Origin: a virus
IMG/VR virus record: IMGVR_UViG_3300006310_000001
Length of the DNA: 64,000 nucleotides
Reading direction: 5' to 3' (one strand)
Shown here: positions 1 to 64,000 of the stretch, piece after piece
How the letters are laid out: each line of letters begins with the position of its first letter
Position numbering within the stretch: the first letter of the stretch is position 1
Notes under the pieces: model-generated
Seen by the model: the letters and a program-made list of their open reading frames with translations, nothing else
Database searches by the model: none
What the model was told of the DNA's origin: nothing
Made by a program: the position numbers and the translations under genes

Positions 1-211
1 GATATACACGTAGAGGTCATTATATCTATTTGTGGAATAGTAAATATGTAAAAGGAAAGAGATACTGATTTTTGCCGAGTCGCCGTTGCTTAGGTACTTG
101 GAGCATTCTTGCAGACACTACACAGATATATATAATTTAGATGTTTCCAACAATGATAGCAAAGACTATGAATATAACAACTAATACGTAAACACTTAGC
201 ATTCGCTACGC

Positions 212-568
212 TCAGTCATCCCAAGGAAAAACCTTATCTAATTGTTCTCTTGCACGTAAGACAACTTTACGTCCTGGCTTTGTATATTCAATTGCTTTAA
301 CTTGTTCTTTGGGCTCGCCTTCCCATTCAAATCTGTAATCCTCATTTTCAGGTATCCAATTAACACTAGGGGTCTCGTATGCCTCTTGCGGAAGTTTAGT
401 CCAGATACTATCAAAGAGTTCTTGCTCGGACATCATACCCATTTGATTGTACACTTTACCGTGCATTTCTTTACTCATCAATTTCAACTTCTCTTTATTG
501 TATTCTACTTTACGTTGAAAGTCCCAGTACTCTTTTAAGTCGGCGTATGATTCTTTTGTTATGGACAT
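212..568 (-). CDS. hypothetical phage protein
   Basis: 118 aa ORF co-oriented with neighbours; no recognised motif. Confidence 0.6.
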   Translation of the reverse strand: MSITKESYADLKEYWDFQRKVEYNKEKLKLMSKEMHGKVYNQMGMMSEQELFDSIWTKLPQEAYETPSVNWIPENEDYRFEWEGEPKEQVKAIEYTKPGRKVVLRAREQLDKVFPWDD

Positions 569-740
569 ATAGGGATATTTATGCTGGCCGGTTTTTTTCT
601 GGAAAAGGAAGTGTGTATATTGTTTGTGTCTGTTATTGCATTTATAGTTTAAGTTTTTTAATTAATTAAACAAATGCGTTTTCTCTGGCCTCGTTTTTGA
701 GATTTCTTTTTAGAATTTTTTGAGTATGATATATATATGT

Positions 741-1808
741 TTAGTTCAAATCAATAGTGGCGCCTCTATGTATTACTGACATAGTAGTGTTAGATGTCTT
801 ACTGCCTTCTATGGTCTCTCTCTTACTGCCCCAAATATCAGATACGTAATTGCCTTTTACTTTCAAATTATAATCACCGCCTACATTCATATTTACATTG
901 CCTTCAACGGTGACCATATTGATATCGCCTTTGTCTACTTGTATGTTAACGTTTGCATTCGGTCCTATCTGTATGTCATAGTTGTTATTGGCTGATTGGC
1001 TTTTGTTAATAAAAATCTTATGGCGACCATCTATAGTAATGTCACTATTCCCGCCGATACTGTGACGTTGATGACCTGTTGTGATTTCAAATTTGTCATA
1101 GGCATTCAGGTAAGTAATATTGCCAACAGGATCAATTTCATATGACGTGCCTCTAAAATGGCTTTGATAAATTCTTTCTGCGCCAGGCGTATCATCTATT
1201 TCAAAAATATGTCCCTTCTCACTTTCGTAAACTTTGTTATAAGGATATTGTGCGTTATAGGTAATGGCAGGTTGATCCCAAGTTGTGCCATCACTTGCTT
1301 TTATTTCGCCGCCATCTGCGTTAGTGGTTGCGTTAAAATCTGCTGTCGGTATGCCAGTTGCGACATTCATTCTTGCCGTTAATGCAGGATGCGTATTATC
1401 ATTGGTCGCCAATCGATTCACATCACTCTCACCCACATACAAAGGATATTCACCAGAAGGATCAGCAAAACCTTTTGAAGTATCAGCCGACTGAACAGGT
1501 CGCCCAGGTATAGAACCAAGTACAACTGGCTCTTGGCAATCTGTGCCATCTCTAAAGTAACCGAAGACCCAACTGCCTTGTAATAAAAAACTTGGACTAG
1601 AACCCAAACCTGAAATGCCTGGCGATGTAACAGGCAGTACAACTTGCGCCCAAGGCAAGTCGGCAGTTGGCAAAACTTCTTTGTCGTGTGTGTGTATGCC
1701 TATGCAACGTACTCGCACTCGTCCTATCTTGTAAGGGTCAAGTCTATCTTCAACAACTCCGTTAAACCAAATGAAGTCATTGAATCCTAAAAATGTTGAG
1801 TTAGCCAT
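741..1808 (-). CDS. gp5: T4 gp5-like baseplate hub/spike protein (OB-fold plus beta-helix, no lysozyme domain)
   Basis: N-terminal WFNGVVEDRLDPYKIGRVRVRCIG and LPWAQV...GSWVFGYFRDG motifs of the gp5 OB domain; YPYNKVYESEKGHIFEIDDTPGAERI motif; C-terminal beta-strand repeats. Confidence 0.9.
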   Translation of the reverse strand: MANSTFLGFNDFIWFNGVVEDRLDPYKIGRVRVRCIGIHTHDKEVLPTADLPWAQVVLPVTSPGISGLGSSPSFLLQGSWVFGYFRDGTDCQEPVVLGSIPGRPVQSADTSKGFADPSGEYPLYVGESDVNRLATNDNTHPALTARMNVATGIPTADFNATTNADGGEIKASDGTTWDQPAITYNAQYPYNKVYESEKGHIFEIDDTPGAERIYQSHFRGTSYEIDPVGNITYLNAYDKFEITTGHQRHSIGGNSDITIDGRHKIFINKSQSANNNYDIQIGPNANVNIQVDKGDINMVTVEGNVNMNVGGDYNLKVKGNYVSDIWGSKRETIEGSKTSNTTMSVIHRGATIDLN

Positions 1809-1839
1809 TTAGTTTTTTCCCATATTGTTTTTCTTTTAA

Positions 1840-1985
1840 TGCGTAGCACTTACGCAATTTAATATTATTTAGTTATCCTTTACGCAACCTTTACGCAGGC
1901 GAGTGTGTAAACTGCGTAAAGAAAATAGTTTACGCAGGCGAGTTTGCGTACCAGCGACCACCTTTACGCACTCTTGCGTAAAAGG
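1840..1985. repeat. cluster of nine TACGCA/TGCGTA hexamers forming direct and inverted repeats
   Basis: Copies at 1840,1851,1881,1892,1913,1931,1945,1965,1975; TTTACGCAGGCGAGT repeated at 1890-1904 and 1929-1943; hairpin CCTTTACGCA-ctct-TGCGTAAAAGG at 1961-1985. Confidence 0.9.
1866..1872 (-). promoter_or_regulatory. candidate T4-like late promoter (CTAAATA) for gp5
   Basis: Variant of the TATAAATA late consensus ~60 nt upstream of the gp5 start. Confidence 0.5.
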
Positions 1986-2102
1986 TATTATTGTACCTAA
2001 TATGTCATTTTGAAACATATTGAATACAGCGGAGTGGCTGTGTGGCTTCGCAAACAGCCTAGATGTCTGGCGACCTTGCTGTGGTATGCTCAGATGACCT
2101 GC

Positions 2103-2131
2103 ACTATACACGATACCGCTCACATTGTCAA
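2103..2131 (-). promoter_or_regulatory. sigma70-type promoter TTGACA-N17-TATAGT
   Basis: Near-consensus -35/-10 with 17 nt spacer, pointing into the repeat array. Confidence 0.7.
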
Positions 2132-2294
2132 TCCCAAATGCTTCAAGTTGTTCATAGTTTGTTCTTATATGCTGTGTCATAATGCTGTCGTATTCTCTAA
2201 AGAGACCTGCTGGAGTGGTAGTTCTTACACGTCTTGCGTAGCAATACCCAAAATTTTGCGAATCTCCGAGGGTCTTTCAGTTGTTCCCCTTTTA

Positions 2295-3791
2295 CTATAA
2301 TCCAAATTTACTAGATATACCTGCCTTCTGTATTATTTGTTCATCCAAATCATAAGCATTATGTGATTGTCCTTGTGCCACGTGTGTCCACTCATTATGT
2401 TCTTCTGGATATGCCGTTTCAGGATTATCTTTAAATGCTTTAACTAGGATCAAATATTCTGTTGGGTCTCTTTTAACAATATGTTTTAAATCATAAATTA
2501 AATAACGACCTGACCAATAAGGAGATAGTTTTTGTTTTTGATTATGCCCTAGAGGTTTAATTAAAGGTACATCAAATGTAATAATATCTCCTACCTGTAA
2601 ATGAGATAAACCAAGAGCAACAAATGTTAAAGTACCATTAAATAATAATCGTCTTTGTGATATTGCCTTTTGTAGTGTAAATTTAGCACTCGCATTATAC
2701 GAGTCATTATGTATATTGCTTGTATGAGATTTTAACATCACCCTTGAATCAAATTCTTCACTTAAATATTTACCTGTGTCCTCAAATTTAGCACTAGGTA
2801 GTGGTATCTTACTATTACCTTCTTCACTTCTTTCAGTATGAAAATGATTTTCCCAATCTTTAGCATAATCATATTCAGATGTGGTCACCGTTTTATTAAA
2901 CATATCGTGTTCAATTAATTTACTTGCATAAGCGCCTGTTGATAAACTATTTACCATATCAACTGGTTTGTTAATTGACCAACTTCTTACACCTTTTAAA
3001 TCTGTTGAAACATCCCTACCACCACTATGATGACGTATAGGTTGGACTTGAAGACGGTAACGCCATCTTGATGGTCGTCTACCAGCACCTGACATTGCTA
3101 ATAATGATTCAAGACTTCTAAAATGATAGCCTTCATTGTTTTCATAAAATAGGTAATTTGCATTTTGATATCGTTCAGCTATTGCCCTTTGTTGCAACAT
3201 ATTAATAGCTTGAAATGGAGTAGTATTTGGTATTACTATTTTAGTAGGATGTACTGTAGGTTCTATGTATAAATCTTTTCTACTGTTAAGATATTTTTTA
3301 TTCTTAAATATATCTTCAACAGCTAATTCAACTGCTCCATCATATGCCTTACTAACTTTACGTATTTGATTAAACATAACTTCTCTTGAACAAAAATAAA
3401 TATCATACGCTTGAATATTCTTACCTGCTTTAATATCAGGTGCTACATTTTCAATTCTAGTTATGTGAAATGGGTGACCATTATCATTGCCTGCAACACC
3501 ACGTGGACCCTCCAACCCTGGTGTATGAAATGATAAATTTAATTTTTCTAAACCTGTAATTGGTAATATTGTACGTATATCGTTTGCGTCCAATACTTGT
3601 ATCCTACCATACATTGAATGGTTAAAAAGGTTTTGGTCTAATTCTATTTTACCTATAATGCCTGTAATGTTCATCCTGTATGGCACATTGCCAACACCTG
3701 GACCACCACCTGTTATTCTATAAGATATAATTTCAGCGTTATCTATAACGTATTCACCCGCTCTTGTTAATTTCTCTGGATTACTTGCCAT
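2295..3791 (-). CDS. baseplate hub-like structural protein (gp27-like position)
   Basis: 498 aa ORF between gp53 and gp5; YLFYENNEGYHFRSLESL motif resembles hub proteins of marine T4-likes. Confidence 0.6.
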   Translation of the reverse strand: MASNPEKLTRAGEYVIDNAEIISYRITGGGPGVGNVPYRMNITGIIGKIELDQNLFNHSMYGRIQVLDANDIRTILPITGLEKLNLSFHTPGLEGPRGVAGNDNGHPFHITRIENVAPDIKAGKNIQAYDIYFCSREVMFNQIRKVSKAYDGAVELAVEDIFKNKKYLNSRKDLYIEPTVHPTKIVIPNTTPFQAINMLQQRAIAERYQNANYLFYENNEGYHFRSLESLLAMSGAGRRPSRWRYRLQVQPIRHHSGGRDVSTDLKGVRSWSINKPVDMVNSLSTGAYASKLIEHDMFNKTVTTSEYDYAKDWENHFHTERSEEGNSKIPLPSAKFEDTGKYLSEEFDSRVMLKSHTSNIHNDSYNASAKFTLQKAISQRRLLFNGTLTFVALGLSHLQVGDIITFDVPLIKPLGHNQKQKLSPYWSGRYLIYDLKHIVKRDPTEYLILVKAFKDNPETAYPEEHNEWTHVAQGQSHNAYDLDEQIIQKAGISSKFGL

Positions 3792-3792
3792 A

Positions 3793-4335
3793 TCATTGTC
3801 TTATCAAATTTTTAAATTCTTCTACGAATAAACCAAGATATTTTGGTTCAAGGACTTTAATTTGTCTTTTCTTGTCTAATAATCTTCGTTCATATTCAGC
3901 ATTAGTTACTGCGCCTGCGCCTGCGTCTGTTGAATTGCACTCTATCATATGAGAATAATCTTCAGGTCCACCACCTATTTGAGGTCCACTTGATTGTAAT
4001 TTTTCATAATGGTGTACTGCTTCAGGTTCATCATATTTGTCTTTTAAAAAACTTTCAAATTGTATATTTGACAACGGCCAATCGTAATAAACATTTTCAA
4101 TATTGTTTATCATACATACAACCCAAAAATAATCTGTATCACCATACAATTTAAATGCCACGTGTTCTGGTCTTTCTCCATCATCAACATCATATACTTC
4201 TAATAGAGTTAAATTATCTTTTATTTTACTTTTTATTTTAACTCTACGAAATATATCAGGTACTAATTTGTAATGTCCATTACCTTTAATGTCATATATC
4301 ATCTTCGGAAACTGTGAAAAATATGCTTCAGCCAT
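3793..4335 (-). CDS. gp53: baseplate wedge subunit gp53
   Basis: YFSQFPKMIY N-terminus; LysM-like DGERPEHVAFKLYGD..YFWVV..IN..YYDWPLS. Confidence 0.9.
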   Translation of the reverse strand: MAEAYFSQFPKMIYDIKGNGHYKLVPDIFRRVKIKSKIKDNLTLLEVYDVDDGERPEHVAFKLYGDTDYFWVVCMINNIENVYYDWPLSNIQFESFLKDKYDEPEAVHHYEKLQSSGPQIGGGPEDYSHMIECNSTDAGAGAVTNAEYERRLLDKKRQIKVLEPKYLGLFVEEFKNLIRQ

Positions 4336-5597
4336 TAAAATCCTTTCAATATTTTCTGTTTCGTCATAAATTCTAATTCAACAAATGTTAAATCAATAGT
4401 ATATGTAACTGGTGCGTGGTCGTGAAACGTTTTAAAATTACCACCTTCGGGTGAATAACTTACATCACATTTCTTTAAAGCACATCTTGATATTTTATGT
4501 AGCTTCTCATTGATTCCACCTACATCATCCTCTCCAGCTCTTGGAGGATCATTTTTTAAATAATGTATTTCAAATTCTGACGGATACAAAAACATACGTC
4601 CCTTCCACTCATCTTCCTCTTTCCAAGGGTGCATATGATACTTAAACAATGTAATTATATTTTGTACTCTTTCAGTTTCATCATTATTTCTAGGAAAGAA
4701 TTTAAATTGATATGAGAATTCTCTAAAATTAGGATGTTCAAATACTTGTTCTCTATGGTTATTAACCGCCATTCCCATATTCTTACCTAATATTTTAACC
4801 CAATCACCTACCCCAGCACCTGCACCTAAACTTCCAAGTAATTTCTGCAAATTTTGAATAGCAATACCAGTTCCGTGTCCTAACATACTTTGAATTAAAT
4901 CTCCACCAGTTTCTTCAGAATCTTTTATATCTAACCAAAGTTTAGATACATCTCCTGCTAACATTGCTTCTTCTGTACCCCATTCCACACCATAACTAAC
5001 TTTAATATCAGGTGGCATATATAATGCAATTGCACTAGTCACCATATCGTTAGGTTTATAGCCAGCTGATACAGAATTAAAGTCTTCATAGTCAGTTGAA
5101 ATTTTAGGTATAGTAATTCCTTTTAATTTATATTGGTCTCTCATTAAATCCATATCACCACCTGTACCACTTTCCTCAATATTTTGCCTTCTCAAAATAT
5201 CTGTTTGGGATGCTTTCGGCATACCCATACCTTTTGACAATTGTAAATCAGCAGCAAGTTCTTTGCCTTTATGAAGATTGGAATTAATTGTAAAGAATAG
5301 TATCCAATTACCTAATTCATTGCCTGTTAAATCTGCTGGATATTGTACGTGTTGGAATCCTAAAGGATCAGTTTTTTTGTAATTTGAGTATCTATCTTTC
5401 TCTTTTTCAAATGGAGATTTCTTCATTAATGCCTGTATCTCAGCGGCATTTGAGCTAGTTTTTACATTTTGACTGCCCCAACTGTTAATAAGTGATAAAG
5501 GATTCATTGGATTATTCATTGCCTTGTTAACCACAAAACTCTTAACACCTTTTACTGCGTTATTAATAAATCTCTTTATATTGACATTGTTTCCCAT
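4335..5597 (-). CDS. gp48: baseplate tail tube cap gp48
   Basis: IALYMPPDIKVSYGVEW; NNHREQVFEHPNFREFSYQFKFFPRN; YPSEFEIHY. Confidence 0.85.
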   Translation of the reverse strand: MGNNVNIKRFINNAVKGVKSFVVNKAMNNPMNPLSLINSWGSQNVKTSSNAAEIQALMKKSPFEKEKDRYSNYKKTDPLGFQHVQYPADLTGNELGNWILFFTINSNLHKGKELAADLQLSKGMGMPKASQTDILRRQNIEESGTGGDMDLMRDQYKLKGITIPKISTDYEDFNSVSAGYKPNDMVTSAIALYMPPDIKVSYGVEWGTEEAMLAGDVSKLWLDIKDSEETGGDLIQSMLGHGTGIAIQNLQKLLGSLGAGAGVGDWVKILGKNMGMAVNNHREQVFEHPNFREFSYQFKFFPRNNDETERVQNIITLFKYHMHPWKEEDEWKGRMFLYPSEFEIHYLKNDPPRAGEDDVGGINEKLHKISRCALKKCDVSYSPEGGNFKTFHDHAPVTYTIDLTFVELEFMTKQKILKGF

Positions 5598-5609
5598 TTT
5601 GATCCTTGT

Positions 5610-5617
5610 TATAAATA
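5610..5617 (+). promoter_or_regulatory. T4-like late promoter TATAAATA for gp4
   Basis: Exact consensus ~30 nt upstream of the gp4 ATG. Confidence 0.75.
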
Positions 5618-5624
5618 CTTCTAA

Positions 5625-5632
5625 TATTTATA
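5625..5632 (-). promoter_or_regulatory. T4-like late promoter TATAAATA for the gp48-gp53 operon
   Basis: Exact consensus on minus strand ~28 nt upstream of gp48. Confidence 0.75.
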
Positions 5633-5649
5633 TGATTTATAGGTAATAT

Positions 5650-6084
5650 ATGAGAAAGAGTTACAAAGGAATTTACAGACCAACGTACCCTAGAAAGTAT
5701 GTAGGCAACCCTAATATGATAGTGTATAGGTCACTATTAGAGCGTAGGTTTATGCACTATTGCGACCAAAATCCTGATATATTAGTTTGGGCAAGTGAAG
5801 AATTGCCTGTAAGATACTACAATCCATTAGACAAGAAATTTCATAGATACTTTCCAGACTTCATCATTAAAACAACAAAGAATAAAAAGTATATGATTGA
5901 AATTAAACCATCAAGACAAATAGTAAAACCTAAACCACCTAAAAAGAAAACTAAATCTTATATGCGTGAGTCATATGAGTATATCAAAAATAAAGCAAAA
6001 TGGCAAGCAGCCAAAGCATATTGTGTAAATAATAATATGGAGTTTAAGTTACTTACTGAAAAGAATTTAGGTTTTAAATACTAA
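5650..6084 (+). CDS. gp4: head completion protein gp4 (TnsA-like nuclease fold)
   Basis: KYVGNPNMIVYRSLLERRFMHYCD..WASEE..YFPDF..IEIKP. Confidence 0.9.
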   Translation: MRKSYKGIYRPTYPRKYVGNPNMIVYRSLLERRFMHYCDQNPDILVWASEELPVRYYNPLDKKFHRYFPDFIIKTTKNKKYMIEIKPSRQIVKPKPPKKKTKSYMRESYEYIKNKAKWQAAKAYCVNNNMEFKLLTEKNLGFKY

Positions 6085-6382
6085 ATGATGTGCCACATCC
6101 ACAAGAGGATTTGGCTTTAGGGTTGTTGAATACAAAATTAGAACCAAATAAATCATTTTTATAATCTAATTGCATACCTAATAAATACAATTCAAATTGT
6201 TTATCTACTAATAATATATTATCTACAAGAATATCCTCTGGTTTAGATTCATTTTCAAACGACCAATCATACCCAAACCCAGCACAACCACCACCCTTTA
6301 CAGATAATCTAACAAATACTTTTCTATTTGTTTGTGTTAATTCTGTTAATCTATTTTTTGCGTTTTCTAATATTGTTATCAT
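6074..6382 (-). CDS. iscA: A-type Fe-S cluster carrier (IscA/SufA/HesB family)
   Basis: RLSVKGGGCAGFGY and C-terminal SCGCGTSF; likely start MITILENAK at 6382. Confidence 0.92.
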   Translation of the reverse strand: MITILENAKNRLTELTQTNRKVFVRLSVKGGGCAGFGYDWSFENESKPEDILVDNILLVDKQFELYLLGMQLDYKNDLFGSNFVFNNPKAKSSCGCGTSFSI

Positions 6383-6389
6383 TAATATT

Positions 6390-8336
6390 TTATGAACCCA
6401 TCCCACTATAAGTTCTTTGGTCAATTAATGCGTGTCTTAATCGTACTCCATCAACAGATCCATTGCCTGAATAATTGTTAGACTCAAAAAGATTAGTTGA
6501 ACTATTATTTTGTTGATTGTTTTTAGAACCATCAATAATAACTGGTGCCATTTTTTCTGAAATCATACCAACTTTCAATGGCTTGTGTTTATTTTTCATA
6601 TCTAGTTTACTTTGGTTTACAGAGTCAATCATCATTTTATTTTGTTCTTCTGTAGAATACATAGCCATCATTTTTTGGACATCAACACCAGCTGCTTTAT
6701 CTGGTCCCCTACCAGAGTACATCCACACCCAATCATTATATTTTTGTGCCAATCTTTTTTTCTCTCTCTCAATCTCATTTTTCTGCTTCTTCCAATATTT
6801 TGCGTCTTCTGGTTCCATTTCAACAGCAGTACCTATTTTTTGTAAGTCCATAAATCTTGGATCACTTTCCAATGCTTTTATATTATCTTGTATTGGTCTT
6901 ACTTTGTTTTGAAAGTTTACCCAACTTTCCATAGAGTCTCCCATATCTTTATGACCTCCTTCACTAATACTCTTTAAATAACTTTCGCCAGATAAGAAAC
7001 CAGCTTCTCCTGCGTCATCCTTTTCTTTAAACATATCTTTAGCCGTCATCTGAATATTTTGGTCCATAGCCATTAAGTCTAGCCACAATCGTTTAGAATT
7101 TTCTTTTCCTAATTTTTGTGATTGTACTACAATCTTCATATTATAAAGAAATTGTAATAATTCTTCTGCCTTATCTTCATCATCTAATTGAATTCTTAAT
7201 GTTTTATCATCCATTTTAGTAGTTTTGTCAATAGATTTAGTAATTTTATCAACTTCTTGCATATTAAACTTACCTTTTTCACCTTCTAATTTTGATTTCT
7301 TTTTTGCTGCTGCTGACGCCAAAACTAGCTCTTGTCCCATAGTTAAATCAATACCAAACATTTTAGCTATCCCTGGACTTATTTGTGCTATAAAATGAGA
7401 CCTATGTTCGTTTAGTCTTCTTTCAAATTCTTTTTGCGATAAATCTGTTGACTCATCTAAATGTTCAAGCATTGTGTTTTCAATTTTGCCGATGCTACTG
7501 GCTATAAAACCAGCACCTGCCGCTAATGCAATTGCAAGTGAAGCAGCTATCAAAACTGGCATACCTATTGTCATAACAGTACCTAATGCTAAACCACCTG
7601 CCATAGTAAATTTGGCACCAAATGCTGCCGCTAATGCTACTGCTGCTGGACCTGTTATAGCAACACTTGCCCAATCAAAACCTGATACATCACTAGCTAG
7701 TTTATCACCTGTTAACCAATCTACCATAGACTTCATACCAAGAGCAGCAACAACAGGTAATGCTAATAACAATGCCTTTTTAACATTAAACATTGCCATC
7801 AAAGCGGCAACAGTAGGCAACGTTGTCATAATTGCGTCTTCGGCGGCACCACCTTCTAGGGACATTTTTTTAACTAAAGCTGAACCTGCCATAGCACCTA
7901 ACAATCCCCAAAGAGCACCTTTAAATACTTTTGAAAAAAACAATCTCAATCCACCCAATGTTAATAATGTTGCAGGTACCACATTTTTCAAAGTTTGTAA
8001 AAATCCACCTTCATCTGTTGTATTTACAGCACCTGCTAAACCTTTAGGTGTTGGTGGTATTGGTTTTTGACCAGGTTTTAGTTGTTCTCTAAATCTACGG
8101 TCTTGTTCTTTTACAAAATCTAATTGTGCTTTTAATGTATCCCAAACATCACCCAACTTGGCAACAACAGCTGATTGTAATATTGTAAGTTCTTTTAATA
8201 CAGTATCAACAGGACCAGACTCTTTAGCAGTATCAGCTGCCATCGCTTTACCACCAAGCAATGTTGCGCCTACTTTAGATTGTATATTATTTGCTATTAA
8301 CGATACGTTGTCAGCAACTACTACTGAATCTGCCAT
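6390..8336 (-). CDS. gp29: tape measure / gp29-like tail length determinant
   Basis: 648 aa, helical, long Ala/Gly-rich hydrophobic central segment, located in the tail module. Confidence 0.65.
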   Translation of the reverse strand: MADSVVVADNVSLIANNIQSKVGATLLGGKAMAADTAKESGPVDTVLKELTILQSAVVAKLGDVWDTLKAQLDFVKEQDRRFREQLKPGQKPIPPTPKGLAGAVNTTDEGGFLQTLKNVVPATLLTLGGLRLFFSKVFKGALWGLLGAMAGSALVKKMSLEGGAAEDAIMTTLPTVAALMAMFNVKKALLLALPVVAALGMKSMVDWLTGDKLASDVSGFDWASVAITGPAAVALAAAFGAKFTMAGGLALGTVMTIGMPVLIAASLAIALAAGAGFIASSIGKIENTMLEHLDESTDLSQKEFERRLNEHRSHFIAQISPGIAKMFGIDLTMGQELVLASAAAKKKSKLEGEKGKFNMQEVDKITKSIDKTTKMDDKTLRIQLDDEDKAEELLQFLYNMKIVVQSQKLGKENSKRLWLDLMAMDQNIQMTAKDMFKEKDDAGEAGFLSGESYLKSISEGGHKDMGDSMESWVNFQNKVRPIQDNIKALESDPRFMDLQKIGTAVEMEPEDAKYWKKQKNEIEREKKRLAQKYNDWVWMYSGRGPDKAAGVDVQKMMAMYSTEEQNKMMIDSVNQSKLDMKNKHKPLKVGMISEKMAPVIIDGSKNNQQNNSSTNLFESNNYSGNGSVDGVRLRHALIDQRTYSGMGS

Positions 8337-8347
8337 TGATTATCCTA

Positions 8348-8488
8348 TTAGATACTATCCATTATTGCTTTAACAAAGTCAGCATTTGCTTTCTTTGTTT
8401 TATCACAAATGGTTCCTGCTGTATCAACAGTTTCACTACATAATTCTTTTGAAACTTCAATACACCATCTTTTTATTTCTTTTAACAT
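8348..8488 (-). CDS. small hypothetical protein (46 aa)
   Basis: Manually read ORF MLKEIKRWCIEVSKELC...IMDSI, start overlapping the upstream stop. Confidence 0.5.
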   Translation of the reverse strand: MLKEIKRWCIEVSKELCSETVDTAGTICDKTKKANADFVKAIMDSI

Positions 8489-8976
8489 TATTCGTCCTTT
8501 TTATGTTTGCCTAGTATCTCTACTATTTCCCAAGTACCATCACCATAATGATGTACTCTTGCGTCCACTAAATCACACATAAATGCTAATGACTCACCAT
8601 CTATCTTGTAAGTAATACCATTTATTTCTACACTATCTGTTTCTTCAGATTTGTTTCTCCACTTTTTCTCTACTTCTCTTTTAGTCTTTAAGCAATCGGA
8701 CATACTATTTGCACCTTTATGGTCAATTAATGAACCATCTGCAAATACGCATACTGCAAATACTACTTCTGGTTTATTGTGTTCGTGGTCTGCACCTTCT
8801 ACTGGACAAATTTGGTGTCCATCATCTCCGCAACCTGTACAATCTGCATTGGCTCTTGTACTATGCAATACTACACCAAATACTATTGCAATCAAAAACA
8901 AACCTGCTAAAATCTTTAATAACATTCTAGTGTCGCCGTTTCTAAATCCTATCATATCGTATAATTTTTTAAACAT
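8488..8976 (-). CDS. secreted/membrane Cys-containing hypothetical protein
   Basis: N-terminal hydrophobic segment; several Cys; DCLKTKREVEK motif. Confidence 0.7.
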   Translation of the reverse strand: MFKKLYDMIGFRNGDTRMLLKILAGLFLIAIVFGVVLHSTRANADCTGCGDDGHQICPVEGADHEHNKPEVVFAVCVFADGSLIDHKGANSMSDCLKTKREVEKKWRNKSEETDSVEINGITYKIDGESLAFMCDLVDARVHHYGDGTWEIVEILGKHKKDE

Positions 8977-8984
8977 AGTTCTCC

Positions 8985-10019
8985 CTATCTAATTGGTGGT
9001 ACGTACATTACGCCACCGTTCTTCCAAAGATTATTTAATCCTCGTTCTAATGCAAGTGGAGTATTAGGTCCTACATTTCTCTCAAATGATTCCCCATAGT
9101 TTCCTACTTGTTTGATAATATTATAACCAAACTTCATACCCAATCCTAACATAGGACCTATATAACCTTCAACACCTAGTATTCTTTTAACTTCTTTATT
9201 CTTTGAAGTTAACATTAAATCAACATTGTACATTGTGATACCTGCCTCTTCAGCATTTATCATAATAAAATGTGTCCATCTTATTATATCTTCCCACTCT
9301 TGGTCGCCTTGTCTTACAAGTGGACCTAATGGTTCTTTAGATATAATTTCAGGTAATACCAACCATTTACTAGGGTCTTCTGCACCTGCTCTAGCGGATG
9401 CTAAACCAGAAGCGTCTGTTGTGAATACATCACAATCACCAGCAAATAGTTTTGCCTTTGCGTCTTTATTACCTTCAACATATACTGGCATATATGCCAT
9501 ATTTTGTTCTGCAAAATAATCATTTAGATTTAATTCACTTGTAGTTTCTTTTGTAATACATACAAACGCACCATCTAATTCTGTTGCACTCTTAATATCT
9601 AAATCAGTAGGTATCAAGAATCCTTGTCCATCATAATAGTTAACACCTGCAAATTCAAACATTAAATTAACATCACGACTAATTGTCCAAGTTGTGTTTC
9701 TTGCAAGTACATCAATATTGCCAGACGCCAATGTTGGAAATCTTTGACTAGCATTTAATCCTACAAATTCTACTTTACTTGAGTCACCAAATATACCAGC
9801 GGCAACTGCCTTACAGAAATCTACATCTAAACCACTCCAGTTTCCGTTCTCATCTTGAGCAGAAAATCCTGGTAGACCTGCATTAACTCCACAAATAACA
9901 TAACCTCTTTCTTGTACGGTTTTTAAGAGACCGACTTCTTGTTCTATTTTAATACTCTTTGTTGTATTACAACCAACTAAAAATAGAGCAACTAATAAAC
10001 TCATTAATATTTTTTTCAT
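8985..10019 (-). CDS. aapJ: general L-amino acid ABC transporter substrate-binding protein (AapJ/BztA family), lipoprotein
   Basis: CGVNAGLPGFS..GLDVDFCKAVA..RFPTLASGNIDVLARNTTWTISRD; IISKEPLGPLVRQGD; QVGNYGESFERNVG; lipobox LVGC. Confidence 0.92.
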   Translation of the reverse strand: MKKILMSLLVALFLVGCNTTKSIKIEQEVGLLKTVQERGYVICGVNAGLPGFSAQDENGNWSGLDVDFCKAVAAGIFGDSSKVEFVGLNASQRFPTLASGNIDVLARNTTWTISRDVNLMFEFAGVNYYDGQGFLIPTDLDIKSATELDGAFVCITKETTSELNLNDYFAEQNMAYMPVYVEGNKDAKAKLFAGDCDVFTTDASGLASARAGAEDPSKWLVLPEIISKEPLGPLVRQGDQEWEDIIRWTHFIMINAEEAGITMYNVDLMLTSKNKEVKRILGVEGYIGPMLGLGMKFGYNIIKQVGNYGESFERNVGPNTPLALERGLNNLWKNGGVMYVPPIR

Positions 10020-10029
10020 ATCATATATC

Positions 10030-10329
10030 CTATTGCGTTAATACTTTAGTCTTTTTTTCTTTTTTCTTTTCTGTTAAAGACTTCGCCGTACCACCTAGTT
10101 TTAAACTACCAGATTGGTCAGGCATTTTGTTTTTTATACTGACAATGTTGCCATCTTTATCTATTTCTGCCATAGATGGACCACAAATAACTCTACGACC
10201 ATCTCTCAACTTCTCAATTTTTCTTTTGTCTTTAAGGCAATCCATCAGTCCATCATACTTAACAAATTCGCTTGAAGTATTGGTCACAATAAACATTGTG
10301 ATGATGGTAACTAGTGTTGTTGCGTCCAT
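10030..10329 (-). CDS. secreted hypothetical protein
   Basis: Signal-like N-terminus; DCLKDKRKIEK motif. Confidence 0.7.
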   Translation of the reverse strand: MDATTLVTIITMFIVTNTSSEFVKYDGLMDCLKDKRKIEKLRDGRRVICGPSMAEIDKDGNIVSIKNKMPDQSGSLKLGGTAKSLTEKKKEKKTKVLTQ

Positions 10330-10332
10330 ATC

Positions 10333-10785
10333 TTACTCTCCTGTGTTTCCGTTTTTGACACTTCTTATTTTGTCCTTTAATTTCTCTACGTCTGCTAAAA
10401 CCTTTTCCATATCTTTCTGCAATCTCTCAATGTTAACTGCATTGTTCATCATATTTTGTAAATCTTTTTGGATTGTTTCTAACTGTCCACTCAAAAATTC
10501 AATCAACATAAATTGCTCGGAATCAGCAGGTGGTGAACCTAAATCACCTCTCGGCCATTTGATTCTAAATTCGTTATTCTTCTCTATATCACCAGAAAGT
10601 CTTTCACTTGCTTGGTTTAAATCTTTTTCTAATAGTGTTGTATTAGTTTCCAATTTGTTCAATCGCTCAATCACACCAAAATATGCCCACACGCCAACGG
10701 CTACGGCACCGATTATAGCAATTAAGTTCTTCATAGGCATACTTACTGCCGTTTGGTCTGATATATCTAATCTATTTTTTGCCAT
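10333..10785 (-). CDS. membrane-anchored coiled-coil protein
   Basis: One N-terminal TM segment followed by heptad-rich helices. Confidence 0.7.
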   Translation of the reverse strand: MAKNRLDISDQTAVSMPMKNLIAIIGAVAVGVWAYFGVIERLNKLETNTTLLEKDLNQASERLSGDIEKNNEFRIKWPRGDLGSPPADSEQFMLIEFLSGQLETIQKDLQNMMNNAVNIERLQKDMEKVLADVEKLKDKIRSVKNGNTGE

Positions 10786-10787
10786 AA

Positions 10788-11108
10788 CTATTTCTTTTTA
10801 GGTAACTTCGCACCTGGTTTGCCAACATATAATCCAAAGAAGGCAGCACCAGCACCAACTATAGTTGATATGTACATTGCTTGTGAATTGGTTGGGTCTG
10901 GTAATGTCATAAACCAAGTTACTGATTTATAGAAGGCATAGATGTATGCCAACATTACTAATCTAGGTATGACCCTAAACTTGTCTAATAGACCTGCTGT
11001 CTTATTATACCAAGTAGCAGCGTCTTCTCCTTCATCAGGAACAAGGTCACTTTTCTTTAGTTCATACTCTTCGGTTGTCTTTTTTACTTTTATTAAATCG
11101 TCTGCCAT
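10788..11108 (-). CDS. two-TM membrane protein (holin-like architecture)
   Basis: Two hydrophobic helices and a basic C-terminus. Confidence 0.55.
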   Translation of the reverse strand: MADDLIKVKKTTEEYELKKSDLVPDEGEDAATWYNKTAGLLDKFRVIPRLVMLAYIYAFYKSVTWFMTLPDPTNSQAMYISTIVGAGAAFFGLYVGKPGAKLPKKK

Positions 11109-11110
11109 TT

Positions 11111-11311
11111 TTATCCTTTTTGTCCTGCATTTCTTAATCTAATTCTATCGTTCTCTTCTTTGATATAATTAGATAACAAATTCACATATATTTCCCTCTC
11201 CCAAGGCACCATATTCTCCAATTCAGTCAATGAATATTTATGATGTTGCATTAATGCAAAATTCACTTGATAGTAATTCTCTAAAGATTCGTGAGAGAGG
11301 GCAATACGAAA
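11111..11311 (-). CDS. gp51: gp51-like C-terminal segment, probably expressed by -1 frameshift from gp26
   Basis: Manually read frame RIALSHESLENYYQVNFALMQHHKYSLTELENMVPWEREIYVNLL; no ATG/GTG/TTG upstream of the conserved motif in this frame. Confidence 0.75.
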   Translation of the reverse strand, partial: FRIALSHESLENYYQVNFALMQHHKYSLTELENMVPWEREIYVNLLSNYIKEENDRIRLRNAGQKG

Positions 11312-12015
11312 AAATCCGATAATCCAGCCAACGTAAGTTTACTCTTAACTTTCGTCTTCGGATTCTCTAACTCTATGTCTTGCTTCAATTTAGGCATAGT
11401 ATCAAAGAAATCATTGATTTTCTTATATGTTTTACTATCTAAACTGTCTATAAACTTCTGCATTTCTTCATTACTATAATCAGCAGGTGTATGTATCTTA
11501 TCTCCTTCATAAATTTGATATATGGAATTAGCAAGTATATCAAACATCGCTCTAGTTTTCTCTTTCTTTGGATCTCTACCTTTTGCTGAATTGATTGTAG
11601 GGTAACTCATTATCATACCAAGCTTTTTCTTCTCATCAATTACAATGTTATTAGTATGTTCGTCATCTACGTGTACTTCCACTTTAGACAAATCTATCTC
11701 AACATCTGCATAAGTCTTACTATCATCAGGACATAACAATTTAAGTTTTGCTATCTCACCAACTGACTTCGCTCTTATTTGTAAAAAAATATACTCTACA
11801 TCAAATAGAGGTAGTGTATCTATATTTACTTTTCCAAATGTACAAGCGTGTACTATTTGTTTCAATGCATTGGTCATATCTTCATCTTTTCCAGATTCCA
11901 ATGCCTGTAATAATATCTTCTCTTCTTTAACAAGAAAAGGTCTGAATTTAACCTTTACATCTTTAGATGGTAACGTCAAATCATATGTCGCTGTTTCTAA
12001 TATTGGCAATGCCAT
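11281..12015 (-). CDS. gp26: baseplate hub assembly protein gp26
   Basis: MALPILETATYDLTLPS..FRPFLVKEEKILL..LFDVEYIFLQIRAKSVGE. Confidence 0.9.
   Translation of the reverse strand: MALPILETATYDLTLPSKDVKVKFRPFLVKEEKILLQALESGKDEDMTNALKQIVHACTFGKVNIDTLPLFDVEYIFLQIRAKSVGEIAKLKLLCPDDSKTYADVEIDLSKVEVHVDDEHTNNIVIDEKKKLGMIMSYPTINSAKGRDPKKEKTRAMFDILANSIYQIYEGDKIHTPADYSNEEMQKFIDSLDSKTYKKINDFFDTMPKLKQDIELENPKTKVKSKLTLAGLSDFFVLPSLTNL
11308..11314 (-). promoter_or_regulatory. slippery heptamer T TTT TTC (candidate -1 programmed frameshift site)
   Basis: X XXY YYZ pattern correctly phased in the gp26 frame; a -1 shift enters the gp51 frame. Confidence 0.65.
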
Positions 12016-12040
12016 AATTTACTCCTTTTATTATATTAGT

Positions 12041-13057
12041 TTAACCAGATGTACTTCTGGATCTATGGTAAGGTGGAAACACCCTGCCTCCTGTAGCTTT
12101 TCCAATCGGTACATCTCTTCGTATTTTTCCAATAACAGTTCTAGCTGCTCTTTTAATTTCTGGAGGCATATTTCCTAAAACAGTACTAAATGTTCCATAA
12201 TCATTACGAGCTTTTATATTTGGCATATCTGGAGGTGTTTCATTAAAACCAACACCTTGCAATGATTCTAATGTTATATTCTCCCAAGTTCTATATGCAA
12301 AAGTTATAGGTATATCCATAGGTATCATATCGTCTGTCATTGCTTGATACGTTATCTCCCCAATTGTTTCTGGATATACTTCGTGCAATCTTACTCCGTA
12401 AGTTAACCTAGTATTATCATTTGGATGTAGTTCGTCTGTTTGTCTAAATTGTCCTAACTGATAAATCTCCATACTACCTATATAACTATCATAATATTCT
12501 AAATTGTGTGATGATTGGTCATACATCTTACTTTGCCAATTTTCAAAAAATGCTCTTTGTCTTAAAAATTTATCTCCCATAAACATACAGTCTATTGTAG
12601 CACCATAAGCATATGCATAAGGCATTTTTCTACCTGGTCCATAAGTTACGTAATTTGTAGTTAATATATCCCTATGAGGTAATTTAACCTGGGTACACAT
12701 TAACTCTACATTTCTTGTCATTTGTGATGATTCTAATACATTATTTCCCCTACTTGTTTTTATTGCCGCCATAGCAGCTTTTATCATACTACGACTATCA
12801 TTAGGTTTGGAAGCTTTATATTCAGGTGGAAATAATCTAATTAAAAATCTATTTGCTCTAGCAACACCTTCACCCCTATTAATTTGGGACATAAAGTTAC
12901 CAATAGCCGTTGCTTGATTCATCCCAGGCATTTGACCACCCTTTGCCGTTGATTTAAGTCTTTTATCTTTTTCAACGTCAACTAAAGACCTATCTCTTGG
13001 AAGTCCTATTCGGACATCCATATTACCGATACGTCTACCTGCTCTAAATATTGCCAT
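12041..13057 (-). CDS. gp54: baseplate tail tube initiator gp54-like
   Basis: ARANRFLIRL; LMCTQVKLP; FFENWQ..YYDSYIGSMEIYQL; LHEVYPETIG (gp19-like fold). Confidence 0.8.
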   Translation of the reverse strand: MAIFRAGRRIGNMDVRIGLPRDRSLVDVEKDKRLKSTAKGGQMPGMNQATAIGNFMSQINRGEGVARANRFLIRLFPPEYKASKPNDSRSMIKAAMAAIKTSRGNNVLESSQMTRNVELMCTQVKLPHRDILTTNYVTYGPGRKMPYAYAYGATIDCMFMGDKFLRQRAFFENWQSKMYDQSSHNLEYYDSYIGSMEIYQLGQFRQTDELHPNDNTRLTYGVRLHEVYPETIGEITYQAMTDDMIPMDIPITFAYRTWENITLESLQGVGFNETPPDMPNIKARNDYGTFSTVLGNMPPEIKRAARTVIGKIRRDVPIGKATGGRVFPPYHRSRSTSG

Positions 13058-13059
13058 TT

Positions 13060-13200
13060 CTATTTCCTATTCTTTGGGTGTCTACCAAAATAATGTTCGG
13101 ATGGTTCGTAGTTCCATCTATGTCCGTGGTGTCCTCTAACGTCAGCATACCACATCCTGATTTTAACTATCATAACTCTCCATAATGTTCTCTTTGCCAT
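13060..13200 (-). CDS. small basic His-rich protein (46 aa)
   Basis: Manually read ORF MAKRTLWRVMIVKIRMWYADVRGHHGHRW... Confidence 0.55.
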   Translation of the reverse strand: MAKRTLWRVMIVKIRMWYADVRGHHGHRWNYEPSEHYFGRHPKNRK

Positions 13201-13206
13201 TTCTTA

Positions 13207-13761
13207 TCAGATTGCTCTCCTACTGTCTGCCCATACTTTACTTGCTGGTGCTTTTCTAAATTGTTGTACTGGTAAATATACTGCAATAGCCATTTCGTCT
13301 GCGTCTATTCTTAAAAAGTTTGACCTTACGTGTCGCCACAAATATTTCTTAATCGTTGGTTGTATCATAGGTATATTTTTAAGTGTACTGTATGTCGCAT
13401 TTATTCTTGTTGTAGAATCAAATTGTGTATTGCTAGCATATCGTTGTATCTCTTGTAATAATCTAAATCTCATTATATATGGTAAATAGTGAAAATTCAA
13501 CCCTACAAAACCACCTTTAAATGTATCTACTGGTAAAACTAATGGAAATATGTCGTAATATGGTAATTTCTTTTTAGTTTTAGGGTCATAAAAATACATA
13601 TTCAAACGTCCTGCACTAGGTCTTTGATTTAGTTTTCCACTTCTCATAAGAGCTTTTGCACTTGTCCTACCTGCTATAGTTTGTACTGCATTCCTATACC
13701 ATTCGGCTGACTTTAGTACACCCTTTTGTCTATCTACTATGGGTTCAAATATATTTGCCAT
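13207..13761 (-). CDS. gp2: DNA end protector gp2
   Basis: MYFYDPKTKKKLPYYDIFPLVLP..GLNFHYLPY; probable start MANIFEP at 13761. Confidence 0.9.
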   Translation of the reverse strand: MANIFEPIVDRQKGVLKSAEWYRNAVQTIAGRTSAKALMRSGKLNQRPSAGRLNMYFYDPKTKKKLPYYDIFPLVLPVDTFKGGFVGLNFHYLPYIMRFRLLQEIQRYASNTQFDSTTRINATYSTLKNIPMIQPTIKKYLWRHVRSNFLRIDADEMAIAVYLPVQQFRKAPASKVWADSRRAI

Positions 13762-13766
13762 ACTAC

Positions 13767-13774
13767 TATTTATA
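13767..13774 (-). promoter_or_regulatory. late promoter TATAAATA for gp2
   Basis: Exact consensus immediately upstream of the gp2 start. Confidence 0.7.
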
Positions 13775-13780
13775 ATGAAA

Positions 13781-13806
13781 AAGGGCACCTATTACTAGGT
13801 GCCCTT
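13781..13806 (-). terminator. rho-independent terminator after gp32
   Basis: AAGGGCACCT-attact-AGGTGCCCTT hairpin followed by a T-run on the minus strand. Confidence 0.8.
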
Positions 13807-13837
13807 GAAGTTTTAACGTTTTTTGAGAGAGAAAGGT

Positions 13838-14728
13838 TTACTCTTCGTCTGCCAATTTACTAAAATAAGACAACGTATCGTCTTCCTCACTAGCAGGTTT
13901 AGAGTTCACAACGTTAGTACTTTTCACCTTGCCATTGACCTGTTGTGGGAGGTCAACTGTTTCAACAGTTTCGGTGCTTCGTGTACCCATAATTATCCTA
14001 TTCAGTTTCTCTTTGAGTTCGTCATAAGATTTAAAATTACTAGGGTCCACAAATGGTTTCAAAGGATACTGTTTCGCCCATATTGCTTTAATAGCAGTAT
14101 CTTCACTTGCTACTGGCGTAACACCTTCAAATTCAGATTTGTCGTAGTTCCAATAGCCATCAACTTTTCTAATTTTTAGTTTAAAGTTTGCACCTTTCCA
14201 AAAATCAAATGGGTTGATTGCCTTTTCATCCGCAAATTGAGGTTGCATTGCTTCTGATATCTTATCAAATATCTTTTTACCAAATTTGTATAAGAAAACT
14301 TTGCCTTCATTTTCGGGATGTTTTGGATCACTAACAATATAGATGTTAGAATAGTATGATAATTTTCTTTTTCTCTTACGAGCAATATCCTTATCACTAT
14401 CAACACCTGTATTCCATAATCTTGTATTATCTTCACTAACTGGATCTTTAGTATTTAAAGTTGTTAATGAATTTTCAATGTACCAACCGCCTTTGTCTTG
14501 AAATGCGTGTGACCATACTCTTTGCCAAGGCATTTCTTCGTTGTTAGACGCAGGTAAAAATCTAATAACAGCATAACCGTTACCAGTTTTATCTAACTCT
14601 GGTTTCCAAAGTCTATCGTCTTGATACTTGTTTTTGTTTGCTTGATCCTCGGGACCGAGGTTCTTTTCAAGTGCCTTTGTAATCTTATCAAAGTTACTTG
14701 ATGATGATTTTAATGTTTCAAAATCCAT
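13838..14728 (-). CDS. gp32: single-stranded DNA-binding protein gp32
   Basis: WKPELDKTGNGYAVIRFLPA..WYIENSLTTL..GKVFLYKFGKKIFDKI..KVDGYWNYDKSEF; acidic tail. Confidence 0.97.
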   Translation of the reverse strand: MDFETLKSSSSNFDKITKALEKNLGPEDQANKNKYQDDRLWKPELDKTGNGYAVIRFLPASNNEEMPWQRVWSHAFQDKGGWYIENSLTTLNTKDPVSEDNTRLWNTGVDSDKDIARKRKRKLSYYSNIYIVSDPKHPENEGKVFLYKFGKKIFDKISEAMQPQFADEKAINPFDFWKGANFKLKIRKVDGYWNYDKSEFEGVTPVASEDTAIKAIWAKQYPLKPFVDPSNFKSYDELKEKLNRIIMGTRSTETVETVDLPQQVNGKVKSTNVVNSKPASEEDDTLSYFSKLADEE

Positions 14729-14794
14729 ATGTATTCTCCTTTTGTATTAACATATTCGTTGTATTTGTGTAGACTATATAATCGTCTTCATTAT

Positions 14795-14845
14795 TATTTA
14801 TACACTCACTATGTCTAATATAACATAATTAGAGCATAGAGTCAA
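14795..14845 (-). promoter_or_regulatory. tandem sigma70-type (TTGACT-N17-TATATT) and late (TATAAATA) promoters for gp32
   Basis: -35 at 14840-14845; late box at 14795-14802. Confidence 0.65.
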
Positions 14846-15716
14846 GTGTGGTATAATCTATGTACTTCAGGTTAGGTATGCCTTTCCACTCTTCAATAGG
14901 TCCATTGACCTTATCCCTGCCATCATTATATCTATTGACCTTATAAAAATGTATGTCTGGATACCATTGGAACATAGTTCTCCATTGGTTGATCCAATTC
15001 AACCCTGGTGTTGGACTGTTATCTTTTGCTGTATAATGCTTACTACTCTTGTAGATATTATTAATCTTCTCATTATGACTATGTAAATCGTGTCCTATTA
15101 GGTACACTTCACAAGGATTCTCTTTCTTAACTGCAACCAAACCAGCACTTGCCCCACACGCCCAACCGTGGTCTCTAGGTTCGCATACATCATCTAATGA
15201 GTGTGAATAGTCTGGTTCTTTTATCCAACTAACTTTAATTTGAGCTTGGTCAACTTTCCTTTTAAGTACTGCACCATCTGTCAATACAGATACTACACCT
15301 TTTAAATTAGAACCGTGTAAAACATATTCTTTACTATCACCACGTCCATTGGTTATAACAGCACCTTGTTCTATTGCTCTATCTAATTCTTCTTTAGATA
15401 AACCATCTTGTATTATTGCGTCATATGTATGAGCAGGCACTTTAGTCCAATTTCTAAAATAACAAGGTATCTTTTGTGCCATACCTGCGTGATATATTTC
15501 GTGTATCATTCCGTGGTCTACACCAGTTAATACATCACATAAATTAGGGTGGTCTCTATAAATGGCATTGCAACCATATATCTTACCAAATTCTTTATAC
15601 TTTAATAAATCTATACCTATTCTACTCTCACCGTTACCGATACAGAATACTCTACTAGACCTCTTTTCTTCTTTAATTTCTTTTGCTAACTCTTCAACGT
15701 CTTCTGATATTATCAT
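14829..15716 (-). CDS. Rossmann-like protein resembling MptE-like / CstII-type glycosyltransferase fold
   Basis: VFCIGNGESR..IYGCNAIY..DVLTGVD and CGASAGLVA..EVYLIGHDL resemble the IAGNGPS..FRCNQFY and SG..A..EIYLSGIDF patterns. Confidence 0.45.
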   Translation of the reverse strand: MIISEDVEELAKEIKEEKRSSRVFCIGNGESRIGIDLLKYKEFGKIYGCNAIYRDHPNLCDVLTGVDHGMIHEIYHAGMAQKIPCYFRNWTKVPAHTYDAIIQDGLSKEELDRAIEQGAVITNGRGDSKEYVLHGSNLKGVVSVLTDGAVLKRKVDQAQIKVSWIKEPDYSHSLDDVCEPRDHGWACGASAGLVAVKKENPCEVYLIGHDLHSHNEKINNIYKSSKHYTAKDNSPTPGLNWINQWRTMFQWYPDIHFYKVNRYNDGRDKVNGPIEEWKGIPNLKYIDYTTLDSML

Positions 15717-16247
15717 TTAAAAGTAGTTAAAATTTATATTAACTCTCCTTGTATCGTTTGTTGTAGTTGAGCTACAATGTGGAATAGTTGGATCAAAAAG
15801 CAATGCTCTATTTGCAACACTATCAACTTTAGTACCATCATCAAGTTTTGTATATCCATTGCAAGTGTTTATACTAAACAAACACGCCTTACGATTTAAA
15901 GAAGTACTACTCGGCCAATCTACGTGCATATCGTGTTCAATTAGTGTGCCTTGATTAGGATATGAATTCATTTTTACTCTTATTAAAGTACTCAAACGAC
16001 ATCTTTCATCTTTAAGTTCTCTTAATTTTTTCAAAACTGGATTCATTAATTCAAAAGATGTATTAAATGTTGGTCGGTCATTGTCATATAACATATGCAT
16101 TGAATAAAATGTATGACCTTGTTTTTCACCTCTTCTTACTATTTCGTCATAGTGAAACCAAGGAAAATATCTACCCAATGCCTTTGCACTTAATTCCCTA
16201 AAGTCTTCTTTATCTAAAAAATTATCTATGACTTGGTAGAGTTGCAT
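15717..16247 (-). CDS. 2OG-Fe(II) oxygenase
   Basis: HDMHVD..H..RVNINFNY (HxD...H...R); start MQLYQV with a GGAGG Shine-Dalgarno. Confidence 0.85.
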   Translation of the reverse strand: MQLYQVIDNFLDKEDFRELSAKALGRYFPWFHYDEIVRRGEKQGHTFYSMHMLYDNDRPTFNTSFELMNPVLKKLRELKDERCRLSTLIRVKMNSYPNQGTLIEHDMHVDWPSSTSLNRKACLFSINTCNGYTKLDDGTKVDSVANRALLFDPTIPHCSSTTTNDTRRVNINFNYF

Positions 16248-16304
16248 ATAACCTCCATTGCCTCTAGTATTTCGGCTATAGTCCACGTACCGTTAATCTT
16301 CTTA

Positions 16305-16928
16305 TTAAGATTTGAGTTCACTAGTTATAATCTCCTTCATTACTAATTTAGCTTTCGTCTTGTTAAATGATATAAATGGTTTCATTTTCCGCAATTTTCT
16401 GGACATATCAGTCCACACAACTTTTTCCGTAACTTGTTTATCCCAGTCTTTAATAAAACCAAGGACTGAATCAAGTATGATGGCGGTTGGGTATGAAACT
16501 TTCCGTTGAATAAGTAATCGTAGCATTCGTGGATGTTGCCCATTAACCACGCTAAAGCCATCATCAAAAGAAATGCCCCTCCTACTAAAGTCATAAACAA
16601 TACTATTAATACTGCTTCGTAAACTGTAGTCAAAAGACTCAAAATATTTTCTGTACTGAAGGTAGGTTTTGTGTCCATTGTCATTTAATAAATTCCCTAT
16701 CCATTTCTTACTATCGTCAATAAAATTACTTACAAAGAAATCAAGCACTTCACTTGGACTATATCTTGTAGATAACTTATAGAAGAAGTATCTATCTTTT
16801 CTTTTAGTAAATGAATCCAATGTTGCATTTACCTTACCTGTATATTTATGATAGTCATAGGTGTCTGTTGTAAAATGCAACTTAACACCTAGATATATCT
16901 TATATACGTCAAATCCTCCATATGCCAT
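16305..16928 (-). CDS. gp59: helicase loader gp59
   Basis: GFDVYKIYLGVKLHFTTDTYDYHKY..FTKRKDRYFFYKL. Confidence 0.92.
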   Translation of the reverse strand: MAYGGFDVYKIYLGVKLHFTTDTYDYHKYTGKVNATLDSFTKRKDRYFFYKLSTRYSPSEVLDFFVSNFIDDSKKWIGNLLNDNGHKTYLQYRKYFESFDYSLRSSINSIVYDFSRRGISFDDGFSVVNGQHPRMLRLLIQRKVSYPTAIILDSVLGFIKDWDKQVTEKVVWTDMSRKLRKMKPFISFNKTKAKLVMKEIITSELKS

Positions 16929-16929
16929 A

Positions 16930-17544
16930 CTAATCTATCAAATACTTATAACAAATTGGGAAATGGTCTTTCATATGTCTTGATAACTGGTGAGTGACCA
17001 TTCTCGTTTCTGCTTGAGCATTACTCTTACTCCTTAAATTACATACTCTACTAAATGCAAATACACTACCTGACCATATCCACTCGGTCATCATACATTG
17101 AGGTAGTACCATACGTGCCATTTCTGGTGCAATACCTTCCTCTAACATATCATTGTATGTTTCTGTAGCCACATTTATTAAATGTGTAATATCATATTCT
17201 ACTTCTTCATCACTTGAACCTTGTTTAATACTCTTCTCTGGTTTCTTTCTCCACATAAAAGGTATATAAAACTCTGGTTTATCTGAAACATATCGTCTAC
17301 TCACTTCGTTCCAACTTAAACCTACTTGATGTTTAACTAATTGTCTTGCAACAAAGATAGGTGCTTTAATTCTAAATGATAGAAAGGCGTGTGCAAATGG
17401 TGACCAATGTCCGTGCAATGCCAAATACTTAATTAACTTGTCATCTTTTTCATCAAGTTTATCTTTTCTTTTTGCAAAGGATACTCTAGCAGCATTGACT
17501 ACTGATAGGTCACTACCTAATTTATCTATAAGTTCTATATCCAT
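16930..17544 (-). CDS. thyX: flavin-dependent thymidylate synthase
   Basis: VVNAARVSF, GHWSPF, RQLVKHQVGLSWNEVSRRY, MARMVLPQ. Confidence 0.97.
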   Translation of the reverse strand: MDIELIDKLGSDLSVVNAARVSFAKRKDKLDEKDDKLIKYLALHGHWSPFAHAFLSFRIKAPIFVARQLVKHQVGLSWNEVSRRYVSDKPEFYIPFMWRKKPEKSIKQGSSDEEVEYDITHLINVATETYNDMLEEGIAPEMARMVLPQCMMTEWIWSGSVFAFSRVCNLRSKSNAQAETRMVTHQLSRHMKDHFPICYKYLID

Positions 17545-17711
17545 TATTCTCCAAATCCATCTATTGCTCTTGCGTGAAAAGGATTCTCTTTCTTTTCCTC
17601 TTCTTTCAATTCATCATATTTCTTTTTCTTTTTCTTATATTCTTCTTCTGTTAAACTATGCCAACCTATACAAAGTTGTGTTGGTGACCTACCACATTGA
17701 CATACTGACAT
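17544..17711 (-). CDS. CDGSH-like iron-sulfur/zinc mini-protein (55 aa)
   Basis: Manually read MSVCQCGRSPTQLCIGWHSLTEEEY...; C-x-C-x2-S-x4-C-x-G-x-H. Confidence 0.6.
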   Translation of the reverse strand: MSVCQCGRSPTQLCIGWHSLTEEEYKKKKKKYDELKEEEKKENPFHARAIDGFGE

Positions 17712-17899
17712 TAAAATAACTTCCCTATTTTATATACTCCCCATAATGCCATAAAGACAAATAAGGCACTTAACACACCACCTTCAAACAAAGCAACTAA
17801 TGTAACTGTTGCCCACAATGCATAGAACACTAAAGATTTCCAGTTCATAAAGAACCAAACTAATGCTAATCCAATTACTTTTAAATATTCTTTTATCAT
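17711..17899 (-). CDS. small membrane protein
   Basis: 62 aa, largely hydrophobic. Confidence 0.6.
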   Translation of the reverse strand: MIKEYLKVIGLALVWFFMNWKSLVFYALWATVTLVALFEGGVLSALFVFMALWGVYKIGKLF

Positions 17900-18114
17900 T
17901 ATGGTAATACTCCAGGTTTGCCACCTTTTAATAAGTTTAATTGTGCTGATTGATGTTGTATTTTTTCTTTGAGTTGTTTTGTAATTAGACGTGCTGTAGT
18001 TTCAACTTCAATAGTATTTTCTTCACAATATTTAACAATAGCATCCACATATGACATATCTTTATGCCGTTTTACTATGTCCTCTATGATTAAAGAAAAT
18101 TCTTTTGAGTTCAT
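17899..18114 (-). CDS. gp33: late transcription coactivator gp33
   Basis: FSLIIEDIVK..SYVDAIVKYCEEN.IEVE..A.LI.K.LKEKI..A..LNLLK. Confidence 0.88.
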   Translation of the reverse strand: MNSKEFSLIIEDIVKRHKDMSYVDAIVKYCEENTIEVETTARLITKQLKEKIQHQSAQLNLLKGGKPGVLP

Positions 18115-18120
18115 TTTAAT

Positions 18121-18149
18121 ACTATAACATATTTATTAGTAAATGTAAA
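18121..18149 (-). promoter_or_regulatory. sigma70-type promoter TTTACA-N17-TATAGT upstream of gp33
   Basis: 17 nt spacer, directly upstream of the gp33 start. Confidence 0.55.
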
Positions 18150-18410
18150 GCGCCTGACTTCTGTTGCCGCCTGTCAGGCAAAGACCGTTGCCTATTAACT
18201 AGGCAGCAAGAGCATAACTTTCGTTAGCTTTTATATGTTTGTCCTTTAAAGTAGCAACCTACTATCTAACTCCAGTTAGTTTTGATTGTGAATCGATCCT
18301 GTATCATCCCCCATAAGCACACTTGAAATCAATGTGTTTATGGTGGAGATGGTGAGAATTGCACTCACGTCTTCTCCAACTATTATCTAACCTTCAACGT
18401 CAAATTCATT
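18150..18410 (-). ncRNA. ssrA: permuted two-piece tmRNA (ssrA)
   Basis: Acceptor piece GTGAG-TGCAATT-CTCAC T-arm then CATCTCC-ACCA ending at 18341; intervening hairpin; coding piece starts GGGGATG at 18311 (G3:U70 pair); tag ORF 18228-18199 = ANESYALAA-stop; 3' hairpin GCCTGAC..GTCAGGC. Outer ends approximate. Confidence 0.9.
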
Positions 18411-18792
18411 ATAAACTTATTCCTTTGCCTTTAAACTTTAAATCAAATGACTTGTATAACATACAAGACTCTAGTCCATTCATTGTTGACATAACTACAA
18501 GTGATATTGTATATGTAGGGTCAACATAATAACTTACTATAAAAACTGGTTCACCATCTGGTCTAGCTCTATCTCTACCAACAGAAACATTAACCAAAGT
18601 CATTTCGTTCTTTTCTATATATGCAAGTACACTTTCACTTGTTCCACATATAACAGGCATTTGTAACCAATATAATTGTCCTTGTTCACTTGGAAATTCA
18701 GGCAATGGTGATGTTTCCTGCTCCGCCATAGCAAGTGTGCTCATAGTTATGAGTACTGCTCCAAATATTATTGATTTTAACCTTTTTAACAT
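18409..18792 (-). CDS. secreted hypothetical protein
   Basis: Signal peptide (ALA-like cleavage site), two Cys. Confidence 0.7.
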   Translation of the reverse strand: MLKRLKSIIFGAVLITMSTLAMAEQETSPLPEFPSEQGQLYWLQMPVICGTSESVLAYIEKNEMTLVNVSVGRDRARPDGEPVFIVSYYVDPTYTISLVVMSTMNGLESCMLYKSFDLKFKGKGISL

Positions 18793-18827
18793 AAGTGACC
18801 TCTCGTGGATAATCTCTAGCCACTTTG

Positions 18828-19526
18828 TTAATGATTTTGCTTGATTTTATCTTTGTTTAGTTCTTCATAGTATTTATAAAAATACTGTATAGATTCTTGT
18901 AGTTTTGGCTCAAATATTTTTTTATCTTTGACAAAAGAACGCATTGTGCCGTCTTCACCTGCCATTAAGATAACTAATTGGTCTATGCGTTTGCCAAATA
19001 GCTCTTCATACATAATTGCATAGGCAGTTGTTTGGACAAAATAGTTTTCTATCCAATCTTCTTTACGTTCCTTGTTCGCTGTCTTGAAATCTATTACTGA
19101 TAACTTGCCATTGTACTCAGCAACACAATCAACTTGACCTGCAATGGTCAATTTATGACTGTACATAATCTCTTCTAGTAAATGTATGTTATTAATTTGT
19201 GCTAAATAAGGCAACATCAATCTAAACATACCTAAAGGTAGTACATCCCTAATACTAGGTGTTTCACCTTTGATATACTGTTCAACAAGTGTATGAGTTG
19301 CTTTGCCTCTACGTGCCGCTCTACCCATTTCCCAATTGGCTGCTTCTTCACCAACTGCTTTTCTCCACTTCTCTAATCCTGCTTTTTTCTGAACACCTAA
19401 AACTGTAGTGATAGATGGATAGTTCTTGCCATCTACATCATAGAAACGGAAACCGTTTATACGTCTACCTTTTGTTTTTGGAAGTTTTGTCTTATCAATA
19501 TTAATCCAAGTAAATTTATCTGCCAT
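18828..19526 (-). CDS. PD-(D/E)XK exonuclease
   Basis: YPSITTVLG, GKATHTLVE, IAGQVDCVA..VIDFKT, YFVQTTAYAIM. Confidence 0.88.
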   Translation of the reverse strand: MADKFTWINIDKTKLPKTKGRRINGFRFYDVDGKNYPSITTVLGVQKKAGLEKWRKAVGEEAANWEMGRAARRGKATHTLVEQYIKGETPSIRDVLPLGMFRLMLPYLAQINNIHLLEEIMYSHKLTIAGQVDCVAEYNGKLSVIDFKTANKERKEDWIENYFVQTTAYAIMYEELFGKRIDQLVILMAGEDGTMRSFVKDKKIFEPKLQESIQYFYKYYEELNKDKIKQNH

Positions 19527-19678
19527 TATTTGTTCCTCAATTTCTTTCTTAATACACTAATTCGGTGTTTGATACCATCTATTGTTGTGTACATCCATCC
19601 ACAATCGTGTGGTTCAATTTGAGTTCTGAACCACTTGATTGTATCTTTTAATACTTCAATCTGTTTTTTTATACTCAT
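19526..19678 (-). CDS. small hypothetical protein (50 aa)
   Basis: Manually read MSIKKQIEVLKDTIKWFRTQIEPHDCGWMYTTI..., downstream of a sigma70 promoter. Confidence 0.6.
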   Translation of the reverse strand: MSIKKQIEVLKDTIKWFRTQIEPHDCGWMYTTIDGIKHRISVLRKKLRNK

Positions 19679-19684
19679 AATCAT

Positions 19685-19713
19685 ATAATAACATTATATT
19701 GCCAATTTGTCAA
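19685..19713 (-). promoter_or_regulatory. sigma70-type promoter TTGACA-N17-TATTAT
   Basis: Consensus -35, near-consensus -10, 17 nt spacer. Confidence 0.7.
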
Positions 19714-19797
19714 TGCTTATTACGTACCCTTTTGAGCGTACATATCAATGATTTTATTACGTTCATTGATTCTATCATCATCAATAATTTTAACCTC

Positions 19798-20268
19798 TCA
19801 ACTAGGGTCATATGGCTCATATATCGTCTTTCCATCAGAATTTCTATAAGCTCTTAATATCTGCTTTCTATTATCTTCTGAATTCTTATATGAGCAATGG
19901 ATCCAACCGCTATTCGGTTCATCCACATTGTGGTATTCCAATATCAATTGGTCAAAATCTAAATTATCAATAATGTATTTTGCTAGTTCAGCATTTGGTA
20001 ACCCAAATATTTCAAAATCAGCGGCTTGCCCTTTGGCGTGCTGTGATTTTAAACTTGAACCTATCTTAACACATAACTCTGGTGAACGGTACCCACTTGA
20101 TACTGATACTACTTTACCATAATGTGTTCTAATCGGTTGTAGTATGTTCTCACACAATTCCTTTAAATTATCTTGGTGGTCTTCACTAGGATTATTACTA
20201 ATGCCGTGTCTTTCAGCGGTTTGGCTTTTAACCATCTCCGACAATGAAAAGTTTTCGGTTAATCTCAT
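19798..20268 (-). CDS. peptidase M15A family (Zn peptidoglycan peptidase)
   Basis: NFSLSEM, VSSGYRSPELC, SQHAKGQAADF, DQLILEY, WIHCSY. Confidence 0.9.
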   Translation of the reverse strand: MRLTENFSLSEMVKSQTAERHGISNNPSEDHQDNLKELCENILQPIRTHYGKVVSVSSGYRSPELCVKIGSSLKSQHAKGQAADFEIFGLPNAELAKYIIDNLDFDQLILEYHNVDEPNSGWIHCSYKNSEDNRKQILRAYRNSDGKTIYEPYDPS

Positions 20269-20271
20269 TTA

Positions 20272-20664
20272 TTATCCTCTTGTTAACTTTAATAGTTTCT
20301 CTATTTGACCTTTTATAATTGGACCTCTATTCGGCCAATGTATATAAGGTTCATCACTTTTTTGTAAATTGTATAAGAACGGTAACACAATCTTTTCAAT
20401 ATCTTTAAACCTTGCTTTAATAGATTCATCATCAATCTCTTTTGTTATCGTTTCTTTATCGTTCACTATTTGCATAATTTCGTTCATCATACTTTTAATA
20501 GTAGAAACATCTGACTTAACTTTAGATAGTTCTATGTTTGTACCTTCTACTACTTTAGGATCAATGCTTGGTGTGTCTGATGGTTTAGATGATACTGGAG
20601 TAAAACCCCAATCGTTATCTAAATCAAATCCACGCATAAAATCAGGTATATCTTTATCTGCCAT
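20272..20664 (-). CDS. conserved hypothetical phage protein
   Basis: 130 aa; PFLYNLQK..YIHWPNR. Confidence 0.7.
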   Translation of the reverse strand: MADKDIPDFMRGFDLDNDWGFTPVSSKPSDTPSIDPKVVEGTNIELSKVKSDVSTIKSMMNEIMQIVNDKETITKEIDDESIKARFKDIEKIVLPFLYNLQKSDEPYIHWPNRGPIIKGQIEKLLKLTRG

Positions 20665-20987
20665 TAATCTGGTACTCCGTGTTCTTTTTTGTTTATTAGT
20701 CTATGTTTAGCTCTTATTTGTTCTGTTTTAATTTCTTTTATGCCTCTACGTCTATGTGCTTTTGCAAAATTACTATTTGGGTGTGCTTCTGCAATCTTGC
20801 TATAAACATCTTTGAATCCTTGGTCGGTCTTATGAGTTATCCCTTGAACACCAGATACTATATTTAGGGGAAATAAGACTTGTCTAACGTGTGGGTTCTT
20901 CTCTAACAGTTCTTCCATTTCTGCAATCATCATAAAGTCTACCCAAGTTTTACCTGTCTTCGTATTTTCAAACGTATATCTAGGCAT
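20664..20987 (-). CDS. FmdB-like regulatory protein (Cys-less variant)
   Basis: MPRYTFENTKTG N-terminus resembles MPxYxYxC FmdB proteins. Confidence 0.55.
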   Translation of the reverse strand: MPRYTFENTKTGKTWVDFMMIAEMEELLEKNPHVRQVLFPLNIVSGVQGITHKTDQGFKDVYSKIAEAHPNSNFAKAHRRRGIKEIKTEQIRAKHRLINKKEHGVPD

Positions 20988-21123
20988 TTAAATATCTCTT
21001 CTTGTACCATTTATAAAAAGGTTTGTCAGAAAAGTACTCAAATACTGCCGAGGCAGGTACTTGGTCACTTCTGATACAATCAGCGATATCTTGATATTCA
21101 GTTTTCTTAATTTTTAATTTCAT
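20980..21123 (-). CDS. small hypothetical protein (47 aa)
   Basis: Manually read MKLKIKKTEYQDIADCIRSDQVPASAVFEYFSDKPFYKWYKKRYLNA. Confidence 0.55.
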   Translation of the reverse strand: MKLKIKKTEYQDIADCIRSDQVPASAVFEYFSDKPFYKWYKKRYLNA

Positions 21124-21301
21124 ATTTCTTTTTTAATCTATTATAGTCTGACTCACTACTTATTCCGAATTCATCATCTGCTGCCCCAAAATTATAATAC
21201 TTCTTTACCATAGGTGCAATCGTACCTTTTTTACGTCCACCTTTATTTCTATGTATACGTCTAGGAGTTCTATTACTAGACATATTTTTTTTAGATGTCA
21301 T
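21107..21301 (-). CDS. small basic hypothetical protein
   Basis: 64 aa ORF in a coupled gene run. Confidence 0.5.
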   Translation of the reverse strand: MTSKKNMSSNRTPRRIHRNKGGRKKGTIAPMVKKYYNFGAADDEFGISSESDYNRLKKKYEIKN

Positions 21302-21485
21302 TTAGAGTTTCAATAATCTCTTTATTATCTGCTATGACTTTTAATTCTTTAACAACTGTTTCAACTGAATCCATATGTGTTGCAACACCAACTGGATTAT
21401 TTAAAAATACATCCACGTTTGTCTTTGCTCTAGCAATATTACCTTCAGCGTGTTTTCTTACTGCGTCTAATATTTTCTGTTTCAT
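21291..21485 (-). CDS. small hypothetical protein
   Basis: 64 aa helical ORF, translationally coupled. Confidence 0.65.
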   Translation of the reverse strand: MKQKILDAVRKHAEGNIARAKTNVDVFLNNPVGVATHMDSVETVVKELKVIADNKEIIETLNDI

Positions 21486-21685
21486 TAATGATATGTTACC
21501 TCTTCTGGTTGATATTTACTTCTTAACTTCTTCCACACTCCGTGCCAAAAGTTCTTTGACCACTTTGTTTCTGACCTATCTAATGCTTTTTCTGCTTGTT
21601 TAATCAGTTTATCAGCACATCTAGGACAAGCGTATAAATGAGTATTCATAAGTACCATAATATCACTTTTTAACATCTTTGTCAA
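21485..21685 (-). CDS. small hypothetical protein with CxxC
   Basis: CPRC; WSKNFWHGVW. Confidence 0.6.
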   Translation of the reverse strand: MTKMLKSDIMVLMNTHLYACPRCADKLIKQAEKALDRSETKWSKNFWHGVWKKLRSKYQPEEVTYH

Positions 21686-21971
21686 TGGTCGTATTCGTTG
21701 GTGGATGTATTTTTACATCTTTACAAATATACTCTATACCTTCTTTTAATGCTCTACTAACTTTACACTCATAACCAGTTATACGTGATAATACCATATC
21801 GTTAGTTGTTGGTAAATCAGCTAAACTTAATGTAAAATCTGCACCTGTTTTTATTATAGACATAACTTTATATTCAGAATATGTACCAGCACTTGTTGCT
21901 AAAAACGCTGGTGCTGTTGCTCCACACGCATTTAAAAGTAATAGTGATAATAGTATTGCTATATTTCTCAT
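21663..21971 (-). CDS. lipoprotein
   Basis: Lipobox LNAC after a hydrophobic leader. Confidence 0.65.
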   Translation of the reverse strand: MRNIAILLSLLLLNACGATAPAFLATSAGTYSEYKVMSIIKTGADFTLSLADLPTTNDMVLSRITGYECKVSRALKEGIEYICKDVKIHPPTNTTIDKDVKK

Positions 21972-23026
21972 TTCTTAACTCCCGATTCTAAATAAGGTTT
22001 ATCCTTTGGTTCATTCCATTCCATTATCTGGTCTAGTTTGATTCTTATCTCATCTGGATCTAAACCTAATTTCATTAACTCTTCTGTACCCATTGCTTTA
22101 AAAAAGTCTTCATAATCTCTATTCTTTAAATCTCTTTTACCTAATTTACTAAAAAATGTTTTATAAAATCTTTGCTTATCTCGGAGACCTTGCGATATAG
22201 TTTTCGCTCTAGTCGCCTCCCTTTGCCAATTAATCTCTTTTTCTTTCTTCTTATTCTTCGCTTCATTTGCTAATTTTCTTTCCCTTATTGATATGTTAGC
22301 AGCAATCAATAACAATACTGCTAATGGGTCAAATACAAATATTAATACAATAATAATCCATCTAACTGCTTCATCAAAATGTTCTTTTGCTTCATCACCA
22401 TATATTAGTTCTGCAATATATTTAAGAGGTCCTACATCTGCCTCTATCTTTAATTGTTCTAATTCTATATTACCTTTCTTTAATGTCAATTCTGCAATGT
22501 TATCCATTGCAACTCTTATTTCATTATTTAAAAAATCTCTTTCTTCTTTCTGCTTTTTTCTTTCTTTAAGACCTCTACTAACATATTCTTTATCTAGGTA
22601 AACCTCTAATGCTTTGTCTAATAGGTTTAATGTCTTTTCTGCTCTATCTATAACAACGTTTTCTTGTAAAATCTGTCTATCTATTAATGCTATGTGTACT
22701 GTATTATCACTACTAGGTCTTACTTGGTCTAGGTGTGCCTTGGATAAGAACCCAAAGATACCCATACTAGTTACAAATACTAATACAATAACAGACGTTG
22801 TTAAATATGCTCTTATTGTACGTGGGAGATTTATATTTCTCCAATTATGATATAACCAACTGGCGGCAACTAACTTACCAACTTCTAATGAAGTACCCAT
22901 AGCAATAATTGCTATCTTCGCACCTGCAAATAGAGTTGCCAGTCCTATAATACTATAAGCGGCAGCAATACCTGATATAGATATAGCACTAAAAAGTACT
23001 ATGAATATAAAAAGTAAACTTCTCAT
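21968..23026 (-). CDS. multi-TM coiled-coil membrane protein
   Basis: Three N-terminal TM segments, periplasmic coiled coil, fourth TM (FVFDPLAV). Confidence 0.75.
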   Translation of the reverse strand: MRSLLFIFIVLFSAISISGIAAAYSIIGLATLFAGAKIAIIAMGTSLEVGKLVAASWLYHNWRNINLPRTIRAYLTTSVIVLVFVTSMGIFGFLSKAHLDQVRPSSDNTVHIALIDRQILQENVVIDRAEKTLNLLDKALEVYLDKEYVSRGLKERKKQKEERDFLNNEIRVAMDNIAELTLKKGNIELEQLKIEADVGPLKYIAELIYGDEAKEHFDEAVRWIIIVLIFVFDPLAVLLLIAANISIRERKLANEAKNKKKEKEINWQREATRAKTISQGLRDKQRFYKTFFSKLGKRDLKNRDYEDFFKAMGTEELMKLGLDPDEIRIKLDQIMEWNEPKDKPYLESGVKK

Positions 23027-23032
23027 TTAAAA

Positions 23033-23713
23033 TTACTCCTCTAACACTTGAGCAATTTTTTTCATCATATTGATAACTCTTTTATCATAATCTTCGGTAG
23101 TTGAAAACTTATCTAACGTAGCAATCAACTGTACTGAATCTAACAGTTCACCTTTTTCTAATAGTTTTGCTCTTAATGCTCTAAACTCTTTGTATGCTGG
23201 GTGTTCATTTAATATTCTTATATATTCTTGAACACTATTACACTTCGTTTTAAAAACTCTTACACGCCAAGGTGTGTCTTCACTCATACCAATAGGTAAT
23301 AAACCTTTATCTTTATCCCAAGTCTTAATACCAAATAAGTTATTTGCTTCTATAGCAAATCTACTTGTACCCCAACCACTCTCTAAAGCGGCTTGTGCTG
23401 TCACCATTTGAATTGGTACTCTTTTATCTGGTGGTGTTTTCCAATTTAAATAGTCAAGGCACGTATTGACTTCTATTATAAATTCTTTTTTATTTGTATA
23501 TTCAAAACTAGGTTCGTGTAGTCCTAATTTTTCTGCCCAAATTGCGTGTTCTATTCTAACTTCTTCTGTTGCTTTCTTAACTGCAATTGGATTTGGTGTA
23601 AATGTTCCCCAACCATATGCTAATGATGATACAAAAACAACTACTAAAATTGCTTTAATCCACCAATATGTTTTTCTGAAAGCACCTGAATATTTTTTTA
23701 AGTTCAGTTTCAT
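23033..23713 (-). CDS. GH73 glucosaminidase (Bax-like) with N-terminal TM anchor
   Basis: AQAALESGWGTSRFA..NNLFGI; Y..LN.HPAY..FR; FSTTEDY. Confidence 0.88.
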   Translation of the reverse strand: MKLNLKKYSGAFRKTYWWIKAILVVVFVSSLAYGWGTFTPNPIAVKKATEEVRIEHAIWAEKLGLHEPSFEYTNKKEFIIEVNTCLDYLNWKTPPDKRVPIQMVTAQAALESGWGTSRFAIEANNLFGIKTWDKDKGLLPIGMSEDTPWRVRVFKTKCNSVQEYIRILNEHPAYKEFRALRAKLLEKGELLDSVQLIATLDKFSTTEDYDKRVINMMKKIAQVLEE

Positions 23714-23994
23714 TAAAACCTCGCTATCTGATATTCATAACCACCGATTGATGGTTGATTTTTCTTTTGGACAAAACTTATCTTGTTCTGAAATTGTGCC
23801 ATACGTTTAAATATCTTTTCTGCTTGTAGTTCAGTAAAGTTATCATATATGTCTTTTGACCAATCTCCAGTATAATAAGTCATAGAGAATTCACCGTTCT
23901 CATTATCTATAAACTGTTGAATTTTGTCTGGAACCTTTAAAATTATTCTCTTTAAATAGTAGTCTAGTTCCTTTGTCTTTCTCACTTCTGCCAT
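23713..23994 (-). CDS. hypothetical protein
   Basis: 93 aa coupled ORF. Confidence 0.6.
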   Translation of the reverse strand: MAEVRKTKELDYYLKRIILKVPDKIQQFIDNENGEFSMTYYTGDWSKDIYDNFTELQAEKIFKRMAQFQNKISFVQKKNQPSIGGYEYQIARF

Positions 23995-24013
23995 AATCTA
24001 TTCCTTGTTTTAT

Positions 24014-24436
24014 TTATATATCTAATCCGACTGCTTTTAGTTTTGGTCTAAAACTAAAAAATGTATCGTTGTGATTTCCTGTATCACCTAAATTTGCCAT
24101 TTGATACAGATGGATCATTTCGTGTGCCAACGTATCAACAAATTCTTTTTTATTACCATAAGACTTTAACATTTCTAATACAAAGTTTCTAGTCCCTTTG
24201 CCTATCTTATCATTTATTACAACTTGTCCTATGTAATTTCTTGGTTTATGTACCAACTCAATATCATTAAAGGGAGATAACTTATTATCAAACACGTGTT
24301 CATTAATAAGTTTAAAATACTTTTTGATATCCTTATATGTAGTTTTATATTTTAACATCTTCACAGCAGAAAGTTCCTTCTTTAACTTTCTTTTGATTTT
24401 CTGCCTTTTTGTAACTGTTTTTGTTCTTTTAGCCAT
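24014..24436 (-). CDS. SprT-like zinc metalloprotease domain protein
   Basis: TLAHEMIHLYQ...H...F. Confidence 0.75.
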   Translation of the reverse strand: MAKRTKTVTKRQKIKRKLKKELSAVKMLKYKTTYKDIKKYFKLINEHVFDNKLSPFNDIELVHKPRNYIGQVVINDKIGKGTRNFVLEMLKSYGNKKEFVDTLAHEMIHLYQMANLGDTGNHNDTFFSFRPKLKAVGLDI

Positions 24437-24579
24437 TCTCTTTTTCTTTTTCTATCCCCTAATTCTAAAATAACAAATAAAATCATACTCCCAAGAATTA
24501 CTATTACTAATTCTCTAGGAATATATTGATATATCCAATGTAAAACGTTAACTATATTTTCAATTACACTCATAGTCAC
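24382..24579 (-). CDS. small membrane protein
   Basis: Single TM plus basic tail. Confidence 0.5.
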   Translation of the reverse strand: MTMSVIENIVNVLHWIYQYIPRELVIVILGSMILFVILELGDRKRKREWLKEQKQLQKGRKSKES

Positions 24580-24889
24580 TACCTTTTAAAAGAGCACATT
24601 TAAACTCTTTATCGTTTTTTTGTCTGATTTCACTAGCAATACTATCTAGTATATTTGGTAGGTGTTCTTGTAATACGCCACTAAATTCGTTTATCATAGC
24701 GTATACTATCCTATGTAGTTCTGCCTCCATTAAAGCAGTTGAATCTACACCGTTGCCGTCAAGGTTTTCCTTGATAACGTGTGCTATAACTGCTTTATTA
24801 TAATCATTTGCATTAGCAATATTGGATAGACTAGTAAGTCCAAACCATATTACTAAATTCAATAGTATAATAAACATCACTTTTTTCAT
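24560..24889 (-). CDS. secreted hypothetical protein
   Basis: Signal peptide; downstream of a sigma70 promoter. Confidence 0.65.
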   Translation of the reverse strand: MKKVMFIILLNLVIWFGLTSLSNIANANDYNKAVIAHVIKENLDGNGVDSTALMEAELHRIVYAMINEFSGVLQEHLPNILDSIASEIRQKNDKEFKCALLKGSDYECN

Positions 24890-24930
24890 AATATATTCTC
24901 TCTTTCTATATTTATTGTTTATATGTATCT

Positions 24931-24959
24931 ATTATACACATAAAAGAAAGGAAAGTCAA
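24931..24959 (-). promoter_or_regulatory. sigma70-type early promoter TTGACT-N17-TATAAT
   Basis: Consensus -10, 17 nt spacer. Confidence 0.75.
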
Positions 24960-24993
24960 GCACTTAAAATCAAGTAAAACCAAGTCTTTTTGA

Positions 24994-25539
24994 CTATATG
25001 TTCTTTTTTTGTTCTTCTTTTTGATACAATTCGTTCCATCTAAACGCTTCTTTAACTACAGAGTCGCTTAACCCTTTATATGCTCTATGTAATTCTTTAT
25101 TCTTTACACTAAGCAATAATCTCGCTTCGTCCATATGTAATCCTTCTAACATTTGGATAAACATAGTTTCTTTTTGAGTTTTTGTAGTTTTATTGTCTGC
25201 GCCTCTAATAAAATGCCACAAACGTTTTGCTTCAGTTTTAAGTGTTGTATGTTCAGTACCTTTCGGTGCTGGATTTTCCATATAAGGAGGTGTACCGTCT
25301 GGTAACTCCCACTCAATACTAGGATCAAATGATCCTTTTAAAAGCATCCTTAAAGATGGATGGTCATATTGTTTTAAGACCGTCAACTTTTTAGATTTAT
25401 CTTTTGCGTTATTTACTCTAGTTAAGACTTCTGAAAATAGCAAGTCACCTGAACCAGCGGTGCTGGCCATTGCTTCCATAGAGGACTTACTTATTAATGA
25501 TGGATGTTGTTTTGCTTCTTCTGCCATTTTATACTCCAA
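24994..25539 (-). CDS. conserved T4-like hypothetical protein
   Basis: LFSEVL..FDPSIEWELPDG.PPY..KETMFIQMLEGLH. Confidence 0.75.
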   Translation of the reverse strand: MEYKMAEEAKQHPSLISKSSMEAMASTAGSGDLLFSEVLTRVNNAKDKSKKLTVLKQYDHPSLRMLLKGSFDPSIEWELPDGTPPYMENPAPKGTEHTTLKTEAKRLWHFIRGADNKTTKTQKETMFIQMLEGLHMDEARLLLSVKNKELHRAYKGLSDSVVKEAFRWNELYQKEEQKKNI

Positions 25540-25560
25540 TTTCTAATATTAATCATATAT

Positions 25561-26445
25561 CTATTTATATAACTTATCTACCTGTTCCGCTGTTAATCTT
25601 CTCCCTATACTCCAAAATAGCGTCTTTTCTTTTGTAGTATCTATATTCTCTCTCATCCATTTATGTGCTTTACCTTCGTATATATCGTCAATAAAGCCAT
25701 TACCAACATCTTCCCATATGGGTTTTGAATATGGATATGGTGTTTTGTACATTTCATAATCTTGAAACTTCTTAAAACCTGATTCAAGATTACTAAATTG
25801 ATTTAAATACTCGTCAATCTTTTTACTACGGTCAACAAAGGTGACCCCTATAATTCTTTTTACTTTTTTCTTAAACTTCTCTATACCTTTTACTATACCT
25901 GCAAACTGTATACCACTACCAACTGAAATTACTATATTATCTAACTTGTCAGGTATGTTTTTAACTTGATTAGCAACACTATCAAATATTGATTCAGGAT
26001 TCGTAGCAGCACTATTACCAAACTTGATTAACATATAACCTTTTTTAGATATTACTTTCTTTTTTAATCCACTATCTATTGCAACTGTATATCCGTGACC
26101 TGCAACGTTTTCAATATCAGCACCATAGTGTCTTGATAATCTTATCATATGGTGGGTGTCTATTGTTTTAGGTGTTGTACCACCTACACCTATAACACAT
26201 TTAAAACCAAAGTCTTGAGCAACTGCCGCTATGATAGGTGCTTGTGGACTATTAACAGATGAACCTGTAACTACTCCACCGTTATATTTGTTTTTAATTT
26301 CATCTTTTAATTCTCTAAACAAGCAAATTGCCTGTCTTGTCTTACCTCCATTAACATTGTCTTTACCATATGGAGCATAATAATCATCCCTTTTGTAATA
26401 GATGTTGTTATGTATTTCTACTGGTGTTAAATCTGTTGTTTTCAT
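25561..26445 (-). CDS. PLP-dependent fold-type II enzyme (ACC deaminase / D-cysteine desulfhydrase-like)
   Basis: YYKRDD..GGKTRQ (PLP lysine), S..SPQ, VISVGSGIQFAGI, DDIYEGKA, LFWSIG. Confidence 0.78.
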   Translation of the reverse strand: MKTTDLTPVEIHNNIYYKRDDYYAPYGKDNVNGGKTRQAICLFRELKDEIKNKYNGGVVTGSSVNSPQAPIIAAVAQDFGFKCVIGVGGTTPKTIDTHHMIRLSRHYGADIENVAGHGYTVAIDSGLKKKVISKKGYMLIKFGNSAATNPESIFDSVANQVKNIPDKLDNIVISVGSGIQFAGIVKGIEKFKKKVKRIIGVTFVDRSKKIDEYLNQFSNLESGFKKFQDYEMYKTPYPYSKPIWEDVGNGFIDDIYEGKAHKWMRENIDTTKEKTLFWSIGRRLTAEQVDKLYK

Positions 26446-26460
26446 TGTATATAAAAATAT

Positions 26461-26480
26461 AGGCGACCCGAGAGTCGCCT
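26461..26480 (-). terminator. rho-independent terminator
   Basis: AGGCGAC-ccgaga-GTCGCCT hairpin with a T-rich tail on the minus strand. Confidence 0.75.
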
Positions 26481-26507
26481 ACATCAATCGTATTGGTTAC
26501 GATTCTA

Positions 26508-26807
26508 TTACGCACTATAAGCGTATTCAGTACCGTATAGTTTTTGTATCCCAGCAGCTATAATAGCTTTTGTAGGAGTACCCAATCTATAAGATGTACC
26601 TGAAGATGATTTATTAATATAAATCATATGACCTTTTGAACGTAGTTTGTCAACCATCGCTCTTGGTGATATCAGGTCATATCTGTTTCTTAAATGTTTC
26701 CAAGAAACTGGTTCACCTTTCTCAAATAAGTTTAATACTTTTTGAGTTTTAGACAGTCTTTTTCTGCCTTTAGTTGCAACTGCAACTTTACTTTTTGAAA
26801 AAAACAT
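26508..26807 (-). CDS. winged-HTH-like small DNA-binding protein
   Basis: LSKTQKVLNLF..W..LRNRY.L.SPRAMVDKLRSKGHMIY; probable start MFFSK. Confidence 0.6.
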   Translation of the reverse strand: MFFSKSKVAVATKGRKRLSKTQKVLNLFEKGEPVSWKHLRNRYDLISPRAMVDKLRSKGHMIYINKSSSGTSYRLGTPTKAIIAAGIQKLYGTEYAYSA

Positions 26808-26853
26808 AATGTTTCTTCCTCCTTTATTTTTGCTTTTTAAAGTCTGCATAGGA

Positions 26854-27003
26854 CTATTCCTCTACGGAATTCTTTTTAAATGCTTCACAATTACCACTAC
26901 CAATACAATCAAAAAATTTCTCCATTGCATTCAGTTCAGTTTTTGGTTTTGTACAACCCATAAAAGTTAGCATTATTAATATTATTAAACTATTTCTTAT
27001 CAT
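26854..27003 (-). CDS. small lipoprotein (49 aa)
   Basis: Manually read MIRNSLIILIMLTFMGCTKPK...; lipobox FMGC. Confidence 0.5.
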   Translation of the reverse strand: MIRNSLIILIMLTFMGCTKPKTELNAMEKFFDCIGSGNCEAFKKNSVEE

Positions 27004-27496
27004 CATCACCGTTCAAATCCATATCAGACTCAAACATATCTGATCCATCTTGTAAATCATTTAACTCTTCTTTAAATTCTTTATTAAAAACATTTGGTCG
27101 TTTTGCTTTTGGCATAAAAGCTGAATAATCAATCCTGGCAGCGGATGCTTTACCCATTCTATTAAATTTTATCATTACCATTTTATCTGCCATTAATTGA
27201 GCGGCGTGTGCCATATCAAAATCTCTATAAATTAAACCTCTTATACAATCAATAACTAACGCAAGGTCTTTAGTAAATGATTGTTTTGAAGTCTTTAATC
27301 CCATTTCATTAAATTTTCTTAATAAATCAAATCCAATTTCATCTACACTATGTTCAATAAACTCTCTAGTTTGTTGCTCTTTTAATCGTTTTGTAAATGG
27401 GGATTCTTGTGGTTTTGTAATTCTCTTTTTAATTCTATTTTCAGGAAATAAAATTAAATTATTTTTATCTTTATCTTTAGTCACGTGTAATCTCAC
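26990..27496 (-). CDS. hypothetical protein
   Basis: 168 aa coupled ORF. Confidence 0.7.
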   Translation of the reverse strand: MRLHVTKDKDKNNLILFPENRIKKRITKPQESPFTKRLKEQQTREFIEHSVDEIGFDLLRKFNEMGLKTSKQSFTKDLALVIDCIRGLIYRDFDMAHAAQLMADKMVMIKFNRMGKASAARIDYSAFMPKAKRPNVFNKEFKEELNDLQDGSDMFESDMDLNGDDDKK

Positions 27497-27764
27497 CTTT
27501 ATAATTCACTATTCCTTTATTATTAAAATATTCTATAAGTTGATTATATCCACCGACTAGTTCGCCATCTATTTTGATTTGAGGCATTGCTCTTACTTTT
27601 TTACCAATGTCCTTAATCATTTCGTCAACAGACGAAAATTCTTCTAATTTCTTTTCTGTATAAGTTAGACCAAGGCCTTTTATCAAGGCCTTTGCCTTTA
27701 CACAGTATACACAATTTTGTTTTGTATATACTGTGATATCTTTAATTGCTAACTTCTTTATCAT
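27477..27764 (-). CDS. glutaredoxin
   Basis: VYTKQNCVYCVKAK, MPQIKIDGELVGGY. Confidence 0.92.
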   Translation of the reverse strand: MIKKLAIKDITVYTKQNCVYCVKAKALIKGLGLTYTEKKLEEFSSVDEMIKDIGKKVRAMPQIKIDGELVGGYNQLIEYFNNKGIVNYKGEITRD

Positions 27765-28365
27765 TGTTATCTTCCTCTTTCATAAGATTTTCAAATGATT
27801 TGTTAGCGTGATACTTTAAGTTATAAGCGTCTGTTGCTTGAGCAATTGTATAGTTGAACATTTTATTATATTCACCTAATGGCAATCTCAAACCGATCCA
27901 AGCTCTATAGTAACCGTTCTTTGTTAAGGTTACGTCTTGAGCAAAAATCTCATATCCTCTAACTGGTGTATCTTTAATAATATTGACCAATACAGATTCT
28001 ACTTCACTAACAACTGTCTTACTGTTTGATTTTCCAATTTCAGTAATAAATTGTTTTGACTCTTTATTCATCTCCCCTTTGATAATGTCTGCTATTTCAG
28101 CTTTCGCTATCATTTTAGCTTTCTCAATTGCGAGATTCAAGTCTGGTGAAACGCTAGTACCAACTCCAAATATACATTGCTTTTCCTTCTCTTTACCGAA
28201 TCGTGCTATATCACACGCTTCTTTTTCAGAAAAATCAGCCATATACCATTTTGGAACAGTATTAACTACTTTACCTTTTTCACTTTTGATTTTATAATTG
28301 CCTGCACAATTAGTCAATAATAGACCAAGTACTGCAACTGATAAAATCTTAATGTATTTGTTCAT
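27742..28365 (-). CDS. LPP20-like lipoprotein
   Basis: Lipobox LTNC; VPKWY; GVGTSVSPDLNLAIEKAKMIAKAEIA. Confidence 0.7.
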   Translation of the reverse strand: MNKYIKILSVAVLGLLLTNCAGNYKIKSEKGKVVNTVPKWYMADFSEKEACDIARFGKEKEKQCIFGVGTSVSPDLNLAIEKAKMIAKAEIADIIKGEMNKESKQFITEIGKSNSKTVVSEVESVLVNIIKDTPVRGYEIFAQDVTLTKNGYYRAWIGLRLPLGEYNKMFNYTIAQATDAYNLKYHANKSFENLMKEEDNNDKEVSN

Positions 28366-28508
28366 TAGTTTTTCACACTCCTTTGTACATTATATAACAG
28401 TTCTTGCAATAAGTCAATGCTAGATTGAGCATAACCCAAAAATTCTGTAGCACTTACTCCATATACAATAACTAATAGGAGAGCAATTATGATAATATTC
28501 TTTATCAT
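28365..28508 (-). CDS. small membrane protein (47 aa)
   Basis: Manually read MIKNIIIIALLLVIVYG... Confidence 0.5.
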   Translation of the reverse strand: MIKNIIIIALLLVIVYGVSATEFLGYAQSSIDLLQELLYNVQRSVKN

Positions 28509-28948
28509 TTCTTTACCTTCCATTCTCCGTCCTGATTTAAGCACACTTTTCCGAACGATTTAAAAGCGTGTTTTTTTCTACTGTAATATCTACAATACTC
28601 TGGTGTAGCTACATCACGGTAGTAAAACTGAGCAAACAACTCCCAATAACTAGGAGTGTCAATTCCTTTTCTTCCATCGGAGCAATATAACTCTTCTTCT
28701 TTAGATATCACTCCATCTTTTTCTTTAATTAATATTTTAACAAAACAATACTGTTCAGTATCATTTTTAACTTCTCTAACATTGTCATATAAAATTTTAC
28801 CTGTTTCTAATTTTATAGTACTAGTTTTTTTAAATGCGTCTTTATTTAAATCACAATCAACACACGCTTGAGCACCGCTTACTGCATATGCACATAATAA
28901 TAATACTATTAATATTGTTGTTGCTACAATTTTATCTGGATTTTGCAT
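28505..28948 (-). CDS. secreted Cys-rich hypothetical protein
   Basis: Signal peptide; six Cys; C-terminal GKVCLNQDGEW similar to the neighbour's C-terminus. Confidence 0.7.
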   Translation of the reverse strand: MQNPDKIVATTILIVLLLCAYAVSGAQACVDCDLNKDAFKKTSTIKLETGKILYDNVREVKNDTEQYCFVKILIKEKDGVISKEEELYCSDGRKGIDTPSYWELFAQFYYRDVATPEYCRYYSRKKHAFKSFGKVCLNQDGEWKVKK

Positions 28949-29550
28949 TATTGAAACCTCTTATCAGGAAAATATTTCATATAATAAGCATTTATTTCGT
29001 AAATATTCTTGTCTGTTGCTGATTCAACGTCAATATCAGCTCTTAATCCATCTGGTTTTTCTATCCAAGTTCCATCTGGCAACTGACAAGCAGTTCCAAA
29101 ATTAACTTCTCTATTAACTCCACCAATACCTATCATTGGCCAACTATTTGTAATATCTGTAGTAGTGTCATAATCTTTACATTTAAGTGGTCCAATTGTA
29201 AATGACCTTGTTATGTGTATAATTCCACCATTACCTGTTTTTGAATTATACCAGTTCGTATATGAAGAACCATTTGGACTTGTATTCAAATGGTCTACAA
29301 ATACGGCATTGTGTATATCTTTATCACTCTTATACATTAATTCTGCACCGACAAAAGCAGTACTGACAGCACACGTAGCAATCAAATAGGGATTATCTCC
29401 CAAGTACTCTAAACACATTGTTGTTCCTGTTGTTGATCCCAACACAGCACCCATATGTGACCTGTTAGCACAATTTGTTAGTAGTAAACTAACTAGTAAA
29501 ATCCATATTATTCTTGCGTATCTCATTACATATTTTCTGACTATTAACAC
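28948..29550 (-). CDS. 17 kDa surface antigen-like (RT0821/Lpp0805-type) lipoprotein
   Basis: Lipobox LTNC, glycine-zipper-like GAVLGSTTG, W.N.KTGNGG.., C.., GTACQLPDGTW. Confidence 0.72.
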   Translation of the reverse strand: MLIVRKYVMRYARIIWILLVSLLLTNCANRSHMGAVLGSTTGTTMCLEYLGDNPYLIATCAVSTAFVGAELMYKSDKDIHNAVFVDHLNTSPNGSSYTNWYNSKTGNGGIIHITRSFTIGPLKCKDYDTTTDITNSWPMIGIGGVNREVNFGTACQLPDGTWIEKPDGLRADIDVESATDKNIYEINAYYMKYFPDKRFQ

Positions 29551-29698
29551 TCTTAACTATGTAATAGTCTTCGTTATTATCAATAACATAATTATTAAAA
29601 CCCTTTTCCTGCCAGAACGTATGTGCTCTAGCAGTAATAGGTCTGAAATAATGTGTACCGTCATTGGCACTTGTACAAACAAAATCTCCGTATGCCAT
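29489..29698 (-). CDS. small hypothetical protein
   Basis: 69 aa ORF. Confidence 0.55.
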   Translation of the reverse strand: MAYGDFVCTSANDGTHYFRPITARAHTFWQEKGFNNYVIDNNEDYYIVKSVNSQKICNEIRKNNMDFTS

Positions 29699-29883
29699 TA
29701 TTTCACTCTTTTCTTTAATACCAAAGGTTTGCCCATTTTTGTATTACCAATGTGGCAAATCTCTTTTAATATACTTCTTAAATTTCTAGCAATCTTATAT
29801 AAAAAATAAACCGCTAAAACTTTTAACCCTAGTATTAACCAAGGTTCAAGAGTATATGAAAAATTTACATATAAATCGTTCAT
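29698..29883 (-). CDS. small membrane protein
   Basis: Single TM. Confidence 0.55.
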   Translation of the reverse strand: MNDLYVNFSYTLEPWLILGLKVLAVYFLYKIARNLRSILKEICHIGNTKMGKPLVLKKRVK

Positions 29884-30095
29884 TAGTTACTCCAGTTCAA
29901 CATTTTTTTAAATTTCGCAATAGTACTAGCAATTTGGTTTTTACCATCTTCCCATTGTACTTTTTGAAATTCAATTGTAGTTGCTTTCTCATTAGCAAAC
30001 CACGTATTTACTGCATTAATCTTATCTTCAACGGCTCCTGCATTAGCAGACGTTGATAGTATAATTAACACTAGTATTGACATTATAGTTTTCAT
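29883..30095 (-). CDS. small secreted protein
   Basis: Signal peptide ending ANA. Confidence 0.6.
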   Translation of the reverse strand: MKTIMSILVLIILSTSANAGAVEDKINAVNTWFANEKATTIEFQKVQWEDGKNQIASTIAKFKKMLNWSN

Positions 30096-30110
30096 AATAT
30101 TCTCCTTCTA

Positions 30111-30440
30111 TTAATGTACACTTACCTTTTTAAACGGTTCAATTCTATCTTTTGATTTATAAACCGTTTCCATTATTCCGTCATAGTCTGCACTAGGCAT
30201 TACTGACTTCATAATTTTTAATGTTTGACCCAAAATTGTCATCTGAACCATTACTGGATCATTAACTTTTTCTGTTTCTATTCTTACCCATTCGTGAAAA
30301 TCATCACAAACGGTTTGCATTGGGTCAAAAATTTCTTTAAACTTTGGCATATTATCTTTTATAACTTCTATTCTTTCTTCTACTTCTATAATATGAATCT
30401 TCTCCTCCGTCATCATCTTTTTCTGATTCAGAAGTTTCAA
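30111..30440 (-). CDS. hypothetical protein
   Basis: 109 aa ORF. Confidence 0.6.
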   Translation of the reverse strand: MKLLNQKKMMTEEKIHIIEVEERIEVIKDNMPKFKEIFDPMQTVCDDFHEWVRIETEKVNDPVMVQMTILGQTLKIMKSVMPSADYDGIMETVYKSKDRIEPFKKVSVH

Positions 30441-30729
30441 AACTCATTTGTTCAGCATATGTTCTGCCGAATACTGATTTATAGAAATGGTCTCTTGGAC
30501 TTTCAGAAGAATAAGCAGTTATTAAACTGTCCCACTTAATATCGCAATCGTATAAACCTGGGTCTTTCTCATTTAGTTCTTTATGGTCTTTACAAAACTG
30601 CAATCTGTTTGTATGGATATCGTCTTCTTTTTCTTCTTGTGTTTTCTTGTCTGATAGTTCAATGTCTTTTTGTTTTGCAACATTAAACTCTTTGTAGATG
30701 TTCTCTTTATTGTATATCACCGTACTCAT
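30352..30729 (-). CDS. hypothetical early protein
   Basis: Probable start MSTVIY; sigma70 promoter upstream. Confidence 0.65.
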   Translation of the reverse strand: MSTVIYNKENIYKEFNVAKQKDIELSDKKTQEEKEDDIHTNRLQFCKDHKELNEKDPGLYDCDIKWDSLITAYSSESPRDHFYKSVFGRTYAEQMSFETSESEKDDDGGEDSYYRSRRKNRSYKR

Positions 30730-30757
30730 AATGTATATTCCTTTCTCAATTGTATTA

Positions 30758-30786
30758 ATATTAACATAAAACGTGCTAAATGTCAA
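30758..30786 (-). promoter_or_regulatory. sigma70-type promoter TTGACA-N17-TAATAT
   Basis: Consensus -35, 17 nt spacer. Confidence 0.65.
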
Positions 30787-30890
30787 TCCCTAAATTATGC
30801 TCTATTTTACTCGTTTTCCTGCATTTCCAACGCTCTAGCAAGGGTGCTGGTGAGCTTTTCCAACTGCTTTGATAGTCTGCTATAGCGGGA

Positions 30891-31061
30891 TTATTCATCT
30901 TTTTCGTCTGTTATCTTGTCTATTTTATTCATTAGTCTTTTAGTTCTACCCAATAATCTATCAATTATTGTACTCATTTCATTTGATAGAATTATCATAT
31001 AAACTAAACATCCCATTGAAATTATAAACAGGATTAACAATATCATTCCGTTTCCGTCCAT
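30891..31061 (-). CDS. small membrane protein (56 aa)
   Basis: Manually read MDGNGMILLILFIISMGCLVYMIIL... Confidence 0.5.
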   Translation of the reverse strand: MDGNGMILLILFIISMGCLVYMIILSNEMSTIIDRLLGRTKRLMNKIDKITDEKDE

Positions 31062-31062
31062 A

Positions 31063-31389
31063 TTATTTTCCTATTGCCATTTCGTTTTCCAATTGTAGCA
31101 TTGTATCTATAATTGAATCTTCTGGTTCTGGTTTTACTAGTTTCATATACTTTTCGCCTCCTATTCTTTGTGTTAAATCTTTTTTTAATATATGTTGTCT
31201 TACTTCTTCTCTTTGGTCTTCATTACTTAAAAACTCTACTGGTTTCCAGTCTGTACTGTGAATAGATATATTCATATCATTTACATCATAGTAAAAATTC
31301 ATTTTTTTGTATATAATCTTATTACTTACCATATATTTGCTGTTAAAATTAAAATAATCATTGTTGGCACAACTATTGTCATTGGCCAA
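31063..31389 (-). CDS. hypothetical protein
   Basis: 108 aa ORF; true start may be internal. Confidence 0.5.
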   Translation of the reverse strand: MANDNSCANNDYFNFNSKYMVSNKIIYKKMNFYYDVNDMNISIHSTDWKPVEFLSNEDQREEVRQHILKKDLTQRIGGEKYMKLVKPEPEDSIIDTMLQLENEMAIGK

Positions 31390-31429
31390 AAATCTAATAA
31401 TTCTAATATAAGTTTTTTTGTTTTCTTTT

Positions 31430-31756
31430 TCATTTTGTAACTGATAATTCTTTTATTGTTTGTTGTATTTTTTCCATATTAGGTTCCATTAAAGTGGATC
31501 CGTTTTCTTCACTATTGATTAATAAAACAATATAGTGTATTGCTTTATATAAATCTAATTTGTTTCTTCCGTCTTTTTTACCATATCTCATAAGGTATTT
31601 TATTGCATTTGATAAACTGAAATCTTTATCTATATCTAAATGTCTTAATATGTCTTGTACTTGGAAACCTTCTTTAGTAGTTGAATAATGTTTAGAATAA
31701 GTTGTCTTAATATATTCTAATACTTCTTTTAATATTTTATCTTCTTTATATTTCAT
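31430..31756 (-). CDS. DUF3310-like protein (T7 gp1.7-like nucleotide kinase family)
   Basis: HY..., SNAIKYLMRYGKKDG..DLYKAIHY. Confidence 0.75.
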   Translation of the reverse strand: MKYKEDKILKEVLEYIKTTYSKHYSTTKEGFQVQDILRHLDIDKDFSLSNAIKYLMRYGKKDGRNKLDLYKAIHYIVLLINSEENGSTLMEPNMEKIQQTIKELSVTK

Positions 31757-31917
31757 TAGTCAGTATCTCCATTATTTAAATCTCTTAATGATTGTTGAAC
31801 AGTTGTTAATTTTTCTTTTTTCTTCTCTTTACTTCCGTAATTATACGCAAGGAAAAACCCAACTATTGTTAAGGTCATTCCGATTGTAAATAATAATACT
31901 GCGTATCCGATTGTCAT
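31756..31917 (-). CDS. small membrane protein (53 aa)
   Basis: Manually read MTIGYAVLLFTIGMTLTIVGFFLAY... Confidence 0.5.
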   Translation of the reverse strand: MTIGYAVLLFTIGMTLTIVGFFLAYNYGSKEKKKEKLTTVQQSLRDLNNGDTD

Positions 31918-32333
31918 TGGTTTAATGCTACTTTCAAATCGTCAAGTGGTGATTCTTCTTTATCAACAACTTTACCGTCTGCTGTAACTATATCATTTTC
32001 TAAAGCGTATGTGTCTAACTCAACATCACCGTTTTCTATGGCATTTTCTAAACCGTCATAGTCATCATAAACAACTTTTGCAACATATTCAGTTTTATCT
32101 GAATCTGTATAATTGGCGTCTGTCATATAGGTTTCAACACCGTTTTTTTCTTCTGCTAAGTCTTTATTGATTTTACTATAATCAATTCCGCAATCACTTA
32201 ATTTAGTGTCTGCTTCTTCTTGATTTTTAGCAAGACAATCTTGTTCTATGCATAAAGTATAATAAGTTTTCTTTCTGTATAGGTTTTTACCGATATCGTC
32301 TTTTCCGATATATTGGTCTGTTATATTACTCAT
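31914..32333 (-). CDS. acidic hypothetical protein
   Basis: 139 aa coupled ORF. Confidence 0.65.
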   Translation of the reverse strand: MSNITDQYIGKDDIGKNLYRKKTYYTLCIEQDCLAKNQEEADTKLSDCGIDYSKINKDLAEEKNGVETYMTDANYTDSDKTEYVAKVVYDDYDGLENAIENGDVELDTYALENDIVTADGKVVDKEESPLDDLKVALNQ

Positions 32334-32569
32334 ATTGTTCCTCCGTTTCTTAATTGTTGTACTTGATTTTGTCTATCTGCAATTGTAAGGTCAATCCACT
32401 CTTCTATATTATCAGGAGAGTCTAGTCCTTCCATTGCAATGTTATAATTTGTTTCATTAAGTTTCTTTAAAGCAACTTCTTTAGTCATTTCACCGTCTAA
32501 TAACTTGCTTTCAACTTTACTTAAAAATTCAGTTGCTTGGTCCCAAGCGAGATTTTTAGTTGCACTCAT
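32330..32569 (-). CDS. hypothetical protein
   Basis: 79 aa coupled ORF. Confidence 0.65.
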   Translation of the reverse strand: MSATKNLAWDQATEFLSKVESKLLDGEMTKEVALKKLNETNYNIAMEGLDSPDNIEEWIDLTIADRQNQVQQLRNGGTI

Positions 32570-33024
32570 TAGTTTAGTCCTTTCATTTGTTCTACTTTTC
32601 TTTTTATTGGGTTTAATTTATATGTTAATTCTTTATTAAAATCTTTTCTGAAAGATTGTCTGTCATAAGATTGACCGTAATCATTAAACATTGATTTATT
32701 GTCTTCTGCAACATCACCGAATACTTGTTCATATGTTTTATAATATTCATCTTGGTCTATTAATTCAACTTTAGTTACGTTTTGAAAGTTAACAGCAGGT
32801 TCTTTATAATTCCAATCACAATATTTAAGAATTTTCATCTTCATAGATTTTGTATTGAATTTGTCTTTGAATTTATATGGAACGTTTCTATAGATAGTTT
32901 CGTATGCATAAAAGAATTCTTGGTCATCTGGATCAATATATTCTCTTAAATAAACTACATTAAAAGTATAGTCAACGTCATTTAATTTTACTTGATTTGT
33001 TTTTTTCATAGTGTTTATTTTCAT
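32569..33024 (-). CDS. hypothetical early protein
   Basis: 151 aa; first gene after a sigma70 promoter. Confidence 0.65.
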   Translation of the reverse strand: MKINTMKKTNQVKLNDVDYTFNVVYLREYIDPDDQEFFYAYETIYRNVPYKFKDKFNTKSMKMKILKYCDWNYKEPAVNFQNVTKVELIDQDEYYKTYEQVFGDVAEDNKSMFNDYGQSYDRQSFRKDFNKELTYKLNPIKRKVEQMKGLN

Positions 33025-33035
33025 AGTATGTGTAT

Positions 33036-33064
33036 ACTATACAGGAGTTTTTCGGGAGAGTCAA
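33036..33064 (-). promoter_or_regulatory. sigma70-type early promoter TTGACT-N17-TATAGT
   Basis: 17 nt spacer, just upstream of the ATG. Confidence 0.75.
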
Positions 33065-33120
33065 TAGTTAATTTACGTTGATTTTACTGACTTTTTAGAG
33101 ATATTTGTTCTTGTTTTGTT

Positions 33121-33798
33121 CTAATTCCACAATTTCTTGACCCATTCTTGGTCTGAATCGTGTGGTAAAGGTCTTCCGTGAAATACTGCAACTTTCGCTT
33201 TTTCTTTCTTTTCAAACTTCCAACCTGACTTATGAAATCTAGGGTCTTTTCTACTATGCCATTTATAAGAATATGTCCATTCGTCTGGCATAACCTTTAA
33301 ATTCTTACTATTTTTAACTAATTTGGACATTGCGTTTTGGTCACCTTGCAATTTCATTAAATTAGATTTATCTTCTAAAAACTTATTCCATACTAATTTA
33401 GTTGCAACTTCATTATTGAATTTCATTATACTTGAATTATACTCTTTCGTTGCTAGGTTGAAATCGTTTATTACACCAAATGTCATATCATCACCAAATG
33501 TCGCTAATTCATTGATGTTATCTAAAATCACTACATCTAAATCCATATATAAACAAGGACCTTTTAATTCTGACTCTTCTCTAAATAACTGCATTTTATT
33601 CCACCAACCGTCATAAGTTGAATCTCTAAACTTTCTAAATTCTATGTCACCTTTTAATATCTTTTGAGGTTTTACGTGGTCTGAAAAACATATAAACTTA
33701 TGGGGTATGGTTAAATGTCTTTTAACCATATTGTATAGCACTTGTACATAATCTAGTGAATACTTTGTTCCATAATATACACAGCAAAAATTTATCAT
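33121..33798 (-). CDS. GT-A fold glycosyltransferase
   Basis: WWNKMQLF, LYMDLDVVI (DxD), YNSSIM, GDQ, VFHG.P.PH. Confidence 0.82.
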   Translation of the reverse strand: MINFCCVYYGTKYSLDYVQVLYNMVKRHLTIPHKFICFSDHVKPQKILKGDIEFRKFRDSTYDGWWNKMQLFREESELKGPCLYMDLDVVILDNINELATFGDDMTFGVINDFNLATKEYNSSIMKFNNEVATKLVWNKFLEDKSNLMKLQGDQNAMSKLVKNSKNLKVMPDEWTYSYKWHSRKDPRFHKSGWKFEKKEKAKVAVFHGRPLPHDSDQEWVKKLWN

Positions 33799-34310
33799 AC
33801 ACTATTCCAAGAAATCATTATCCTATCTCCTGGTCCTTTAAAAGGATAAACACAATGTAATAAAGTAGAAGGCCAAACGAAGTAATCTCCATCTTTTGGA
33901 CTCCAACTAAACACTTTATTATTTGATACCCAATTCATATTACCTTGTGGTTGTGTCAATTTAGGTACTTTTAAATAAAGACCACCAGATATACCATTTT
34001 TCACTTCCTGATGACCGTGGAGCATATGGAAATCTCCTTCTCGCATTAAACCTGCCCAAACTTCCATTATTTTTCTATCTTTTGATTCATATTCATAAGT
34101 TATCTTATTAATTAAATCCCATACTTTTTCATTAAAAGGAACCCTTTTCATTTTTCCATTTTGAAGAGTTGTTTTTTGTATCTGTTCTAAAAAATCTCCT
34201 GTATCAGTTTCTTCTTCTAACAAAGCACAAATATAATCTGTTATAGGTACGTCTTTTATATTACCTCGTAACATAGCAATGCCTTCTTCTCCAAATGGTT
34301 TAATTATCAT
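33795..34310 (-). CDS. 2OG-Fe(II) oxygenase-like protein
   Basis: HMLHGH..ISGGLYL..PKDGD..VWPSTLLHCVYP..RIMISWN. Confidence 0.75.
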   Translation of the reverse strand: MIIKPFGEEGIAMLRGNIKDVPITDYICALLEEETDTGDFLEQIQKTTLQNGKMKRVPFNEKVWDLINKITYEYESKDRKIMEVWAGLMREGDFHMLHGHQEVKNGISGGLYLKVPKLTQPQGNMNWVSNNKVFSWSPKDGDYFVWPSTLLHCVYPFKGPGDRIMISWNSV

Positions 34311-35128
34311 ACGTTTTGTTCTTGTAATGTTCTATAAGCAGTTCCATCTGTAATTTCAGATATTGTAAATTGATTTTCTGCAATCATCTTTAACCATTCT
34401 GTTATAGTCTTTCGTCCTGGTCTCATTGGTTTGTTTATAAACTTTATATCTTTTGATGAAACAAATGACGCTATATTTCGTTGATGGCATATTACAGGTA
34501 CTTGATTTAATATTGAATCAATAGCAGATAAACTCATATTGGTTACCAAACAATGAGCATTTTTTAAGTCTTCTTTAATATCTGTATTCCAAAACTCATT
34601 ACCAGGTCTAGGTTTATTTCTAAATCTAACTGGTTTATCTGTATGTTCTGCTATCTGTTTTGTTGCTTGTTCAACCCATTGTGATTGGCTCATACCATTG
34701 ATTTGGTAAGTTACCGTTTCAGAAGAAGGTGCTACTAGTATATGAGTTGTTTCTCCAGTATTCCACCCTTTAAACTGTACATCAATCCCTTGATGCTCTA
34801 GTTTCTGTAATCTTGAACCAGGTCCAACTTTGCACCTAATCGTGTGTATATTACCTTTACATATTCTAAAATATGTCTTATCGTAATCGTGTATTTTAGG
34901 TTCTGGATATCTTGTAATTTGTTGTGTTAAATAACCAACATCTACGTACCACCATTCCTCACCACTCTCCATACATTTACGTATTTCTTTTCTATTCTGT
35001 CCAGCTAACCCCCAAAAAAAGTGAACAGGTTTATCTGTATCAGTCCAACCTTTTTCTATGGCAGGAAATAACTGTTTACTTAAACATTTATCCCAAGGTA
35101 TATTATGCGTTATTATCATAAGTTTCAA
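34307..35128 (-). CDS. GT-B-like / capsule polysaccharide-type protein
   Basis: WWYVDVGY; ILVAPS; VRFRNKP; LKNAHCLVTNMSLSAIDSILNQVPV. Confidence 0.5.
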   Translation of the reverse strand: MKLMIITHNIPWDKCLSKQLFPAIEKGWTDTDKPVHFFWGLAGQNRKEIRKCMESGEEWWYVDVGYLTQQITRYPEPKIHDYDKTYFRICKGNIHTIRCKVGPGSRLQKLEHQGIDVQFKGWNTGETTHILVAPSSETVTYQINGMSQSQWVEQATKQIAEHTDKPVRFRNKPRPGNEFWNTDIKEDLKNAHCLVTNMSLSAIDSILNQVPVICHQRNIASFVSSKDIKFINKPMRPGRKTITEWLKMIAENQFTISEITDGTAYRTLQEQNV

Positions 35129-36158
35129 ATACTGTATTCAATGATTGGTTACATCTAACAAAACTTGCACATTTAGGAATATCTTTTAGTCGTCTTGCAC
35201 CAATATAGGTACAACTTGACCTAACACCCCCTAATATATCTTCTATTGTTTCTTTAACAGCACCTCTATCAGGTAATATTACTGCTCGTCCTTCATTACC
35301 TCTATAACCGTCTTTTCGTTTTCCGTGTACTTCTCTTGCTCTATCAGAAGACATCCCATAAAACTCTCTTTTACCATCTTTACTTTCTACTTCACTTTCA
35401 TTATGTCCTGCTAACATTCCACCTAACATCACAAAATGAGCACCACCACCAAATGCTTTCGCAATATCTCCTGGCATATTACAACCACCATCTGCAACTA
35501 TATGACCACCAACACCATTAGCAGCGTCAGCACACTCTACTACTGCACTAAATTGAGGTACACCTACACCTGCCATTGTTCTTGTTGTACATACACTACC
35601 TGGTCCAATACCTACTTTAACTACGTCTGCACCTTGTATAATTAGTTCTTCGGTCATTTCAGCAGTTACTACATTACCTGCAATTATAGTTTTGTCTGGA
35701 TACTCTTCTCTAACTGCACCAACAAAATCTGAAAAGTTTGTATGGTAACCATTTGCAACATCTACTGTAATAAACTTAACATCTGGAAAACTCTTTAATA
35801 CTTTTTGCATTGTAGTATAATCTTCAGCATTATCATCCCATAATTTACCTGTGCCTGTACATACTGATAGATACTTTAATTTAATACCTTCACCTACTGC
35901 TTTTCTCCATTGTTCTATCGTTGTTGTCTTTGTAATCGTGGTCAACATCTTATACTCTTGTATAACTTTCGCCATACTAAATGTTCCCACTCCATCCATA
36001 TTACTTGCTATTATTGGACAACACTCATATGTTTCACCAGAATTTCTAAATGTAAATGACCTAGTCATTTCTACATCACGTCTTGATGATAATGTTGACC
36101 GTTTAGGTTTCAACAATACGTCTTTATAATCTAATTTTACTTCGTTATCTAATCTCAT
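35103..36158 (-). CDS. guaC: GMP reductase
   Basis: KLDYKDVLLKPKRSTLSSRRDV, PIIASNMDGVGTF, DVANGY, KVGIGPGSVCTTR, FYGMSS, LGGVRSSCTYIGA. Confidence 0.96.
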   Translation of the reverse strand: MRLDNEVKLDYKDVLLKPKRSTLSSRRDVEMTRSFTFRNSGETYECCPIIASNMDGVGTFSMAKVIQEYKMLTTITKTTTIEQWRKAVGEGIKLKYLSVCTGTGKLWDDNAEDYTTMQKVLKSFPDVKFITVDVANGYHTNFSDFVGAVREEYPDKTIIAGNVVTAEMTEELIIQGADVVKVGIGPGSVCTTRTMAGVGVPQFSAVVECADAANGVGGHIVADGGCNMPGDIAKAFGGGAHFVMLGGMLAGHNESEVESKDGKREFYGMSSDRAREVHGKRKDGYRGNEGRAVILPDRGAVKETIEDILGGVRSSCTYIGARRLKDIPKCASFVRCNQSLNTVFETYDNNA

Positions 36159-36907
36159 TGTACTTTTCTCCAAGCTGTTCCATTTTTTATTTCTGTCATA
36201 GTAAATTGATTTGCTAATAAACTATATATCCAGTTTAATCTAGCAGGTCTTATAGGTTGTTCTATTTTACTAAAATCGGTTAACCCCATTGGTACACCCA
36301 TATTCATTTTATCACAAAATACAGGTACCCCATTTAAAATAGCGTCAACTACAACTGCTGAATTATGAGATACTATAGCATATGCACTTTGTACTTCTTC
36401 TCTTAAAGGTCTGCTACTCTTTTTATCTCTTACTTTAATAGGTCTATCTGTATATTGTTTTAAAGTCTTTATAGTATCATCAACCCAACTACCTATATTA
36501 TGATATGCTATTTGAAAATGAGAAGGTGCTATAATTAAGATATAATTGCCATCACTTTTCCAGGGTTGTAATTTTATATACTGTTTATACTTTTTAATTC
36601 TTTCATTATCTTCATCTGTTAGTTCTTGTATAGTTTGTATATGATAATGATTTTTTGTTAATCTATATATTCTCTCACCAGTTACCTTTGATGGAGAGTG
36701 TCTATTACCATATAAGTAAGCGTGGTCAAAATAATAAAACTCTTTACTTTGTTTCAAAAGTTCGCCTGTGCCTCTTAATATTCCAAAACAAGTAATAGGT
36801 TTATCTATATCAACATCTTTAACATTATGTAATGTTCCTCCTGCACTTGAAACAAAATGTCTTACAATATCATCTGTTGCTGGTCTAGTTAATAATCCTT
36901 GTATCAT
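36155..36907 (-). CDS. GT-B-like / capsule polysaccharide-type protein (paralog)
   Basis: FYYFDHAY; ILIIAPS; IKVRDK; AYAIVSHNSAVVVDAILNGVPV. Confidence 0.5.
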   Translation of the reverse strand: MIQGLLTRPATDDIVRHFVSSAGGTLHNVKDVDIDKPITCFGILRGTGELLKQSKEFYYFDHAYLYGNRHSPSKVTGERIYRLTKNHYHIQTIQELTDEDNERIKKYKQYIKLQPWKSDGNYILIIAPSHFQIAYHNIGSWVDDTIKTLKQYTDRPIKVRDKKSSRPLREEVQSAYAIVSHNSAVVVDAILNGVPVFCDKMNMGVPMGLTDFSKIEQPIRPARLNWIYSLLANQFTMTEIKNGTAWRKVQ

Positions 36908-37581
36908 TTAACCATATTTGTTTCAGTTGTTTCTTCCTTTAATTTTAACCATTCTTCTGCATAATCACAATTTAAATAATCTACAAACCAAGGTCCACCT
37001 TCTGTAAAATGGACGTTCTTAACATCATCTTTCTTTTGATATTCTCCACTTAACCAATTCCACTCTAAAGGTAGTTCACCAATCATATTATCATTTTCTA
37101 ACCATTTAAATTGGTGTAGTTGTAATCCTGTTGCACTATTCACATAATCTGGTGTTAGTGCTGTACACTTATCACAATTCATCAACATAAAACTTGACCA
37201 ATTTTTCTTTTCATACTTTGTTTGAGGTTGACCTAAAAACTTCTTTGTCTTTCTTGGTATATAATCGTGCTTACACACTTGTACAGCATATTTCTCATCC
37301 CTTAATCTCCATAACTCAGCAATATCTGTTAACATTAACTGGTCACAATCCATAAACAATGCCCACCCCTTATAATTCATAAGGTGAGGTACTATAAATC
37401 TACTAAAACTAAATTCAGTTGATTCTATATTACTACGTTCTCTAGTAAAATTATCTTTTATATTTTTTAAATATATTGGTGTAATAGATACAGGTCTGGT
37501 ACTATGTTTTAATATACTATATGCAAGTACATTAAAAGCAACCTTCTCTTTACTATCATACCCAATAAAAATATTAATCAT
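36904..37581 (-). CDS. GT8-like glycosyltransferase
   Basis: IFIGYD, STEFSFSRF, ALFMDCD (DxD), KNWSSFML, LPLEWNWL, HFTEGGPW. Confidence 0.85.
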   Translation of the reverse strand: MINIFIGYDSKEKVAFNVLAYSILKHSTRPVSITPIYLKNIKDNFTRERSNIESTEFSFSRFIVPHLMNYKGWALFMDCDQLMLTDIAELWRLRDEKYAVQVCKHDYIPRKTKKFLGQPQTKYEKKNWSSFMLMNCDKCTALTPDYVNSATGLQLHQFKWLENDNMIGELPLEWNWLSGEYQKKDDVKNVHFTEGGPWFVDYLNCDYAEEWLKLKEETTETNMVK

Positions 37582-37583
37582 TA

Positions 37584-37820
37584 CTATTTCGTTTTTATAG
37601 GCATTCTTATATTTTTACGCAACGCTCTTACTAACTCACCTAACTTATCAATAATCGCTATCGCATCCTCATCCGTAATATAATGTCGTTGCTCTTTAAG
37701 TTCATCATATTCTCTTAAAGGAATCGTAACAGTTCTATTAAGTTGTGTTTCATTTTCATATGTCAAGTTATGAGCATTGTCTTGGTCATCTACGCCGTTT
37801 GTCATCTGTTTCTTCTCCAT
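37584..37820 (-). CDS. hypothetical protein
   Basis: 78 aa ORF. Confidence 0.55.
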   Translation of the reverse strand: MEKKQMTNGVDDQDNAHNLTYENETQLNRTVTIPLREYDELKEQRHYITDEDAIAIIDKLGELVRALRKNIRMPIKTK

Positions 37821-38575
37821 TCTGGACTATTTGCTTGTTTTTTTCTTTGTCCTTTTCTATGGTCTATATATGGGTTAAGAAACGTATCTCTTGCCATTAT
37901 ATGTCCATTTCTACCATCCCCTAGTGGTTTTTCACTATACCTGGGATCGTTTTTAAACATTTGCCTAGTACCGTCCAATGTATGGCAATCTGTCCAAAAA
38001 TTCTTTCCTAATTTCTTTATTGTATATACTTTATCTGTTATATACCATTTTTTATATTCACGAAAAAAGTCATCTACTACACGACTTCTATTATTAAATG
38101 CAACAAAACCTGTTTCTGTATATTGTGATGGTCTATGATAAAATGATAAAAATGTTAAATCTGGTAAACAGTTCTGATACCAAGAGTCGTGTATTGTGTC
38201 CATAAACTTACAATCACTATCTACATAATATATTTTAGTTCCCCAACCTCTTGCTGCTGATTGAGCAAATACTTTATAACTAAATCTTACCGCTTCTTCA
38301 TAAAAATTATTTGCTGTTCTATGTTTATTTCTTTGAACAAAATCTTTACAATCTGGTTCAAAGTCAAATAAATTATAATAATGTACTCTATCTACTTTAG
38401 GATATAAATTTGGATTATCTTCAACAAAAACATACATATGTGGTTTTTGATTTGTTGCCACGTATGAGTCAATTAATTGATGAGCATAATCATCATATAA
38501 TCTTTTATTAAATGTTGTACAAAATATGTATGGGGCTAATCCCCTAGTTGGTCCGTATGCTCCGAGTCCGCTCAT
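37802..38575 (-). CDS. GT-A-like glycosyltransferase
   Basis: AVRFSYKVFA, YYVDSD (DxD), YTETGF, WTDCH; probable start MSGLG. Confidence 0.65.
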   Translation of the reverse strand: MSGLGAYGPTRGLAPYIFCTTFNKRLYDDYAHQLIDSYVATNQKPHMYVFVEDNPNLYPKVDRVHYYNLFDFEPDCKDFVQRNKHRTANNFYEEAVRFSYKVFAQSAARGWGTKIYYVDSDCKFMDTIHDSWYQNCLPDLTFLSFYHRPSQYTETGFVAFNNRSRVVDDFFREYKKWYITDKVYTIKKLGKNFWTDCHTLDGTRQMFKNDPRYSEKPLGDGRNGHIMARDTFLNPYIDHRKGQRKKQANSPEWRRNR

Positions 38576-39621
38576 ATACAATTCTCTGGAGCATCCCAAA
38601 GTCTTGGTACTCCTGATTGATGGTCACTACAATATCTACCTACATCAGCGTCAACCATTTCTTTCATTAAACTCTCTACATTATGTTTATGTTCCCAACC
38701 TAATACTTCTCTTGCCTTACTAGCATCCCCTTGTAATACATCTACCTCAGCAGGTCTTAAATGTTTCTTATCAGTAGTAATAATTAATTGATTGCCGTCT
38801 GTAAAACACTTACCATCTTTCCAATAATGTTTTATTCCTTTATAATCTAATGCCATATCTGCAAATTCTTTTACTGTATGAATTTCACCAGTTGCTAATA
38901 CATAGTCATCTGGTTTATCGTGTTGTAGCATTTGCCACATACCTCTAACAAAATCCTCAGCGTGTCCCCAATCTCTTTTTGCATTTAAATTTCCTAAAAC
39001 AATTGGTCTTCCTTCTTGCAACCAATGTGCTAAACCTTTTGATATCTTTCTAGTTACAAAGTCCTCACCTCTATGTGGACTTTCGTGATTAAATAAAAGA
39101 CCACAACAAGCAAACATATCATACGCTTCTCTATAATTAATTGTTATATGATGAGCATATAGTTTTGCAACACCATATGGTGACCTCGGCCAGAATTTTG
39201 TTGTTTCTTTTTGTGGCGTTTCAAATACTTTTCCATACATTTCACTTGTACTTGCTTGATAGAATTTTATTTTAGGATTTACTTGTCTTATACTTTCTAG
39301 TATTCTCAAAGGACCCATTGCGTCTATTAGAGTAGCAAGTTCTGGTTGTTTAAATGATAACCATACAAATGATTGAGCAGCTAAATTATATACTTCGTCT
39401 GGTTGAGATTCCTCTATTGCTCTTCTTATATTCGCTTGGTCTATTACATCAAGTTCAACAAACTCTATTTGGTCTGTAATACCCATTTCATCTAGTCGCC
39501 AATGTTTTGGTGATGTACTTCGTCTTTGTCCACCAAATACTTTATAACCTTTTTCTAATAACAATTTAGCAAGATAAGCGCCGTCTTGTCCAGTTATACC
39601 TGTAATCAATGCTCTTTTCAT
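38572..39621 (-). CDS. gmd: GDP-mannose 4,6-dehydratase
   Basis: ALITGITGQDGAYLA, YNLAAQSFV, QASTSEMYG, PRSPYGVAK, FNHESP, FVTRKI, RDWGHA, RPAEVDVL. Confidence 0.97.
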   Translation of the reverse strand: MKRALITGITGQDGAYLAKLLLEKGYKVFGGQRRSTSPKHWRLDEMGITDQIEFVELDVIDQANIRRAIEESQPDEVYNLAAQSFVWLSFKQPELATLIDAMGPLRILESIRQVNPKIKFYQASTSEMYGKVFETPQKETTKFWPRSPYGVAKLYAHHITINYREAYDMFACCGLLFNHESPHRGEDFVTRKISKGLAHWLQEGRPIVLGNLNAKRDWGHAEDFVRGMWQMLQHDKPDDYVLATGEIHTVKEFADMALDYKGIKHYWKDGKCFTDGNQLIITTDKKHLRPAEVDVLQGDASKAREVLGWEHKHNVESLMKEMVDADVGRYCSDHQSGVPRLWDAPENCI

Positions 39622-40772
39622 TTTATGTCCTTTGTTATGTGATATACCATATCAATATTTTCTTTTAAATCTCTTATATCATTTCCTATAAACAAACCAT
39701 TGTTATGAATATAATCTGCATTTGGACAACTATTATTATAATAATCAAGATAATCTATTACAGGATTGTTCATAAAATTACCTGCAACAATAGGTCTACA
39801 CTCTACTCCGTTTTCTGTAAGTTTCTTAACAAGTTGGTCTCTTTTGCCTTCATATTCATCAACTAACAAAATGGAAAATCCAAACCAACTAGACTCTCCT
39901 ATTTCTTTTTGTAATTGTACACCTGGCATTTCTTCAAACTTATGTTGAAAATAGTTTGCATTACGAATTCTTTGTGTTCTCATTTCTTGTTCTTTTTTAA
40001 GTTGTACACTTCCAATTGCACCACTCATTTCTAAAGGTCTTACACTATAACCTGGAGTTACAAACGTAAAACTATCTTTAAACTTATCACCTGTCTTTTT
40101 ATAAATCTTATTATCGTCTGGTAAATCTCTACACCAACCGTGTGCTCTTAATGACCTTAAATAATCAGCGTCATCTTTATTTCTACAAGCAATCATTCCA
40201 CCTTCCATTGTTTGTAAGTGATGTGAAAAGAAGAAAGAAAAACTACCTAAATCAGCAAACGTTCCACAATATTCATAGTTATATGTCTGAGCACCTAAAC
40301 TCTCACAATTGTCCTCTATTAACATAAGGTTGTGTTCTCTAGCAATATGCATTAATGAATAATGGTCACAGGAGTTACCTAAAAGATTAACTGCAAATAT
40401 AGCGCAAGTATCGTCATTAATTGCTTCTCTAACTTTATTAGGGTCTATATTTAAAGTTTCTCTATCTACATCTACAAAATTTAATTTGAAACCGTATTGT
40501 TGTAATGGAAAGTATGTTGTTGACCAAGAAACAGCAGGTACAATTATATTACCACCTTTTTTATATTTTAATTTTAACAATGCTATCATTAATAGATTAG
40601 CAGTTGAACCACTATTAACCATAACTGCGTCATTACATCTAAAATATTTGGCAAACTCTTGCTCAAACTTCTTAACGTAAGGACCCATTGTATATCGCCC
40701 ACTTTTTATGACTTCTTGTATTGCGTGTAACTCTTTATGATCCCAAGTATCACTAGCTAATTGATATTTCAT
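39618..40772 (-). CDS. colD: DegT/DnrJ-fold enzyme, ColD-type GDP-4-keto-6-deoxymannose 3-dehydratase
   Basis: VNSGSTANL, VPAVSWSTT, EDNCES, SFFFSHHLQTMEGG (His at the usual PLP-Lys position), RAHGW. Confidence 0.85.
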   Translation of the reverse strand: MKYQLASDTWDHKELHAIQEVIKSGRYTMGPYVKKFEQEFAKYFRCNDAVMVNSGSTANLLMIALLKLKYKKGGNIIVPAVSWSTTYFPLQQYGFKLNFVDVDRETLNIDPNKVREAINDDTCAIFAVNLLGNSCDHYSLMHIAREHNLMLIEDNCESLGAQTYNYEYCGTFADLGSFSFFFSHHLQTMEGGMIACRNKDDADYLRSLRAHGWCRDLPDDNKIYKKTGDKFKDSFTFVTPGYSVRPLEMSGAIGSVQLKKEQEMRTQRIRNANYFQHKFEEMPGVQLQKEIGESSWFGFSILLVDEYEGKRDQLVKKLTENGVECRPIVAGNFMNNPVIDYLDYYNNSCPNADYIHNNGLFIGNDIRDLKENIDMVYHITKDIK

Positions 40773-40779
40773 AATTTTC

Positions 40780-42606
40780 CTATATATTCATCTTAAATAC
40801 TTTATACCAAATCGCAAATGCCATTATAGTAAACAGTTCTTTTTGTGAGCGTTGACCAATATTAGGTAATATTTTCTTTTCTCCAGCTTTATTTAAACCT
40901 TTTGACCAACTTTCTCTTTTATTACACATATATTTATCATCTATTTCGGACTGGTTATATTCAAATATTTCTTGCATTTCTTTATTTGATAATACATTCC
41001 TAATATAATCTTTTAATACATTTCTATCATCAGCTCGTTTGCTAAGTCTACCTACAATAAATTCATCTGTAGGAAATCTCCAACCAGTTTTCTCTCTCTC
41101 TAATATTTTTAATGGTAATCTTTTATAATATGCTGTCTTTAATAGTGGTTTATTATAATATGCCCAATTATCTTCCATAAAATTCTTGTTGATTTTATGT
41201 TCACTAGGGATACTTCGTATATAATCTCTAAAAGTTTTATTCATAAAAGGAAATCTTCCTTCTAAACTAAATCTCATACCTAACTTATCATTTCTCATTA
41301 AAAAATCTTCTGATAATGTATTTAAACACTCAATGAACATAAAATCATTTCTTTCATCACCTTGCAAACCACCTTTTGGAAACCAACTATCAAGATACTC
41401 TAATTGTTCTTCGTGTGTTGCCCATAGTTCTTTATTTTTTAATTCTCTATGATTAGCACATAATGCTTTTAACTTCGTTGCCCAATCTGGTTGTCTATGA
41501 TGTTTATAACCAGCAAATAATTCATCTCCACCATCACCACTTAAAGTTACCGTTATGCCTTGATTTTTTATATTTTCATTAACACCATAATATACAGGCA
41601 AACTTTTACTTTGTCTAGGTTCTTCTAAAGCTAACGCTGTATTTTCCCAATTATCTATAAAATATTGTTGATTAATATATGGTTCTCTATGTTCACCACC
41701 ATATGTTGCTGACATTTCTTTTGCCAATATACAATCTTCGTTAGACCTTGATTTCCAATCATAAGTTTCAAACTTTGAACTAAATGTTTTTGGTTTTGTT
41801 TTCCCTAATTGGGACATTTCATAACAAATAGCCGTACTATCAATACCACCACTTAAAAACAATCCAATTTCTCTACGACCCATTAAGGTTTCTTTTACTG
41901 CCTGGTGTAATCTATTTCTAACTTCTTCTTTAATTTTACCTACATTTTTAACATTTCTTAACCCTATTTGTCTATTATTAATATTAGTAGAAATTTTAGC
42001 ACTAGTTACTACGTTCATCTTAACAACTTCACCTGGTACTAATTTTTTAATACCTTTAAACAATGTCAAATAACCAGAATTATATCCTTGTTTATAATAC
42101 TGTTTGAATGCCTCTTTATCTACTTTTCTTTCAAATCCTAATGTTAATAAACTTTTAATCTCGGATGAAAAAGCAAACTTACCATTTATATAACCATAAT
42201 AAAGAGGTTTAGTTCCATTACTATCTCTGGCAATAATTAATTCTTTTGTCTTCTTATTATAGCAAGCAAATGCAAACATTCCATCTAATTTTTCTATAAA
42301 TGATATGCCATATCTTTCTAAACCTAACATTAAAACTTCCGTATCTGTATTAGTTTTAAGTTTAAATTCTTTACCTAGTTCTTTGTAATTGTATATCTCA
42401 CCATTATATACTAACACCCTATCGTTATGAATCCAAGGTTGTTTTGAATTTTCTGTAGTGTCTATGATTGATAATAAATTATGACCTAAAGTAATATCTT
42501 CATCTTGCCAATGTCCATTACCATCAGGTCCTCTATGATGTGCTTCGCACAACATTTCTTTTATCAAACTAGTTGATGACCATAATATTCCGTGTATCGC
42601 ACACAT
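40780..42606 (-). CDS. AsnB-family glutamine amidotransferase (asparagine synthase-like)
   Basis: N-terminal Cys2, HRGPDG, YNGEIYNY, GMFAFA, RDSNGTKPLYY, LSGGIDS, SGDGGDELFAGY. Confidence 0.93.
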   Translation of the reverse strand: MCAIHGILWSSTSLIKEMLCEAHHRGPDGNGHWQDEDITLGHNLLSIIDTTENSKQPWIHNDRVLVYNGEIYNYKELGKEFKLKTNTDTEVLMLGLERYGISFIEKLDGMFAFACYNKKTKELIIARDSNGTKPLYYGYINGKFAFSSEIKSLLTLGFERKVDKEAFKQYYKQGYNSGYLTLFKGIKKLVPGEVVKMNVVTSAKISTNINNRQIGLRNVKNVGKIKEEVRNRLHQAVKETLMGRREIGLFLSGGIDSTAICYEMSQLGKTKPKTFSSKFETYDWKSRSNEDCILAKEMSATYGGEHREPYINQQYFIDNWENTALALEEPRQSKSLPVYYGVNENIKNQGITVTLSGDGGDELFAGYKHHRQPDWATKLKALCANHRELKNKELWATHEEQLEYLDSWFPKGGLQGDERNDFMFIECLNTLSEDFLMRNDKLGMRFSLEGRFPFMNKTFRDYIRSIPSEHKINKNFMEDNWAYYNKPLLKTAYYKRLPLKILEREKTGWRFPTDEFIVGRLSKRADDRNVLKDYIRNVLSNKEMQEIFEYNQSEIDDKYMCNKRESWSKGLNKAGEKKILPNIGQRSQKELFTIMAFAIWYKVFKMNI

Positions 42607-42608
42607 AA

Positions 42609-43664
42609 TTATCTTTGTAATAACTCCTTTATATAAGGTATAATCAAGTGTGAATTAAATTCTTCCATATCAAATTCTGTATGAGATACCATTTTATACC
42701 AATTTAAAACTTCTAGTGGAGTAGCATAATATATTTTCTCTATCCTATCAATACTAGTATTGTTTAATTTAATTCCAAAATTCCATTTTGAAGTAATACA
42801 AGGTATTCCTAAATTAATAAGTTCAAAAATACTTGTACTTTCTCCTAACACACCACAATAAACTCTATCTACAATAGTTCGTAATTTGGTCTCTCTTGGT
42901 AAAACTTCAACATCTTTCACCAAATCTTTAACTACAATTTTACTTAATGGGTGTGGTTTAACTATAATTTTTCTATTTGTTGCTAGTCTAACTCTTTCAA
43001 CACTAGTTTTAATAAATTCTGGTACAGAAACAGAAGATGTAGGGTCATATTCTAAACCAGGTATAATTAAAACTGCACCATCTTTATTATTTTTCCATTG
43101 ATGTGGTTCTATATTCTGCAACTTTATTTTATTTTTCTTTTCAGTTTTTTCAATCATAGTATGTAATCTTGATGGGTTTGAATTATCAACTTTACACCAT
43201 TTAGTTCTTCCATATGTCCAATGACCTAACCCCATACGATAATATCTTGGACCTGTATTTTTATACCAAGAATCTATGTAATTACATTTTATTCTTGATA
43301 ATGTAGCACTTTCAGTTACAATAACTTTTTTATTATACATCTTTGCTAGTTCTTGAACAAAGACATTTATAAATTCCATTCTTGCACTTCTAACTTCTGT
43401 GCTTGGTCTTCCGTGAGCTAGTTTACTATCTTCAGCATAAATTTTATCTGGTTTCCATTGTCTTGCTGGATTTGTACTACCCCACGTACCATCAACTAGA
43501 TAAGCGTCAGCATTTTTTATCCAATATAAATCTTCTAAAGATATTGGTTTATCTTTTACTTCAACAACTCTATGTACTGACATATCAGATTGTGGATTAG
43601 AATTAATAACTCCACATATTGCTGCCAATGCATTACCCGATCCAAAAGCTACTATCTTTTTCAT
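42609..43664 (-). CDS. GT-B-like / capsule polysaccharide-type protein (third related copy)
   Basis: VLIIPG; IVKPHP; ESTSIFELINLGIPC. Confidence 0.45.
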   Translation of the reverse strand: MKKIVAFGSGNALAAICGVINSNPQSDMSVHRVVEVKDKPISLEDLYWIKNADAYLVDGTWGSTNPARQWKPDKIYAEDSKLAHGRPSTEVRSARMEFINVFVQELAKMYNKKVIVTESATLSRIKCNYIDSWYKNTGPRYYRMGLGHWTYGRTKWCKVDNSNPSRLHTMIEKTEKKNKIKLQNIEPHQWKNNKDGAVLIIPGLEYDPTSSVSVPEFIKTSVERVRLATNRKIIVKPHPLSKIVVKDLVKDVEVLPRETKLRTIVDRVYCGVLGESTSIFELINLGIPCITSKWNFGIKLNNTSIDRIEKIYYATPLEVLNWYKMVSHTEFDMEEFNSHLIIPYIKELLQR

Positions 43665-43981
43665 TATTCATTTTTCACATTATAAAAAGTATATTTAACT
43701 GTTAATTCTTCCCACGCTTTTATAGGTCGTTCAGTATATAAAAAATACTTATTATAATTTTCAACATCTTTAAGTCCTAATTCACCTCTCACCTTTATAC
43801 AGTTTGGTTTATCACTATGATTAATATGACCACCTAAAGGTGTTCTTATAAGTTCATCATTAACAACAATATGACATAAACCTAACTTTACATCTTTCTC
43901 AATAAACTTTGTTGTAAATAATCCTTGACCTTCTATAGAAGATTTTTTAATTATTAATCCGTCTGGTAATGGTTTATACAT
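43664..43981 (-). CDS. SET domain protein
   Basis: SSIEGQGLFT, GGHINHSDKPNC, IKAWEELTVKY. Confidence 0.88.
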   Translation of the reverse strand: MYKPLPDGLIIKKSSIEGQGLFTTKFIEKDVKLGLCHIVVNDELIRTPLGGHINHSDKPNCIKVRGELGLKDVENYNKYFLYTERPIKAWEELTVKYTFYNVKNE

Positions 43982-44649
43982 TAGCTTGGTCCCATTTTAT
44001 CATCTTTATCTCCATAATGTAAATAAGACATCATAACATATTTTGGTCCACTAATTGGTTTTAATCCAGCGTGTGGATGAGTCCAAAAAGGTGGAAACAC
44101 TAACAATCTTGTTGCTCTTGGTGAAATCATTATATTCTGTTTTGGTAAATGTGTTTCACCGCCTTTTTCAACATCATTAAGATATAAAATAAAAACTAAA
44201 AAACGTTTTGCTGAAAGACCCCTAGAACGGAGTACATCAACGTGTTCTTTAAATTCATCTTTATCATTAGGTAAATATTTTTTTATTCTTATGTTTTCCC
44301 TATCAATTATTGGTGGAAAATGTTCATTTTTTATATTTAAATTCATCATATATCTTTCTTTATACAATTTCAACATATGAAGAAATTTATCTCTAGGTTC
44401 TTTCCAAAAGAGAAGGTTATCAGGTTTGTCTATATCAATTTCAGTAAATTCTTTATGACCAGTTTTAAATGCGTCTACACTAGATTTATTGTAGTTGGCT
44501 ATCTGTTCAAACTTATTAACAATCATTTTACAATCTTCCACGTCCATTGCGTGATTATACACCATCATATTATTCTTAGCAAATTCATCTAATGTAGATG
44601 TTGGCATATCTCTTAAACGTGAATTAAAATTAGGTTTAGTTTTGTCCAT
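43981..44649 (-). CDS. 2OG-Fe(II) oxygenase (prolyl 4-hydroxylase-like)
   Basis: FKEHVD, LYLNDVEKGGET, LLVFPPFWTHPHAG, KYVMMSY. Confidence 0.88.
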   Translation of the reverse strand: MDKTKPNFNSRLRDMPTSTLDEFAKNNMMVYNHAMDVEDCKMIVNKFEQIANYNKSSVDAFKTGHKEFTEIDIDKPDNLLFWKEPRDKFLHMLKLYKERYMMNLNIKNEHFPPIIDRENIRIKKYLPNDKDEFKEHVDVLRSRGLSAKRFLVFILYLNDVEKGGETHLPKQNIMISPRATRLLVFPPFWTHPHAGLKPISGPKYVMMSYLHYGDKDDKMGPS

Positions 44650-45049
44650 AACTACTCGGTGCCATAAATGTTCGTCTAACTATTGCTGCTTGTTCATCTT
44701 TAGTTTTAACATAATATCCTTCAATATGTGTATATCCATTTTCTTTTGCCCAATACACTCTCTTGTTGCCTGTATGTACTGCAATACCAGGTATAGGAAT
44801 TCCTGAATATGCGTCCTTCGGCCATCTTTTTTCTACTAACCAATAATACTTCATATTAGTATATATGATTGGATACATCATACCTAACCTATCTATACTT
44901 TTCTTAAATCTAGGATATCTTTTCATCATCCAATCATTATCAGCAGTTAACATTAAATTTTCTAATGGTACTTCTACTACTCTTGGAGTTACACCTACTA
45001 AAGGTTCATCTTTACAAGTAACTCTTTTTTTTGCTTTTAATAATTTCAT
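44636..45049 (-). CDS. ParB/Srx-like domain protein
   Basis: KKSIDRLGMMYPII...GNKRVYWAKENGYTHI matches the SI..G...PI..G..R..A...G pattern. Confidence 0.45.
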   Translation of the reverse strand: MKLLKAKKRVTCKDEPLVGVTPRVVEVPLENLMLTADNDWMMKRYPRFKKSIDRLGMMYPIIYTNMKYYWLVEKRWPKDAYSGIPIPGIAVHTGNKRVYWAKENGYTHIEGYYVKTKDEQAAIVRRTFMAPSSYGQN

Positions 45050-45363
45050 ACTTGTAATTCAAAAACATCAAATTCAATGCCTTCTAACTCTTTTGGTTTA
45101 CCTTTAGGATAAGTCGGCCAAAGTTGGAATTCTTCTCCAGTTGTATCACTTTTACAACCTGCAACTAACCAATCCCATTTAAATTCTCCGTCTATAATAA
45201 ACTCGTTCATCACTTCATATCTTCCATCTGGTTTTTGTAAAAGTAATTCTTTTTTACATTCTTCCATATTTTTATACCAACCTTCCATTTGGAAAGTTTG
45301 TTGTGTTTCTATTGGACTATGACCAATTAGATATGCTAATATTAATATTTTAAAGTCGCCCAT
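45046..45363 (-). CDS. hypothetical protein
   Basis: 105 aa coupled ORF. Confidence 0.6.
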   Translation of the reverse strand: MGDFKILILAYLIGHSPIETQQTFQMEGWYKNMEECKKELLLQKPDGRYEVMNEFIIDGEFKWDWLVAGCKSDTTGEEFQLWPTYPKGKPKELEGIEFDVFELQV

Positions 45364-45892
45364 AATTTGCCTTTGCTATATACCAACTATCAACTATGTC
45401 TGATACTGGATTGCCTGCTTTCGCTGTGTCTAATAGTTTCTTTAAATCTGTTTTTGTATCTTTACAAAATTGTTCGTACATCATTTCTTTATCTGCATTA
45501 CCTTTACCTGTAGCAAATTTCTTAACAACACTTGGTACAATAACATTATATTTCCATTTTTGTTCTAATAATCTATATTTAAGTATACCACAATTTTCTG
45601 CTATTTGAAATAGTGCTTGACCTTTAGAACCATAAGAATAGTTTTCTATTGCTATTGTAATCCCACCAGGTTGATATAAACGTAAAACTTTTAAAACCCA
45701 ATCAGAAATTTGAGTAAATCTTTGTATAGGGTCTGTCCACGGTTGATGTTCAGAACCATTTATATTTCCAAATACACCTAAATGTTTCTTTTTATTTGTA
45801 AGGAAATAAAAGCGACTATGCTCAAAAGTAAAGTCTTCTGTTACACATATTGCAGGACTTGTTAAACTATAATCAATCCCAACTTGTTTCAT
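45350..45892 (-). CDS. RuvC-like Holliday junction resolvase
   Basis: GIDYSL, IAIENYSY, VKKFATGKGNADK, DIVDSWY; start MKQVG. Confidence 0.85.
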   Translation of the reverse strand: MKQVGIDYSLTSPAICVTEDFTFEHSRFYFLTNKKKHLGVFGNINGSEHQPWTDPIQRFTQISDWVLKVLRLYQPGGITIAIENYSYGSKGQALFQIAENCGILKYRLLEQKWKYNVIVPSVVKKFATGKGNADKEMMYEQFCKDTKTDLKKLLDTAKAGNPVSDIVDSWYIAKANYGRL

Positions 45893-46055
45893 CTTCTTCT
45901 CCAATTTCATCTTCTTCATCATCCAGTTCATAACTACAAAATGGACACGACATAGGTTTCATATCTGTTTCTTCATCATCATATTTAATTGTAAATTTAG
46001 TCTTACAATTTCCACAGGTGGTCTCAAATTTCTTTATATCATCATTTAGATCCAT
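45873..46055 (-). CDS. small zinc-ribbon protein
   Basis: CGNC...CPFC plus acidic tail. Confidence 0.7.
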   Translation of the reverse strand: MDLNDDIKKFETTCGNCKTKFTIKYDDEETDMKPMSCPFCSYELDDEEDEIGEEDETSWD

Positions 46056-46064
46056 TATATACTT

Positions 46065-47168
46065 TTACAATTTAAATTTCTTGAATTGATCCTTCTGTAC
46101 GTCTTGTTTAATTCCACCTATAACATAACTTTCAATTTCGGTCTCCTGTGGTGCATTTTGTAATGACCTACTATTTAACCAATGGTCAACCCAAGGTAAT
46201 GGATTTGTCTTTTGGTCATATTGTGGGTCTAATCCAATTGCTCTCATACGTCTATTTGCCATATACTCTACATATTGATGTAATAATTTTTCTGAAAGTC
46301 CTATCATAGAACCTTTTGAAAACAAATAAGTTGCCCAACGTTTTTCTTGATTAACTGCTCGTTCATACATTTTATAAACTTCTATTTGTGTATCTTTCAT
46401 TACCTTATTCATAATCTTATCATTTTCATTATCACGATAGTTATTAATTATTCTTTGTGATATTGATAAATGCAAACTTTCATCCCTTGCAATTAAAGAA
46501 AGTATTTTAGCAGAACCTTCTAACATCTTTAATTCTCCAAATGCAAACGAACAAGCAAAAGAAACATAAAATCTTAAACCTTCTAATATATTAACAGTCA
46601 TCAATGTTAAATATAGTTTCTTTTTCAACTCATACATATCAACACTATCTGGTGTTAATTGCCATTTATAACCTAAATTAATTAAATCATCATATGTTTG
46701 TGTTATACTAGTTGCCCTATTTTCAATCTTCTCATCTGTAACTATAGTATCAAAGATTTCACTAGGATTAGGATACAAATTCTTTATAATGTATGTATAT
46801 GAGTGTGAGTGTATGTTTTCAAAGAAGTCCCAAGCAATGACACAACTTTCTAATTCAGGTATTGAAACAAAAGGTAATAATGCCAACGCAGGACCTCTAC
46901 CTTGCACACTATCCATCATTGTTTGATATTTTATATTAGAAGTAAATATAAATTTACTTTGTTCATTTAATTCTCTATAATCTGCAATGTCTTTTTGTAA
47001 AGATACTTCTTCTGGTCTCCAAAAATAACCTAACTGTTGTTGAAACAGTTTATTAAAGATAGGATATTTTAATACATCATATCTTTGTACCTGTAAATCT
47101 TTACCAAAAAACATAGGTTGTTTGGTATAATCTAATTTTTTATCTATATTAAATACACTTTTAGTCAT
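46065..47168 (-). CDS. nrdB: ribonucleotide reductase class Ia beta subunit
   Basis: FWRPEEVSL, DSVQGRGP, ENIHSHSY, LEGLRFYVSFACSFAF, IARDESLH, APQETEIESY. Confidence 0.98.
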   Translation of the reverse strand: MTKSVFNIDKKLDYTKQPMFFGKDLQVQRYDVLKYPIFNKLFQQQLGYFWRPEEVSLQKDIADYRELNEQSKFIFTSNIKYQTMMDSVQGRGPALALLPFVSIPELESCVIAWDFFENIHSHSYTYIIKNLYPNPSEIFDTIVTDEKIENRATSITQTYDDLINLGYKWQLTPDSVDMYELKKKLYLTLMTVNILEGLRFYVSFACSFAFGELKMLEGSAKILSLIARDESLHLSISQRIINNYRDNENDKIMNKVMKDTQIEVYKMYERAVNQEKRWATYLFSKGSMIGLSEKLLHQYVEYMANRRMRAIGLDPQYDQKTNPLPWVDHWLNSRSLQNAPQETEIESYVIGGIKQDVQKDQFKKFKL

Positions 47169-47832
47169 TTATCGGTTCTAATTGTTCTTGCATTCTTTCT
47201 GATTCTGTTAATTCATAATGGTGGTCATCACTATCACCTGCTGTCCATTTACTTATATTATCTACACTATACTCTCTAGTAGATACTTTATAATCTGGTC
47301 TTTTTGGTTTACTAGGTGTTAATGATTTATCATAAAACAAAACTCTATTATTAGGTTGAGCAGCAAAATGCCCATTATCTAACTTTATTATGTTAAATGA
47401 TTTATGTTGAGAAGGAGTTTCACTATACCCTACATTATTTTCTTTATTCGTTGCACAACAACTATCTATACTAAACATATAATTGCCTTCATATAATTTC
47501 TTACTTGGTGATAGAAACGTACATCTATTGCCACTTACTAATTGTTTCTGTATAATAGTAATATCATAATCAAAACAATCCCATAACTGTAATTCTGGTA
47601 ATGCTATATCTTCTTTTGTTTCTTTCCATACAAAAGCATTTATAGGCAACTTATCATATAGTGCTCCTGTTTCATACAAATAAGTTTCAAAATATAATGC
47701 TCTACCTTGAATACTTTTAACAGTACACCAGATACCTGGTTCAAACTCTCCGTGACCTTTTTCTAAATCATAAAGGTATTGTTTTTTAACTAGTACTTCC
47801 GTATGTGGTACATTTGCACATAAAAATGCCAT
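47161..47832 (-). CDS. conserved hypothetical protein between nrdA and nrdB
   Basis: 223 aa; LQLWDCF, AAQPNNR; no homing-endonuclease motif. Confidence 0.7.
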   Translation of the reverse strand: MAFLCANVPHTEVLVKKQYLYDLEKGHGEFEPGIWCTVKSIQGRALYFETYLYETGALYDKLPINAFVWKETKEDIALPELQLWDCFDYDITIIQKQLVSGNRCTFLSPSKKLYEGNYMFSIDSCCATNKENNVGYSETPSQHKSFNIIKLDNGHFAAQPNNRVLFYDKSLTPSKPKRPDYKVSTREYSVDNISKWTAGDSDDHHYELTESERMQEQLEPIND

Positions 47833-47841
47833 AAAGTTCCT

Positions 47842-50157
47842 TTAAATTACGCAGGTTTCACATTCTTCTTCGTCTTTTTTCTCCATTATAGTTTTTGTTT
47901 CTGGCACATCATCTTTCCAACCAATAGGGTGTACAGGTTCCTCTATATCTCTTTTACTATCATATGTATTCTGATAATAGGAAGTCTTCCATCCTAATTT
48001 ATAAGTTGTTAATAAATCTTCCGCCATTATTGATAAAGGTATTTCTCCTTCATCATAATTTTCAGGATTATACGACCAATTACCACTAATTGATTGGTCA
48101 AAGTATTTCTGCATTACTGCTACTATGTTTATATATCCTTCGTTAGATTTCATATCCCATAACAATGTATAATTATTTTTCAATTTTTTATAATCAGGTA
48201 CAACTTGTTTTAAAGTACCTTTCTTACTTTTCTTAACTGAAATATAGTCCCTAGGTGGTTCAATGCCGTTTGTGGCATTACAAACCACGCTAGAGCTTTC
48301 AGAAGGCATTTGAGCTGTGAGTGTGCTATGTCTTAACCCAAATTCCTTAATATCTTTCCTCAAGTCTTCCCATTTATAAGATAGTTTCCTAGATACAATC
48401 TCATCAACTTCTTTTTTATAGGTGTCTATTGGTAAGATACCGTCTGAATACTTTGTTTTAGAAAAGGATTCACATTTGCCCTTTTCTTTTGCTAATTCAT
48501 TACTTGCTCTTAATAGATAATATTGGAATGCTTCTGATAACTTGTCTACTTCTTTACAAGCAGTTTTAGTTTCATAACCAACTCCTAGTGTCGCTAAGTA
48601 ATGAGCAAGACCAATATATCCAATTCCTAAACTTCTTCTATTTCTTGTAGAAATTTCTGCCGCTTTAACTGGATATCTTTGATGGTCTATAACTTCGTCC
48701 AATGACCTTACTGCTAAATCGCATAAGGATTCTAATTCATCTAAATCTTTTAAAAGTCCTACATTAATTGCTGATAATATACACAATGCAATTTCTCCAT
48801 TACCATCTATATGACTTATAGGTGTTGTTGGTAATGTTATTTCTTGACATAAGTTAGACATATAAATTCTATCTTTAAAAGAGGAGTGAGTATTACAATG
48901 GTCTATATTCATAATGTAAATACGACCTGTTTCTGCTCTTTCTTTTAAAATTGCCATAAACAAGTCCTGTGCTTTAAGTTTAGTTTTCCATACACTTGTT
49001 TTTCTTTCTGCCGTTTTATATATTTCATCAAATTCTTTTGTTCCCCACGCTTCATAAAGTTCTGGTACTTCGTGTGGTGAAAATAATGTTATCTCTTCAT
49101 CATTAATAAATCTTTCATAAAATAATTTAGATAACTGTATAGAGTAGTCTAATTTTCTTACTCTATTATCTTCGCTACCTTTATTATTTTTTAATACAAT
49201 AATATCTTCTATTTCTTTGTGCCAAATAGGAAAGTGAACGGTTGCCGAACCTCCTCGTACCCCATTTTGAGTACAACACTTAACAGTTGCTTCAAATTTT
49301 TTAAGAAAAGGAATAACGCCAGTATGTTGTACTTCGCCACCTCTAATACGTGAGTTGATTCCTCTAATTCTTCCTGCATTGATACCAATACCTGCTCTTT
49401 GGGCAACATACTTGCCAATGGCCATATCACTAGAAAAGATACTAGGCAAAGTATCATCAACATCCACCAACACACAACTCGCATACTGCCTAATAGGAGT
49501 TCGTACACCAGCCATAACAGGTGTTGGAATATTAATTTTAAAACGTGAAATAGCGTCATAATACTTTTTAACATAACTCATCCTTTTGTTTTTTGGGTAT
49601 TGTGAAAATAATGTAGCAGATATCATCATATACATAAATTGTGGCGTTTCATAAATTTGTCCTGTACTTCTATCTTGCACTAGATACTTGTCTATGACTT
49701 GTCTTAAACCTGCATATGTAAAAGTATAATCTCTTTCGTGATTTAACCAATTTTCCATTCTATCAAAATCTTTTTTGTCATACCAATTTAAAATTTCTTT
49801 ATCATAGACGCCTTTGTCTATACCATTTTGTACGTGTTGAAAAATATGTGGATGATCCCACATTTTATGAAATAGTTGTTTTCTTAAACTATAGAGTAAT
49901 AGTCTAGCGGCAACATATTGATAATTTGGATTTTCTAAAGTGATTAAATCGTTTGCTGATTTAATTAAGATTTGTTGAATTTCGTTTGTTGATATGCCAT
50001 CATAAAATTGTAGACCACTATTCATTTCTACAGAAGAAGCAGAAACTTGCGTTATATCTTCACACGCATATTCTACCATTTGATGTATCTTCTCAATGTT
50101 TAGAGATTCCTTACCTCTACCATTTCGTTTCACCACACTAATATTTTCATTCACCAT
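47842..50157 (-). CDS. nrdA: ribonucleotide reductase class Ia alpha subunit
   Basis: ATP cone, PTPVMAGVR, YASCVL, SNLCQEI, LCILS, AQMPSESSS, KTSYY, C-terminal CETC. Confidence 0.98.
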   Translation of the reverse strand: MVNENISVVKRNGRGKESLNIEKIHQMVEYACEDITQVSASSVEMNSGLQFYDGISTNEIQQILIKSANDLITLENPNYQYVAARLLLYSLRKQLFHKMWDHPHIFQHVQNGIDKGVYDKEILNWYDKKDFDRMENWLNHERDYTFTYAGLRQVIDKYLVQDRSTGQIYETPQFMYMMISATLFSQYPKNKRMSYVKKYYDAISRFKINIPTPVMAGVRTPIRQYASCVLVDVDDTLPSIFSSDMAIGKYVAQRAGIGINAGRIRGINSRIRGGEVQHTGVIPFLKKFEATVKCCTQNGVRGGSATVHFPIWHKEIEDIIVLKNNKGSEDNRVRKLDYSIQLSKLFYERFINDEEITLFSPHEVPELYEAWGTKEFDEIYKTAERKTSVWKTKLKAQDLFMAILKERAETGRIYIMNIDHCNTHSSFKDRIYMSNLCQEITLPTTPISHIDGNGEIALCILSAINVGLLKDLDELESLCDLAVRSLDEVIDHQRYPVKAAEISTRNRRSLGIGYIGLAHYLATLGVGYETKTACKEVDKLSEAFQYYLLRASNELAKEKGKCESFSKTKYSDGILPIDTYKKEVDEIVSRKLSYKWEDLRKDIKEFGLRHSTLTAQMPSESSSVVCNATNGIEPPRDYISVKKSKKGTLKQVVPDYKKLKNNYTLLWDMKSNEGYINIVAVMQKYFDQSISGNWSYNPENYDEGEIPLSIMAEDLLTTYKLGWKTSYYQNTYDSKRDIEEPVHPIGWKDDVPETKTIMEKKDEEECETCVI

Positions 50158-50173
50158 TTTTATTTACACACTC

Positions 50174-51169
50174 CTAACATTTCTTATAATAGTTTAATTT
50201 TGTTAACGCTTCTAATTTGCTAAAGGTATTATTACTTATGATATCTCTCAACTCGCTTATTTTCATTCCATTCATTATCATTTCATTTACATCTTTAAGT
50301 TGTACGTCATTTGGCCAGACTACTACGTTATAATTTTTTTCAATTACAGCGTACATCCTTTTTATGATTTCTTTATTACGAGGTTCGTTATCAAATATAT
50401 ATGTAACTTGGTCACTTGACACTCTCAATGTTAAGTCAGCACCACCTGCTGCTAAACAATTATCTAAAAACAAACTATCAAGTGGACCTTCAACTATGTA
50501 AATATGTTTTTGAAAATTTACACGTTCAAGTCCATATACTTTTTGTTTTGTTTCATCAAGTTTAATAGTAATATATTTTGGTTGTTCTTTTCCAAATGCT
50601 CTGCCTTGGAATGCAAACAACGTACCAGTTACGTCAAAGAAAGGAATTATTAATCTAGGGTGTTCATAACGTTCTTTAAAAGTCCCTGGTTTCACTTTAT
50701 TAGCAAAATTGTGAAATTTGTCAACAAAATAAATTATCTCATAATATTGTGGAGGTATCAATCTCTTTTTTACGTAATCCTTTACAGGATGTCCGTCTTT
50801 TAATGTACTTACTTTAATACAAGAATCTAATAAATTTGTTTCTTTAAATTTTGTTGGTTTAAAGTCAAATTTCGGCTGGGGCGTGGATGGTGCCGATCCT
50901 TTGTATCTCTCTAATAAGTATTCTCCGTATTTTTTGGGATCCAAGAATTTAATGAAATTTGCTAAATTCTGACCCATACCACAATTGTGGCATTTGAAGA
51001 ACATATCATTTTTTACTCTATAAAGATATGCCCTTGCTTTTGTTTTACTCTTCTGCGAGTCTCCACAATGTGGACACCTAAAATTGAAAAGATAATCTGT
51101 CTTCTTTTTAAACTGGCTTAATGCTGAAGAAATGGCATTAATATACTTTAAATCTATATAACTTGACAT
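50174..51169 (-). CDS. gp61: DNA primase gp61
   Basis: NFRCPHCGDS..CHNC zinc finger, IPFF, FQGR, VEGPLDSLF, FDNEPRN, KDVNEM. Confidence 0.96.
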   Translation of the reverse strand: MSSYIDLKYINAISSALSQFKKKTDYLFNFRCPHCGDSQKSKTKARAYLYRVKNDMFFKCHNCGMGQNLANFIKFLDPKKYGEYLLERYKGSAPSTPQPKFDFKPTKFKETNLLDSCIKVSTLKDGHPVKDYVKKRLIPPQYYEIIYFVDKFHNFANKVKPGTFKERYEHPRLIIPFFDVTGTLFAFQGRAFGKEQPKYITIKLDETKQKVYGLERVNFQKHIYIVEGPLDSLFLDNCLAAGGADLTLRVSSDQVTYIFDNEPRNKEIIKRMYAVIEKNYNVVVWPNDVQLKDVNEMIMNGMKISELRDIISNNTFSKLEALTKLNYYKKC

Positions 51170-51182
51170 AACACTATCTCAT

Positions 51183-51211
51183 AATATACACCATATCACA
51201 AAAAAAGTCAA
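51183..51211 (-). promoter_or_regulatory. sigma70-type promoter TTGACT-N17-TATATT for the primase-nrd operon
   Basis: 17 nt spacer directly upstream of gp61. Confidence 0.65.
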
Positions 51212-51284
51212 GTCTGTACACGAAAACCTGGTGACAAAAAAATACCCAGGCTATTTTCCTCGGGTAAAAGGTAAGAGTTTTCTA

Positions 51285-51713
51285 TCAGCTCAGCATCTTC
51301 AAAATATGCTCAAAATTACCTGCTACTATCCATCCTATTACTATAGCAGCACCTAATATAATCCATCTATATTTTTCTAATACACCAACTCTAACACCAA
51401 TAGCATTGTAAACTGTTTTAATCTCTAGTAATAAACGTCTTTCAGTTTGTTCTATTTCTCTAGTTAAATCTCTACGTATATTGTCTATTTCACCTGCACG
51501 TTCTTTTAACTTTTCAAATATAACTTCGTCAATTTGTTCTTGTCTATTGATTTTTTCTGAATGGACTGCCAACATAGACTTAATAGATGTTGATACATCT
51601 GTTAATTTGTCTATTGCTGTGTCTAAACGGTTGTGAATTCTATCAAATTCTTCAACGTCTTTTTTGAGTTTAGCAATATCTACTTTTGTTTTAATTCCGT
51701 TATTTTCGTCCAT
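51285..51713 (-). CDS. coiled-coil protein with C-terminal TM
   Basis: Heptad repeats then WIILGAAIVIGWIV. Confidence 0.7.
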   Translation of the reverse strand: MDENNGIKTKVDIAKLKKDVEEFDRIHNRLDTAIDKLTDVSTSIKSMLAVHSEKINRQEQIDEVIFEKLKERAGEIDNIRRDLTREIEQTERRLLLEIKTVYNAIGVRVGVLEKYRWIILGAAIVIGWIVAGNFEHILKMLS

Positions 51714-51936
51714 TAGAAATCTCTATCTATCCACTTGTAAATACTCCAATTCATATAGAGTAATAGACCCATTATTAACCAAAAATTAATTGTTCCCCAA
51801 TCCATTATACGTTTCTCCATTGTGTTGGCAACCACCATTCGGTGTACCAATGTTTAAATTGTGCTGGATTTCTGCCCATAATAAAAATACACCAAAATCC
51901 TTTTATTAATTCCTTTATTGCTATTAACCTACTCAT
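51713..51936 (-). CDS. two tiny Trp-rich ORFs (51805-51936, 43 aa; 51713-51805, 30 aa)
   Basis: Manually read, ATG/stop overlaps chain them to both neighbours. Confidence 0.4.
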
Positions 51937-54056
51937 TAATCCGTTTGTATGATTGTAATATTTTCTTGGCTGGAACTGCTGCCAATATCAATGTGTTGTG
52001 CTTCTTTATCTTGTAAAATTTGAACGTCTGCCTCGTCAGCAGTTTCAATTTTTAAATAAGCACGGTGGTTGTCATTATATCTATTTATAATTGAGTAGCC
52101 GCTAACAGACGTATCAACATCAGCGTCATAAGTGTTGCTACCTGTTGTATATCTTCCTGTTAATGTTTCAGAAGTTTTTACATCACCTTCTGTTGTTGTA
52201 GTAGTTTGAGTAATATCTCCTGTGGTGTAATTTAATATTTCACCACTAGTTGTTGTTGTCGTTTCTGATTTTGAATTGTCAACCCATTCTGTTCCACAAG
52301 AAGCATTTGCTTTGTCCCAATAGTATCCCCAATTAACACAATCATTTTCATTATCTATATCTGCTAACCATAATTCTAATTCAGCGTCTATGTCATAATC
52401 ATCCTCATAACTATATTCATCTTCCAATGTTGTAGAATCATCTCCTGTATCATCATATGAACCTGTGTACCACCAACTAGATGTATTGTCATAAAATTTT
52501 TGCCAATCTGAATTGGTCCATTCAGAAACATATTTGTCTTTTAAACTTGCCATCTTCCAAGGTTTAGGTTGTCCAGAACACCACTCTGGTTTGTCCCAAG
52601 TACCACACCAACCATACCATTTTTTAAATAATTTTCTAGCTCCTTTTTCCCAACTATCATAATCTTTAAACAATGTCCAATCGTCTTCGTACCAAGCGTT
52701 TAAATAATCTATATAACTCTGGTTACACCAAGATGTATCCCAACCATTATAATCACAATAGTTTTCTATTGTTAACGTTGGTGGTCCACCTGCCGCTATG
52801 TAATCTGCATTATTATAATATTCATTTGATAAATCAAAATCTTCCCAAGTGTATCCAACAACTGTTGATGTTGCTTCTTCTTCAACTGTTTCAGTTACAT
52901 CTTCTTCCTTTACATCATAAGAAGTTAATCCATATTTTTCTAACGTATCATTATACTCATCATAATAAGCATCCCAATCAACTTTATCCCAATCAACCTC
53001 TTCCCAATTAATAGTATCCCAAGTACAATCTGAGCAACCTATTGCGTCAAAGTATGCTTGATCCATTTCAGCGTACATAGTTTTAGCTGTATCCCAATCC
53101 ATTTTCTGTTCACCAGTAGCATCCCATACTGATATTTGATTATCTTCATCAATGTATCCCCAATCTTTTAAATCTTCTTCCCATTCATCATAATAAGAAG
53201 TATCAACTTCCGATTCTTTTCCTGCTTGGTCTACTGCTGATTCTTCATAACTATAACTATCATCACTTCCAGAAGTACCTAAATCGGAAGTAGTGTCATA
53301 TGTATCATATGTTTCTGTAATTGAACTCTCTTCAGAAATAATAGCTTCTTCCATTTTTTGTAATTGTTCATTGTTTTCTGCTCTATCAAATTGTTGGTCG
53401 TGTTTCTTTTTTATATCATCATCAATACTATCAATATCAAACAAATTCTTTTTCTGATTGTTATCCAATGCTGATGGAGTTTTAATCATAACATCTGAAC
53501 CAACTACAGTTACAGAAGTGTATACGTTAGTTAATGTTTGAGAACCTGCGTCATTGGTTACGGTTACTTGTCCTACATCACCAGAACTATCTGGAAGTAA
53601 TGTAATTGTTGTTTGACCTGAAGTATCTACTGTACCTGAAAAGGCAGTACCTTGCATAGTTATAGTTGCTGTTGGTGTAACTAATTCAACCTCACCACCT
53701 AATTTTTTTACATCTCCTGATTCATATGTAAATGTACCAACATTAATTGATATGTTCATTGCAATTTCAATTGGTATAACAGACGTATCAAAAGCAAATT
53801 CATCAATGATTAATTCTGTATTCGGACCCATTGTAAATTTAGTATCATCTTTATAATGTAAAATCATTCCACCATCTTCTCCTGTTTGGAGAAAATCGTT
53901 CATTTCTAATAGGTAACCTTTAATTACTTCTTCGGTACGTCCATCTCTTTCGTTCCAAGTTTGACCCATTTTATCAAAAACAGAACCAATAGTAACTGCT
54001 AATGCTTGTGTAGTAAATAGTATCAGAAACGATACTATGAATAAAAGTTTTTTCAT
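51936..54056 (-). CDS. secreted FecR-domain protein with long Asp/Trp/Tyr-rich region
   Basis: Signal peptide; LEMNDFLQTGEDG..D.TKFTMGPNTELIIDEF; TPTATITMQGT..TLLPD..G.VG.VTVTN.AG. Confidence 0.85.
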   Translation of the reverse strand: MKKLLFIVSFLILFTTQALAVTIGSVFDKMGQTWNERDGRTEEVIKGYLLEMNDFLQTGEDGGMILHYKDDTKFTMGPNTELIIDEFAFDTSVIPIEIAMNISINVGTFTYESGDVKKLGGEVELVTPTATITMQGTAFSGTVDTSGQTTITLLPDSSGDVGQVTVTNDAGSQTLTNVYTSVTVVGSDVMIKTPSALDNNQKKNLFDIDSIDDDIKKKHDQQFDRAENNEQLQKMEEAIISEESSITETYDTYDTTSDLGTSGSDDSYSYEESAVDQAGKESEVDTSYYDEWEEDLKDWGYIDEDNQISVWDATGEQKMDWDTAKTMYAEMDQAYFDAIGCSDCTWDTINWEEVDWDKVDWDAYYDEYNDTLEKYGLTSYDVKEEDVTETVEEEATSTVVGYTWEDFDLSNEYYNNADYIAAGGPPTLTIENYCDYNGWDTSWCNQSYIDYLNAWYEDDWTLFKDYDSWEKGARKLFKKWYGWCGTWDKPEWCSGQPKPWKMASLKDKYVSEWTNSDWQKFYDNTSSWWYTGSYDDTGDDSTTLEDEYSYEDDYDIDAELELWLADIDNENDCVNWGYYWDKANASCGTEWVDNSKSETTTTTSGEILNYTTGDITQTTTTTEGDVKTSETLTGRYTTGSNTYDADVDTSVSGYSIINRYNDNHRAYLKIETADEADVQILQDKEAQHIDIGSSSSQENITIIQTD

Positions 54057-54424
54057 TTCTGAAACACCTCATCTAAATCATTATAAAACGATTGTTTATC
54101 TGCATACCCTATTATTCTTGTTAATTCTTTTCTACCATTCCATATTATAAATGTTGGTGTTCCTCTAATAGGTTTAATTCTTCCTTCAGCATATGCTTCT
54201 TTAAACCAGTTAGGTTGATTATATAAATTAATAATAACTAAAGGTAAATCTTCATACTCATAGTCAACTCCTACCTCTTGTAAAAAGTTTTGGCATATAC
54301 CACACATAGGATTGTGTGCCATTAATAATTCATTTGCTTTCGCTGATGATATGCCTAATATTAATAATACAGTAACACAAATTATTATTGCCCACTTTTC
54401 CCAAGTGTTGTGAAATAGTTTCAT
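54053..54424 (-). CDS. secreted thioredoxin-like protein
   Basis: CGIC, GTPTFIIW..ELTRIIGY; signal peptide. Confidence 0.8.
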   Translation of the reverse strand: MKLFHNTWEKWAIIICVTVLLILGISSAKANELLMAHNPMCGICQNFLQEVGVDYEYEDLPLVIINLYNQPNWFKEAYAEGRIKPIRGTPTFIIWNGRKELTRIIGYADKQSFYNDLDEVFQK

Positions 54425-54552
54425 TTAAATTTCTTCTTCTTTTCTTTTCTTTTCCATTTTTCTGGATAGTAATTGTGGATTAGTGTACAGATTATGCCAC
54501 CTGATAAACATATTGTACCAAATATTAAAAAGAAAGCGACAAACCCTTTCAT
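54421..54552 (-). CDS. small membrane protein (43 aa)
   Basis: Manually read MKGFVAFFLIFGTICLSGGII... Confidence 0.45.
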   Translation of the reverse strand: MKGFVAFFLIFGTICLSGGIICTLIHNYYPEKWKRKEKKKKFK

Positions 54553-55641
54553 TTAACACCCGCCAGTTATCGTATTAGTATAATCTGCTGTTTGATTGTT
54601 TCTGTTATATGAATAGGTACAACTATCATTACCGTCTTGATTCACGTGTAAAGTATAGTCGTATATTGAATCACCTGATACATAAAGATAAGCATAGTTG
54701 TCATCATTAAGTTGTTTAAGGTTAACAATTGCGTCATCTGTATAGATATAAACTTTTGCTACATTATCATCACCATTTGCATAGTAAGTAAATGTATTAT
54801 CGTTTCCAACAGTAACCGTTTTCATCCAATTGTCATCACCTCTTTGTATCATTCTTACGTGACTACCTGTGCAACAGGAGTGAACATCTAAAATATTTGA
54901 ATCACCTATGATATCGTGAACTTGGTAGTTACTTTCGCCCCAAATTCCTGTGTGTACTCTATTAGAATTTCCTATAATGTAAAAATCTATTGTTGCACCT
55001 TCACTACCTGAATCATCTGCAAAGATTCCGTGAGAAGCAACATCTGGACCTATCATTATATTTGCCTTGTCAGAACCAACCATACCTTTTGATTCTGCTC
55101 TGTTACTATAAAATTCTACATCATTTGAATCTCCATTAATCAATACATATAAGAAGTGTGAATCACCGTGAGAATTCATCCAAAAATCATTTGAGTCTCC
55201 TACAATATCTAAATCAAGGTGTGTATCCTGTACATCATCACTTGTATTTGTATCTATCTCTACTATGTTTGATGAACCTGTAATATCAATGTCATAATAG
55301 TGTCCATCTGCGCCTACATCATCTAAATCTAATCTTAATACATTGGAACTACCTACAGCATAATAATCAAAGGTCATATTAGAACCCATAAATGCTCTAT
55401 GGTTGCTATCTTTAGCAACATTATTGTCACCTATTTGTTTAATTATAAGAGTAAGATTTGGTCCGTTGACTAAAAAAGGATATGATGTGCTTAACCCAAC
55501 CATATTACCAGTACCATCTTGTTTGATGTAGATGGAACCATCATCATCTTGGTTAACTTGCCAAATATATACTGAATTTCCTGCTAGACAATTAATCGTT
55601 GTCGCTAGAAGAATCACTAGAGCCATTATCATTTTCTTCAT
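54553..55641 (-). CDS. curlin-like repeat protein
   Basis: Signal peptide; repeats KQDGTGN, KQIGDNN, AVGSSN, ITGSSN, IVGDSN, INGDSN, IQRGDDN, KQLNDDN. Confidence 0.78.
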   Translation of the reverse strand: MKKMIMALVILLATTINCLAGNSVYIWQVNQDDDGSIYIKQDGTGNMVGLSTSYPFLVNGPNLTLIIKQIGDNNVAKDSNHRAFMGSNMTFDYYAVGSSNVLRLDLDDVGADGHYYDIDITGSSNIVEIDTNTSDDVQDTHLDLDIVGDSNDFWMNSHGDSHFLYVLINGDSNDVEFYSNRAESKGMVGSDKANIMIGPDVASHGIFADDSGSEGATIDFYIIGNSNRVHTGIWGESNYQVHDIIGDSNILDVHSCCTGSHVRMIQRGDDNWMKTVTVGNDNTFTYYANGDDNVAKVYIYTDDAIVNLKQLNDDNYAYLYVSGDSIYDYTLHVNQDGNDSCTYSYNRNNQTADYTNTITGGC

Positions 55642-56590
55642 TTGTGTTCTCCTTTTCTTTTAACTCGTCTTGAATCTTTTTCTTACGTTCTTCTTTTTGG
55701 TTTTCTTTTTCTAATAGATAATCTTCGTATGTTTTCTCTACATTAGGTTCTTGTTGTTCTATAACTACTTCAACCTTTTCTTCTGTAATGACTTCTGCGT
55801 CTGACTCTTCAACAATAACTGGCTTTTCAATTTCCCATAAGCCTTTTTCGTCACCTTCTTTTATCAATTCTACTATACCTTTTTCTATTGCTTTTCTTAC
55901 TGCAAAGGTAACAGGTTCATTTCTTGCAACACCAACCTCTAACTCTAATAACAATGTATCAGCGTCAAAGTATTTGAATATATCTCCACCAGTTTCACCT
56001 GAAATTATAGTTTTCTCAACTACTATTGATATTACTACTTCACCAGTTTGTACATTAACTAATCTTAAAATAATAGTAACTACATCTTGTCGCCATTGTT
56101 TATGTGCTTGAATGCCTAAAATTCTTGCACCATAACCGCCTGTCTTTACATCACTATCATAACCTATAATTCCACCTGTAAGATATGCACCTGCAAACAA
56201 TAGTGGAGGTAAAGATTGTGCTTTATCACCATCAACTTGTTGTCTTGTAGAACGTATTAATTTTCGTTCTTGTAATAGACTTGGCAAACTTGCTCGTTCT
56301 ACTACTCTAAACCATTTGCCATCGCCTGCGTCTTGTAATGCTTTAATTAATATTTGATATGCACCTTGAGTTACTGCCGTACTCATTGTTGCATAATTGC
56401 CACCTGGTTTCTTTTGACCAGTTAAATCCATAAAATCATACACAGCAATTACAACAGGTTCACCGACAGGTGATTCTATTGTAGTTAAATTTTTAACTGC
56501 TGGTATTTGTTTTCTAACATCAAAGTCTGGCTTACCTGCACAACTAACTAACAATAATGTTAACAAAAATATTGCTATACTTCTAAACAT
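55592..56590 (-). CDS. csgG: curli secretion channel CsgG
   Basis: Lipobox LVSC; VAVYDF.D.TGQKKP; STAVTQG..LIKALQD; WFRVVER; LLQERKLIR. Confidence 0.95.
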   Translation of the reverse strand: MFRSIAIFLLTLLLVSCAGKPDFDVRKQIPAVKNLTTIESPVGEPVVIAVYDFMDLTGQKKPGGNYATMSTAVTQGAYQILIKALQDAGDGKWFRVVERASLPSLLQERKLIRSTRQQVDGDKAQSLPPLLFAGAYLTGGIIGYDSDVKTGGYGARILGIQAHKQWRQDVVTIILRLVNVQTGEVVISIVVEKTIISGETGGDIFKYFDADTLLLELEVGVARNEPVTFAVRKAIEKGIVELIKEGDEKGLWEIEKPVIVEESDAEVITEEKVEVVIEQQEPNVEKTYEDYLLEKENQKEERKKKIQDELKEKENTNEENDNGSSDSSSDND

Positions 56591-57042
56591 TAATCTTCCT
56601 TCGGCATAGTAAATGTCGTTACTGTTCCATCCGTTTCAGTAACAGTCACTACTACGTTACCTGTTCCTGAAGGTGTTGTCCACTCAACAAGTTCTCCACC
56701 AATTGGTGATGTAAATGAACCTGTATCTTGTTGTAGACCATCAGCACCAAATATATTTGTTGTAATTTGTTTTGCTAGTGCTGTATAGAACCTTGATTCT
56801 AAATTTGCTTTGAATTTTGCTACTGCTGTATTTTTAGCATCCTCTTTGACTTTATCAGCCGCTGCTTTTTCAGCTGCTTTTATAGCGTCTTTACGAGTCT
56901 TCTCTATATTTTCTACAGTTAAATAGTGTGATGATTTTCCTTCCCCACTAAAGGATGGACTATCAAATTTAAATGTTAATTCACTTGCATTTGCTATAGA
57001 ATATAATGATAATACTGCTAATATTGTAATGATTATTCGCAT
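56590..57042 (-). CDS. csgF: curli assembly protein CsgF
   Basis: ASELTFKFDSPSFSG; NLESRFYTALAKQI...FG. Confidence 0.88.
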   Translation of the reverse strand: MRIIITILAVLSLYSIANASELTFKFDSPSFSGEGKSSHYLTVENIEKTRKDAIKAAEKAAADKVKEDAKNTAVAKFKANLESRFYTALAKQITTNIFGADGLQQDTGSFTSPIGGELVEWTTPSGTGNVVVTVTETDGTVTTFTMPKED

Positions 57043-57063
57043 TTTCCTTCTCTCTTTGATGTA

Positions 57064-57071
57064 TATATTTA
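57064..57071 (-). promoter_or_regulatory. late promoter TATAAATA for the curli operon
   Basis: Exact consensus ~22 nt upstream of csgF. Confidence 0.7.
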
Positions 57072-57097
57072 TAAGATATCTGTACTAAATAGTACGT

Positions 57098-58753
57098 ATG
57101 ATTAAAATATTGACGAAAACGTGGGCAGTATATTTGACGTTGATTATATTACTTGGAATATATATATCAAATCCTATCTTGCTACAGTCAGCAAAACTAA
57201 ACACCTTTGATTTCTACCAAACATTTGGTAAGAATTATGAATCCAAGAGTTTAGTACTAGTAGACATATCAGACAAAGCATTAGAAAAGAATGGGCAATG
57301 GCCGTGGAAGAGAGATTTACTTGGTCGTGTCATAATCAATGCATATAAAAATGGTGCCGCTCTTGTAGTTCTGCAAGTAGTCTTCCCACATAAAGATAGA
57401 TTAGGTGGTGATGAAATGTTTTTGAAAATGATTTCAAAATATCCAATCATACTTACTGAAACCGATACTGTAAAAAATCTTATTAGTATCTCACGTAAAG
57501 CAATAGCAATAGGTAATGTATCTGCACCAGTTGATATAGATGGCACTATAAGAAAACTACCTCTTGATAAATCCATACCTGAAGTTATCTTAAAAGTTAT
57601 TAATGCAAAAACTTTAGCAGAAGATACTATTTGGATTGATTTCAGACATAATATTCCTAGAATAGATTACACCGATAAAGATTGGTCATCTGTAAAAGGT
57701 AAAATAGTTTTCATAGGTACAACATTCCAAGGTTCAACATTTGTTACTACTCCTAATGGATTAAAAAACACACACGAAATTATGGCAATCAGTACAGAAA
57801 CTTTATTGTCAGGTAATTTTATTAGTAGACCTTATTGGTTACCATATAGTGAATTTGCTTTTATACTATTAGGTGCTCTATTCTTTCTCATAGTTATACC
57901 TAGATGTGGTGTAATGTGGTCTGCGATATGGTTTGGTGGATACTTATTTGATTTAACACTTGCAAGTTCTTATCTATGGACGCAACACTTAATCATAACT
58001 GATTGGTTCAGTCCACTTGTAATAGGGTCTGTAATATGGGGTCAGTTAACATACAATAACTATTCAAAAGAAAATAAATTAAGACTACAAATTAAGAAAC
58101 AATTTGAACACTATCTATCTCCAGATATGGTTAAGAAACTACAAAAGAATCCATCTCTATTAAAACTTGGTGGTGAAAGAAAAGTAATGACGTTTTTGTT
58201 TTCAGACATACGTGGCTTTACTCCTATATCGGAATCTATGAAAGGTAATCCAGAAAAACTTACCAAGTATGTTAATAAGTTCTTGACTGTAATGACTGAT
58301 ATAATATTAAAAAATGGTGGTACTATTGATAAGTATATGGGTGATTGTATAATGGCATTTTGGAACGCACCCCTAGACAATCCAAATCATCAAAGACTAG
58401 CAGTACTATCTGCATCCCAAATGAAAAAAACAGTTGAAGAAATGAATAAGAGTGGAGAGTTTGACCCACCTTTAAAGATTGGTATAGGTATCAATACTGG
58501 TGAGTGTCTTGTAGGTAATATGGGGTCTGAACAACGTTTTGATTATTCTGTTATTGGTGACGCTGTTAATTTGGCAAGTAGATTGGAAGGTAAGAGTAAA
58601 GATTTTGATACTACAATAGTAATATCTCAACATACTGCTGAAGGTATTGACTTTGTTCCATTGGCAAGACCAGATGGATTTAAATTCTATAAACTAGGTA
58701 TCTCTACTGTAAAAGGTAAAAAAGAAAAGGTTAATTGTTTTTCTATTAAATAA
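57098..58753 (+). CDS. CHASE2-domain class III adenylate/guanylate cyclase
   Basis: LVDISDKAL..GQWPWKR (CHASE2), 3 TM, TFLFSDIRGFT, GTIDKYMGDCIMAFW, GDAVNLASRLE. Confidence 0.95.
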   Translation: MIKILTKTWAVYLTLIILLGIYISNPILLQSAKLNTFDFYQTFGKNYESKSLVLVDISDKALEKNGQWPWKRDLLGRVIINAYKNGAALVVLQVVFPHKDRLGGDEMFLKMISKYPIILTETDTVKNLISISRKAIAIGNVSAPVDIDGTIRKLPLDKSIPEVILKVINAKTLAEDTIWIDFRHNIPRIDYTDKDWSSVKGKIVFIGTTFQGSTFVTTPNGLKNTHEIMAISTETLLSGNFISRPYWLPYSEFAFILLGALFFLIVIPRCGVMWSAIWFGGYLFDLTLASSYLWTQHLIITDWFSPLVIGSVIWGQLTYNNYSKENKLRLQIKKQFEHYLSPDMVKKLQKNPSLLKLGGERKVMTFLFSDIRGFTPISESMKGNPEKLTKYVNKFLTVMTDIILKNGGTIDKYMGDCIMAFWNAPLDNPNHQRLAVLSASQMKKTVEEMNKSGEFDPPLKIGIGINTGECLVGNMGSEQRFDYSVIGDAVNLASRLEGKSKDFDTTIVISQHTAEGIDFVPLARPDGFKFYKLGISTVKGKKEKVNCFSIK

Positions 58754-58835
58754 ATGTTAATATCAAATAACAACTTAACCCTATAACTATTCCTAATACT
58801 GCAACAACACCTGCTAAGGTATATATTGTCTTCAT
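58746..58835 (-). CDS. hydrophobic micro-ORF (29 aa)
   Basis: Manually read MKTIYTLAGVVAVLGIVIGLSCYLILTFI. Confidence 0.4.
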   Translation of the reverse strand: MKTIYTLAGVVAVLGIVIGLSCYLILTFI

Positions 58836-58996
58836 TTTTTGTCTGTTAACTTATTAATAAGTTCAAACGCTACTTTAACTTTCTCTTCCAACACTTTAAT
58901 TCTATAGTGTGATTGTGCTAAAGTAACTATCAATAACACAAATGCTACTAGCATCGGCCAAAGTCTACTCAACATTAATACTGCTTCACTATCCAT
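58832..58996 (-). CDS. small membrane protein (54 aa)
   Basis: Manually read MDSEAVLMLSRLWPMLVAFVLLIV... Confidence 0.5.
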   Translation of the reverse strand: MDSEAVLMLSRLWPMLVAFVLLIVTLAQSHYRIKVLEEKVKVAFELINKLTDKK

Positions 58997-59181
58997 TACT
59001 GTACTATTTCATCTCCTGTTTTTACATTGGGTCTTGGTTTCTCACAAACAGAACAATCACATTTACTACAAATAATAGTTACTGTCTTTTGATTTCGTAA
59101 TCCATCTGGACTAGAAGTAATATACTCCATTAACTTTTCAGGACAATGAGCTTCCCTACCACAATTTTTACATTTTTCCAT
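58996..59181 (-). CDS. small Cys-rich protein
   Basis: CKNCGREAHC...CSKCDCSVC. Confidence 0.6.
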   Translation of the reverse strand: MEKCKNCGREAHCPEKLMEYITSSPDGLRNQKTVTIICSKCDCSVCEKPRPNVKTGDEIVQ

Positions 59182-60377
59182 TACTTTTTAAACTTTGTTG
59201 CCTCTTCTGAACCGCCTGTTGCTGTTCCTTTTGTATAAGAATGAGCACCCATACCTGCAAGGTCTCCATCTTTAACAATTAAATATTGATTTCTTATTTC
59301 TGTTCCATCAAATAAACACTCTAGTATTTCTCTTACACCAGCAGCATATCTTGTTTGTGCTGATAGTGAAGTACCTGAAGTGTGTGGTGTCATACCGTGG
59401 TTAGGCATTGTTCTCCATACGTGGTCATTAGGTGCTGGTTGTGGAAACCATACATCACCTGCATAACCGCTTAATTGTCCTGACTCTAATCCTCTAGCAA
59501 CAGCATCCTTATCACAAATTTTTCCTCTTGCTGTATTAATTATGTACGCACCTTTTTTGCACTTACTAATTAAATCATCATTAAACATATGTTCAGTTTC
59601 AGGATGTAAAGGACAACTTATATTAATCACATCACATACTGCAACTAACTCCTCAACTGAATTGTGATATATTAAATTTAATTCTTTCTCTTTATCTTCT
59701 GGCAATCTATGCTTATCAAAGTAATGTAGGTGTACATCAAATGGTTTCATCTTTCTTAACATATCATAACCTATACGTCCAGCAGCAATTGTACCTATAT
59801 GCATACCTTCTACGTCATAAGAACGTTTAACTGCGTCAGCTATATGCCAACCACCTTCGTTAACTATTCTATGTTGATTATGATAATCTCTAACTAGTGC
59901 TAGTATCATCATAACAATATGTTCTGCAACACTTCTACTATTACAATAAGTTACTTCAACTACATCAACTTTATGATCCATAGCCGCTTGTAAATCTACG
60001 TGGTCTGAACCAATACCTGCTGTAATTGCCATCTTTAAATTTGGAGCACTCTCTATTCTTTTTCTATTTAAATAGTACGGCCAGAATGGTTGTGATATGA
60101 CTACATCTGCGTCAACTAGTTCTTTATCTGCAACGCAACCATCTGCGTCTTTATCAGAAGTAACTACTAACGTATGTCCTGCGTCTTCTAAAAACTTTCT
60201 TAATCCTAATTCACCTGACACACATCCTAATAAATCACCTGGTCTAAAATCAATACCCTTTGGTGTAGGTAGTGTCATTCCATCTGGATACTTTTCTAAT
60301 TTTGGTAAGTCTTTGACTGGATATGATTTTGGCATTCCATCTTTAGGGTCGTCATATAATATACATAATATTTTCAT
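59181..60377 (-). CDS. fdh: NAD-dependent formate dehydrogenase (bacterial type)
   Basis: LYDDP..YPDG.TLPTPKGIDFRPG.LLGCVSGELGLRKFLE; ISQPFWPYY; GIGSDHVDL; AAGRIG; NTARG; GDVWFPQPAP; MTPHTSGTSLSAQTRYAAG. Confidence 0.96.
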   Translation of the reverse strand: MKILCILYDDPKDGMPKSYPVKDLPKLEKYPDGMTLPTPKGIDFRPGDLLGCVSGELGLRKFLEDAGHTLVVTSDKDADGCVADKELVDADVVISQPFWPYYLNRKRIESAPNLKMAITAGIGSDHVDLQAAMDHKVDVVEVTYCNSRSVAEHIVMMILALVRDYHNQHRIVNEGGWHIADAVKRSYDVEGMHIGTIAAGRIGYDMLRKMKPFDVHLHYFDKHRLPEDKEKELNLIYHNSVEELVAVCDVINISCPLHPETEHMFNDDLISKCKKGAYIINTARGKICDKDAVARGLESGQLSGYAGDVWFPQPAPNDHVWRTMPNHGMTPHTSGTSLSAQTRYAAGVREILECLFDGTEIRNQYLIVKDGDLAGMGAHSYTKGTATGGSEEATKFKK

Positions 60378-60380
60378 TAT

Positions 60381-60557
60381 CTATTTTCCTCTATTAATTG
60401 TTCTCTTAACTAAATCAACAGTACTTTTACTAATATCTTTAGTCCTTGTTAATAAACCACTACCTAGCTTTTCTATTGTTGCTCTAGTTTTTATCGTTGT
60501 TTGTTTATATTTTCCTGTTTTTGGATCATACTTTTGCTGTAAAAATTGCATTACCAT
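60381..60557 (-). CDS. small basic protein (58 aa)
   Basis: Manually read MVMQFLQQKYDPKTGKYK... Confidence 0.45.
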   Translation of the reverse strand: MVMQFLQQKYDPKTGKYKQTTIKTRATIEKLGSGLLTRTKDISKSTVDLVKRTINRGK

Positions 60558-60928
60558 TATTCCTTCTCCTTTTCTTTTTTCTTATCATCTGGTTCATAAT
60601 ATTCTTTATATTGGTCAAGTAAATCATTAGTGTGTTTCAAGTGTGCTCTTATTTGAGCAAAGTTTTTTGCAATTAATTGAAAGTCCTTATCACTCAATCC
60701 AAATAGTACTGGATCAAGTCCTTGTTCTTCCATCTTTTGGAATACTTCTTCTGCATTGTCAGAAGTAATTATAATCCACCTCAACTTTTCAAGTTCAGGC
60801 ATAGTAGGTTTAACTAAATCTAATTTCTGTCTAGGTTCTTCTAACTTAAATATTTTAAGTTGTTTCTCACCAATTGAACAACCAGTAAGTATTAGAACAG
60901 CAATGATACTAATTATTATACGGTACAT
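60557..60928 (-). CDS. lipoprotein, o-spanin (Rz1-like) candidate
   Basis: Start MYRIII; lipobox LTGC; Pro-rich N-region; overlaps the i-spanin candidate. Confidence 0.6.
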   Translation of the reverse strand: MYRIIISIIAVLILTGCSIGEKQLKIFKLEEPRQKLDLVKPTMPELEKLRWIIITSDNAEEVFQKMEEQGLDPVLFGLSDKDFQLIAKNFAQIRAHLKHTNDLLDQYKEYYEPDDKKKEKEKE

Positions 60929-61385
60929 AATTTGGGTTGGCAATGCTTGGACATTCCCTATTAATTTCTGATTTTTTAGTTGCGTTAATTTCTTTTTCGG
61001 TAAGTGGTGAACCACCTGCTATCTCTACACAACGGATTGCTTTATCACTAGCACCGTTAATAATTCTTTGTATAGTTTCTGTTTTTTCTATGGCGAGTTT
61101 ACCAAAGTCACGACCTTTTTTATTAAATCTTTTATCTAAATCATCTAAATCTTTTTTAAGAGCTGAAACAAGTTCGTTCATCTTGTTGTTTGCTTTTAAA
61201 ATTTCTTTAAAGTCTTCTTGTTGCTTAGCAATGAGTTCCTTTTGAGAACTCACTGCTTCTTCCAATTTGATTTGATTCGCTTTTAAAATGGCATTATCGG
61301 ATCGTAACTTCATTACATACATACCTGCACCTGCAAGTCCTGTAATCATCACAACTACCATCGCCATTTTTAAATAACCAAACAT
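60909..61385 (-). CDS. i-spanin (Rz-like) candidate
   Basis: N-terminal TM, long coiled coil, C-terminal Cys pair. Confidence 0.6.
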   Translation of the reverse strand: MFGYLKMAMVVVMITGLAGAGMYVMKLRSDNAILKANQIKLEEAVSSQKELIAKQQEDFKEILKANNKMNELVSALKKDLDDLDKRFNKKGRDFGKLAIEKTETIQRIINGASDKAIRCVEIAGGSPLTEKEINATKKSEINRECPSIANPNYVPYNN

Positions 61386-61391
61386 AACTTT

Positions 61392-61550
61392 CTAGTCTTT
61401 CTTTAGAACTGCCCAAGCTCCGTAAGCAATTGCCGCCCAAGCAGCAATTTTAGCAACTGGACTGAAAAACAAAACTACAACGCCTAATCCTATTAATACT
61501 CCACCGTGTAGTGATGTTAGTTCTTTTAGTCTTCCTGTTATAAAACCCAT
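61392..61550 (-). CDS. two-TM small membrane protein (holin candidate)
   Basis: Manually read MGFITGRLKELTSLHGGVLIGLGVVVLFFSPVAKIAAWAAIAYGAWAVLKKD. Confidence 0.45.
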   Translation of the reverse strand: MGFITGRLKELTSLHGGVLIGLGVVVLFFSPVAKIAAWAAIAYGAWAVLKKD

Positions 61551-61565
61551 ATTGGTTCTCCTTTT

Positions 61566-62147
61566 TTATTTTATCTTGGCACCAACTTTTCGGTGCTTAT
61601 TCCAAGCCAAAAAACCACCTAGTCTTAAAGAATAATATGCTAGATAGTTCATAAGATAGAATCCATTTACTCCGATATTAATATCTCTAAAGATTTCATC
61701 TGCTCTTTTTTGAGATATAACACCAAGGGTATCTGCCTTATTTATTTTTAATAGTGTTTGATATTTATAAGCATAATCGTGTACCAAACCACCCATTAAA
61801 AGTACTCCTACTGGTGATAAAAATGTATGCAAGAATTTTGGTATACTTGCACCGTCAAATTTAAATCCAGCTGGTATCGTATATTTTATATCGTTTAATT
61901 CGTATTCAAAATCTTCTGCAATTTCCCAATTTCTTGTAGTGAGTATCCACAAAAGAATTCCTTTAAAAAAACCTTTGCCTTTTGTTCTTATTGGCAACGC
62001 TCTCATAACTGGCATTTTATTATATGTAAAGTTATGACATTTAGGTTTCTTCTTATCAAATAAATTGATAATTAATCCTGCTATAATAACTAAAATTACT
62101 ATTGTCCACATCCAAAACTTCATTGCTAAACTTATTATTAGTTCCAT
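61566..62147 (-). CDS. DUF1353-like protein
   Basis: IPAGFKFDGASIP...GLVHDYAY...ADEIF. Confidence 0.75.
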   Translation of the reverse strand: MELIISLAMKFWMWTIVILVIIAGLIINLFDKKKPKCHNFTYNKMPVMRALPIRTKGKGFFKGILLWILTTRNWEIAEDFEYELNDIKYTIPAGFKFDGASIPKFLHTFLSPVGVLLMGGLVHDYAYKYQTLLKINKADTLGVISQKRADEIFRDINIGVNGFYLMNYLAYYSLRLGGFLAWNKHRKVGAKIK

Positions 62148-62148
62148 A

Positions 62149-62442
62149 TTATTTCTTTCTAGTTTTTATACTAGACGTTGGTTGTGCTCCTCTTACGTGA
62201 ACCATACCGCCCATAGTATTTTCTTTCTTTTTATTTCTTGGTTCTACTTTTGGATCAGCAGACAAAAAAGGTCTTTGATTTACTGCTGTTGTATAAGCAG
62301 CGTGTAATCCAACACCTCTAACATTTTTTCCACCTGCTCTTTTTTTAGGTGGTGTATCACCTAAACTTGCTATAGGTTGTGTATTTGAATAGTTTCCTAT
62401 TCTAACACCTGTTGTACCTATAAATTCTTTAAAACTTTTCAT
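62149..62442 (-). CDS. hypothetical (possibly virion) protein
   Basis: MKSFKEF start common in T4-like small proteins. Confidence 0.6.
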   Translation of the reverse strand: MKSFKEFIGTTGVRIGNYSNTQPIASLGDTPPKKRAGGKNVRGVGLHAAYTTAVNQRPFLSADPKVEPRNKKKENTMGGMVHVRGAQPTSSIKTRKK

Positions 62443-62765
62443 ACTCTTGCTTTTTCTTTAATAGTTTTTTTTCTTTTAGGTGTTTCAATTTTAATTTCTT
62501 CTTTCACAACTCCACTTATTTCATCAATCTTATTTTCAAGTTTATTTAACACTTTATAAACACCTTTCAATACAACATTGTTATTGTCTTCACTCTCTTG
62601 TACTTTTCTTTTTAAAGTACCCATAACTCTTTTCTTACCAGTTGGATTCATATCTACACCACCGTGTGCTACTGCATTTGCTGGTGCGTCTTCTTTTTTT
62701 TCTTTATCATCAATCTTGTTGATGAGTTCGTCCATCATATCTTTATAATGTTTTGGCATACTCAT
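62439..62765 (-). CDS. hypothetical protein
   Basis: EDAPANAVAHGGV motif. Confidence 0.6.
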   Translation of the reverse strand: MSMPKHYKDMMDELINKIDDKEKKEDAPANAVAHGGVDMNPTGKKRVMGTLKRKVQESEDNNNVVLKGVYKVLNKLENKIDEISGVVKEEIKIETPKRKKTIKEKARV

Positions 62766-63222
62766 ACTCCGATACTAGTTTATTATTTTGTTCATATATA
62801 CCTACACCTAGACAAGTCATTACTGGTTCATCTTCTATGTCTGGTATATCTCTTACTTCATTTAACATAGTTTCATACTGGTTAGTTTCTTTTAAATATG
62901 AAACTACACCTGCTTCTATTGCGTCTTTGTGTACCATTAACTGTTTATCTTCTCTCAATATCATTGCCATAGCACCAAAAAAAGAACCAAACCTACTACC
63001 TAATCCTACTTTTGCAAATAATCTTTTCATATTAAAAACAAACCTATGTAAATAAGTATATGCTTTTTTATCTTTACTTGCTTGCAATGTCTTATTAGGT
63101 CTTAATACTTTACCTTTCTTATCAATGATACCTTGTTTAAATGCTTCTTGCTTCTCCCAAGGTGTTATCAATAGTTTAACTACTCGGTAAGTTATTAACA
63201 TATCTATTGCTCTACTTGCCAT
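62743..63222 (-). CDS. conserved T4-like hypothetical protein
   Basis: YRVVKLLITPWEKQEAFKQGIIDKKG..AYTYLHRFVFNMKRL. Confidence 0.75.
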   Translation of the reverse strand: MASRAIDMLITYRVVKLLITPWEKQEAFKQGIIDKKGKVLRPNKTLQASKDKKAYTYLHRFVFNMKRLFAKVGLGSRFGSFFGAMAMILREDKQLMVHKDAIEAGVVSYLKETNQYETMLNEVRDIPDIEDEPVMTCLGVGIYEQNNKLVSEYEYAKTL

Positions 63223-63584
63223 TACAGTTCCTTTAACATTTGTTTTATCTTTTCATCTTCGTCTACATCAGGCATTTCGTGTTCATAAAGTAATTTAAGA
63301 TAGCTCAATACCGTTTTCATTACTGACCAATATTCTCTATCTATCTTAAACAATAACAAAGTTATTGCTACGTCTGCACCAAAAACATTTTGTAATACTA
63401 CAATGTGATTAATAATTAATCTTATTTTAACATCACCTGTAGTTTTATACTTACGAAATAACCTTTTAAGATATTTAAATCGTTTTATATCTTCCAAAAA
63501 CTCTACATTATCTTCCAATGTAGGATTGCTATAATTTTTCTGAGCAAATAGCAACCAATTATCTCTGGTTATTTCCTCAAACAT
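63222..63584 (-). CDS. conserved T4-like hypothetical protein
   Basis: NWLLFAQKNYSNP..EF.EDIKRFKYLKRLF..RLIINHIVVL.NVFG. Confidence 0.8.
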   Translation of the reverse strand: MFEEITRDNWLLFAQKNYSNPTLEDNVEFLEDIKRFKYLKRLFRKYKTTGDVKIRLIINHIVVLQNVFGADVAITLLLFKIDREYWSVMKTVLSYLKLLYEHEMPDVDEDEKIKQMLKEL

Positions 63585-63589
63585 CTGAC

Positions 63590-63976
63590 CTACACCAATT
63601 TAGCGTAGACCTTTGATGTTCCGTTTTTCAAAGTTTCATAATTAACTTCTAAATTTAGACCGCCAGATTTTTTGTGTGATATACCATCATCATTTAAATC
63701 AGAACCATCTGTATCTTTTCCAAACCTTCCACCAAATTGACTAACTTTCGCACTAACTTTTCCAGATGTTCCTTCCATATTAACTGGTGATACTGTTAAA
63801 CCAATTCGGTTTAGTTTTTCTCTCAAACTATCTACCGCTTGTTGTGGTTTAAGGTATTCCATATCTCCTATAGAACCTACAAAAGCATTAACTCTATTTA
63901 ATACTTCTGGATCGGAAACGTTATGAGCGCCTAAATTACCATCTTCAACAGCATTAGATGTAGCTGTGCCAACCAT
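63590..63976 (-). CDS. hypothetical protein (may extend beyond the window)
   Basis: 128 aa ORF at the window edge. Confidence 0.6.
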   Translation of the reverse strand: MVGTATSNAVEDGNLGAHNVSDPEVLNRVNAFVGSIGDMEYLKPQQAVDSLREKLNRIGLTVSPVNMEGTSGKVSAKVSQFGGRFGKDTDGSDLNDDGISHKKSGGLNLEVNYETLKNGTSKVYAKLV

Positions 63977-64000
63977 CTTGCCGTCTTCTGTTATGTGTTG

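Follow-up and report, generated by a model that had tools for sequence, protein, structure and literature searches.

A permuted two-piece tmRNA gene of alphaproteobacterial type in an uncultured T4-like marine phage

Stalled ribosomes are released by a dedicated RNA, the tmRNA. The presence of a gene for such a molecule in a phage genome raises the question of whether it is an active component of the viral program or a piece of host DNA carried along with it. Here we consider this question for a permuted two-piece ssrA gene of the alpha type, located at approximately 18149-18404 on the minus strand of the IMG/VR record IMGVR_UViG_3300006310_000001, the whole analysed stretch of which (64,000 nt) is referred to below as the window. 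A previous description of the locus, made from the letters of the DNA (hereafter the sequence-only reading), had proposed that it encodes a tmRNA by which the phage supplements or replaces ribosome rescue, and that the gene is a marker of the host. The analysis described here indicates that the locus very probably corresponds to a functional phage-borne permuted two-piece tmRNA of alphaproteobacterial type, belonging to an uncultured T4-like phage of the pelagimyophage type.

Architecture of the gene and conservation of its structure

Several independent predictions coincide on the same gene. ARAGORN calls a permuted tmRNA (tmRNA*) with the tag ANESYALAA, contrary to the warning that scans of this type can miss the permuted form. 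The Rfam model tmRNA_permuted (RF04321) matches with 101 bits (cut-off 47, E 1.6e-18) over model positions 1-213 of 213, and the alpha_tmRNA model (RF01849), whose use the sequence-only reading had recommended, gives 82.1 bits against a cut-off of 50 (E 1e-20) over its full length (model positions 1-355 of 355). The gene order is permuted, i.e., the T-arm, the 3′ acceptor strand and the CCA precede the 5′ acceptor strand and the coding part (Table 1), and every element of the two-piece molecule previously proposed on the minus strand, including the tag frame, is recovered at its place.

The acceptor stem of the window copy comprises the seven pairs that had been announced, G1-C72, G2-C71, G3-U70, G4-C69, A5-U68, U6-A67 and G7-C66, and the short hairpin described between the two pieces is present as 6 bp within the spacer. 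Compared with shuffled versions of its sequence, the precursor as a whole gives a better fold (z = -3.8). The spacer hairpin taken alone falls short of significance (z = -1.6); relatives keep a hairpin of different sequence at this place, both the length and the sequence of the spacer differing among them, and no ORF was found in the 29 nt of the window spacer (18340-18312). A GAAUU motif (18402-18406, minus strand) lies where the acceptor piece begins; most phage copies conserve it, the SAR11 hosts do not, and its resemblance to RNase E sites suggests, as a guess, that it may mark a site of processing.

Table 1. Features of the tmRNA locus and of its neighbours in the window.
Feature	Position	Strand	Remarks
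127-aa ORF	18409-18792	-	stops 5 nt before the tmRNA; signal-peptide-like N-terminus
Candidate promoter of the tmRNA precursor, TTTAAA-16-TATAAT	18408-18435	-	10/12 matches
Acceptor piece	18341-18404	-	long-range 5′ strands, T-arm, 3′ acceptor strand, discriminator, CCA
Long-range helices, 5′ strands	18404-18400, 18390-18387, 18378-18372	-	acceptor piece
T-arm, GUGAG/UGCAAUU/CUCAC	18368-18352	-	5 bp and 7-nt loop
3′ acceptor strand, CAUCUCC	18351-18345	-	acceptor piece
Discriminator A	18344	-	acceptor piece
Encoded CCA	18343-18341	-	3′ end of the acceptor piece
Intervening spacer, 29 nt	18312-18340	-	6-bp hairpin; removal expected on maturation
Coding piece	18152-18311	-	GGGGAUG to 3′ hairpin
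5′ acceptor strand, GGGGAUG	18311-18305	-	start of the coding piece
Conserved AUACAGGAUCGA	18304-18293	-	coding piece, after GGGGAUG
Long-range helices, 3′ strands	18292-18265	-	coding piece
Small hairpin, GUAG/CUAC	18262-18251	-	coding piece
Tag frame, GCU AAC GAA AGU UAU GCU CUU GCU GCC UAG	18228-18199	-	resume codon GCU, ANESYALAA, stop UAG
3′ pseudoknot and hairpin, GGCAACAGAA loop	18185-18152	-	3′ end of the coding piece
Sigma-70-like promoter, TTTACA-17-TATAGT, TG before the -10 hexamer	18121-18149	-	abuts the tmRNA 3′ hairpin, upstream of gp33
gp33 late-transcription coactivator	17899-18114	-	phrog_254, E 5.8e-23
thyX	16930-17544	-	downstream of gp33
gp59	16305-16928	-	downstream of thyX

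Conservation was evaluated in a MAFFT alignment of 38 copies, 30 from phages and 8 from SAR11, in which the helices were named from the window copy and then counted. The phage copies were collected among the matches listed by a pattern scan of viral contigs that admitted spacers of 15-45 nt only. The SAR11 genomes, near-exclusively Pelagibacteraceae records, were reached through a 16S probe and their tmRNAs were extracted with the Rfam model. A 689-bp contig assigned to an Amoebophilaceae MAG, probably a binning contaminant, was hit by this probe as well.

Across these 38 copies, 82.8% of the cells of the named structure are paired, against 41-52% when the partners are slid by 1-3 columns; the corresponding covariation scores are 0.49 and 0.08-0.15. 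The T-arm and the acceptor stem are paired in 100% of the cells and show compensatory changes: four of the five T-arm pairs have changed on both sides and pairs 5 and 6 of the acceptor stem covary, while G3:U70 is invariant (38/38) and the CCA is kept in all aligned copies. The 3′ hairpin is paired in 90.6% of the cells, with two-sided changes in 7/7 pairs, and its alpha-type loop, GCAACAGAA, is invariant or nearly so. Long-range helices 1-3 reach 76-80%, all 15 of their pairs having changed on both sides, MAFFT being less reliable for the host rows. A pseudoknot helix proposed by eye is paired in 77.6% of the cells, as GUCU/AGGC in the window and as GCGU/ACGU and GGGU/ACCU elsewhere. The small hairpin at 18262-18251 is without support in the alignment of the 38 copies (38.7% of cells paired). 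Swapped pairs in the T-arm and in the 3′ hairpin are found even in the closest relatives of the window copy, two contigs (L001 and L072) that are 89-94% identical to it. Furthermore, the same tmRNA is present in the nearest IMG/VR record, and another IMG/VR contig is 100% identical over the gene. We conclude that the window carries a genuine two-piece tmRNA gene, intact and under selection.

The locus and its counterparts in other phages

The strand of the tmRNA also carries, downstream of it, gp33, two small ORFs, thyX, gp59, endonuclease V, an unknown protein of 295 aa and gp32, in agreement with the gp33-thyX-gp59 neighbourhood that had been described. Upstream, a 127-aa ORF that gave no match in Pfam or PHROG is preceded by a PD-(D/E)XK-type exonuclease. 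Further upstream of this nuclease-ssrA block, a Peptidase M15 (PF08291, E 1.6e-17; 19798-20268, minus strand) is encoded, probably a cell-wall hydrolase. Among named phages, the window is closest to Pelagibacter phage Mosig, with 83% DNA identity in gp32.

Among the matches listed, 44 loci combine an ARAGORN tmRNA with a gp33 match, and in every one of them the tmRNA precedes gp33 in the same orientation, in a sample biased by the short-spacer pattern (15-45 nt). The distance between both genes in these loci ranges from an overlap to 1.9 kb, with one case at 9 kb, and the identity of gp33 goes down to 38%.

Two promoter-like sites flank the gene. The upstream one, TTTAAA-16-TATAAT, ends some 4 nt short of the first tmRNA helix and overlaps the stop codon of the preceding ORF; TTGACA-N17-TATATA is found at the same place in other lineages, and we infer from these sequences a candidate promoter of the tmRNA precursor. 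The second site, sigma-70-like, has its counterpart in divergent phage lineages (L090, L104, L025, L043, L028 and L079), where TTGACA-N17-TATAAT appears right after the tmRNA 3′ hairpin. Promoter-like sites as a whole are not above chance in this AT-rich region, with 7 found versus 5.4 expected.

Phage two-piece tmRNAs upstream of gp33 constitute a class already published for cultured relatives, of which the window is a further member. In the OM43 phage Melnitz, a two-piece alpha-type ssrA is placed directly upstream of the gp33 coactivator gene (Buchholz et al., 2022; PMC9004378), and the same study reports permuted tmRNAs in 17 of 47 related contigs, as well as 53 two-piece tmRNAs in 18,146 phage genomes, mostly marine. 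GenBank carries an SsrA annotation at the same position in Mosig and Melnitz, and alpha_tmRNA matches above the cut-off exist in Mosig, Melnitz and HTVC008M. A blastn search of the window tmRNA against 50,697 phage records gave no match: the copies of the isolates are too diverged for a DNA search and were therefore located with the Rfam model.

The comparison with Melnitz (EXVC044M) is particularly close at the level of organization. It is likewise a T4-like marine myophage with a permuted alpha-type tmRNA and without SmpB, in which a PD-(D/E)XK nuclease and small ORFs are followed by ssrA, gp33, then gp59/thyX and gp32. It differs, however, in its host (OM43), in its tag (ANDNYVPVDYALAA instead of ANESYALAA), in an ssrA that is about 100-130 nt longer, and in the glutamine riboswitch that follows it. 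Mosig (EXVC030M, MT647606) has its SsrA slot just upstream of gp33, and HTVC008M (NC_020484) presents the same tmRNA-gp33 synteny; their RNAs are 50-57% identical to the window copy, and their tags are GEDNFALAA (called by ARAGORN) and ANFNEYALAA (read by eye from the alignment), respectively.

The Melnitz riboswitch (RF01739, 52.8 bits; MZ577097, approximately 46398-46446, corresponding to L278:1926-1974) is located past the 3′ end of the ssrA body and before gp33. Though worded in the original paper as a control of ssrA (PMC9004378), its position fits a control of the downstream sequence rather than of ssrA. No RF01739 match was obtained in positions 17700-18900 of the window with E values up to 10, and the element is also absent from L001, from HTVC008M and from the ssrA locus of Mosig.

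The tag peptide and the host lineage

The chromosomal tmRNAs of SAR11 (RF01849) share with the window copy the permuted order, the acceptor stem with G3:U70, the T-arm, the 3′ pseudoknot and the GCAACAGAA loop. They score 189-244 bits on the alpha model, against 82 for the window copy, carry an additional 5′ hairpin and another one past the stop codon, both missing in the window copy, and have shorter spacers. One SAR11 genome shows two full-length alpha_tmRNA matches (222 and 218 bits) 3.3 kb apart (G064, C1:216675-216974 and 220021-220321).

The RNA backbone of the window copy is approximately 54% identical to those of SAR11, and a simple midpoint-rooted tree places the phage copies together and apart from the SAR11 ones. 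This tree comprises phage and SAR11 copies, their placement with respect to non-SAR11 hosts being taken from the published one (PMC9004378, Fig. 5). The low identity, together with the grouping of the phage copies, points to an old acquisition. As judged from these comparisons, the tmRNA backbone follows phage descent and not host descent.

The tag tells a different story from the diverged backbone. Exactly these residues, ANESYALAA, also form the tag of P. ubique HIMB4, P. ubique HTCC8051 and Pelagibacter sp. HIMB1412, and the 27 coding nucleotides of the window differ from those of HIMB4 and HTCC8051 by only 2-3 synonymous changes. The comparison with candidate host ssrA genes that the sequence-only reading had suggested is thus favorable for the tag and unfavorable for the rest of the molecule. 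The other sampled SAR11 genomes mostly carry ANDELALAA, the commonest tag, ANNKLALAA and others. A second phage lineage (L090, L104 and L110), whose gp33 is 44-54% identical to that of the window, encodes the same nine residues with at most 6 synonymous differences in 27 nt from the host, and the RNAs of copies encoding this tag are just 55-69% identical. The persistence of the same peptide despite diverged RNAs and synonymous changes indicates selection on the tag peptide, and hence an actual use of the frame in tagging. On these sequence grounds, the tag frame appears to be selected at the peptide level, which points to real tagging.

Among the matches listed, the other gp33-linked phage copies encode more than 20 other tags, nearly all ending in LAA and most of them in ALAA, and none of these occurs among the 34 host tags read (the tags of HTVC008M, Mosig and three host rows were taken from ARAGORN or read by eye). 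The matching of tags is, in consequence, not general. In three copies, those of Mosig, L062 and L111, the tag frame begins with GGC (Gly) and not with GCN (Ala); of the three, L062 and L111 gave no tmRNA call with ARAGORN. The more ambitious proposal that the phage tag is actively matched to that of the host lineage, the nine-residue identity with P. ubique-type SAR11 reflecting selection for recognition by the proteases and adaptors of that host, would be rather unlikely.

These data also bear on the use of the gene as a host-assignment marker, which had been overstated. Melnitz has an alpha-type ssrA and yet infects OM43, a non-alphaproteobacterium (PMC9004378); P. ubique HTCC1062 served as the isolation host of both Mosig and HTVC008M, whose tags differ; and the backbone of the window RNA groups with other phage copies and not with host copies. 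An alpha-type ssrA alone is not a safe basis for assigning a host. For the window phage, the alpha-type form, the P. ubique tag and the kinship with Mosig give a hint in favor of a SAR11 host.

Proposed function and rival explanations

The sequence features described above can be arranged into a mechanism in which every biochemical step is modelled on host factors and on the two-piece tmRNA of Caulobacter. As far as the account given in PMC9004378 goes, the permuted precursor of the latter was shown experimentally to yield two base-paired tagging pieces (Keiler, Shapiro and Williams, 2000). The Caulobacter gene is cellular and its tag is another one; the window copy is known here from its sequence. 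No SmpB gene was found in the window, nor in the nearest IMG/VR record, Mosig, Melnitz or HTVC008M, and a P. ubique genome does encode SmpB. Lacking its own, the phage would have to be served by the SmpB, AlaRS and RNase P of the host.

Early transcription of the precursor would either start at the candidate promoter that overlaps the end of the preceding ORF or proceed by read-through. Host RNase P would cleave 5′ of GGGGAUG and host 3′-end enzymes would trim after the encoded CCA, the 29-nt hairpin spacer being lost between both events, and the acceptor and coding pieces would be held together by the acceptor stem and the long-range helices. The molecule would then be charged by host AlaRS through G3:U70, and brought by host SmpB and EF-Tu to ribosomes stalled on broken mRNAs, where translation would resume at GCU and append ANESYALAA, marking the product for host proteases. 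Since this tag is that of P. ubique, the phage RNA would feed the degradation pathway of the host itself. The likeliest benefit would be to sustain ribosome rescue and amino-acid recycling during infection, presupposing that infection by a T4-like phage generates many broken mRNAs and halts the supply of host tmRNA.

A literature search for the expression, processing, charging or tagging activity of this or any related phage tmRNA gave no result. In view of its lower score on the alpha model and of the two missing host hairpins, the phage RNA may differ from the host copies in its efficiency with host factors. As for the alternative between supplementing and replacing ribosome rescue, 95 of the 101 sampled SAR11 (Pelagibacterales) genomes have a tmRNA of their own, so that the phage copy would add to the host system instead of filling a gap in it. 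Replacement is therefore unlikely, and a supplementing role is plausible.

Could the gene be a passive passenger, i.e., a host ssrA or a fragment of it taken by imprecise excision at an att site and devoid of function in the phage? The idea deserves consideration, given that tmRNA genes are often integration sites and that fragments of them are found in prophages (discussed in PMC9004378). Nevertheless, the window gene is full-length, with both pieces, and single-copy, partial duplicates of either tmRNA end having been sought in the window without success. It sits within a T4-like replication and transcription module, and among the matches listed its position is unchanged across phages whose gp33 is only 38-55% identical. 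The compensatory changes among phage copies, and a backbone that is distant from the SAR11 copies and clusters with those of phages, speak in the same direction. The att remnant, which the sequence-only reading had named among the circumstances that would undo its proposal, is, like a decaying passenger, largely refuted by the covariation, the conserved synteny and the single full-length copy, and its probability is close to nil.

An opposite effect on the host has also been contemplated, in which the phage RNA would compete for SmpB and thereby damp or redirect host trans-translation, in the manner of the TLD-only molecule of mycobacteriophage DS6A. The absence of a phage SmpB would be in line with such an antagonist and, according to the passages of PMC4131195 and PMC11915505 that cite the work, a TLD-only tmRNA-like molecule expressed in E. 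coli inhibits tmRNA. However, an antagonist would hardly require a complete tag frame with conservation at the peptide level, or G3:U70 and CCA kept in all copies and, the tag being the same as that of the host, competition would leave the product unchanged; we consider this very unlikely. Slightly less room still can be given to a mainly regulatory element, in which the tmRNA 3′ end and the abutting promoter set the timing or level of gp33, rescue being secondary. The invariant order of tmRNA and gp33 (44/44 among the matches listed), the recurrence of the sigma-70-like promoter after the 3′ hairpin across lineages, and the glutamine riboswitch that occupies the same gap in Melnitz would all suit it. 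But in many loci among the matches listed 0.5-1.8 kb and other genes separate the tmRNA from gp33, a search for an intrinsic terminator gave none, and a role in cis does not explain why the tag peptide and AlaRS identity should be under selection. It is, in sum, highly improbable that regulation is the main task of this RNA. A functional tmRNA thus stands as the preferred reading.

The value of this locus is that of one more example of a published class, the two-piece tmRNAs of marine T4-like phages. What it adds is a tag shared exactly with cultured Pelagibacter strains by an RNA of old and diverged backbone, the constant tmRNA-then-gp33 order in the 44 loci among the matches listed, and a copy without the glutamine riboswitch reported for Melnitz. 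The cultured relatives Mosig, HTVC008M and Melnitz make the function of phage tmRNAs testable. If the matching of tags were true, the tag, and not the RNA backbone, could predict, down to the subclade, which hosts uncultured T4-like marine phages infect, and the tmRNA, the promoter and gp33 would constitute an old, vertically inherited unit whose tag would be retuned after host shifts.

Follow-up and report, generated by a model that had tools for sequence, protein, structure and literature searches.

A modular block of predicted glycan-assembly genes at a fixed hot spot of pelagimyophage genomes

Pelagimyophages, T4-like phages with SAR11 hosts, appear to carry a modular, all-cytoplasmic block of glycan-assembly genes anchored at a genomic hot spot, which is the best explanation of a 12-kb island in the window, that is, the whole 64,000-nt stretch of DNA analysed here. 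Judging from their sequences, the soluble enzymes of this block would synthesize an uncommon deoxy-sugar and join sugar units into a chain. We give a probability of about 40% to the reading in which the acceptor of this chain is the phage's own proteins, most likely those of the virion or its fibres, glycosylated in the cytoplasm to form a lineage-specific glycan coat, and this acceptor is slightly favoured over a glycan of the host envelope. Clusters of this kind have been described before from marine T4-like phages.

The nrdA gene of the window shows 83% identity to that of Pelagibacter phage Mosig, which marks the DNA as pelagimyophage, and the family identities of RuvC and NrdB, upstream of the island, were verified by profile search. 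After nrdA-nrdB-RuvC, 16 minus-strand ORFs follow without interruption between 33121 and 45363, so tightly packed that stops and starts overlap or abut. A preliminary description of this DNA had counted 13 genes, although its own list names 15 and 33121-45049 holds 15 ORFs, and had placed the end of the island at 45049, just short of a sixteenth member at 45046-45363. In order of transcription, the features are as follows.

45046..45363, minus strand: first gene after RuvC, ORF of 105 aa, no Pfam match, function not assigned
44636..45049, minus strand: ParB/Srx-like protein, 137 aa, weak profile support, GNKR motif
43981..44649, minus strand: 2OG-Fe(II) oxygenase, prolyl-4-hydroxylase-like (2OG-FeII_Oxy_3), accessory
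43664..43981, minus strand: minimal SET-domain methyltransferase, 105 aa (SET profile), accessory
42609..43664, minus strand: KpsC/WbbB-like modified GT-B protein, 351 aa (AlphaFold model, motifs)
40780..42606, minus strand: AsnB-type glutamine-dependent amidotransferase (Asn_synthase and GATase, Cys2, SGGIDS), accessory
39618..40772, minus strand: ColD-type PMP-dependent GDP-4-keto-6-deoxy-D-mannose 3-dehydratase (DegT family), accessory cassette
38572..39621, minus strand: Gmd, GDP-mannose 4,6-dehydratase (profiles, SDR motifs)
37802..38575, minus strand: probable GT-A ("265"), ~257 aa, conserved D-x-D, no family match, core
37584..37820, minus strand: ORF of 78 aa, function not assigned
36904..37581, minus strand: GT8-like GT-A, DCD motif, marginal GT8 match, core
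36155..36907, minus strand: KpsC-like paralog, 250 aa (paralogy to the 351 family), core
35103..36158, minus strand: GuaC, GMP reductase (GSVCTTR, equivalog profile), accessory
34307..35119, minus strand: KpsC-like paralog, ~270 aa, "273" family (paralogy, AlphaFold model), core
33795..34310, minus strand: 2OG-FeII_Oxy_5 oxygenase (Pfam profile), accessory
33121..33798, minus strand: GT-A-like glycosyltransferase (GTa; phrog_1962, DLD motif), core, downstream island edge

The 105-aa ORF that follows RuvC is 94-99% conserved, falls to 72% in distant relatives and is missing in Mosig, and at the site of the 78-aa ORF some relatives have other genes (L029, for instance, has KdsA). The island is part of the replication/nucleotide region and does not adjoin structural genes; from 25.6 to 52.1 kb, the minus strand has no exact match to the late promoter TATAAATA. 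All island proteins lack hydrophobic segments.

At the nrdB-RuvC site, an island with the same gene order is found in about 100 viral contigs, bearing out the tightly coupled run of the preliminary description. The dN/dS ratios are below 1 for all island genes (0.06-0.81), indicating purifying selection on each of them, and since the order recurs in ~100 contigs, dN/dS stays below 1 and the DXD motif is invariant across homologs of all three GT-A-like genes, the run is more than a product of chance. Co-conservation among relatives applies to only part of it: the 265, GT8, 250, 273 and GTa genes are found in 22 of 22 distinct complete islands, whereas ColD together with AsnB, GuaC, SET and both 2OG oxygenases are swappable accessory cassettes, not obligate members of a pathway. 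Gmd is present in 19 of the 22, and the 351-aa gene in 15; in some relatives a radical-SAM/SPASM gene or another cassette stands in its place. The backbone, kept throughout a broad clade, consists of three GT-A types with a DXD motif and two KpsC-like paralogs, around which cassettes are exchanged. In Mosig and HTVC008M the nrdB-RuvC site holds different sugar genes, and Mosig shares the five-transferase backbone. The 351, 265, 250/273, ColD, Gmd and GT8 families also co-occur, in other orders, on unrelated phage backbones (L115, L118/L119).

In the case of the deoxy-sugar enzymes, as for the 2OG oxygenases, SET, GuaC and, marginally, GT8 proteins, profile matches agree with the earlier assignments. 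Gmd matches PF16363 with 408 bits and the NCBIfam profile TIGR01472 with 413.7 bits, just under the cut-off of 415, and its sequence shows the SDR catalytic motifs GxxGxxG, S-E and YxxxK. The ColD-type protein matches PF01041 with 264 bits and aligns over its full length (residues 2-379, E 9e-120) with E. coli ColD (2gms); its S-H-H, in which the catalytic His (His188 in E. coli) takes the place of the PLP-binding Lys, is aligned with the S-H-H of the wild type, while the entry for the H188N variant has S-N-H in these columns. The two genes are adjacent and intact, and together their products are predicted to yield GDP-4-keto-3,6-dideoxy-D-mannose, in support of the dideoxy-sugar precursor proposed earlier. 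AsnB, whose gene travels with that of ColD across islands, reaches 356 bits with TIGR01536 (cut-off 267) and is intact, keeping the M-C start that supplies the Cys nucleophile (Cys2) and the SGGIDS PP-loop, as expected of the amidotransferase that had been suggested.

A coherent glycan-building module is supported, but the "self-contained pathway" of the preliminary description is not, since a ColC/Fcl-type 4-reductase, a CMP-sugar synthetase and KdsA were not found in the searches. No SDR other than Gmd occurs among the island ORFs, and in G001, the nearest record (90 kb, 63% complete), PF01370 matches Gmd alone. No gene for GDP-mannose supply is seen in the island. The Gmd-ColD pair is shared with the colitose pathway of E. 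coli O55/O111-type O-antigens (Gmd, ColD, ColC), but the ColC-type epimerase/reductase and the genes for O-antigen assembly and export are missing, and for this reason the final sugar is not fixed by the genes of the island.

The three proteins first called "GT-B-like" (351, 250 and 273 types) are paralogs by BLASTP and hhalign (99%, E 4e-18). Their closest structural kin, as far as predicted models can tell, are the retaining beta-Kdo transferases KpsC (GT107) and WbbB (GT99), which together with KrkA have a modified GT-B fold: the AlphaFold model of the 351-aa protein matches KpsC with Z 13.7 (rmsd 4.2, 248 aligned residues) and WbbB with Z 13.7, that of the 273-aa protein matches KpsC with Z 12.6, and unrelated GT-B entries follow at 9.2 and 8.3. 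There is no corresponding match in sequence, as Capsule_synth (PF05159) is not found at E up to 10 in the proteins or up to 1 in G001, and the island paralogs are single-module soluble phage proteins. Retaining beta-Kdo transferases have a QXXXD motif with an Asp nucleophile (PMC10148158) and an HP motif, the His of which donates a proton to the phosphate of CMP. In the 351 family, an invariant Asp207, placed by motif spacing and not by residue-level superposition, stands at the nucleophile position six residues past the strand, like D160 of KpsC; Gly replaces the Gln of QXXXD, and H238 and P239 of K-P-H-P are invariant with KpsC-like spacing. Candidate catalytic residues are kept in the 351 family (Asp, HP) and in the GT-A types (DXD), but not in the 273/250 family, which has Ser in the Asp column and K-P-R-P, that is, Arg-Pro instead of His-Pro. 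The 273 family is abundant in marine metagenomes and has 741 database matches at E ≤ 0.001. Its cellular homologs are C-terminal domains of ~600-aa proteins encoded alongside GT1 proteins of 833 aa and a methyltransferase, in a neighbourhood that resembles a polysaccharide-synthase setting.

None of the three GT-A-like proteins has a sequence match to a solved structure. The GT8 protein, 73% identical to its Mosig homolog, scores 24.4 bits with PF01501 (cut-off 24.3) and matches phrog_28018; GTa matches phrog_1962 at 1e-22, with PF03407 (Nucleotid_trans) matched weakly, below its cut-off. The 265 protein has no profile match, its one lead coming from a language model, and near-identical relatives carry a divergent allele of it (78-79% aa). 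The prolyl-4-hydroxylase-like (P4H-like) oxygenase at 43981-44649, which does not belong to the TET/JBP family, likewise has a divergent allele (68-70% aa) inside relatives otherwise 97-100% identical, and the gene of the other oxygenase (2OG5, 33795..34310) is a gene-sized indel missing from G001 (94-97% identity). The best solved relative of the SET protein is chlorovirus vSET, and the P4H-like oxygenase and the vSET-like methyltransferase recur in islands at varying positions. GuaC exceeds the cut-off of NF003470 (469.6 bits against 397) and has the catalytic Cys loop GSVCTTR; it is absent from distant islands and also present in unrelated large phages. The ParB/Srx-like assignment stands weakly, at E 0.003-0.009 to ParB N-terminal domains and sulfiredoxin: the top eight PDB matches of its profile A4 are ParB, Spo0J, Noc or sulfiredoxin proteins (E 0.003-0.04), one distant family member has ParB_N above the cut-off, and G94 and R97 of GNKR are invariant, GxxR being a nucleotide-binding motif. 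This 137-aa protein may be part of the DNA-metabolism neighbourhood and not of the glycan module.

The lack of an exporter or initiating transferase, already noticed in the window, extends to the G001, Mosig and HTVC008M genomes, the last two searched as complete genomes, from which Bac_transf (PF02397), Glycos_transf_4 (PF00953) and Wzx (PF01943) are absent. With no initiating transferase, exporter, flippase or membrane protein, a classical O-antigen conversion cassette is ruled against. The same absences favour virion proteins as acceptor. Among viral proteins, the best structural matches to the 351-aa protein are four from Tetraselmis virus 1 (two named capsule-synthesis), which point the same way, since the host of this virus is a eukaryotic alga and such a host is not known to make LPS or capsule. 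Additionally, Caulobacter phage CcrBL9 has a 273-family homolog three genes after tail/tail-fibre genes, where it shares its operon with an FkbM methyltransferase, and the P4H-like oxygenase and vSET-like methyltransferase come from protein-modifying families. PBCV-1 and Mimivirus carry glycan clusters for virion glycosylation, which share with the island a virus-encoded sugar-nucleotide pathway and soluble cytoplasmic transferases without export genes, and chloroviruses also share the vSET-like and P4H-like genes; the island differs from virion glycosylation systems in not lying beside structural genes. In pelagimyophages, 63 of 162 "LPS" genes are among tail-fibre genes (PMC7029224), and virion glycosylation in mycobacteriophages is reported by Freeman 2023, as cited in PMC12801897. 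Against a protein acceptor stand the position in the replication region, without a late-promoter match, and the lipid-linked acceptors used by those KpsC/WbbB enzymes that have been characterised (PMC10148158); G001, Mosig and HTVC008M have no collagen repeats as a possible acceptor, the only Ser/Thr-rich protein in the 64-kb window is an exported FecR-domain protein, and a literature search found no glycosylated virions of marine T4-like phages. The classical association of ColD-type sugars and of GT8 enzymes is with LPS.

Together with the AsnB-type enzyme and the KpsC/WbbB-like folds, these last families belong to O-antigen and capsule pathways, and a serious competitor, slightly less probable than a protein acceptor, has the enzymes working at the inner face of the SAR11 membrane. 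Their substrates would be lipid-linked intermediates of host LPS or capsule, or else a phosphatidylglycerol primer, as with KpsS/KpsC, and host exporters would display the altered glycan. Such remodelling would block superinfection by competing pelagiphages or keep progeny from adsorbing to infected cells; it fits the setting of the cellular 273 homologs and the early/replication position without late promoter, cassette swapping would mirror SAR11 glycotype diversity, and it is the published interpretation (PMC7029224, as host O-chain modification; PMC9602691; PMC12801897). It is weakened by the missing initiating transferase, flippase, ligase and exporter in the island and in complete relatives, by the want of membrane segments, by the relatives in an algal virus, and by the slow replacement of surface LPS to be expected in infected, non-growing cells. 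In another reading, sugars on the bases of phage DNA would protect it from host nucleases, with the ParB/Srx-like protein and the oxygenases assisting. Phage DNA was also among the substrates named in the preliminary description; the adjacent nrdAB and RuvC, the ParB/Srx-like protein itself and the ability of LPS-related phage transferases to modify 5hmC (bioRxiv 10.1101/2023.12.21.572611) speak for it. Known routes to such DNA use a thymidylate-synthase homolog (hmC, hmU, 5hoC; PMC13326640) or a C5-methylase plus TET (bioRxiv 10.1101/2023.12.21.572611), but neither PF00303 nor PF00145 is found in the 63% complete G001, where a Tet_JBP (PF12851) search without match was uninformative, its controls being silent too, and the oxygenase is P4H-like. 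The phage DNA glycans reported so far comprise up to three sugars in two studies (bioRxiv 10.1101/2023.12.21.572611; PMC13326640), GDP-deoxyhexose donors and six transferases are without precedent on DNA, and restriction-modification is rare in SAR11 (PMC7029224), all of which makes this reading very improbable. Only a little less improbable is a hyperplastic site gathering unrelated auxiliary genes, with sugar genes acting separately on host metabolism: GuaC, SET and the 2OG oxygenases do come and go, GuaC occurs alone in unrelated phages and 2OG5 is an indel between near-identical genomes, but the five transferase genes are universal among the complete islands, the glycan families co-occur on unrelated backbones and the Gmd-ColD adjacency matches a known two-step pathway.

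In the pathway proposed for this phage, Gmd would convert host GDP-mannose into GDP-4-keto-6-deoxymannose, ColD would then remove its 3-OH, and a reductase not encoded here (a host Fcl-like enzyme, or a bifunctional Gmd) would complete the 3,6-dideoxyhexose. The 351-aa enzyme, with its Asp and HP, would add an acidic CMP-activated sugar, e.g. Kdo, from the host pool, AsnB would amidate a carboxylate and the remaining transferases would extend the chain, GuaC probably being an unrelated nucleotide-salvage passenger. A bolder and rather doubtful extension is that pelagimyophages, and with them many marine T4-like phages, give their virion or fibre proteins a lineage-specific coat, with oligosaccharides that include 3,6-dideoxyhexose and an acidic ulosonic sugar and are built by a viral KpsC/WbbB branch invisible to Pfam, in which the exchange of Asp/His for Ser/Arg in two paralogs would imply a new donor or mechanism.

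Among the "LPS / cell-wall" clusters known from marine T4-like phages, those of pelagimyophages (Zaragoza-Solas 2020, PMC7029224) and of cyanomyophages S-SCSM1 (PMC9602691) and S-SCSM2R (PMC12801897) share with the island a Kyanoviridae-type backbone, nucleotide-sugar enzymes including Gmd, many soluble glycosyltransferases, 2OG oxygenases, asparagine-synthase-like genes and the lack of an exporter. In comparison, the island described here has a fixed nrdB-RuvC hot spot with an invariant five-transferase backbone, a ColD 3-dehydratase/AsnB cassette and three Pfam-unrecognised KpsC/WbbB-like paralogs, which belong to a large viral family still to be characterised. The hosts of SAR11 myophages are the most abundant bacteria of the sea, and the role of the large "LPS-like" gene sets of these phages has been a question ever since such sets were first noticed in cyanophages. 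With the island, such a set becomes a well-delimited object, both widespread and modular, that has five backbone transferases at a single hot spot, and since the cultured phages Mosig and HTVC008M (host HTCC1062) carry variants at the same site, they allow a direct comparison of virion, LPS and DNA chemistry.

The NrdA of the window (47842-50157) shares 83% identity with that of the cultured Pelagibacter phage Mosig EXVC030M and 78% with its HTVC008M counterpart, so the window comes from a pelagimyophage of the Kyanoviridae type. Over the island it shows 91-97% identity to its nearest record, G001 (90 kb, 63% complete). All genes of the region are closely spaced on the minus strand. The gene list of the preliminary description was right but its count of 13 was not, as its range of about 12 kb holds 15 ORFs and a sixteenth lies just outside.

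Genes of the region in transcription order (351, 265, 250 and 273 also name the protein families)
Upstream of the island, minus strand: nrdA, 223-aa ORF, nrdB, 60-aa ORF, RuvC
ORF 1, 45046-45363, minus strand: 105-aa ORF
ORF 2, minus strand: 137-aa ORF
ORF 3, 43981-44649, minus strand: 2OG-FeII_Oxy_3 oxygenase (P4H-like)
ORF 4, minus strand: 105-aa SET protein
ORF 5, minus strand: 351-aa protein, KpsC-like
ORF 6, minus strand: AsnB
ORF 7, minus strand: DegT-family enzyme, ColD type
ORF 8, minus strand: Gmd
ORF 9, 37802-38575, minus strand: ~257-aa protein, GT-A-like (265 family)
ORF 10, minus strand: 78-aa ORF
ORF 11, minus strand: GT8-like protein
ORF 12, minus strand: 250-aa protein, KpsC-like
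ORF 13, minus strand: GuaC
ORF 14, minus strand: ~270-aa protein, KpsC-like (273 family)
ORF 15, 33795-34310, minus strand: 2OG-FeII_Oxy_5 oxygenase (2OG5)
ORF 16, minus strand: GT-A-like protein (GTa)

The 223-aa ORF between nrdA and nrdB (47161-47832) is 70% identical in Mosig and 68% in HTVC008M, where it is annotated as a ferredoxin, and has no Pfam match. The island had no Megablast match among isolated phages, Pfam (E up to 10) and NCBIfam returned nothing for the 137-, 351-, 265-, 250- and 273-aa proteins, and hydrophobic segments of the membrane type are absent from all island proteins.

At the same site, Mosig carries two methyltransferases, glycosyltransferases and a sulfotransferase, and HTVC008M a GT, a methyltransferase, a carbamoyltransferase, an NAD-synthetase-like gene, a UDP-glucose dehydrogenase and a 2OG oxygenase; homologs of 265, GT8, 250, 273 and GTa are common to Mosig and the window. 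Fishing IMG/VR with ColD and with the 351 family as baits gave 25 and 80 loci, respectively, and the run of genes seen in the window recurs in nearly all of them in the order nrdA-nrdB-RuvC-[105a-137]-[SET]-351-[methyltransferase]-[AsnB-ColD]-Gmd-265-GT8-250-[GuaC]-273-[2OG]-GTa. Each of 22 distinct islands covering both flanks, about 5 to 15 kb long, has 265, GT8, 250, 273 and GTa; Gmd occurs in 19, AsnB in 7, GuaC, the P4H-like oxygenase and SET in 10 each and 2OG5 in 6; the counts for 351 (15/22) and ColD (10/22) are inflated because both proteins served as bait. Purifying selection acts on all island genes (dN/dS 0.06-0.81). The glycan module is real, and ColD, AsnB, GuaC, SET and the oxygenases, the most striking enzymes at first reading, are its accessories.

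The slots of the island can hold other genes. The 351 slot is taken by a radical-SAM/SPASM gene in locus L015 (7300-8178), and the 351 and AsnB slot in L012 by a set of nucleotidyltransferase, HAD, PNP_UDP phosphorylase and 322-aa ORF (7078-9985); L012 also carries an ATP-grasp, D-Ala-D-Ala-ligase-like gene (14784-15869), and L029 a KdsA-like Kdo-8-phosphate synthase gene (2934-3707). Other T4-like backbones have the same families in different gene orders, and in L118/L119 three small ORFs of the GT29 sialyltransferase family lie beside UvsX and a gp41-type helicase. Downstream of these two genes, L118 has a homologous module, 351-265-250-ColD-Gmd-GT8, flanked by the GT29-matching ORFs (7322-7858, 13959-14468 and 14465-15025); it also has an apparently split DUF6267 gene (4239-4730 and 5417-6589), whose upstream piece gives a weak intein-splicing-domain match under the Pfam cut-off.

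The 2OG5 gene shows an exact gene-sized presence/absence difference against G001 and L021, with flanks 93-97% identical. Compared with L007, L020 and L040, the P4H-like oxygenase and the 265-family gene are divergent alleles (68-70% and 78-79% aa identity, respectively) among neighbours that are mostly 94-100% identical, and their dN/dS values (0.43-0.70) are among the island's highest, which suggests local allele replacement or diversifying selection.

AsnB (TIGR01536, 356 bits) and GuaC (NF003470, 470 bits) score over the NCBIfam cut-offs and Gmd slightly under (TIGR01472, 413.7 bits vs 415); the Cys2 and PP-loop of AsnB, the SDR motifs of Gmd and the GSVCTTR of GuaC are intact. The DegT-family protein is a true ColD type: it aligns over its full length to Escherichia coli ColD (E 9e-120) and has, as ColD does, His in place of the usual Lys; isolated phages yielded no ortholog, the best match being 34% identical. 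GuaC looks most like a passenger gene, since it is missing from distant islands and is found alone in unrelated large phages; an AT-rich genome would presumably benefit from its GMP-to-IMP conversion. The nearest relatives of the first oxygenase and the SET protein are Bacillus anthracis prolyl 4-hydroxylase (E 5e-8) and chlorovirus vSET (E 0.003). The "ParB/Srx-like" label given earlier to the 137-aa protein is plausible but not established: a first profile found no useful PDB match, the top matches of an extended one are ParB N-terminal domains and sulfiredoxin at marginal E values (0.003-0.04), the GxxR motif is invariant, and one distant family member contains ParB_N.

The 250- and 273-aa proteins are paralogous to each other (BLASTP, 26% identity, E 1e-27), with the 351-aa protein as a remoter relative (BLASTP, E 2e-5; profile-profile comparison by hhalign, 99% probability, E 4e-18). 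Confident AlphaFold models of the 351- and 273-aa proteins (pLDDT 91.7 and 89.1) match best KpsC and WbbB (Z 13.7) and KpsC (Z 12.6), respectively, vs Z <=9.2 for ordinary GT-B enzymes. Three residues define KpsC, one of the retaining beta-Kdo transferases: an Asp within QXXXD, a His within an HP motif and a Glu that acts as base (PMC10148158). Judged by motif spacing, two invariant features of the 351 family would correspond to KpsC, Asp207 at six residues past a strand and H238-P239, within K-P-H-P, about 30 residues later, but the Gln of QXXXD is lacking; the 273/250 family has Ser and Arg-Pro at the Asp and His-Pro columns, and its donor or its chemistry is probably different. Pfam Capsule_synth is matched by none of the three, a sequence-profile search of PDB with the 351 family gave no useful match, and no member of that family was found among isolated phages. 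Because the models match KpsC/WbbB best, the motifs are partial and Capsule_synth is not matched, the trio would work like GT99/GT107 enzymes while membership in these families is not demonstrable. Homologs of the 273-aa gene with 62% identity occur on contigs L032 and L033 (Porticoccaceae MAG MED754) and L034 (Rickettsiales MAG MED606), which are probably of pelagimyophage origin and were binned into bacterial MAGs. Another lies, with an FkbM methyltransferase, in a block of six hypothetical-protein genes of CcrBL9 (L031, 119133-123622) that has the tail/tail-fibre genes on one side and the lysozyme gene on the other, a candidate fibre-glycosylation module of a cultured jumbo phage.

Loss of catalytic residues, which the preliminary description had named as telling against it, is not seen in the three GT-A-like proteins: DXD is kept by every homolog. 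Sequence-profile searches of PDB with their families gave no useful match, and hhalign between them aligned only the DXD region, without significance.

For the acceptor, phage-made proteins are our tentative first choice (probability about 0.4). The enzyme set is fully soluble and has no exporter, P4H-like and SET genes are repeatedly found within islands, and many GTs of pelagimyophages lie together with tail fibres (PMC7029224), as does the 273-family gene of Caulobacter phage CcrBL9, three genes past tail/tail-fibre genes. Tetraselmis virus 1, which infects a eukaryotic alga, supplies the best structural matches of the 351-aa protein among viruses, four proteins with E 7e-15 to 7e-10. Against a phage-protein target, a Ser/Thr-rich scan and a collagen search found no acceptor; the sole match of the scan in the window is an exported FecR-domain protein, and no collagen-type protein that could serve the P4H-like oxygenase as acceptor is present in G001, Mosig or HTVC008M.

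The host envelope, a somewhat more doubtful target that follows closely behind, is the published reading (PMC7029224, PMC9602691, PMC12801897). The enzyme families are of LPS/capsule types, large GT1 proteins adjoin cellular homologs of the 273 family, and the island lies in an early region without a late promoter. No exact T4-type late promoter (TATAAATA) occurs on the minus strand of 25562-52089 (about 26 kb including nrdAB and the island); the next matches, at 52082 and 57066, are inside the curli/FecR block, the motif is not enriched window-wide (10 observed vs 16 expected), and sigma-70 and terminator scans stayed at chance level. Phage DNA, also put forward in the preliminary description, is an unlikely acceptor: known routes require either a homolog of thymidylate synthase or a C5 methylase together with TET (bioRxiv 10.1101/2023.12.21.572611, PMC13326640), the homolog and the methylase were not found in G001 (63% complete), and the island's chemistry has no precedent on DNA. 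The TET search of G001 had silent controls and so carries no weight here.

Sugar-nucleotide/GT clusters of marine T4-like phages are well described (PMC7029224, PMC9602691, PMC12801897), and "LPS-related" genes of pelagimyophages were noted in 2020 (PMC7029224). The island is of this kind and adds a five-transferase backbone at a fixed nrdB-RuvC hot spot, which is new, as are the ColD/AsnB cassette and the trio of KpsC-like paralogs. It is not the self-contained pathway first proposed. The only SDR in G001 (63% complete) is Gmd, so colitose is not finished by a ColC/Fcl-type enzyme, none of which was found there; KdsB/NeuA-type cytidylyltransferases and KdsA are absent from G001, Mosig and HTVC008M, and the lack of a Bac_transf or WecA-type initiating transferase and of Wzx, observed earlier in the window, extends to these three records. 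The island therefore relies on the host: it needs host-supplied GDP-mannose, a reductase and probably CMP-Kdo, and host export is needed if the glycan product exits the cell.

Follow-up and report, generated by a model that had tools for sequence, protein, structure and literature searches.

A putative single-subunit, NAD+-dependent formate dehydrogenase carried as an auxiliary gene by marine T4-like myophages

The pelagimyophage/Melnitz group of phages has been described in two studies (PMC7029224, PMC9004378), and a related phage is known to have crossed from an alphaproteobacterial to a gammaproteobacterial host (PMC9004378). A formate dehydrogenase (FDH), GMP reductase, coproporphyrinogen oxidase and porphobilinogen deaminase were reported as unique genes of the pelagimyophage PMP-MAVG-4 (Zaragoza-Solas et al. 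2020, PMC7029224), whose host assignment is called tentative in that same paper. The authors treat the FDH through the structure of the Mo/Sec enzyme FDH-H, with formate yielding CO2 and 2H+, propose that it generates a proton gradient directly, and describe it as unique to one 'deep ecotype'. This pelagimyophage paper was the sole report found in our literature search on this FDH in marine phages. A Citromicrobium phage paper was considered as a precedent and set aside, as it concerns an unrelated Fdn-N beta-subunit-like protein.

Here we analyze an FDH gene in a 64,000-nt stretch of viral DNA (IMG/VR virus record IMGVR_UViG_3300006310_000001), which we call the window. The window derives from a T4-like myophage, with a gp5 OB domain, baseplate proteins, gp32, gp59, NrdA/NrdB and ThyX, and it also encodes GuaC (GMP reductase), a permuted alpha-type tmRNA, a csgF-csgG-curlin-like operon and a divergent CHASE2 cyclase. 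This gene set carries the hallmarks of the pelagimyophage/Melnitz group. GMP reductase, FDH and the curli csgGF operon are common to the window and PMP-MAVG-4, and the FDH reported there probably corresponds to the window gene, in a phage that is the same or nearly so. The nearest virus record, a 90 kb fragment (G001), is without FDH.

A survey of viral contigs for homologs, which the original prediction had proposed as a check, found FDH in 108 IMG/VR contigs in one IMG/VR scan, representing at least 3 FDH clades and at least 5 genomic arrangements. The prediction had also held that FDH is not commonly described as a phage auxiliary metabolic gene. This has to be revised, since PMC7029224 already reports one and more than 100 IMG/VR contigs carry the gene; where that paper saw one deep ecotype, we observe several viral lineages. 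Phage FDH is real as an auxiliary metabolic gene and belongs to a known category, but it has received little description. What is new here is the correct enzyme class, the breadth of the gene among viruses with multiple origins, a clean polymorphism between FDH-bearing and FDH-less phages, and a SAR86-linked clade dominated by viruses.

Family, residues and reaction of the encoded enzyme

The FDH gene occupies 59181-60377 on the minus strand and is a full-length ORF of 398 aa with an ATG start. It matches the NCBIfam equivalog NF005750 (NAD+-dependent formate dehydrogenase) at 651.4 bits, about twice the cut-off of 329, in an alignment that spans positions 3-385 of the 386-position profile. 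The next-best family, PGDH, scores 152 bits against its own cut-off of 454, and all other 2-hydroxyacid dehydrogenase models fall far under their cut-offs. By Pfam search, PF00389 (residues 61-363) wraps PF02826 (residues 155-333) in the two-domain architecture of the D-2-hydroxyacid dehydrogenases; 2-Hacid_dh, 2-Hacid_dh_C and NAD_binding_2 are the only matches, and the same search found no molybdopterin or Fe-S family of the kind that marks Mo/W FDHs. All strong PDB matches are metal-free FDHs, with 2GO1, 2NAC and 2GSD aligning end to end (E ~1e-195). Against 2NAC, residues 2-393 align without gaps, so that residue numbers in the phage protein equal those of Pseudomonas sp. 101 FDH (PseFDH).

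The ORF had been read as a full-length, bacterial-type, NAD-preferring FDH from a set of named motifs, and every one of them is found at its PseFDH position: IAAGRIG (Gly200), YFDKHR (Asp221), NTARG (Arg284), PQP (Gln313) and TPH (His332). The GxGxxG dinucleotide-binding motif is AAGRIG at residues 198-203, and Asp221, the selector of NAD+ over NADP+, lies within YFDKHR. Pro97/Phe98, Ile122 and Asn146 are also present and, together with Gly200, Asp221, Arg284, Gln313 and His332, are invariant in the window copy, 60 viral and 74 cellular full-length homologs. Taken together, the NF005750 match, the Pfam architecture, the PDB alignments, the intact catalytic residues and the dN/dS values given below identify the ORF, as far as sequence can, as a single-subunit, metal-independent, NAD-preferring FDH of the D-2-hydroxyacid dehydrogenase superfamily. 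The enzyme itself is ordinary.

The FDH-H mechanism invoked in PMC7029224 does not fit a protein of the metal-free, NAD-linked type, and the literature should be corrected to an NAD-linked FDH in place of an FDH-H-type enzyme. Because the phage FDH is of this type, any energy gain must pass through NADH; the ecological idea of that paper could be rescued by the NADH route, though not by the FDH-H proton mechanism.

The enzyme might instead run in reverse in vivo, converting CO2 and NADH to formate for formyl-THF and the purines of phage DNA. NAD-dependent FDHs are reversible in principle, and the phage is richly equipped for nucleotide metabolism (ThyX, GuaC, NrdAB). However, equilibrium and kinetics in the PseFDH and CbFDH families strongly favor formate oxidation, and the viral copies show no sequence change that distinguishes them from oxidizing homologs, which leaves the reverse reaction highly improbable.

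Gene neighborhood, selection and presence/absence in viruses

FDH was predicted to sit between a spanin-like pair and small phage ORFs, and this arrangement is borne out by family searches. Upstream on the minus strand, the gene for an i-spanin-like protein with an N-terminal TM segment and a coiled coil (60909-61385; PHROG 739 Rz-like spanin, E 5e-8) overlaps that of an o-spanin-like lipoprotein (60557-61015, minus strand; PHROG 812 Rz-like spanin, E 9e-7). The o-spanin gene in turn shares a TAATG overlap with a 58-aa ORF (ORF58; 60381-60557, minus strand) directly upstream of FDH. On the other side, the FDH stop overlaps (TAATG) the ATG of a 61-aa Cys-rich ORF with a CxxC...CxxC pattern (58996-59181, minus strand), which adjoins FDH also in L001, L002 and L004-L006 at 70-100%. 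A TAATG-coupled 54-aa predicted membrane ORF (58832-58996, minus strand) closes the minus-strand run, ahead of the convergent CHASE2 cyclase. The small ORFs immediately adjoining FDH, including ORF58, have no family match in Pfam or PHROG. In the wider neighborhood, the upstream side holds the spanins, DUF1353/tail-chaperone-like genes and PHROG families, and the downstream side holds curli genes, NrdAB and further genes.

From the o-spanin gene through the 54-aa ORF, neighboring genes share TAATG stop/start overlaps at every junction except ORF58/FDH, where the ORF58 stop lies 3 nt ahead of the FDH ATG and an SD-like GAGGA inside the 3′ end of ORF58 precedes that ATG. A sigma-70-like promoter match (TTGCCA-17-TATAAT, 11/12; 60915-60943, minus strand), which is a consensus match only, lies upstream of the o-spanin/ORF58/FDH run, and a T4 late-promoter-type TATAAATA (61762-61769, minus strand) lies upstream of the spanin pair. 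The latter is weak evidence because the motif is not enriched, with 10 matches in the window versus 16 expected by chance. No terminator-like site was found on the minus strand between 62300 and 58600. We infer from this layout that FDH may share a transcript with the spanin and small-ORF genes and be translationally coupled to them, in an operon that is lysis-proximal and presumably late.

The composition of the gene matches its surroundings, in line with the original description of an FDH as AT-rich as the rest of the genome. GC is 0.354 for FDH and 0.322 for the window, and the FDH GC3 of 0.178 is inside the phage range (0.211 +/- 0.046 for the 52 other window ORFs), compared with 0.273 in the nearest cellular copies. 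When every window ORF was compared by tblastn with 80 cellular FDH loci, FDH proved to be the sole common gene, while dozens of IMG/VR loci have FDH plus window phage genes in common. No cellular-type flanks were found at 80 viral FDH loci, and the same phage-FDH junctions and gene order are observed in at least 12 contigs from different metagenomes. Cellular homologs 82-91% identical to the window copy might suggest host DNA misjoined to a phage contig, through assembly chimerism or contamination. However, these recurrent junctions, the phage genes with overlapping stop and start codons on both sides, the cellular loci without common flanking genes and the saturation of synonymous sites against the nearest cellular FDHs (dS 1.6-2.1) make such an artifact barely conceivable, and the earlier call of a phage-encoded gene rather than a chimeric host block holds.

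Between phage FDH copies, dN/dS is 0.03-0.10 at dS from 0.1 to ~1.0 (0.05-0.10 for the window copy versus its phage relatives), and no stops or frameshifts were found in the 80 viral copies kept. Low dN/dS among phages, together with saturated dS against cells, points to a long residence of FDH in phages under strong constraint. FDH is the phage's own gene, intact and under strong purifying selection. The operational tests for an auxiliary metabolic gene thus give phage genes on both sides, recurrence in independent assemblies and purifying selection.

The gene is found at different places in different phages. In the window type, FDH directly follows the spanin pair, beside the cyclase and curli genes. 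Elsewhere it adjoins GuaC (L010), lies between nrdA and nrdB (L073, L076, L078), stands beside gp32 (L018), or is immediately upstream of the terminase large subunit and tail sheath (L029). A DNA search of INPHARED (GenBank phages), a set that may lack the window's own record, gave no match to the window FDH, and tblastn against the same set gave no genuine phage FDH. The best tblastn hits there, 'Staphylococcus phage' records at 44% identity, were discarded as unannotated, multi-contig entries that look like host contigs.

Using CsgG as an anchor, we identified 25 related IMG/VR loci that span the spanin-to-CsgG interval, of which 6 contain FDH and 19 do not, indicating that FDH is dispensable. 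In three of the FDH-less relatives (L162, L163, L169) the flanking proteins are up to 100% identical to those of the window and exactly the FDH ORF is missing. Their sequences join window position 60382 to 59188 with a ~7 nt A-rich overlap (microhomology), which sets the limits of the FDH cassette at 59182-60388 (minus strand). ORF58 is kept in these relatives, where it directly abuts the Cys-rich ORF and overlaps it by the same ...AAAAGTAATGG that ends the window FDH. Near-identical relatives minus exactly this gene amount to a gene-precise, cassette-like presence/absence polymorphism, at a site that is a hypervariable region between the structural/lysis and curli modules. Such pairs offer a natural comparison from which to judge what an auxiliary metabolic gene contributes to phage fitness.

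A variable region, 19 of 25 loci without the gene and near-identical relatives that differ by exactly FDH could also be expected if FDH were a neutral or transient passenger from cells that is being lost and brings the phage no benefit. A passenger would not be expected to show dN/dS this low between phage copies that are dS 0.4-1.0 apart, to remain free of stops and frameshifts in 80 viral copies with ameliorated composition, or to be retained at several genomic positions in divergent phages, and we consider this account very unlikely.

Phylogeny, exchange with cells and host

We compared the window FDH with viral and cellular copies in a rooted IQ-TREE phylogeny (88 rows, LG+C20+F+G4, with ultrafast bootstrap / SH-aLRT support), using outgroups P0121, P0139 and P0137 from a representative-library search that returned mostly fragments. 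The marine-plankton FDHs form a tight cluster, separated by a long branch from the nearest non-marine outgroup representative, P0121 (65% identity). The closest cellular FDHs in named reference genomes are those of SAR86, at 88-91% identity. FDHs of Opitutales, Chloroflexota, SUP05 and others are 82-85% identical to the window copy, and those of Pelagibacteraceae (SAR11), at 81-83% identity, branch in other parts of the tree.

The window copy falls in a well-supported clade A (100/99) with 29 other viral rows, 8 SAR86, 1 SUP05, 2 Chloroflexota and 1 'Pelagibacteraceae' MAG. This MAG (L094) was rejected as evidence for SAR11 in clade A, as the regions on either side of its FDH are closer to a SAR86 MAG (87%) than to Pelagibacteraceae (52%). 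A second viral clade, B1, is both sister to and nested within Pelagibacteraceae, and a third, B2, is all-viral and deep-branching. Altogether, well-supported branches force at least 6 changes of label between virus and cell. Within clade A, the curli-syntenic phage rows form a basal grade with a SAR86 subgroup nested inside (nodes 85/90, 85/85 and 98/91), and an RNR-bearing phage contig (L016) nests in turn inside that subgroup. The AU test rejects a single group of clade-A viral rows, a group defined post hoc (delta lnL 127, p-AU 7e-6). The SAR86 FDH loci of clade A are mutually syntenic and have nothing in common with the main-clade SAR86 FDH loci, so that SAR86 has two FDH types at unrelated chromosomal sites; one true FDH per genome was found in all five genomes checked (two SAR11, three SAR86).

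This tree sets the window allele apart from the ordinary SAR11 type and shows that FDH has been exchanged between phages and cells repeatedly. The SAR11 framing of the original prediction, for which a phylogeny against host FDHs had been proposed, stands in part: the window allele belongs to a SAR86-linked, virus-dominated clade, and it is a different phage clade, B1, that nests within SAR11. The exchanges indicated by the tree cross bacterial classes and are relevant to the host range of phages in a group with a known host jump. A possible but rather doubtful reading is that clade A FDH represents a lineage kept mainly in marine myophages and passed from phage to cells, namely the SAR86 subgroup, SUP05 and Chloroflexota. 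If so, phages would act as vectors spreading an energy-metabolism gene across plankton, and some pelagimyophage-like phages, possibly including the window phage, would infect SAR86 instead of or besides SAR11. The basal phage grade in clade A, the AU result, the two SAR86 FDH types, the nesting of L016 and the known host crossing of a related phage would all accord with this reading.

Other host evidence for the window phage is mixed between SAR11 and SAR86. Of the genomes tested, the SAR11 one alone has orthologs of GuaC (54%) and of a solute-binding protein (49%), and an ortholog of Gmd (49%) is confined to a SAR86 genome. The alpha-type permuted tmRNA was set aside as a weak host marker because the OM43 phage Melnitz also carries a tmRNA of the alpha type. 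Among sampled genomes, many of them incomplete, a single-subunit FDH is found in 53 of 201 from the Pelagibacter family and 52 of 201 from the SAR86 order; the Pelagibacter-family tally includes the unpublished genome G074, and the figure needs its depositors' permission to be published.

Proposed role and comparison with known systems

We consider it likely, from sequence evidence, that the gene encodes a working NAD+-dependent FDH (EC 1.17.1.9) kept as an optional auxiliary metabolic gene that turns formate into NADH in the infected cell. The enzyme would transfer hydride from formate to NAD+, giving CO2 and NADH, with no metal, molybdopterin or partner subunit. The formate would be supplied by tetrahydrofolate-linked C1 oxidation, as its end product, and by reactions that release formate, for instance peptide deformylation. 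The NADH could feed respiration and ATP synthesis, which may be useful where light-driven proton pumping is unavailable, or could pass by transhydrogenation to the phage-encoded NAD(P)H-consuming nucleotide enzymes ThyX, GuaC and RNR. As one gene with NAD+ as sole cofactor, FDH would be usable in any host, including the approximately three quarters of sampled SAR11/SAR86 genomes in which no FDH was found. The auxiliary role in NADH supply that was originally proposed is the most economical reading given phage residence and purifying selection, and the activity, its timing, the formate source and the fate of the NADH are each best taken as probable rather than observed. Counting against an NADH role, the reductant consumers of the phage mostly use NADPH rather than NADH. 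Oxidation of formate would also compete with the supply of formyl-THF for purine synthesis, a further point against this role.

Alternatively, the main benefit could be the removal of formate, with FDH keeping formate and pH in check and NADH as a by-product; the two roles are not mutually exclusive. Infection would raise formate through phage deformylase acting on the massive output of late protein synthesis, together with GTP cyclohydrolase I and C1 flux. Among five large FDH-bearing phage contigs, three encode peptide deformylase and one GTP cyclohydrolase I, and the lysis-proximal, presumably late operon would suit such a role. However, the co-occurrence with deformylase is not specific, because peptide deformylase is common in marine myophages generally, and a scan of window ORFs revealed no enzyme that produces formate. 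In addition, formate can cross membranes as formic acid, and toxicity is not known at the amounts that a tiny oligotrophic cell would make. We therefore regard formate removal as an unlikely main benefit and favor NADH supply.

SAR11, SAR86 and the phages that infect them process much of the ocean's dissolved organic carbon, and the C1 units of methylated compounds end as formate. A phage FDH would alter the share of formate carbon that is respired in infected cells and would supply the function to hosts that are without FDH.

A functional parallel is found in cyanophages, whose auxiliary metabolic genes such as zwf, gnd, talC and CP12 are proposed to shift the metabolism of the host so that more reduced nicotinamide cofactor is available for making nucleotides. 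Their targets lie in the pentose-phosphate pathway of phototroph hosts and the product is NADPH, whereas FDH would oxidize a C1 waste or end product to yield NADH and is carried by phages of heterotrophs. As an enzyme, the phage FDH is most like those of Pseudomonas sp. 101 (2NAC/2NAD/2GO1) and Moraxella sp. C-1 (2GSD), which have 400-401 aa to its 398 aa, belong to the same two-domain fold family and are identical at all active-site and NAD-binding residues. It differs from them in being AT-rich and phage-encoded and in having Lys rather than Arg of PseFDH at position 222, a variation that is present in cellular marine copies too. In cultured SAR11 Ia, tetrahydrofolate-linked C1 oxidation ends with an FDH (fdhF/fdsB/fdhD) that needs Moco genes (PMC3160333). 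The two carry out the same overall reaction and yield a reduced nucleotide; however, the SAR11 Ia FDH is a multi-subunit molybdoenzyme unrelated to the phage protein, which is predicted to be one polypeptide with NAD+ as its sole cofactor.

FDH genes in viral and cellular genomes

The formate dehydrogenase (FDH) gene is flanked by nrdA and nrdB in three IMG/VR contigs (L073, L076 and L078) from the deep-branching, all-viral clade of the FDH tree. The RNR surrounding FDH in these contigs is divergent, with ~22% identity to the NrdA of the window. Some FDH-bearing viral contigs are large, including one of 127 kb with a CheckV completeness of 35% (G407) and one of 197 kb with a completeness of 55% (G408). 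Since completeness values such as these imply genomes of >300 kb, FDH carriers may include jumbo phages.

Among cellular genomes, SAR86 contains two FDH types (L081-L095 versus L097-L147), with one type per genome and at unrelated chromosomal sites. The SAR86 type that is shared with phages shows synteny only inside its own subgroup. We also observed two tandem FDH copies in one SAR86-order genome (G398:C2:40453-43964). The FDH of a Pelagibacter-family genome (G067:C2:43569-44729) has 3 TGA and 4 TAA stops and, with stops throughout, is a pseudogene.

Records of doubtful origin

The flanks of the FDH locus L094 (CAWUVR010000066.1), binned as Pelagibacteraceae, match Pelagibacteraceae at 52% protein identity, but reach 87% against a SAR86 MAG that comes from the study which also produced L094; judging from these sequences, the bin assignment is probably wrong. 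In INPHARED, the GenBank phage set, OR845000.1, OR849882.1 and similar records are unannotated, multi-contig entries labelled 'Staphylococcus/Listeria/Salmonella phage' that contain dehydrogenase genes of host-chromosome type. These records look like host contigs deposited as phage.

Other metabolic, curli and tmRNA genes of the window

The window phage invests in NAD(P)H-consuming nucleotide and sugar-nucleotide metabolism, encoding ThyX, GMP reductase, GDP-mannose 4,6-dehydratase and an aminotransferase (16930-17544, 35103-36173 and 38572-40772). The region at 54553-58753 holds a curli operon consisting of csgG (55592-56590), csgF (56590-57042) and an exported repeat protein (54553-55641), together with a divergent CHASE2-adenylate/guanylate cyclase (57098-58753, + strand). 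CsgA/B are absent from these phages according to the literature, making the repeat protein, which has a weak, sub-threshold CsgA match (NF007470, E 2.5e-5), a candidate that may be the missing curli subunit.

A permuted, two-piece tmRNA is encoded at 18149-18446 (- strand; Rfam alpha_tmRNA, 82 bits; tmRNA_permuted, 101 bits), with the tag peptide ANESYALAA. Permuted tmRNAs are already known from this phage group (PMC9004378). As an indicator of the host, the window tmRNA is weak, since the same type also occurs in Melnitz, a phage of OM43.
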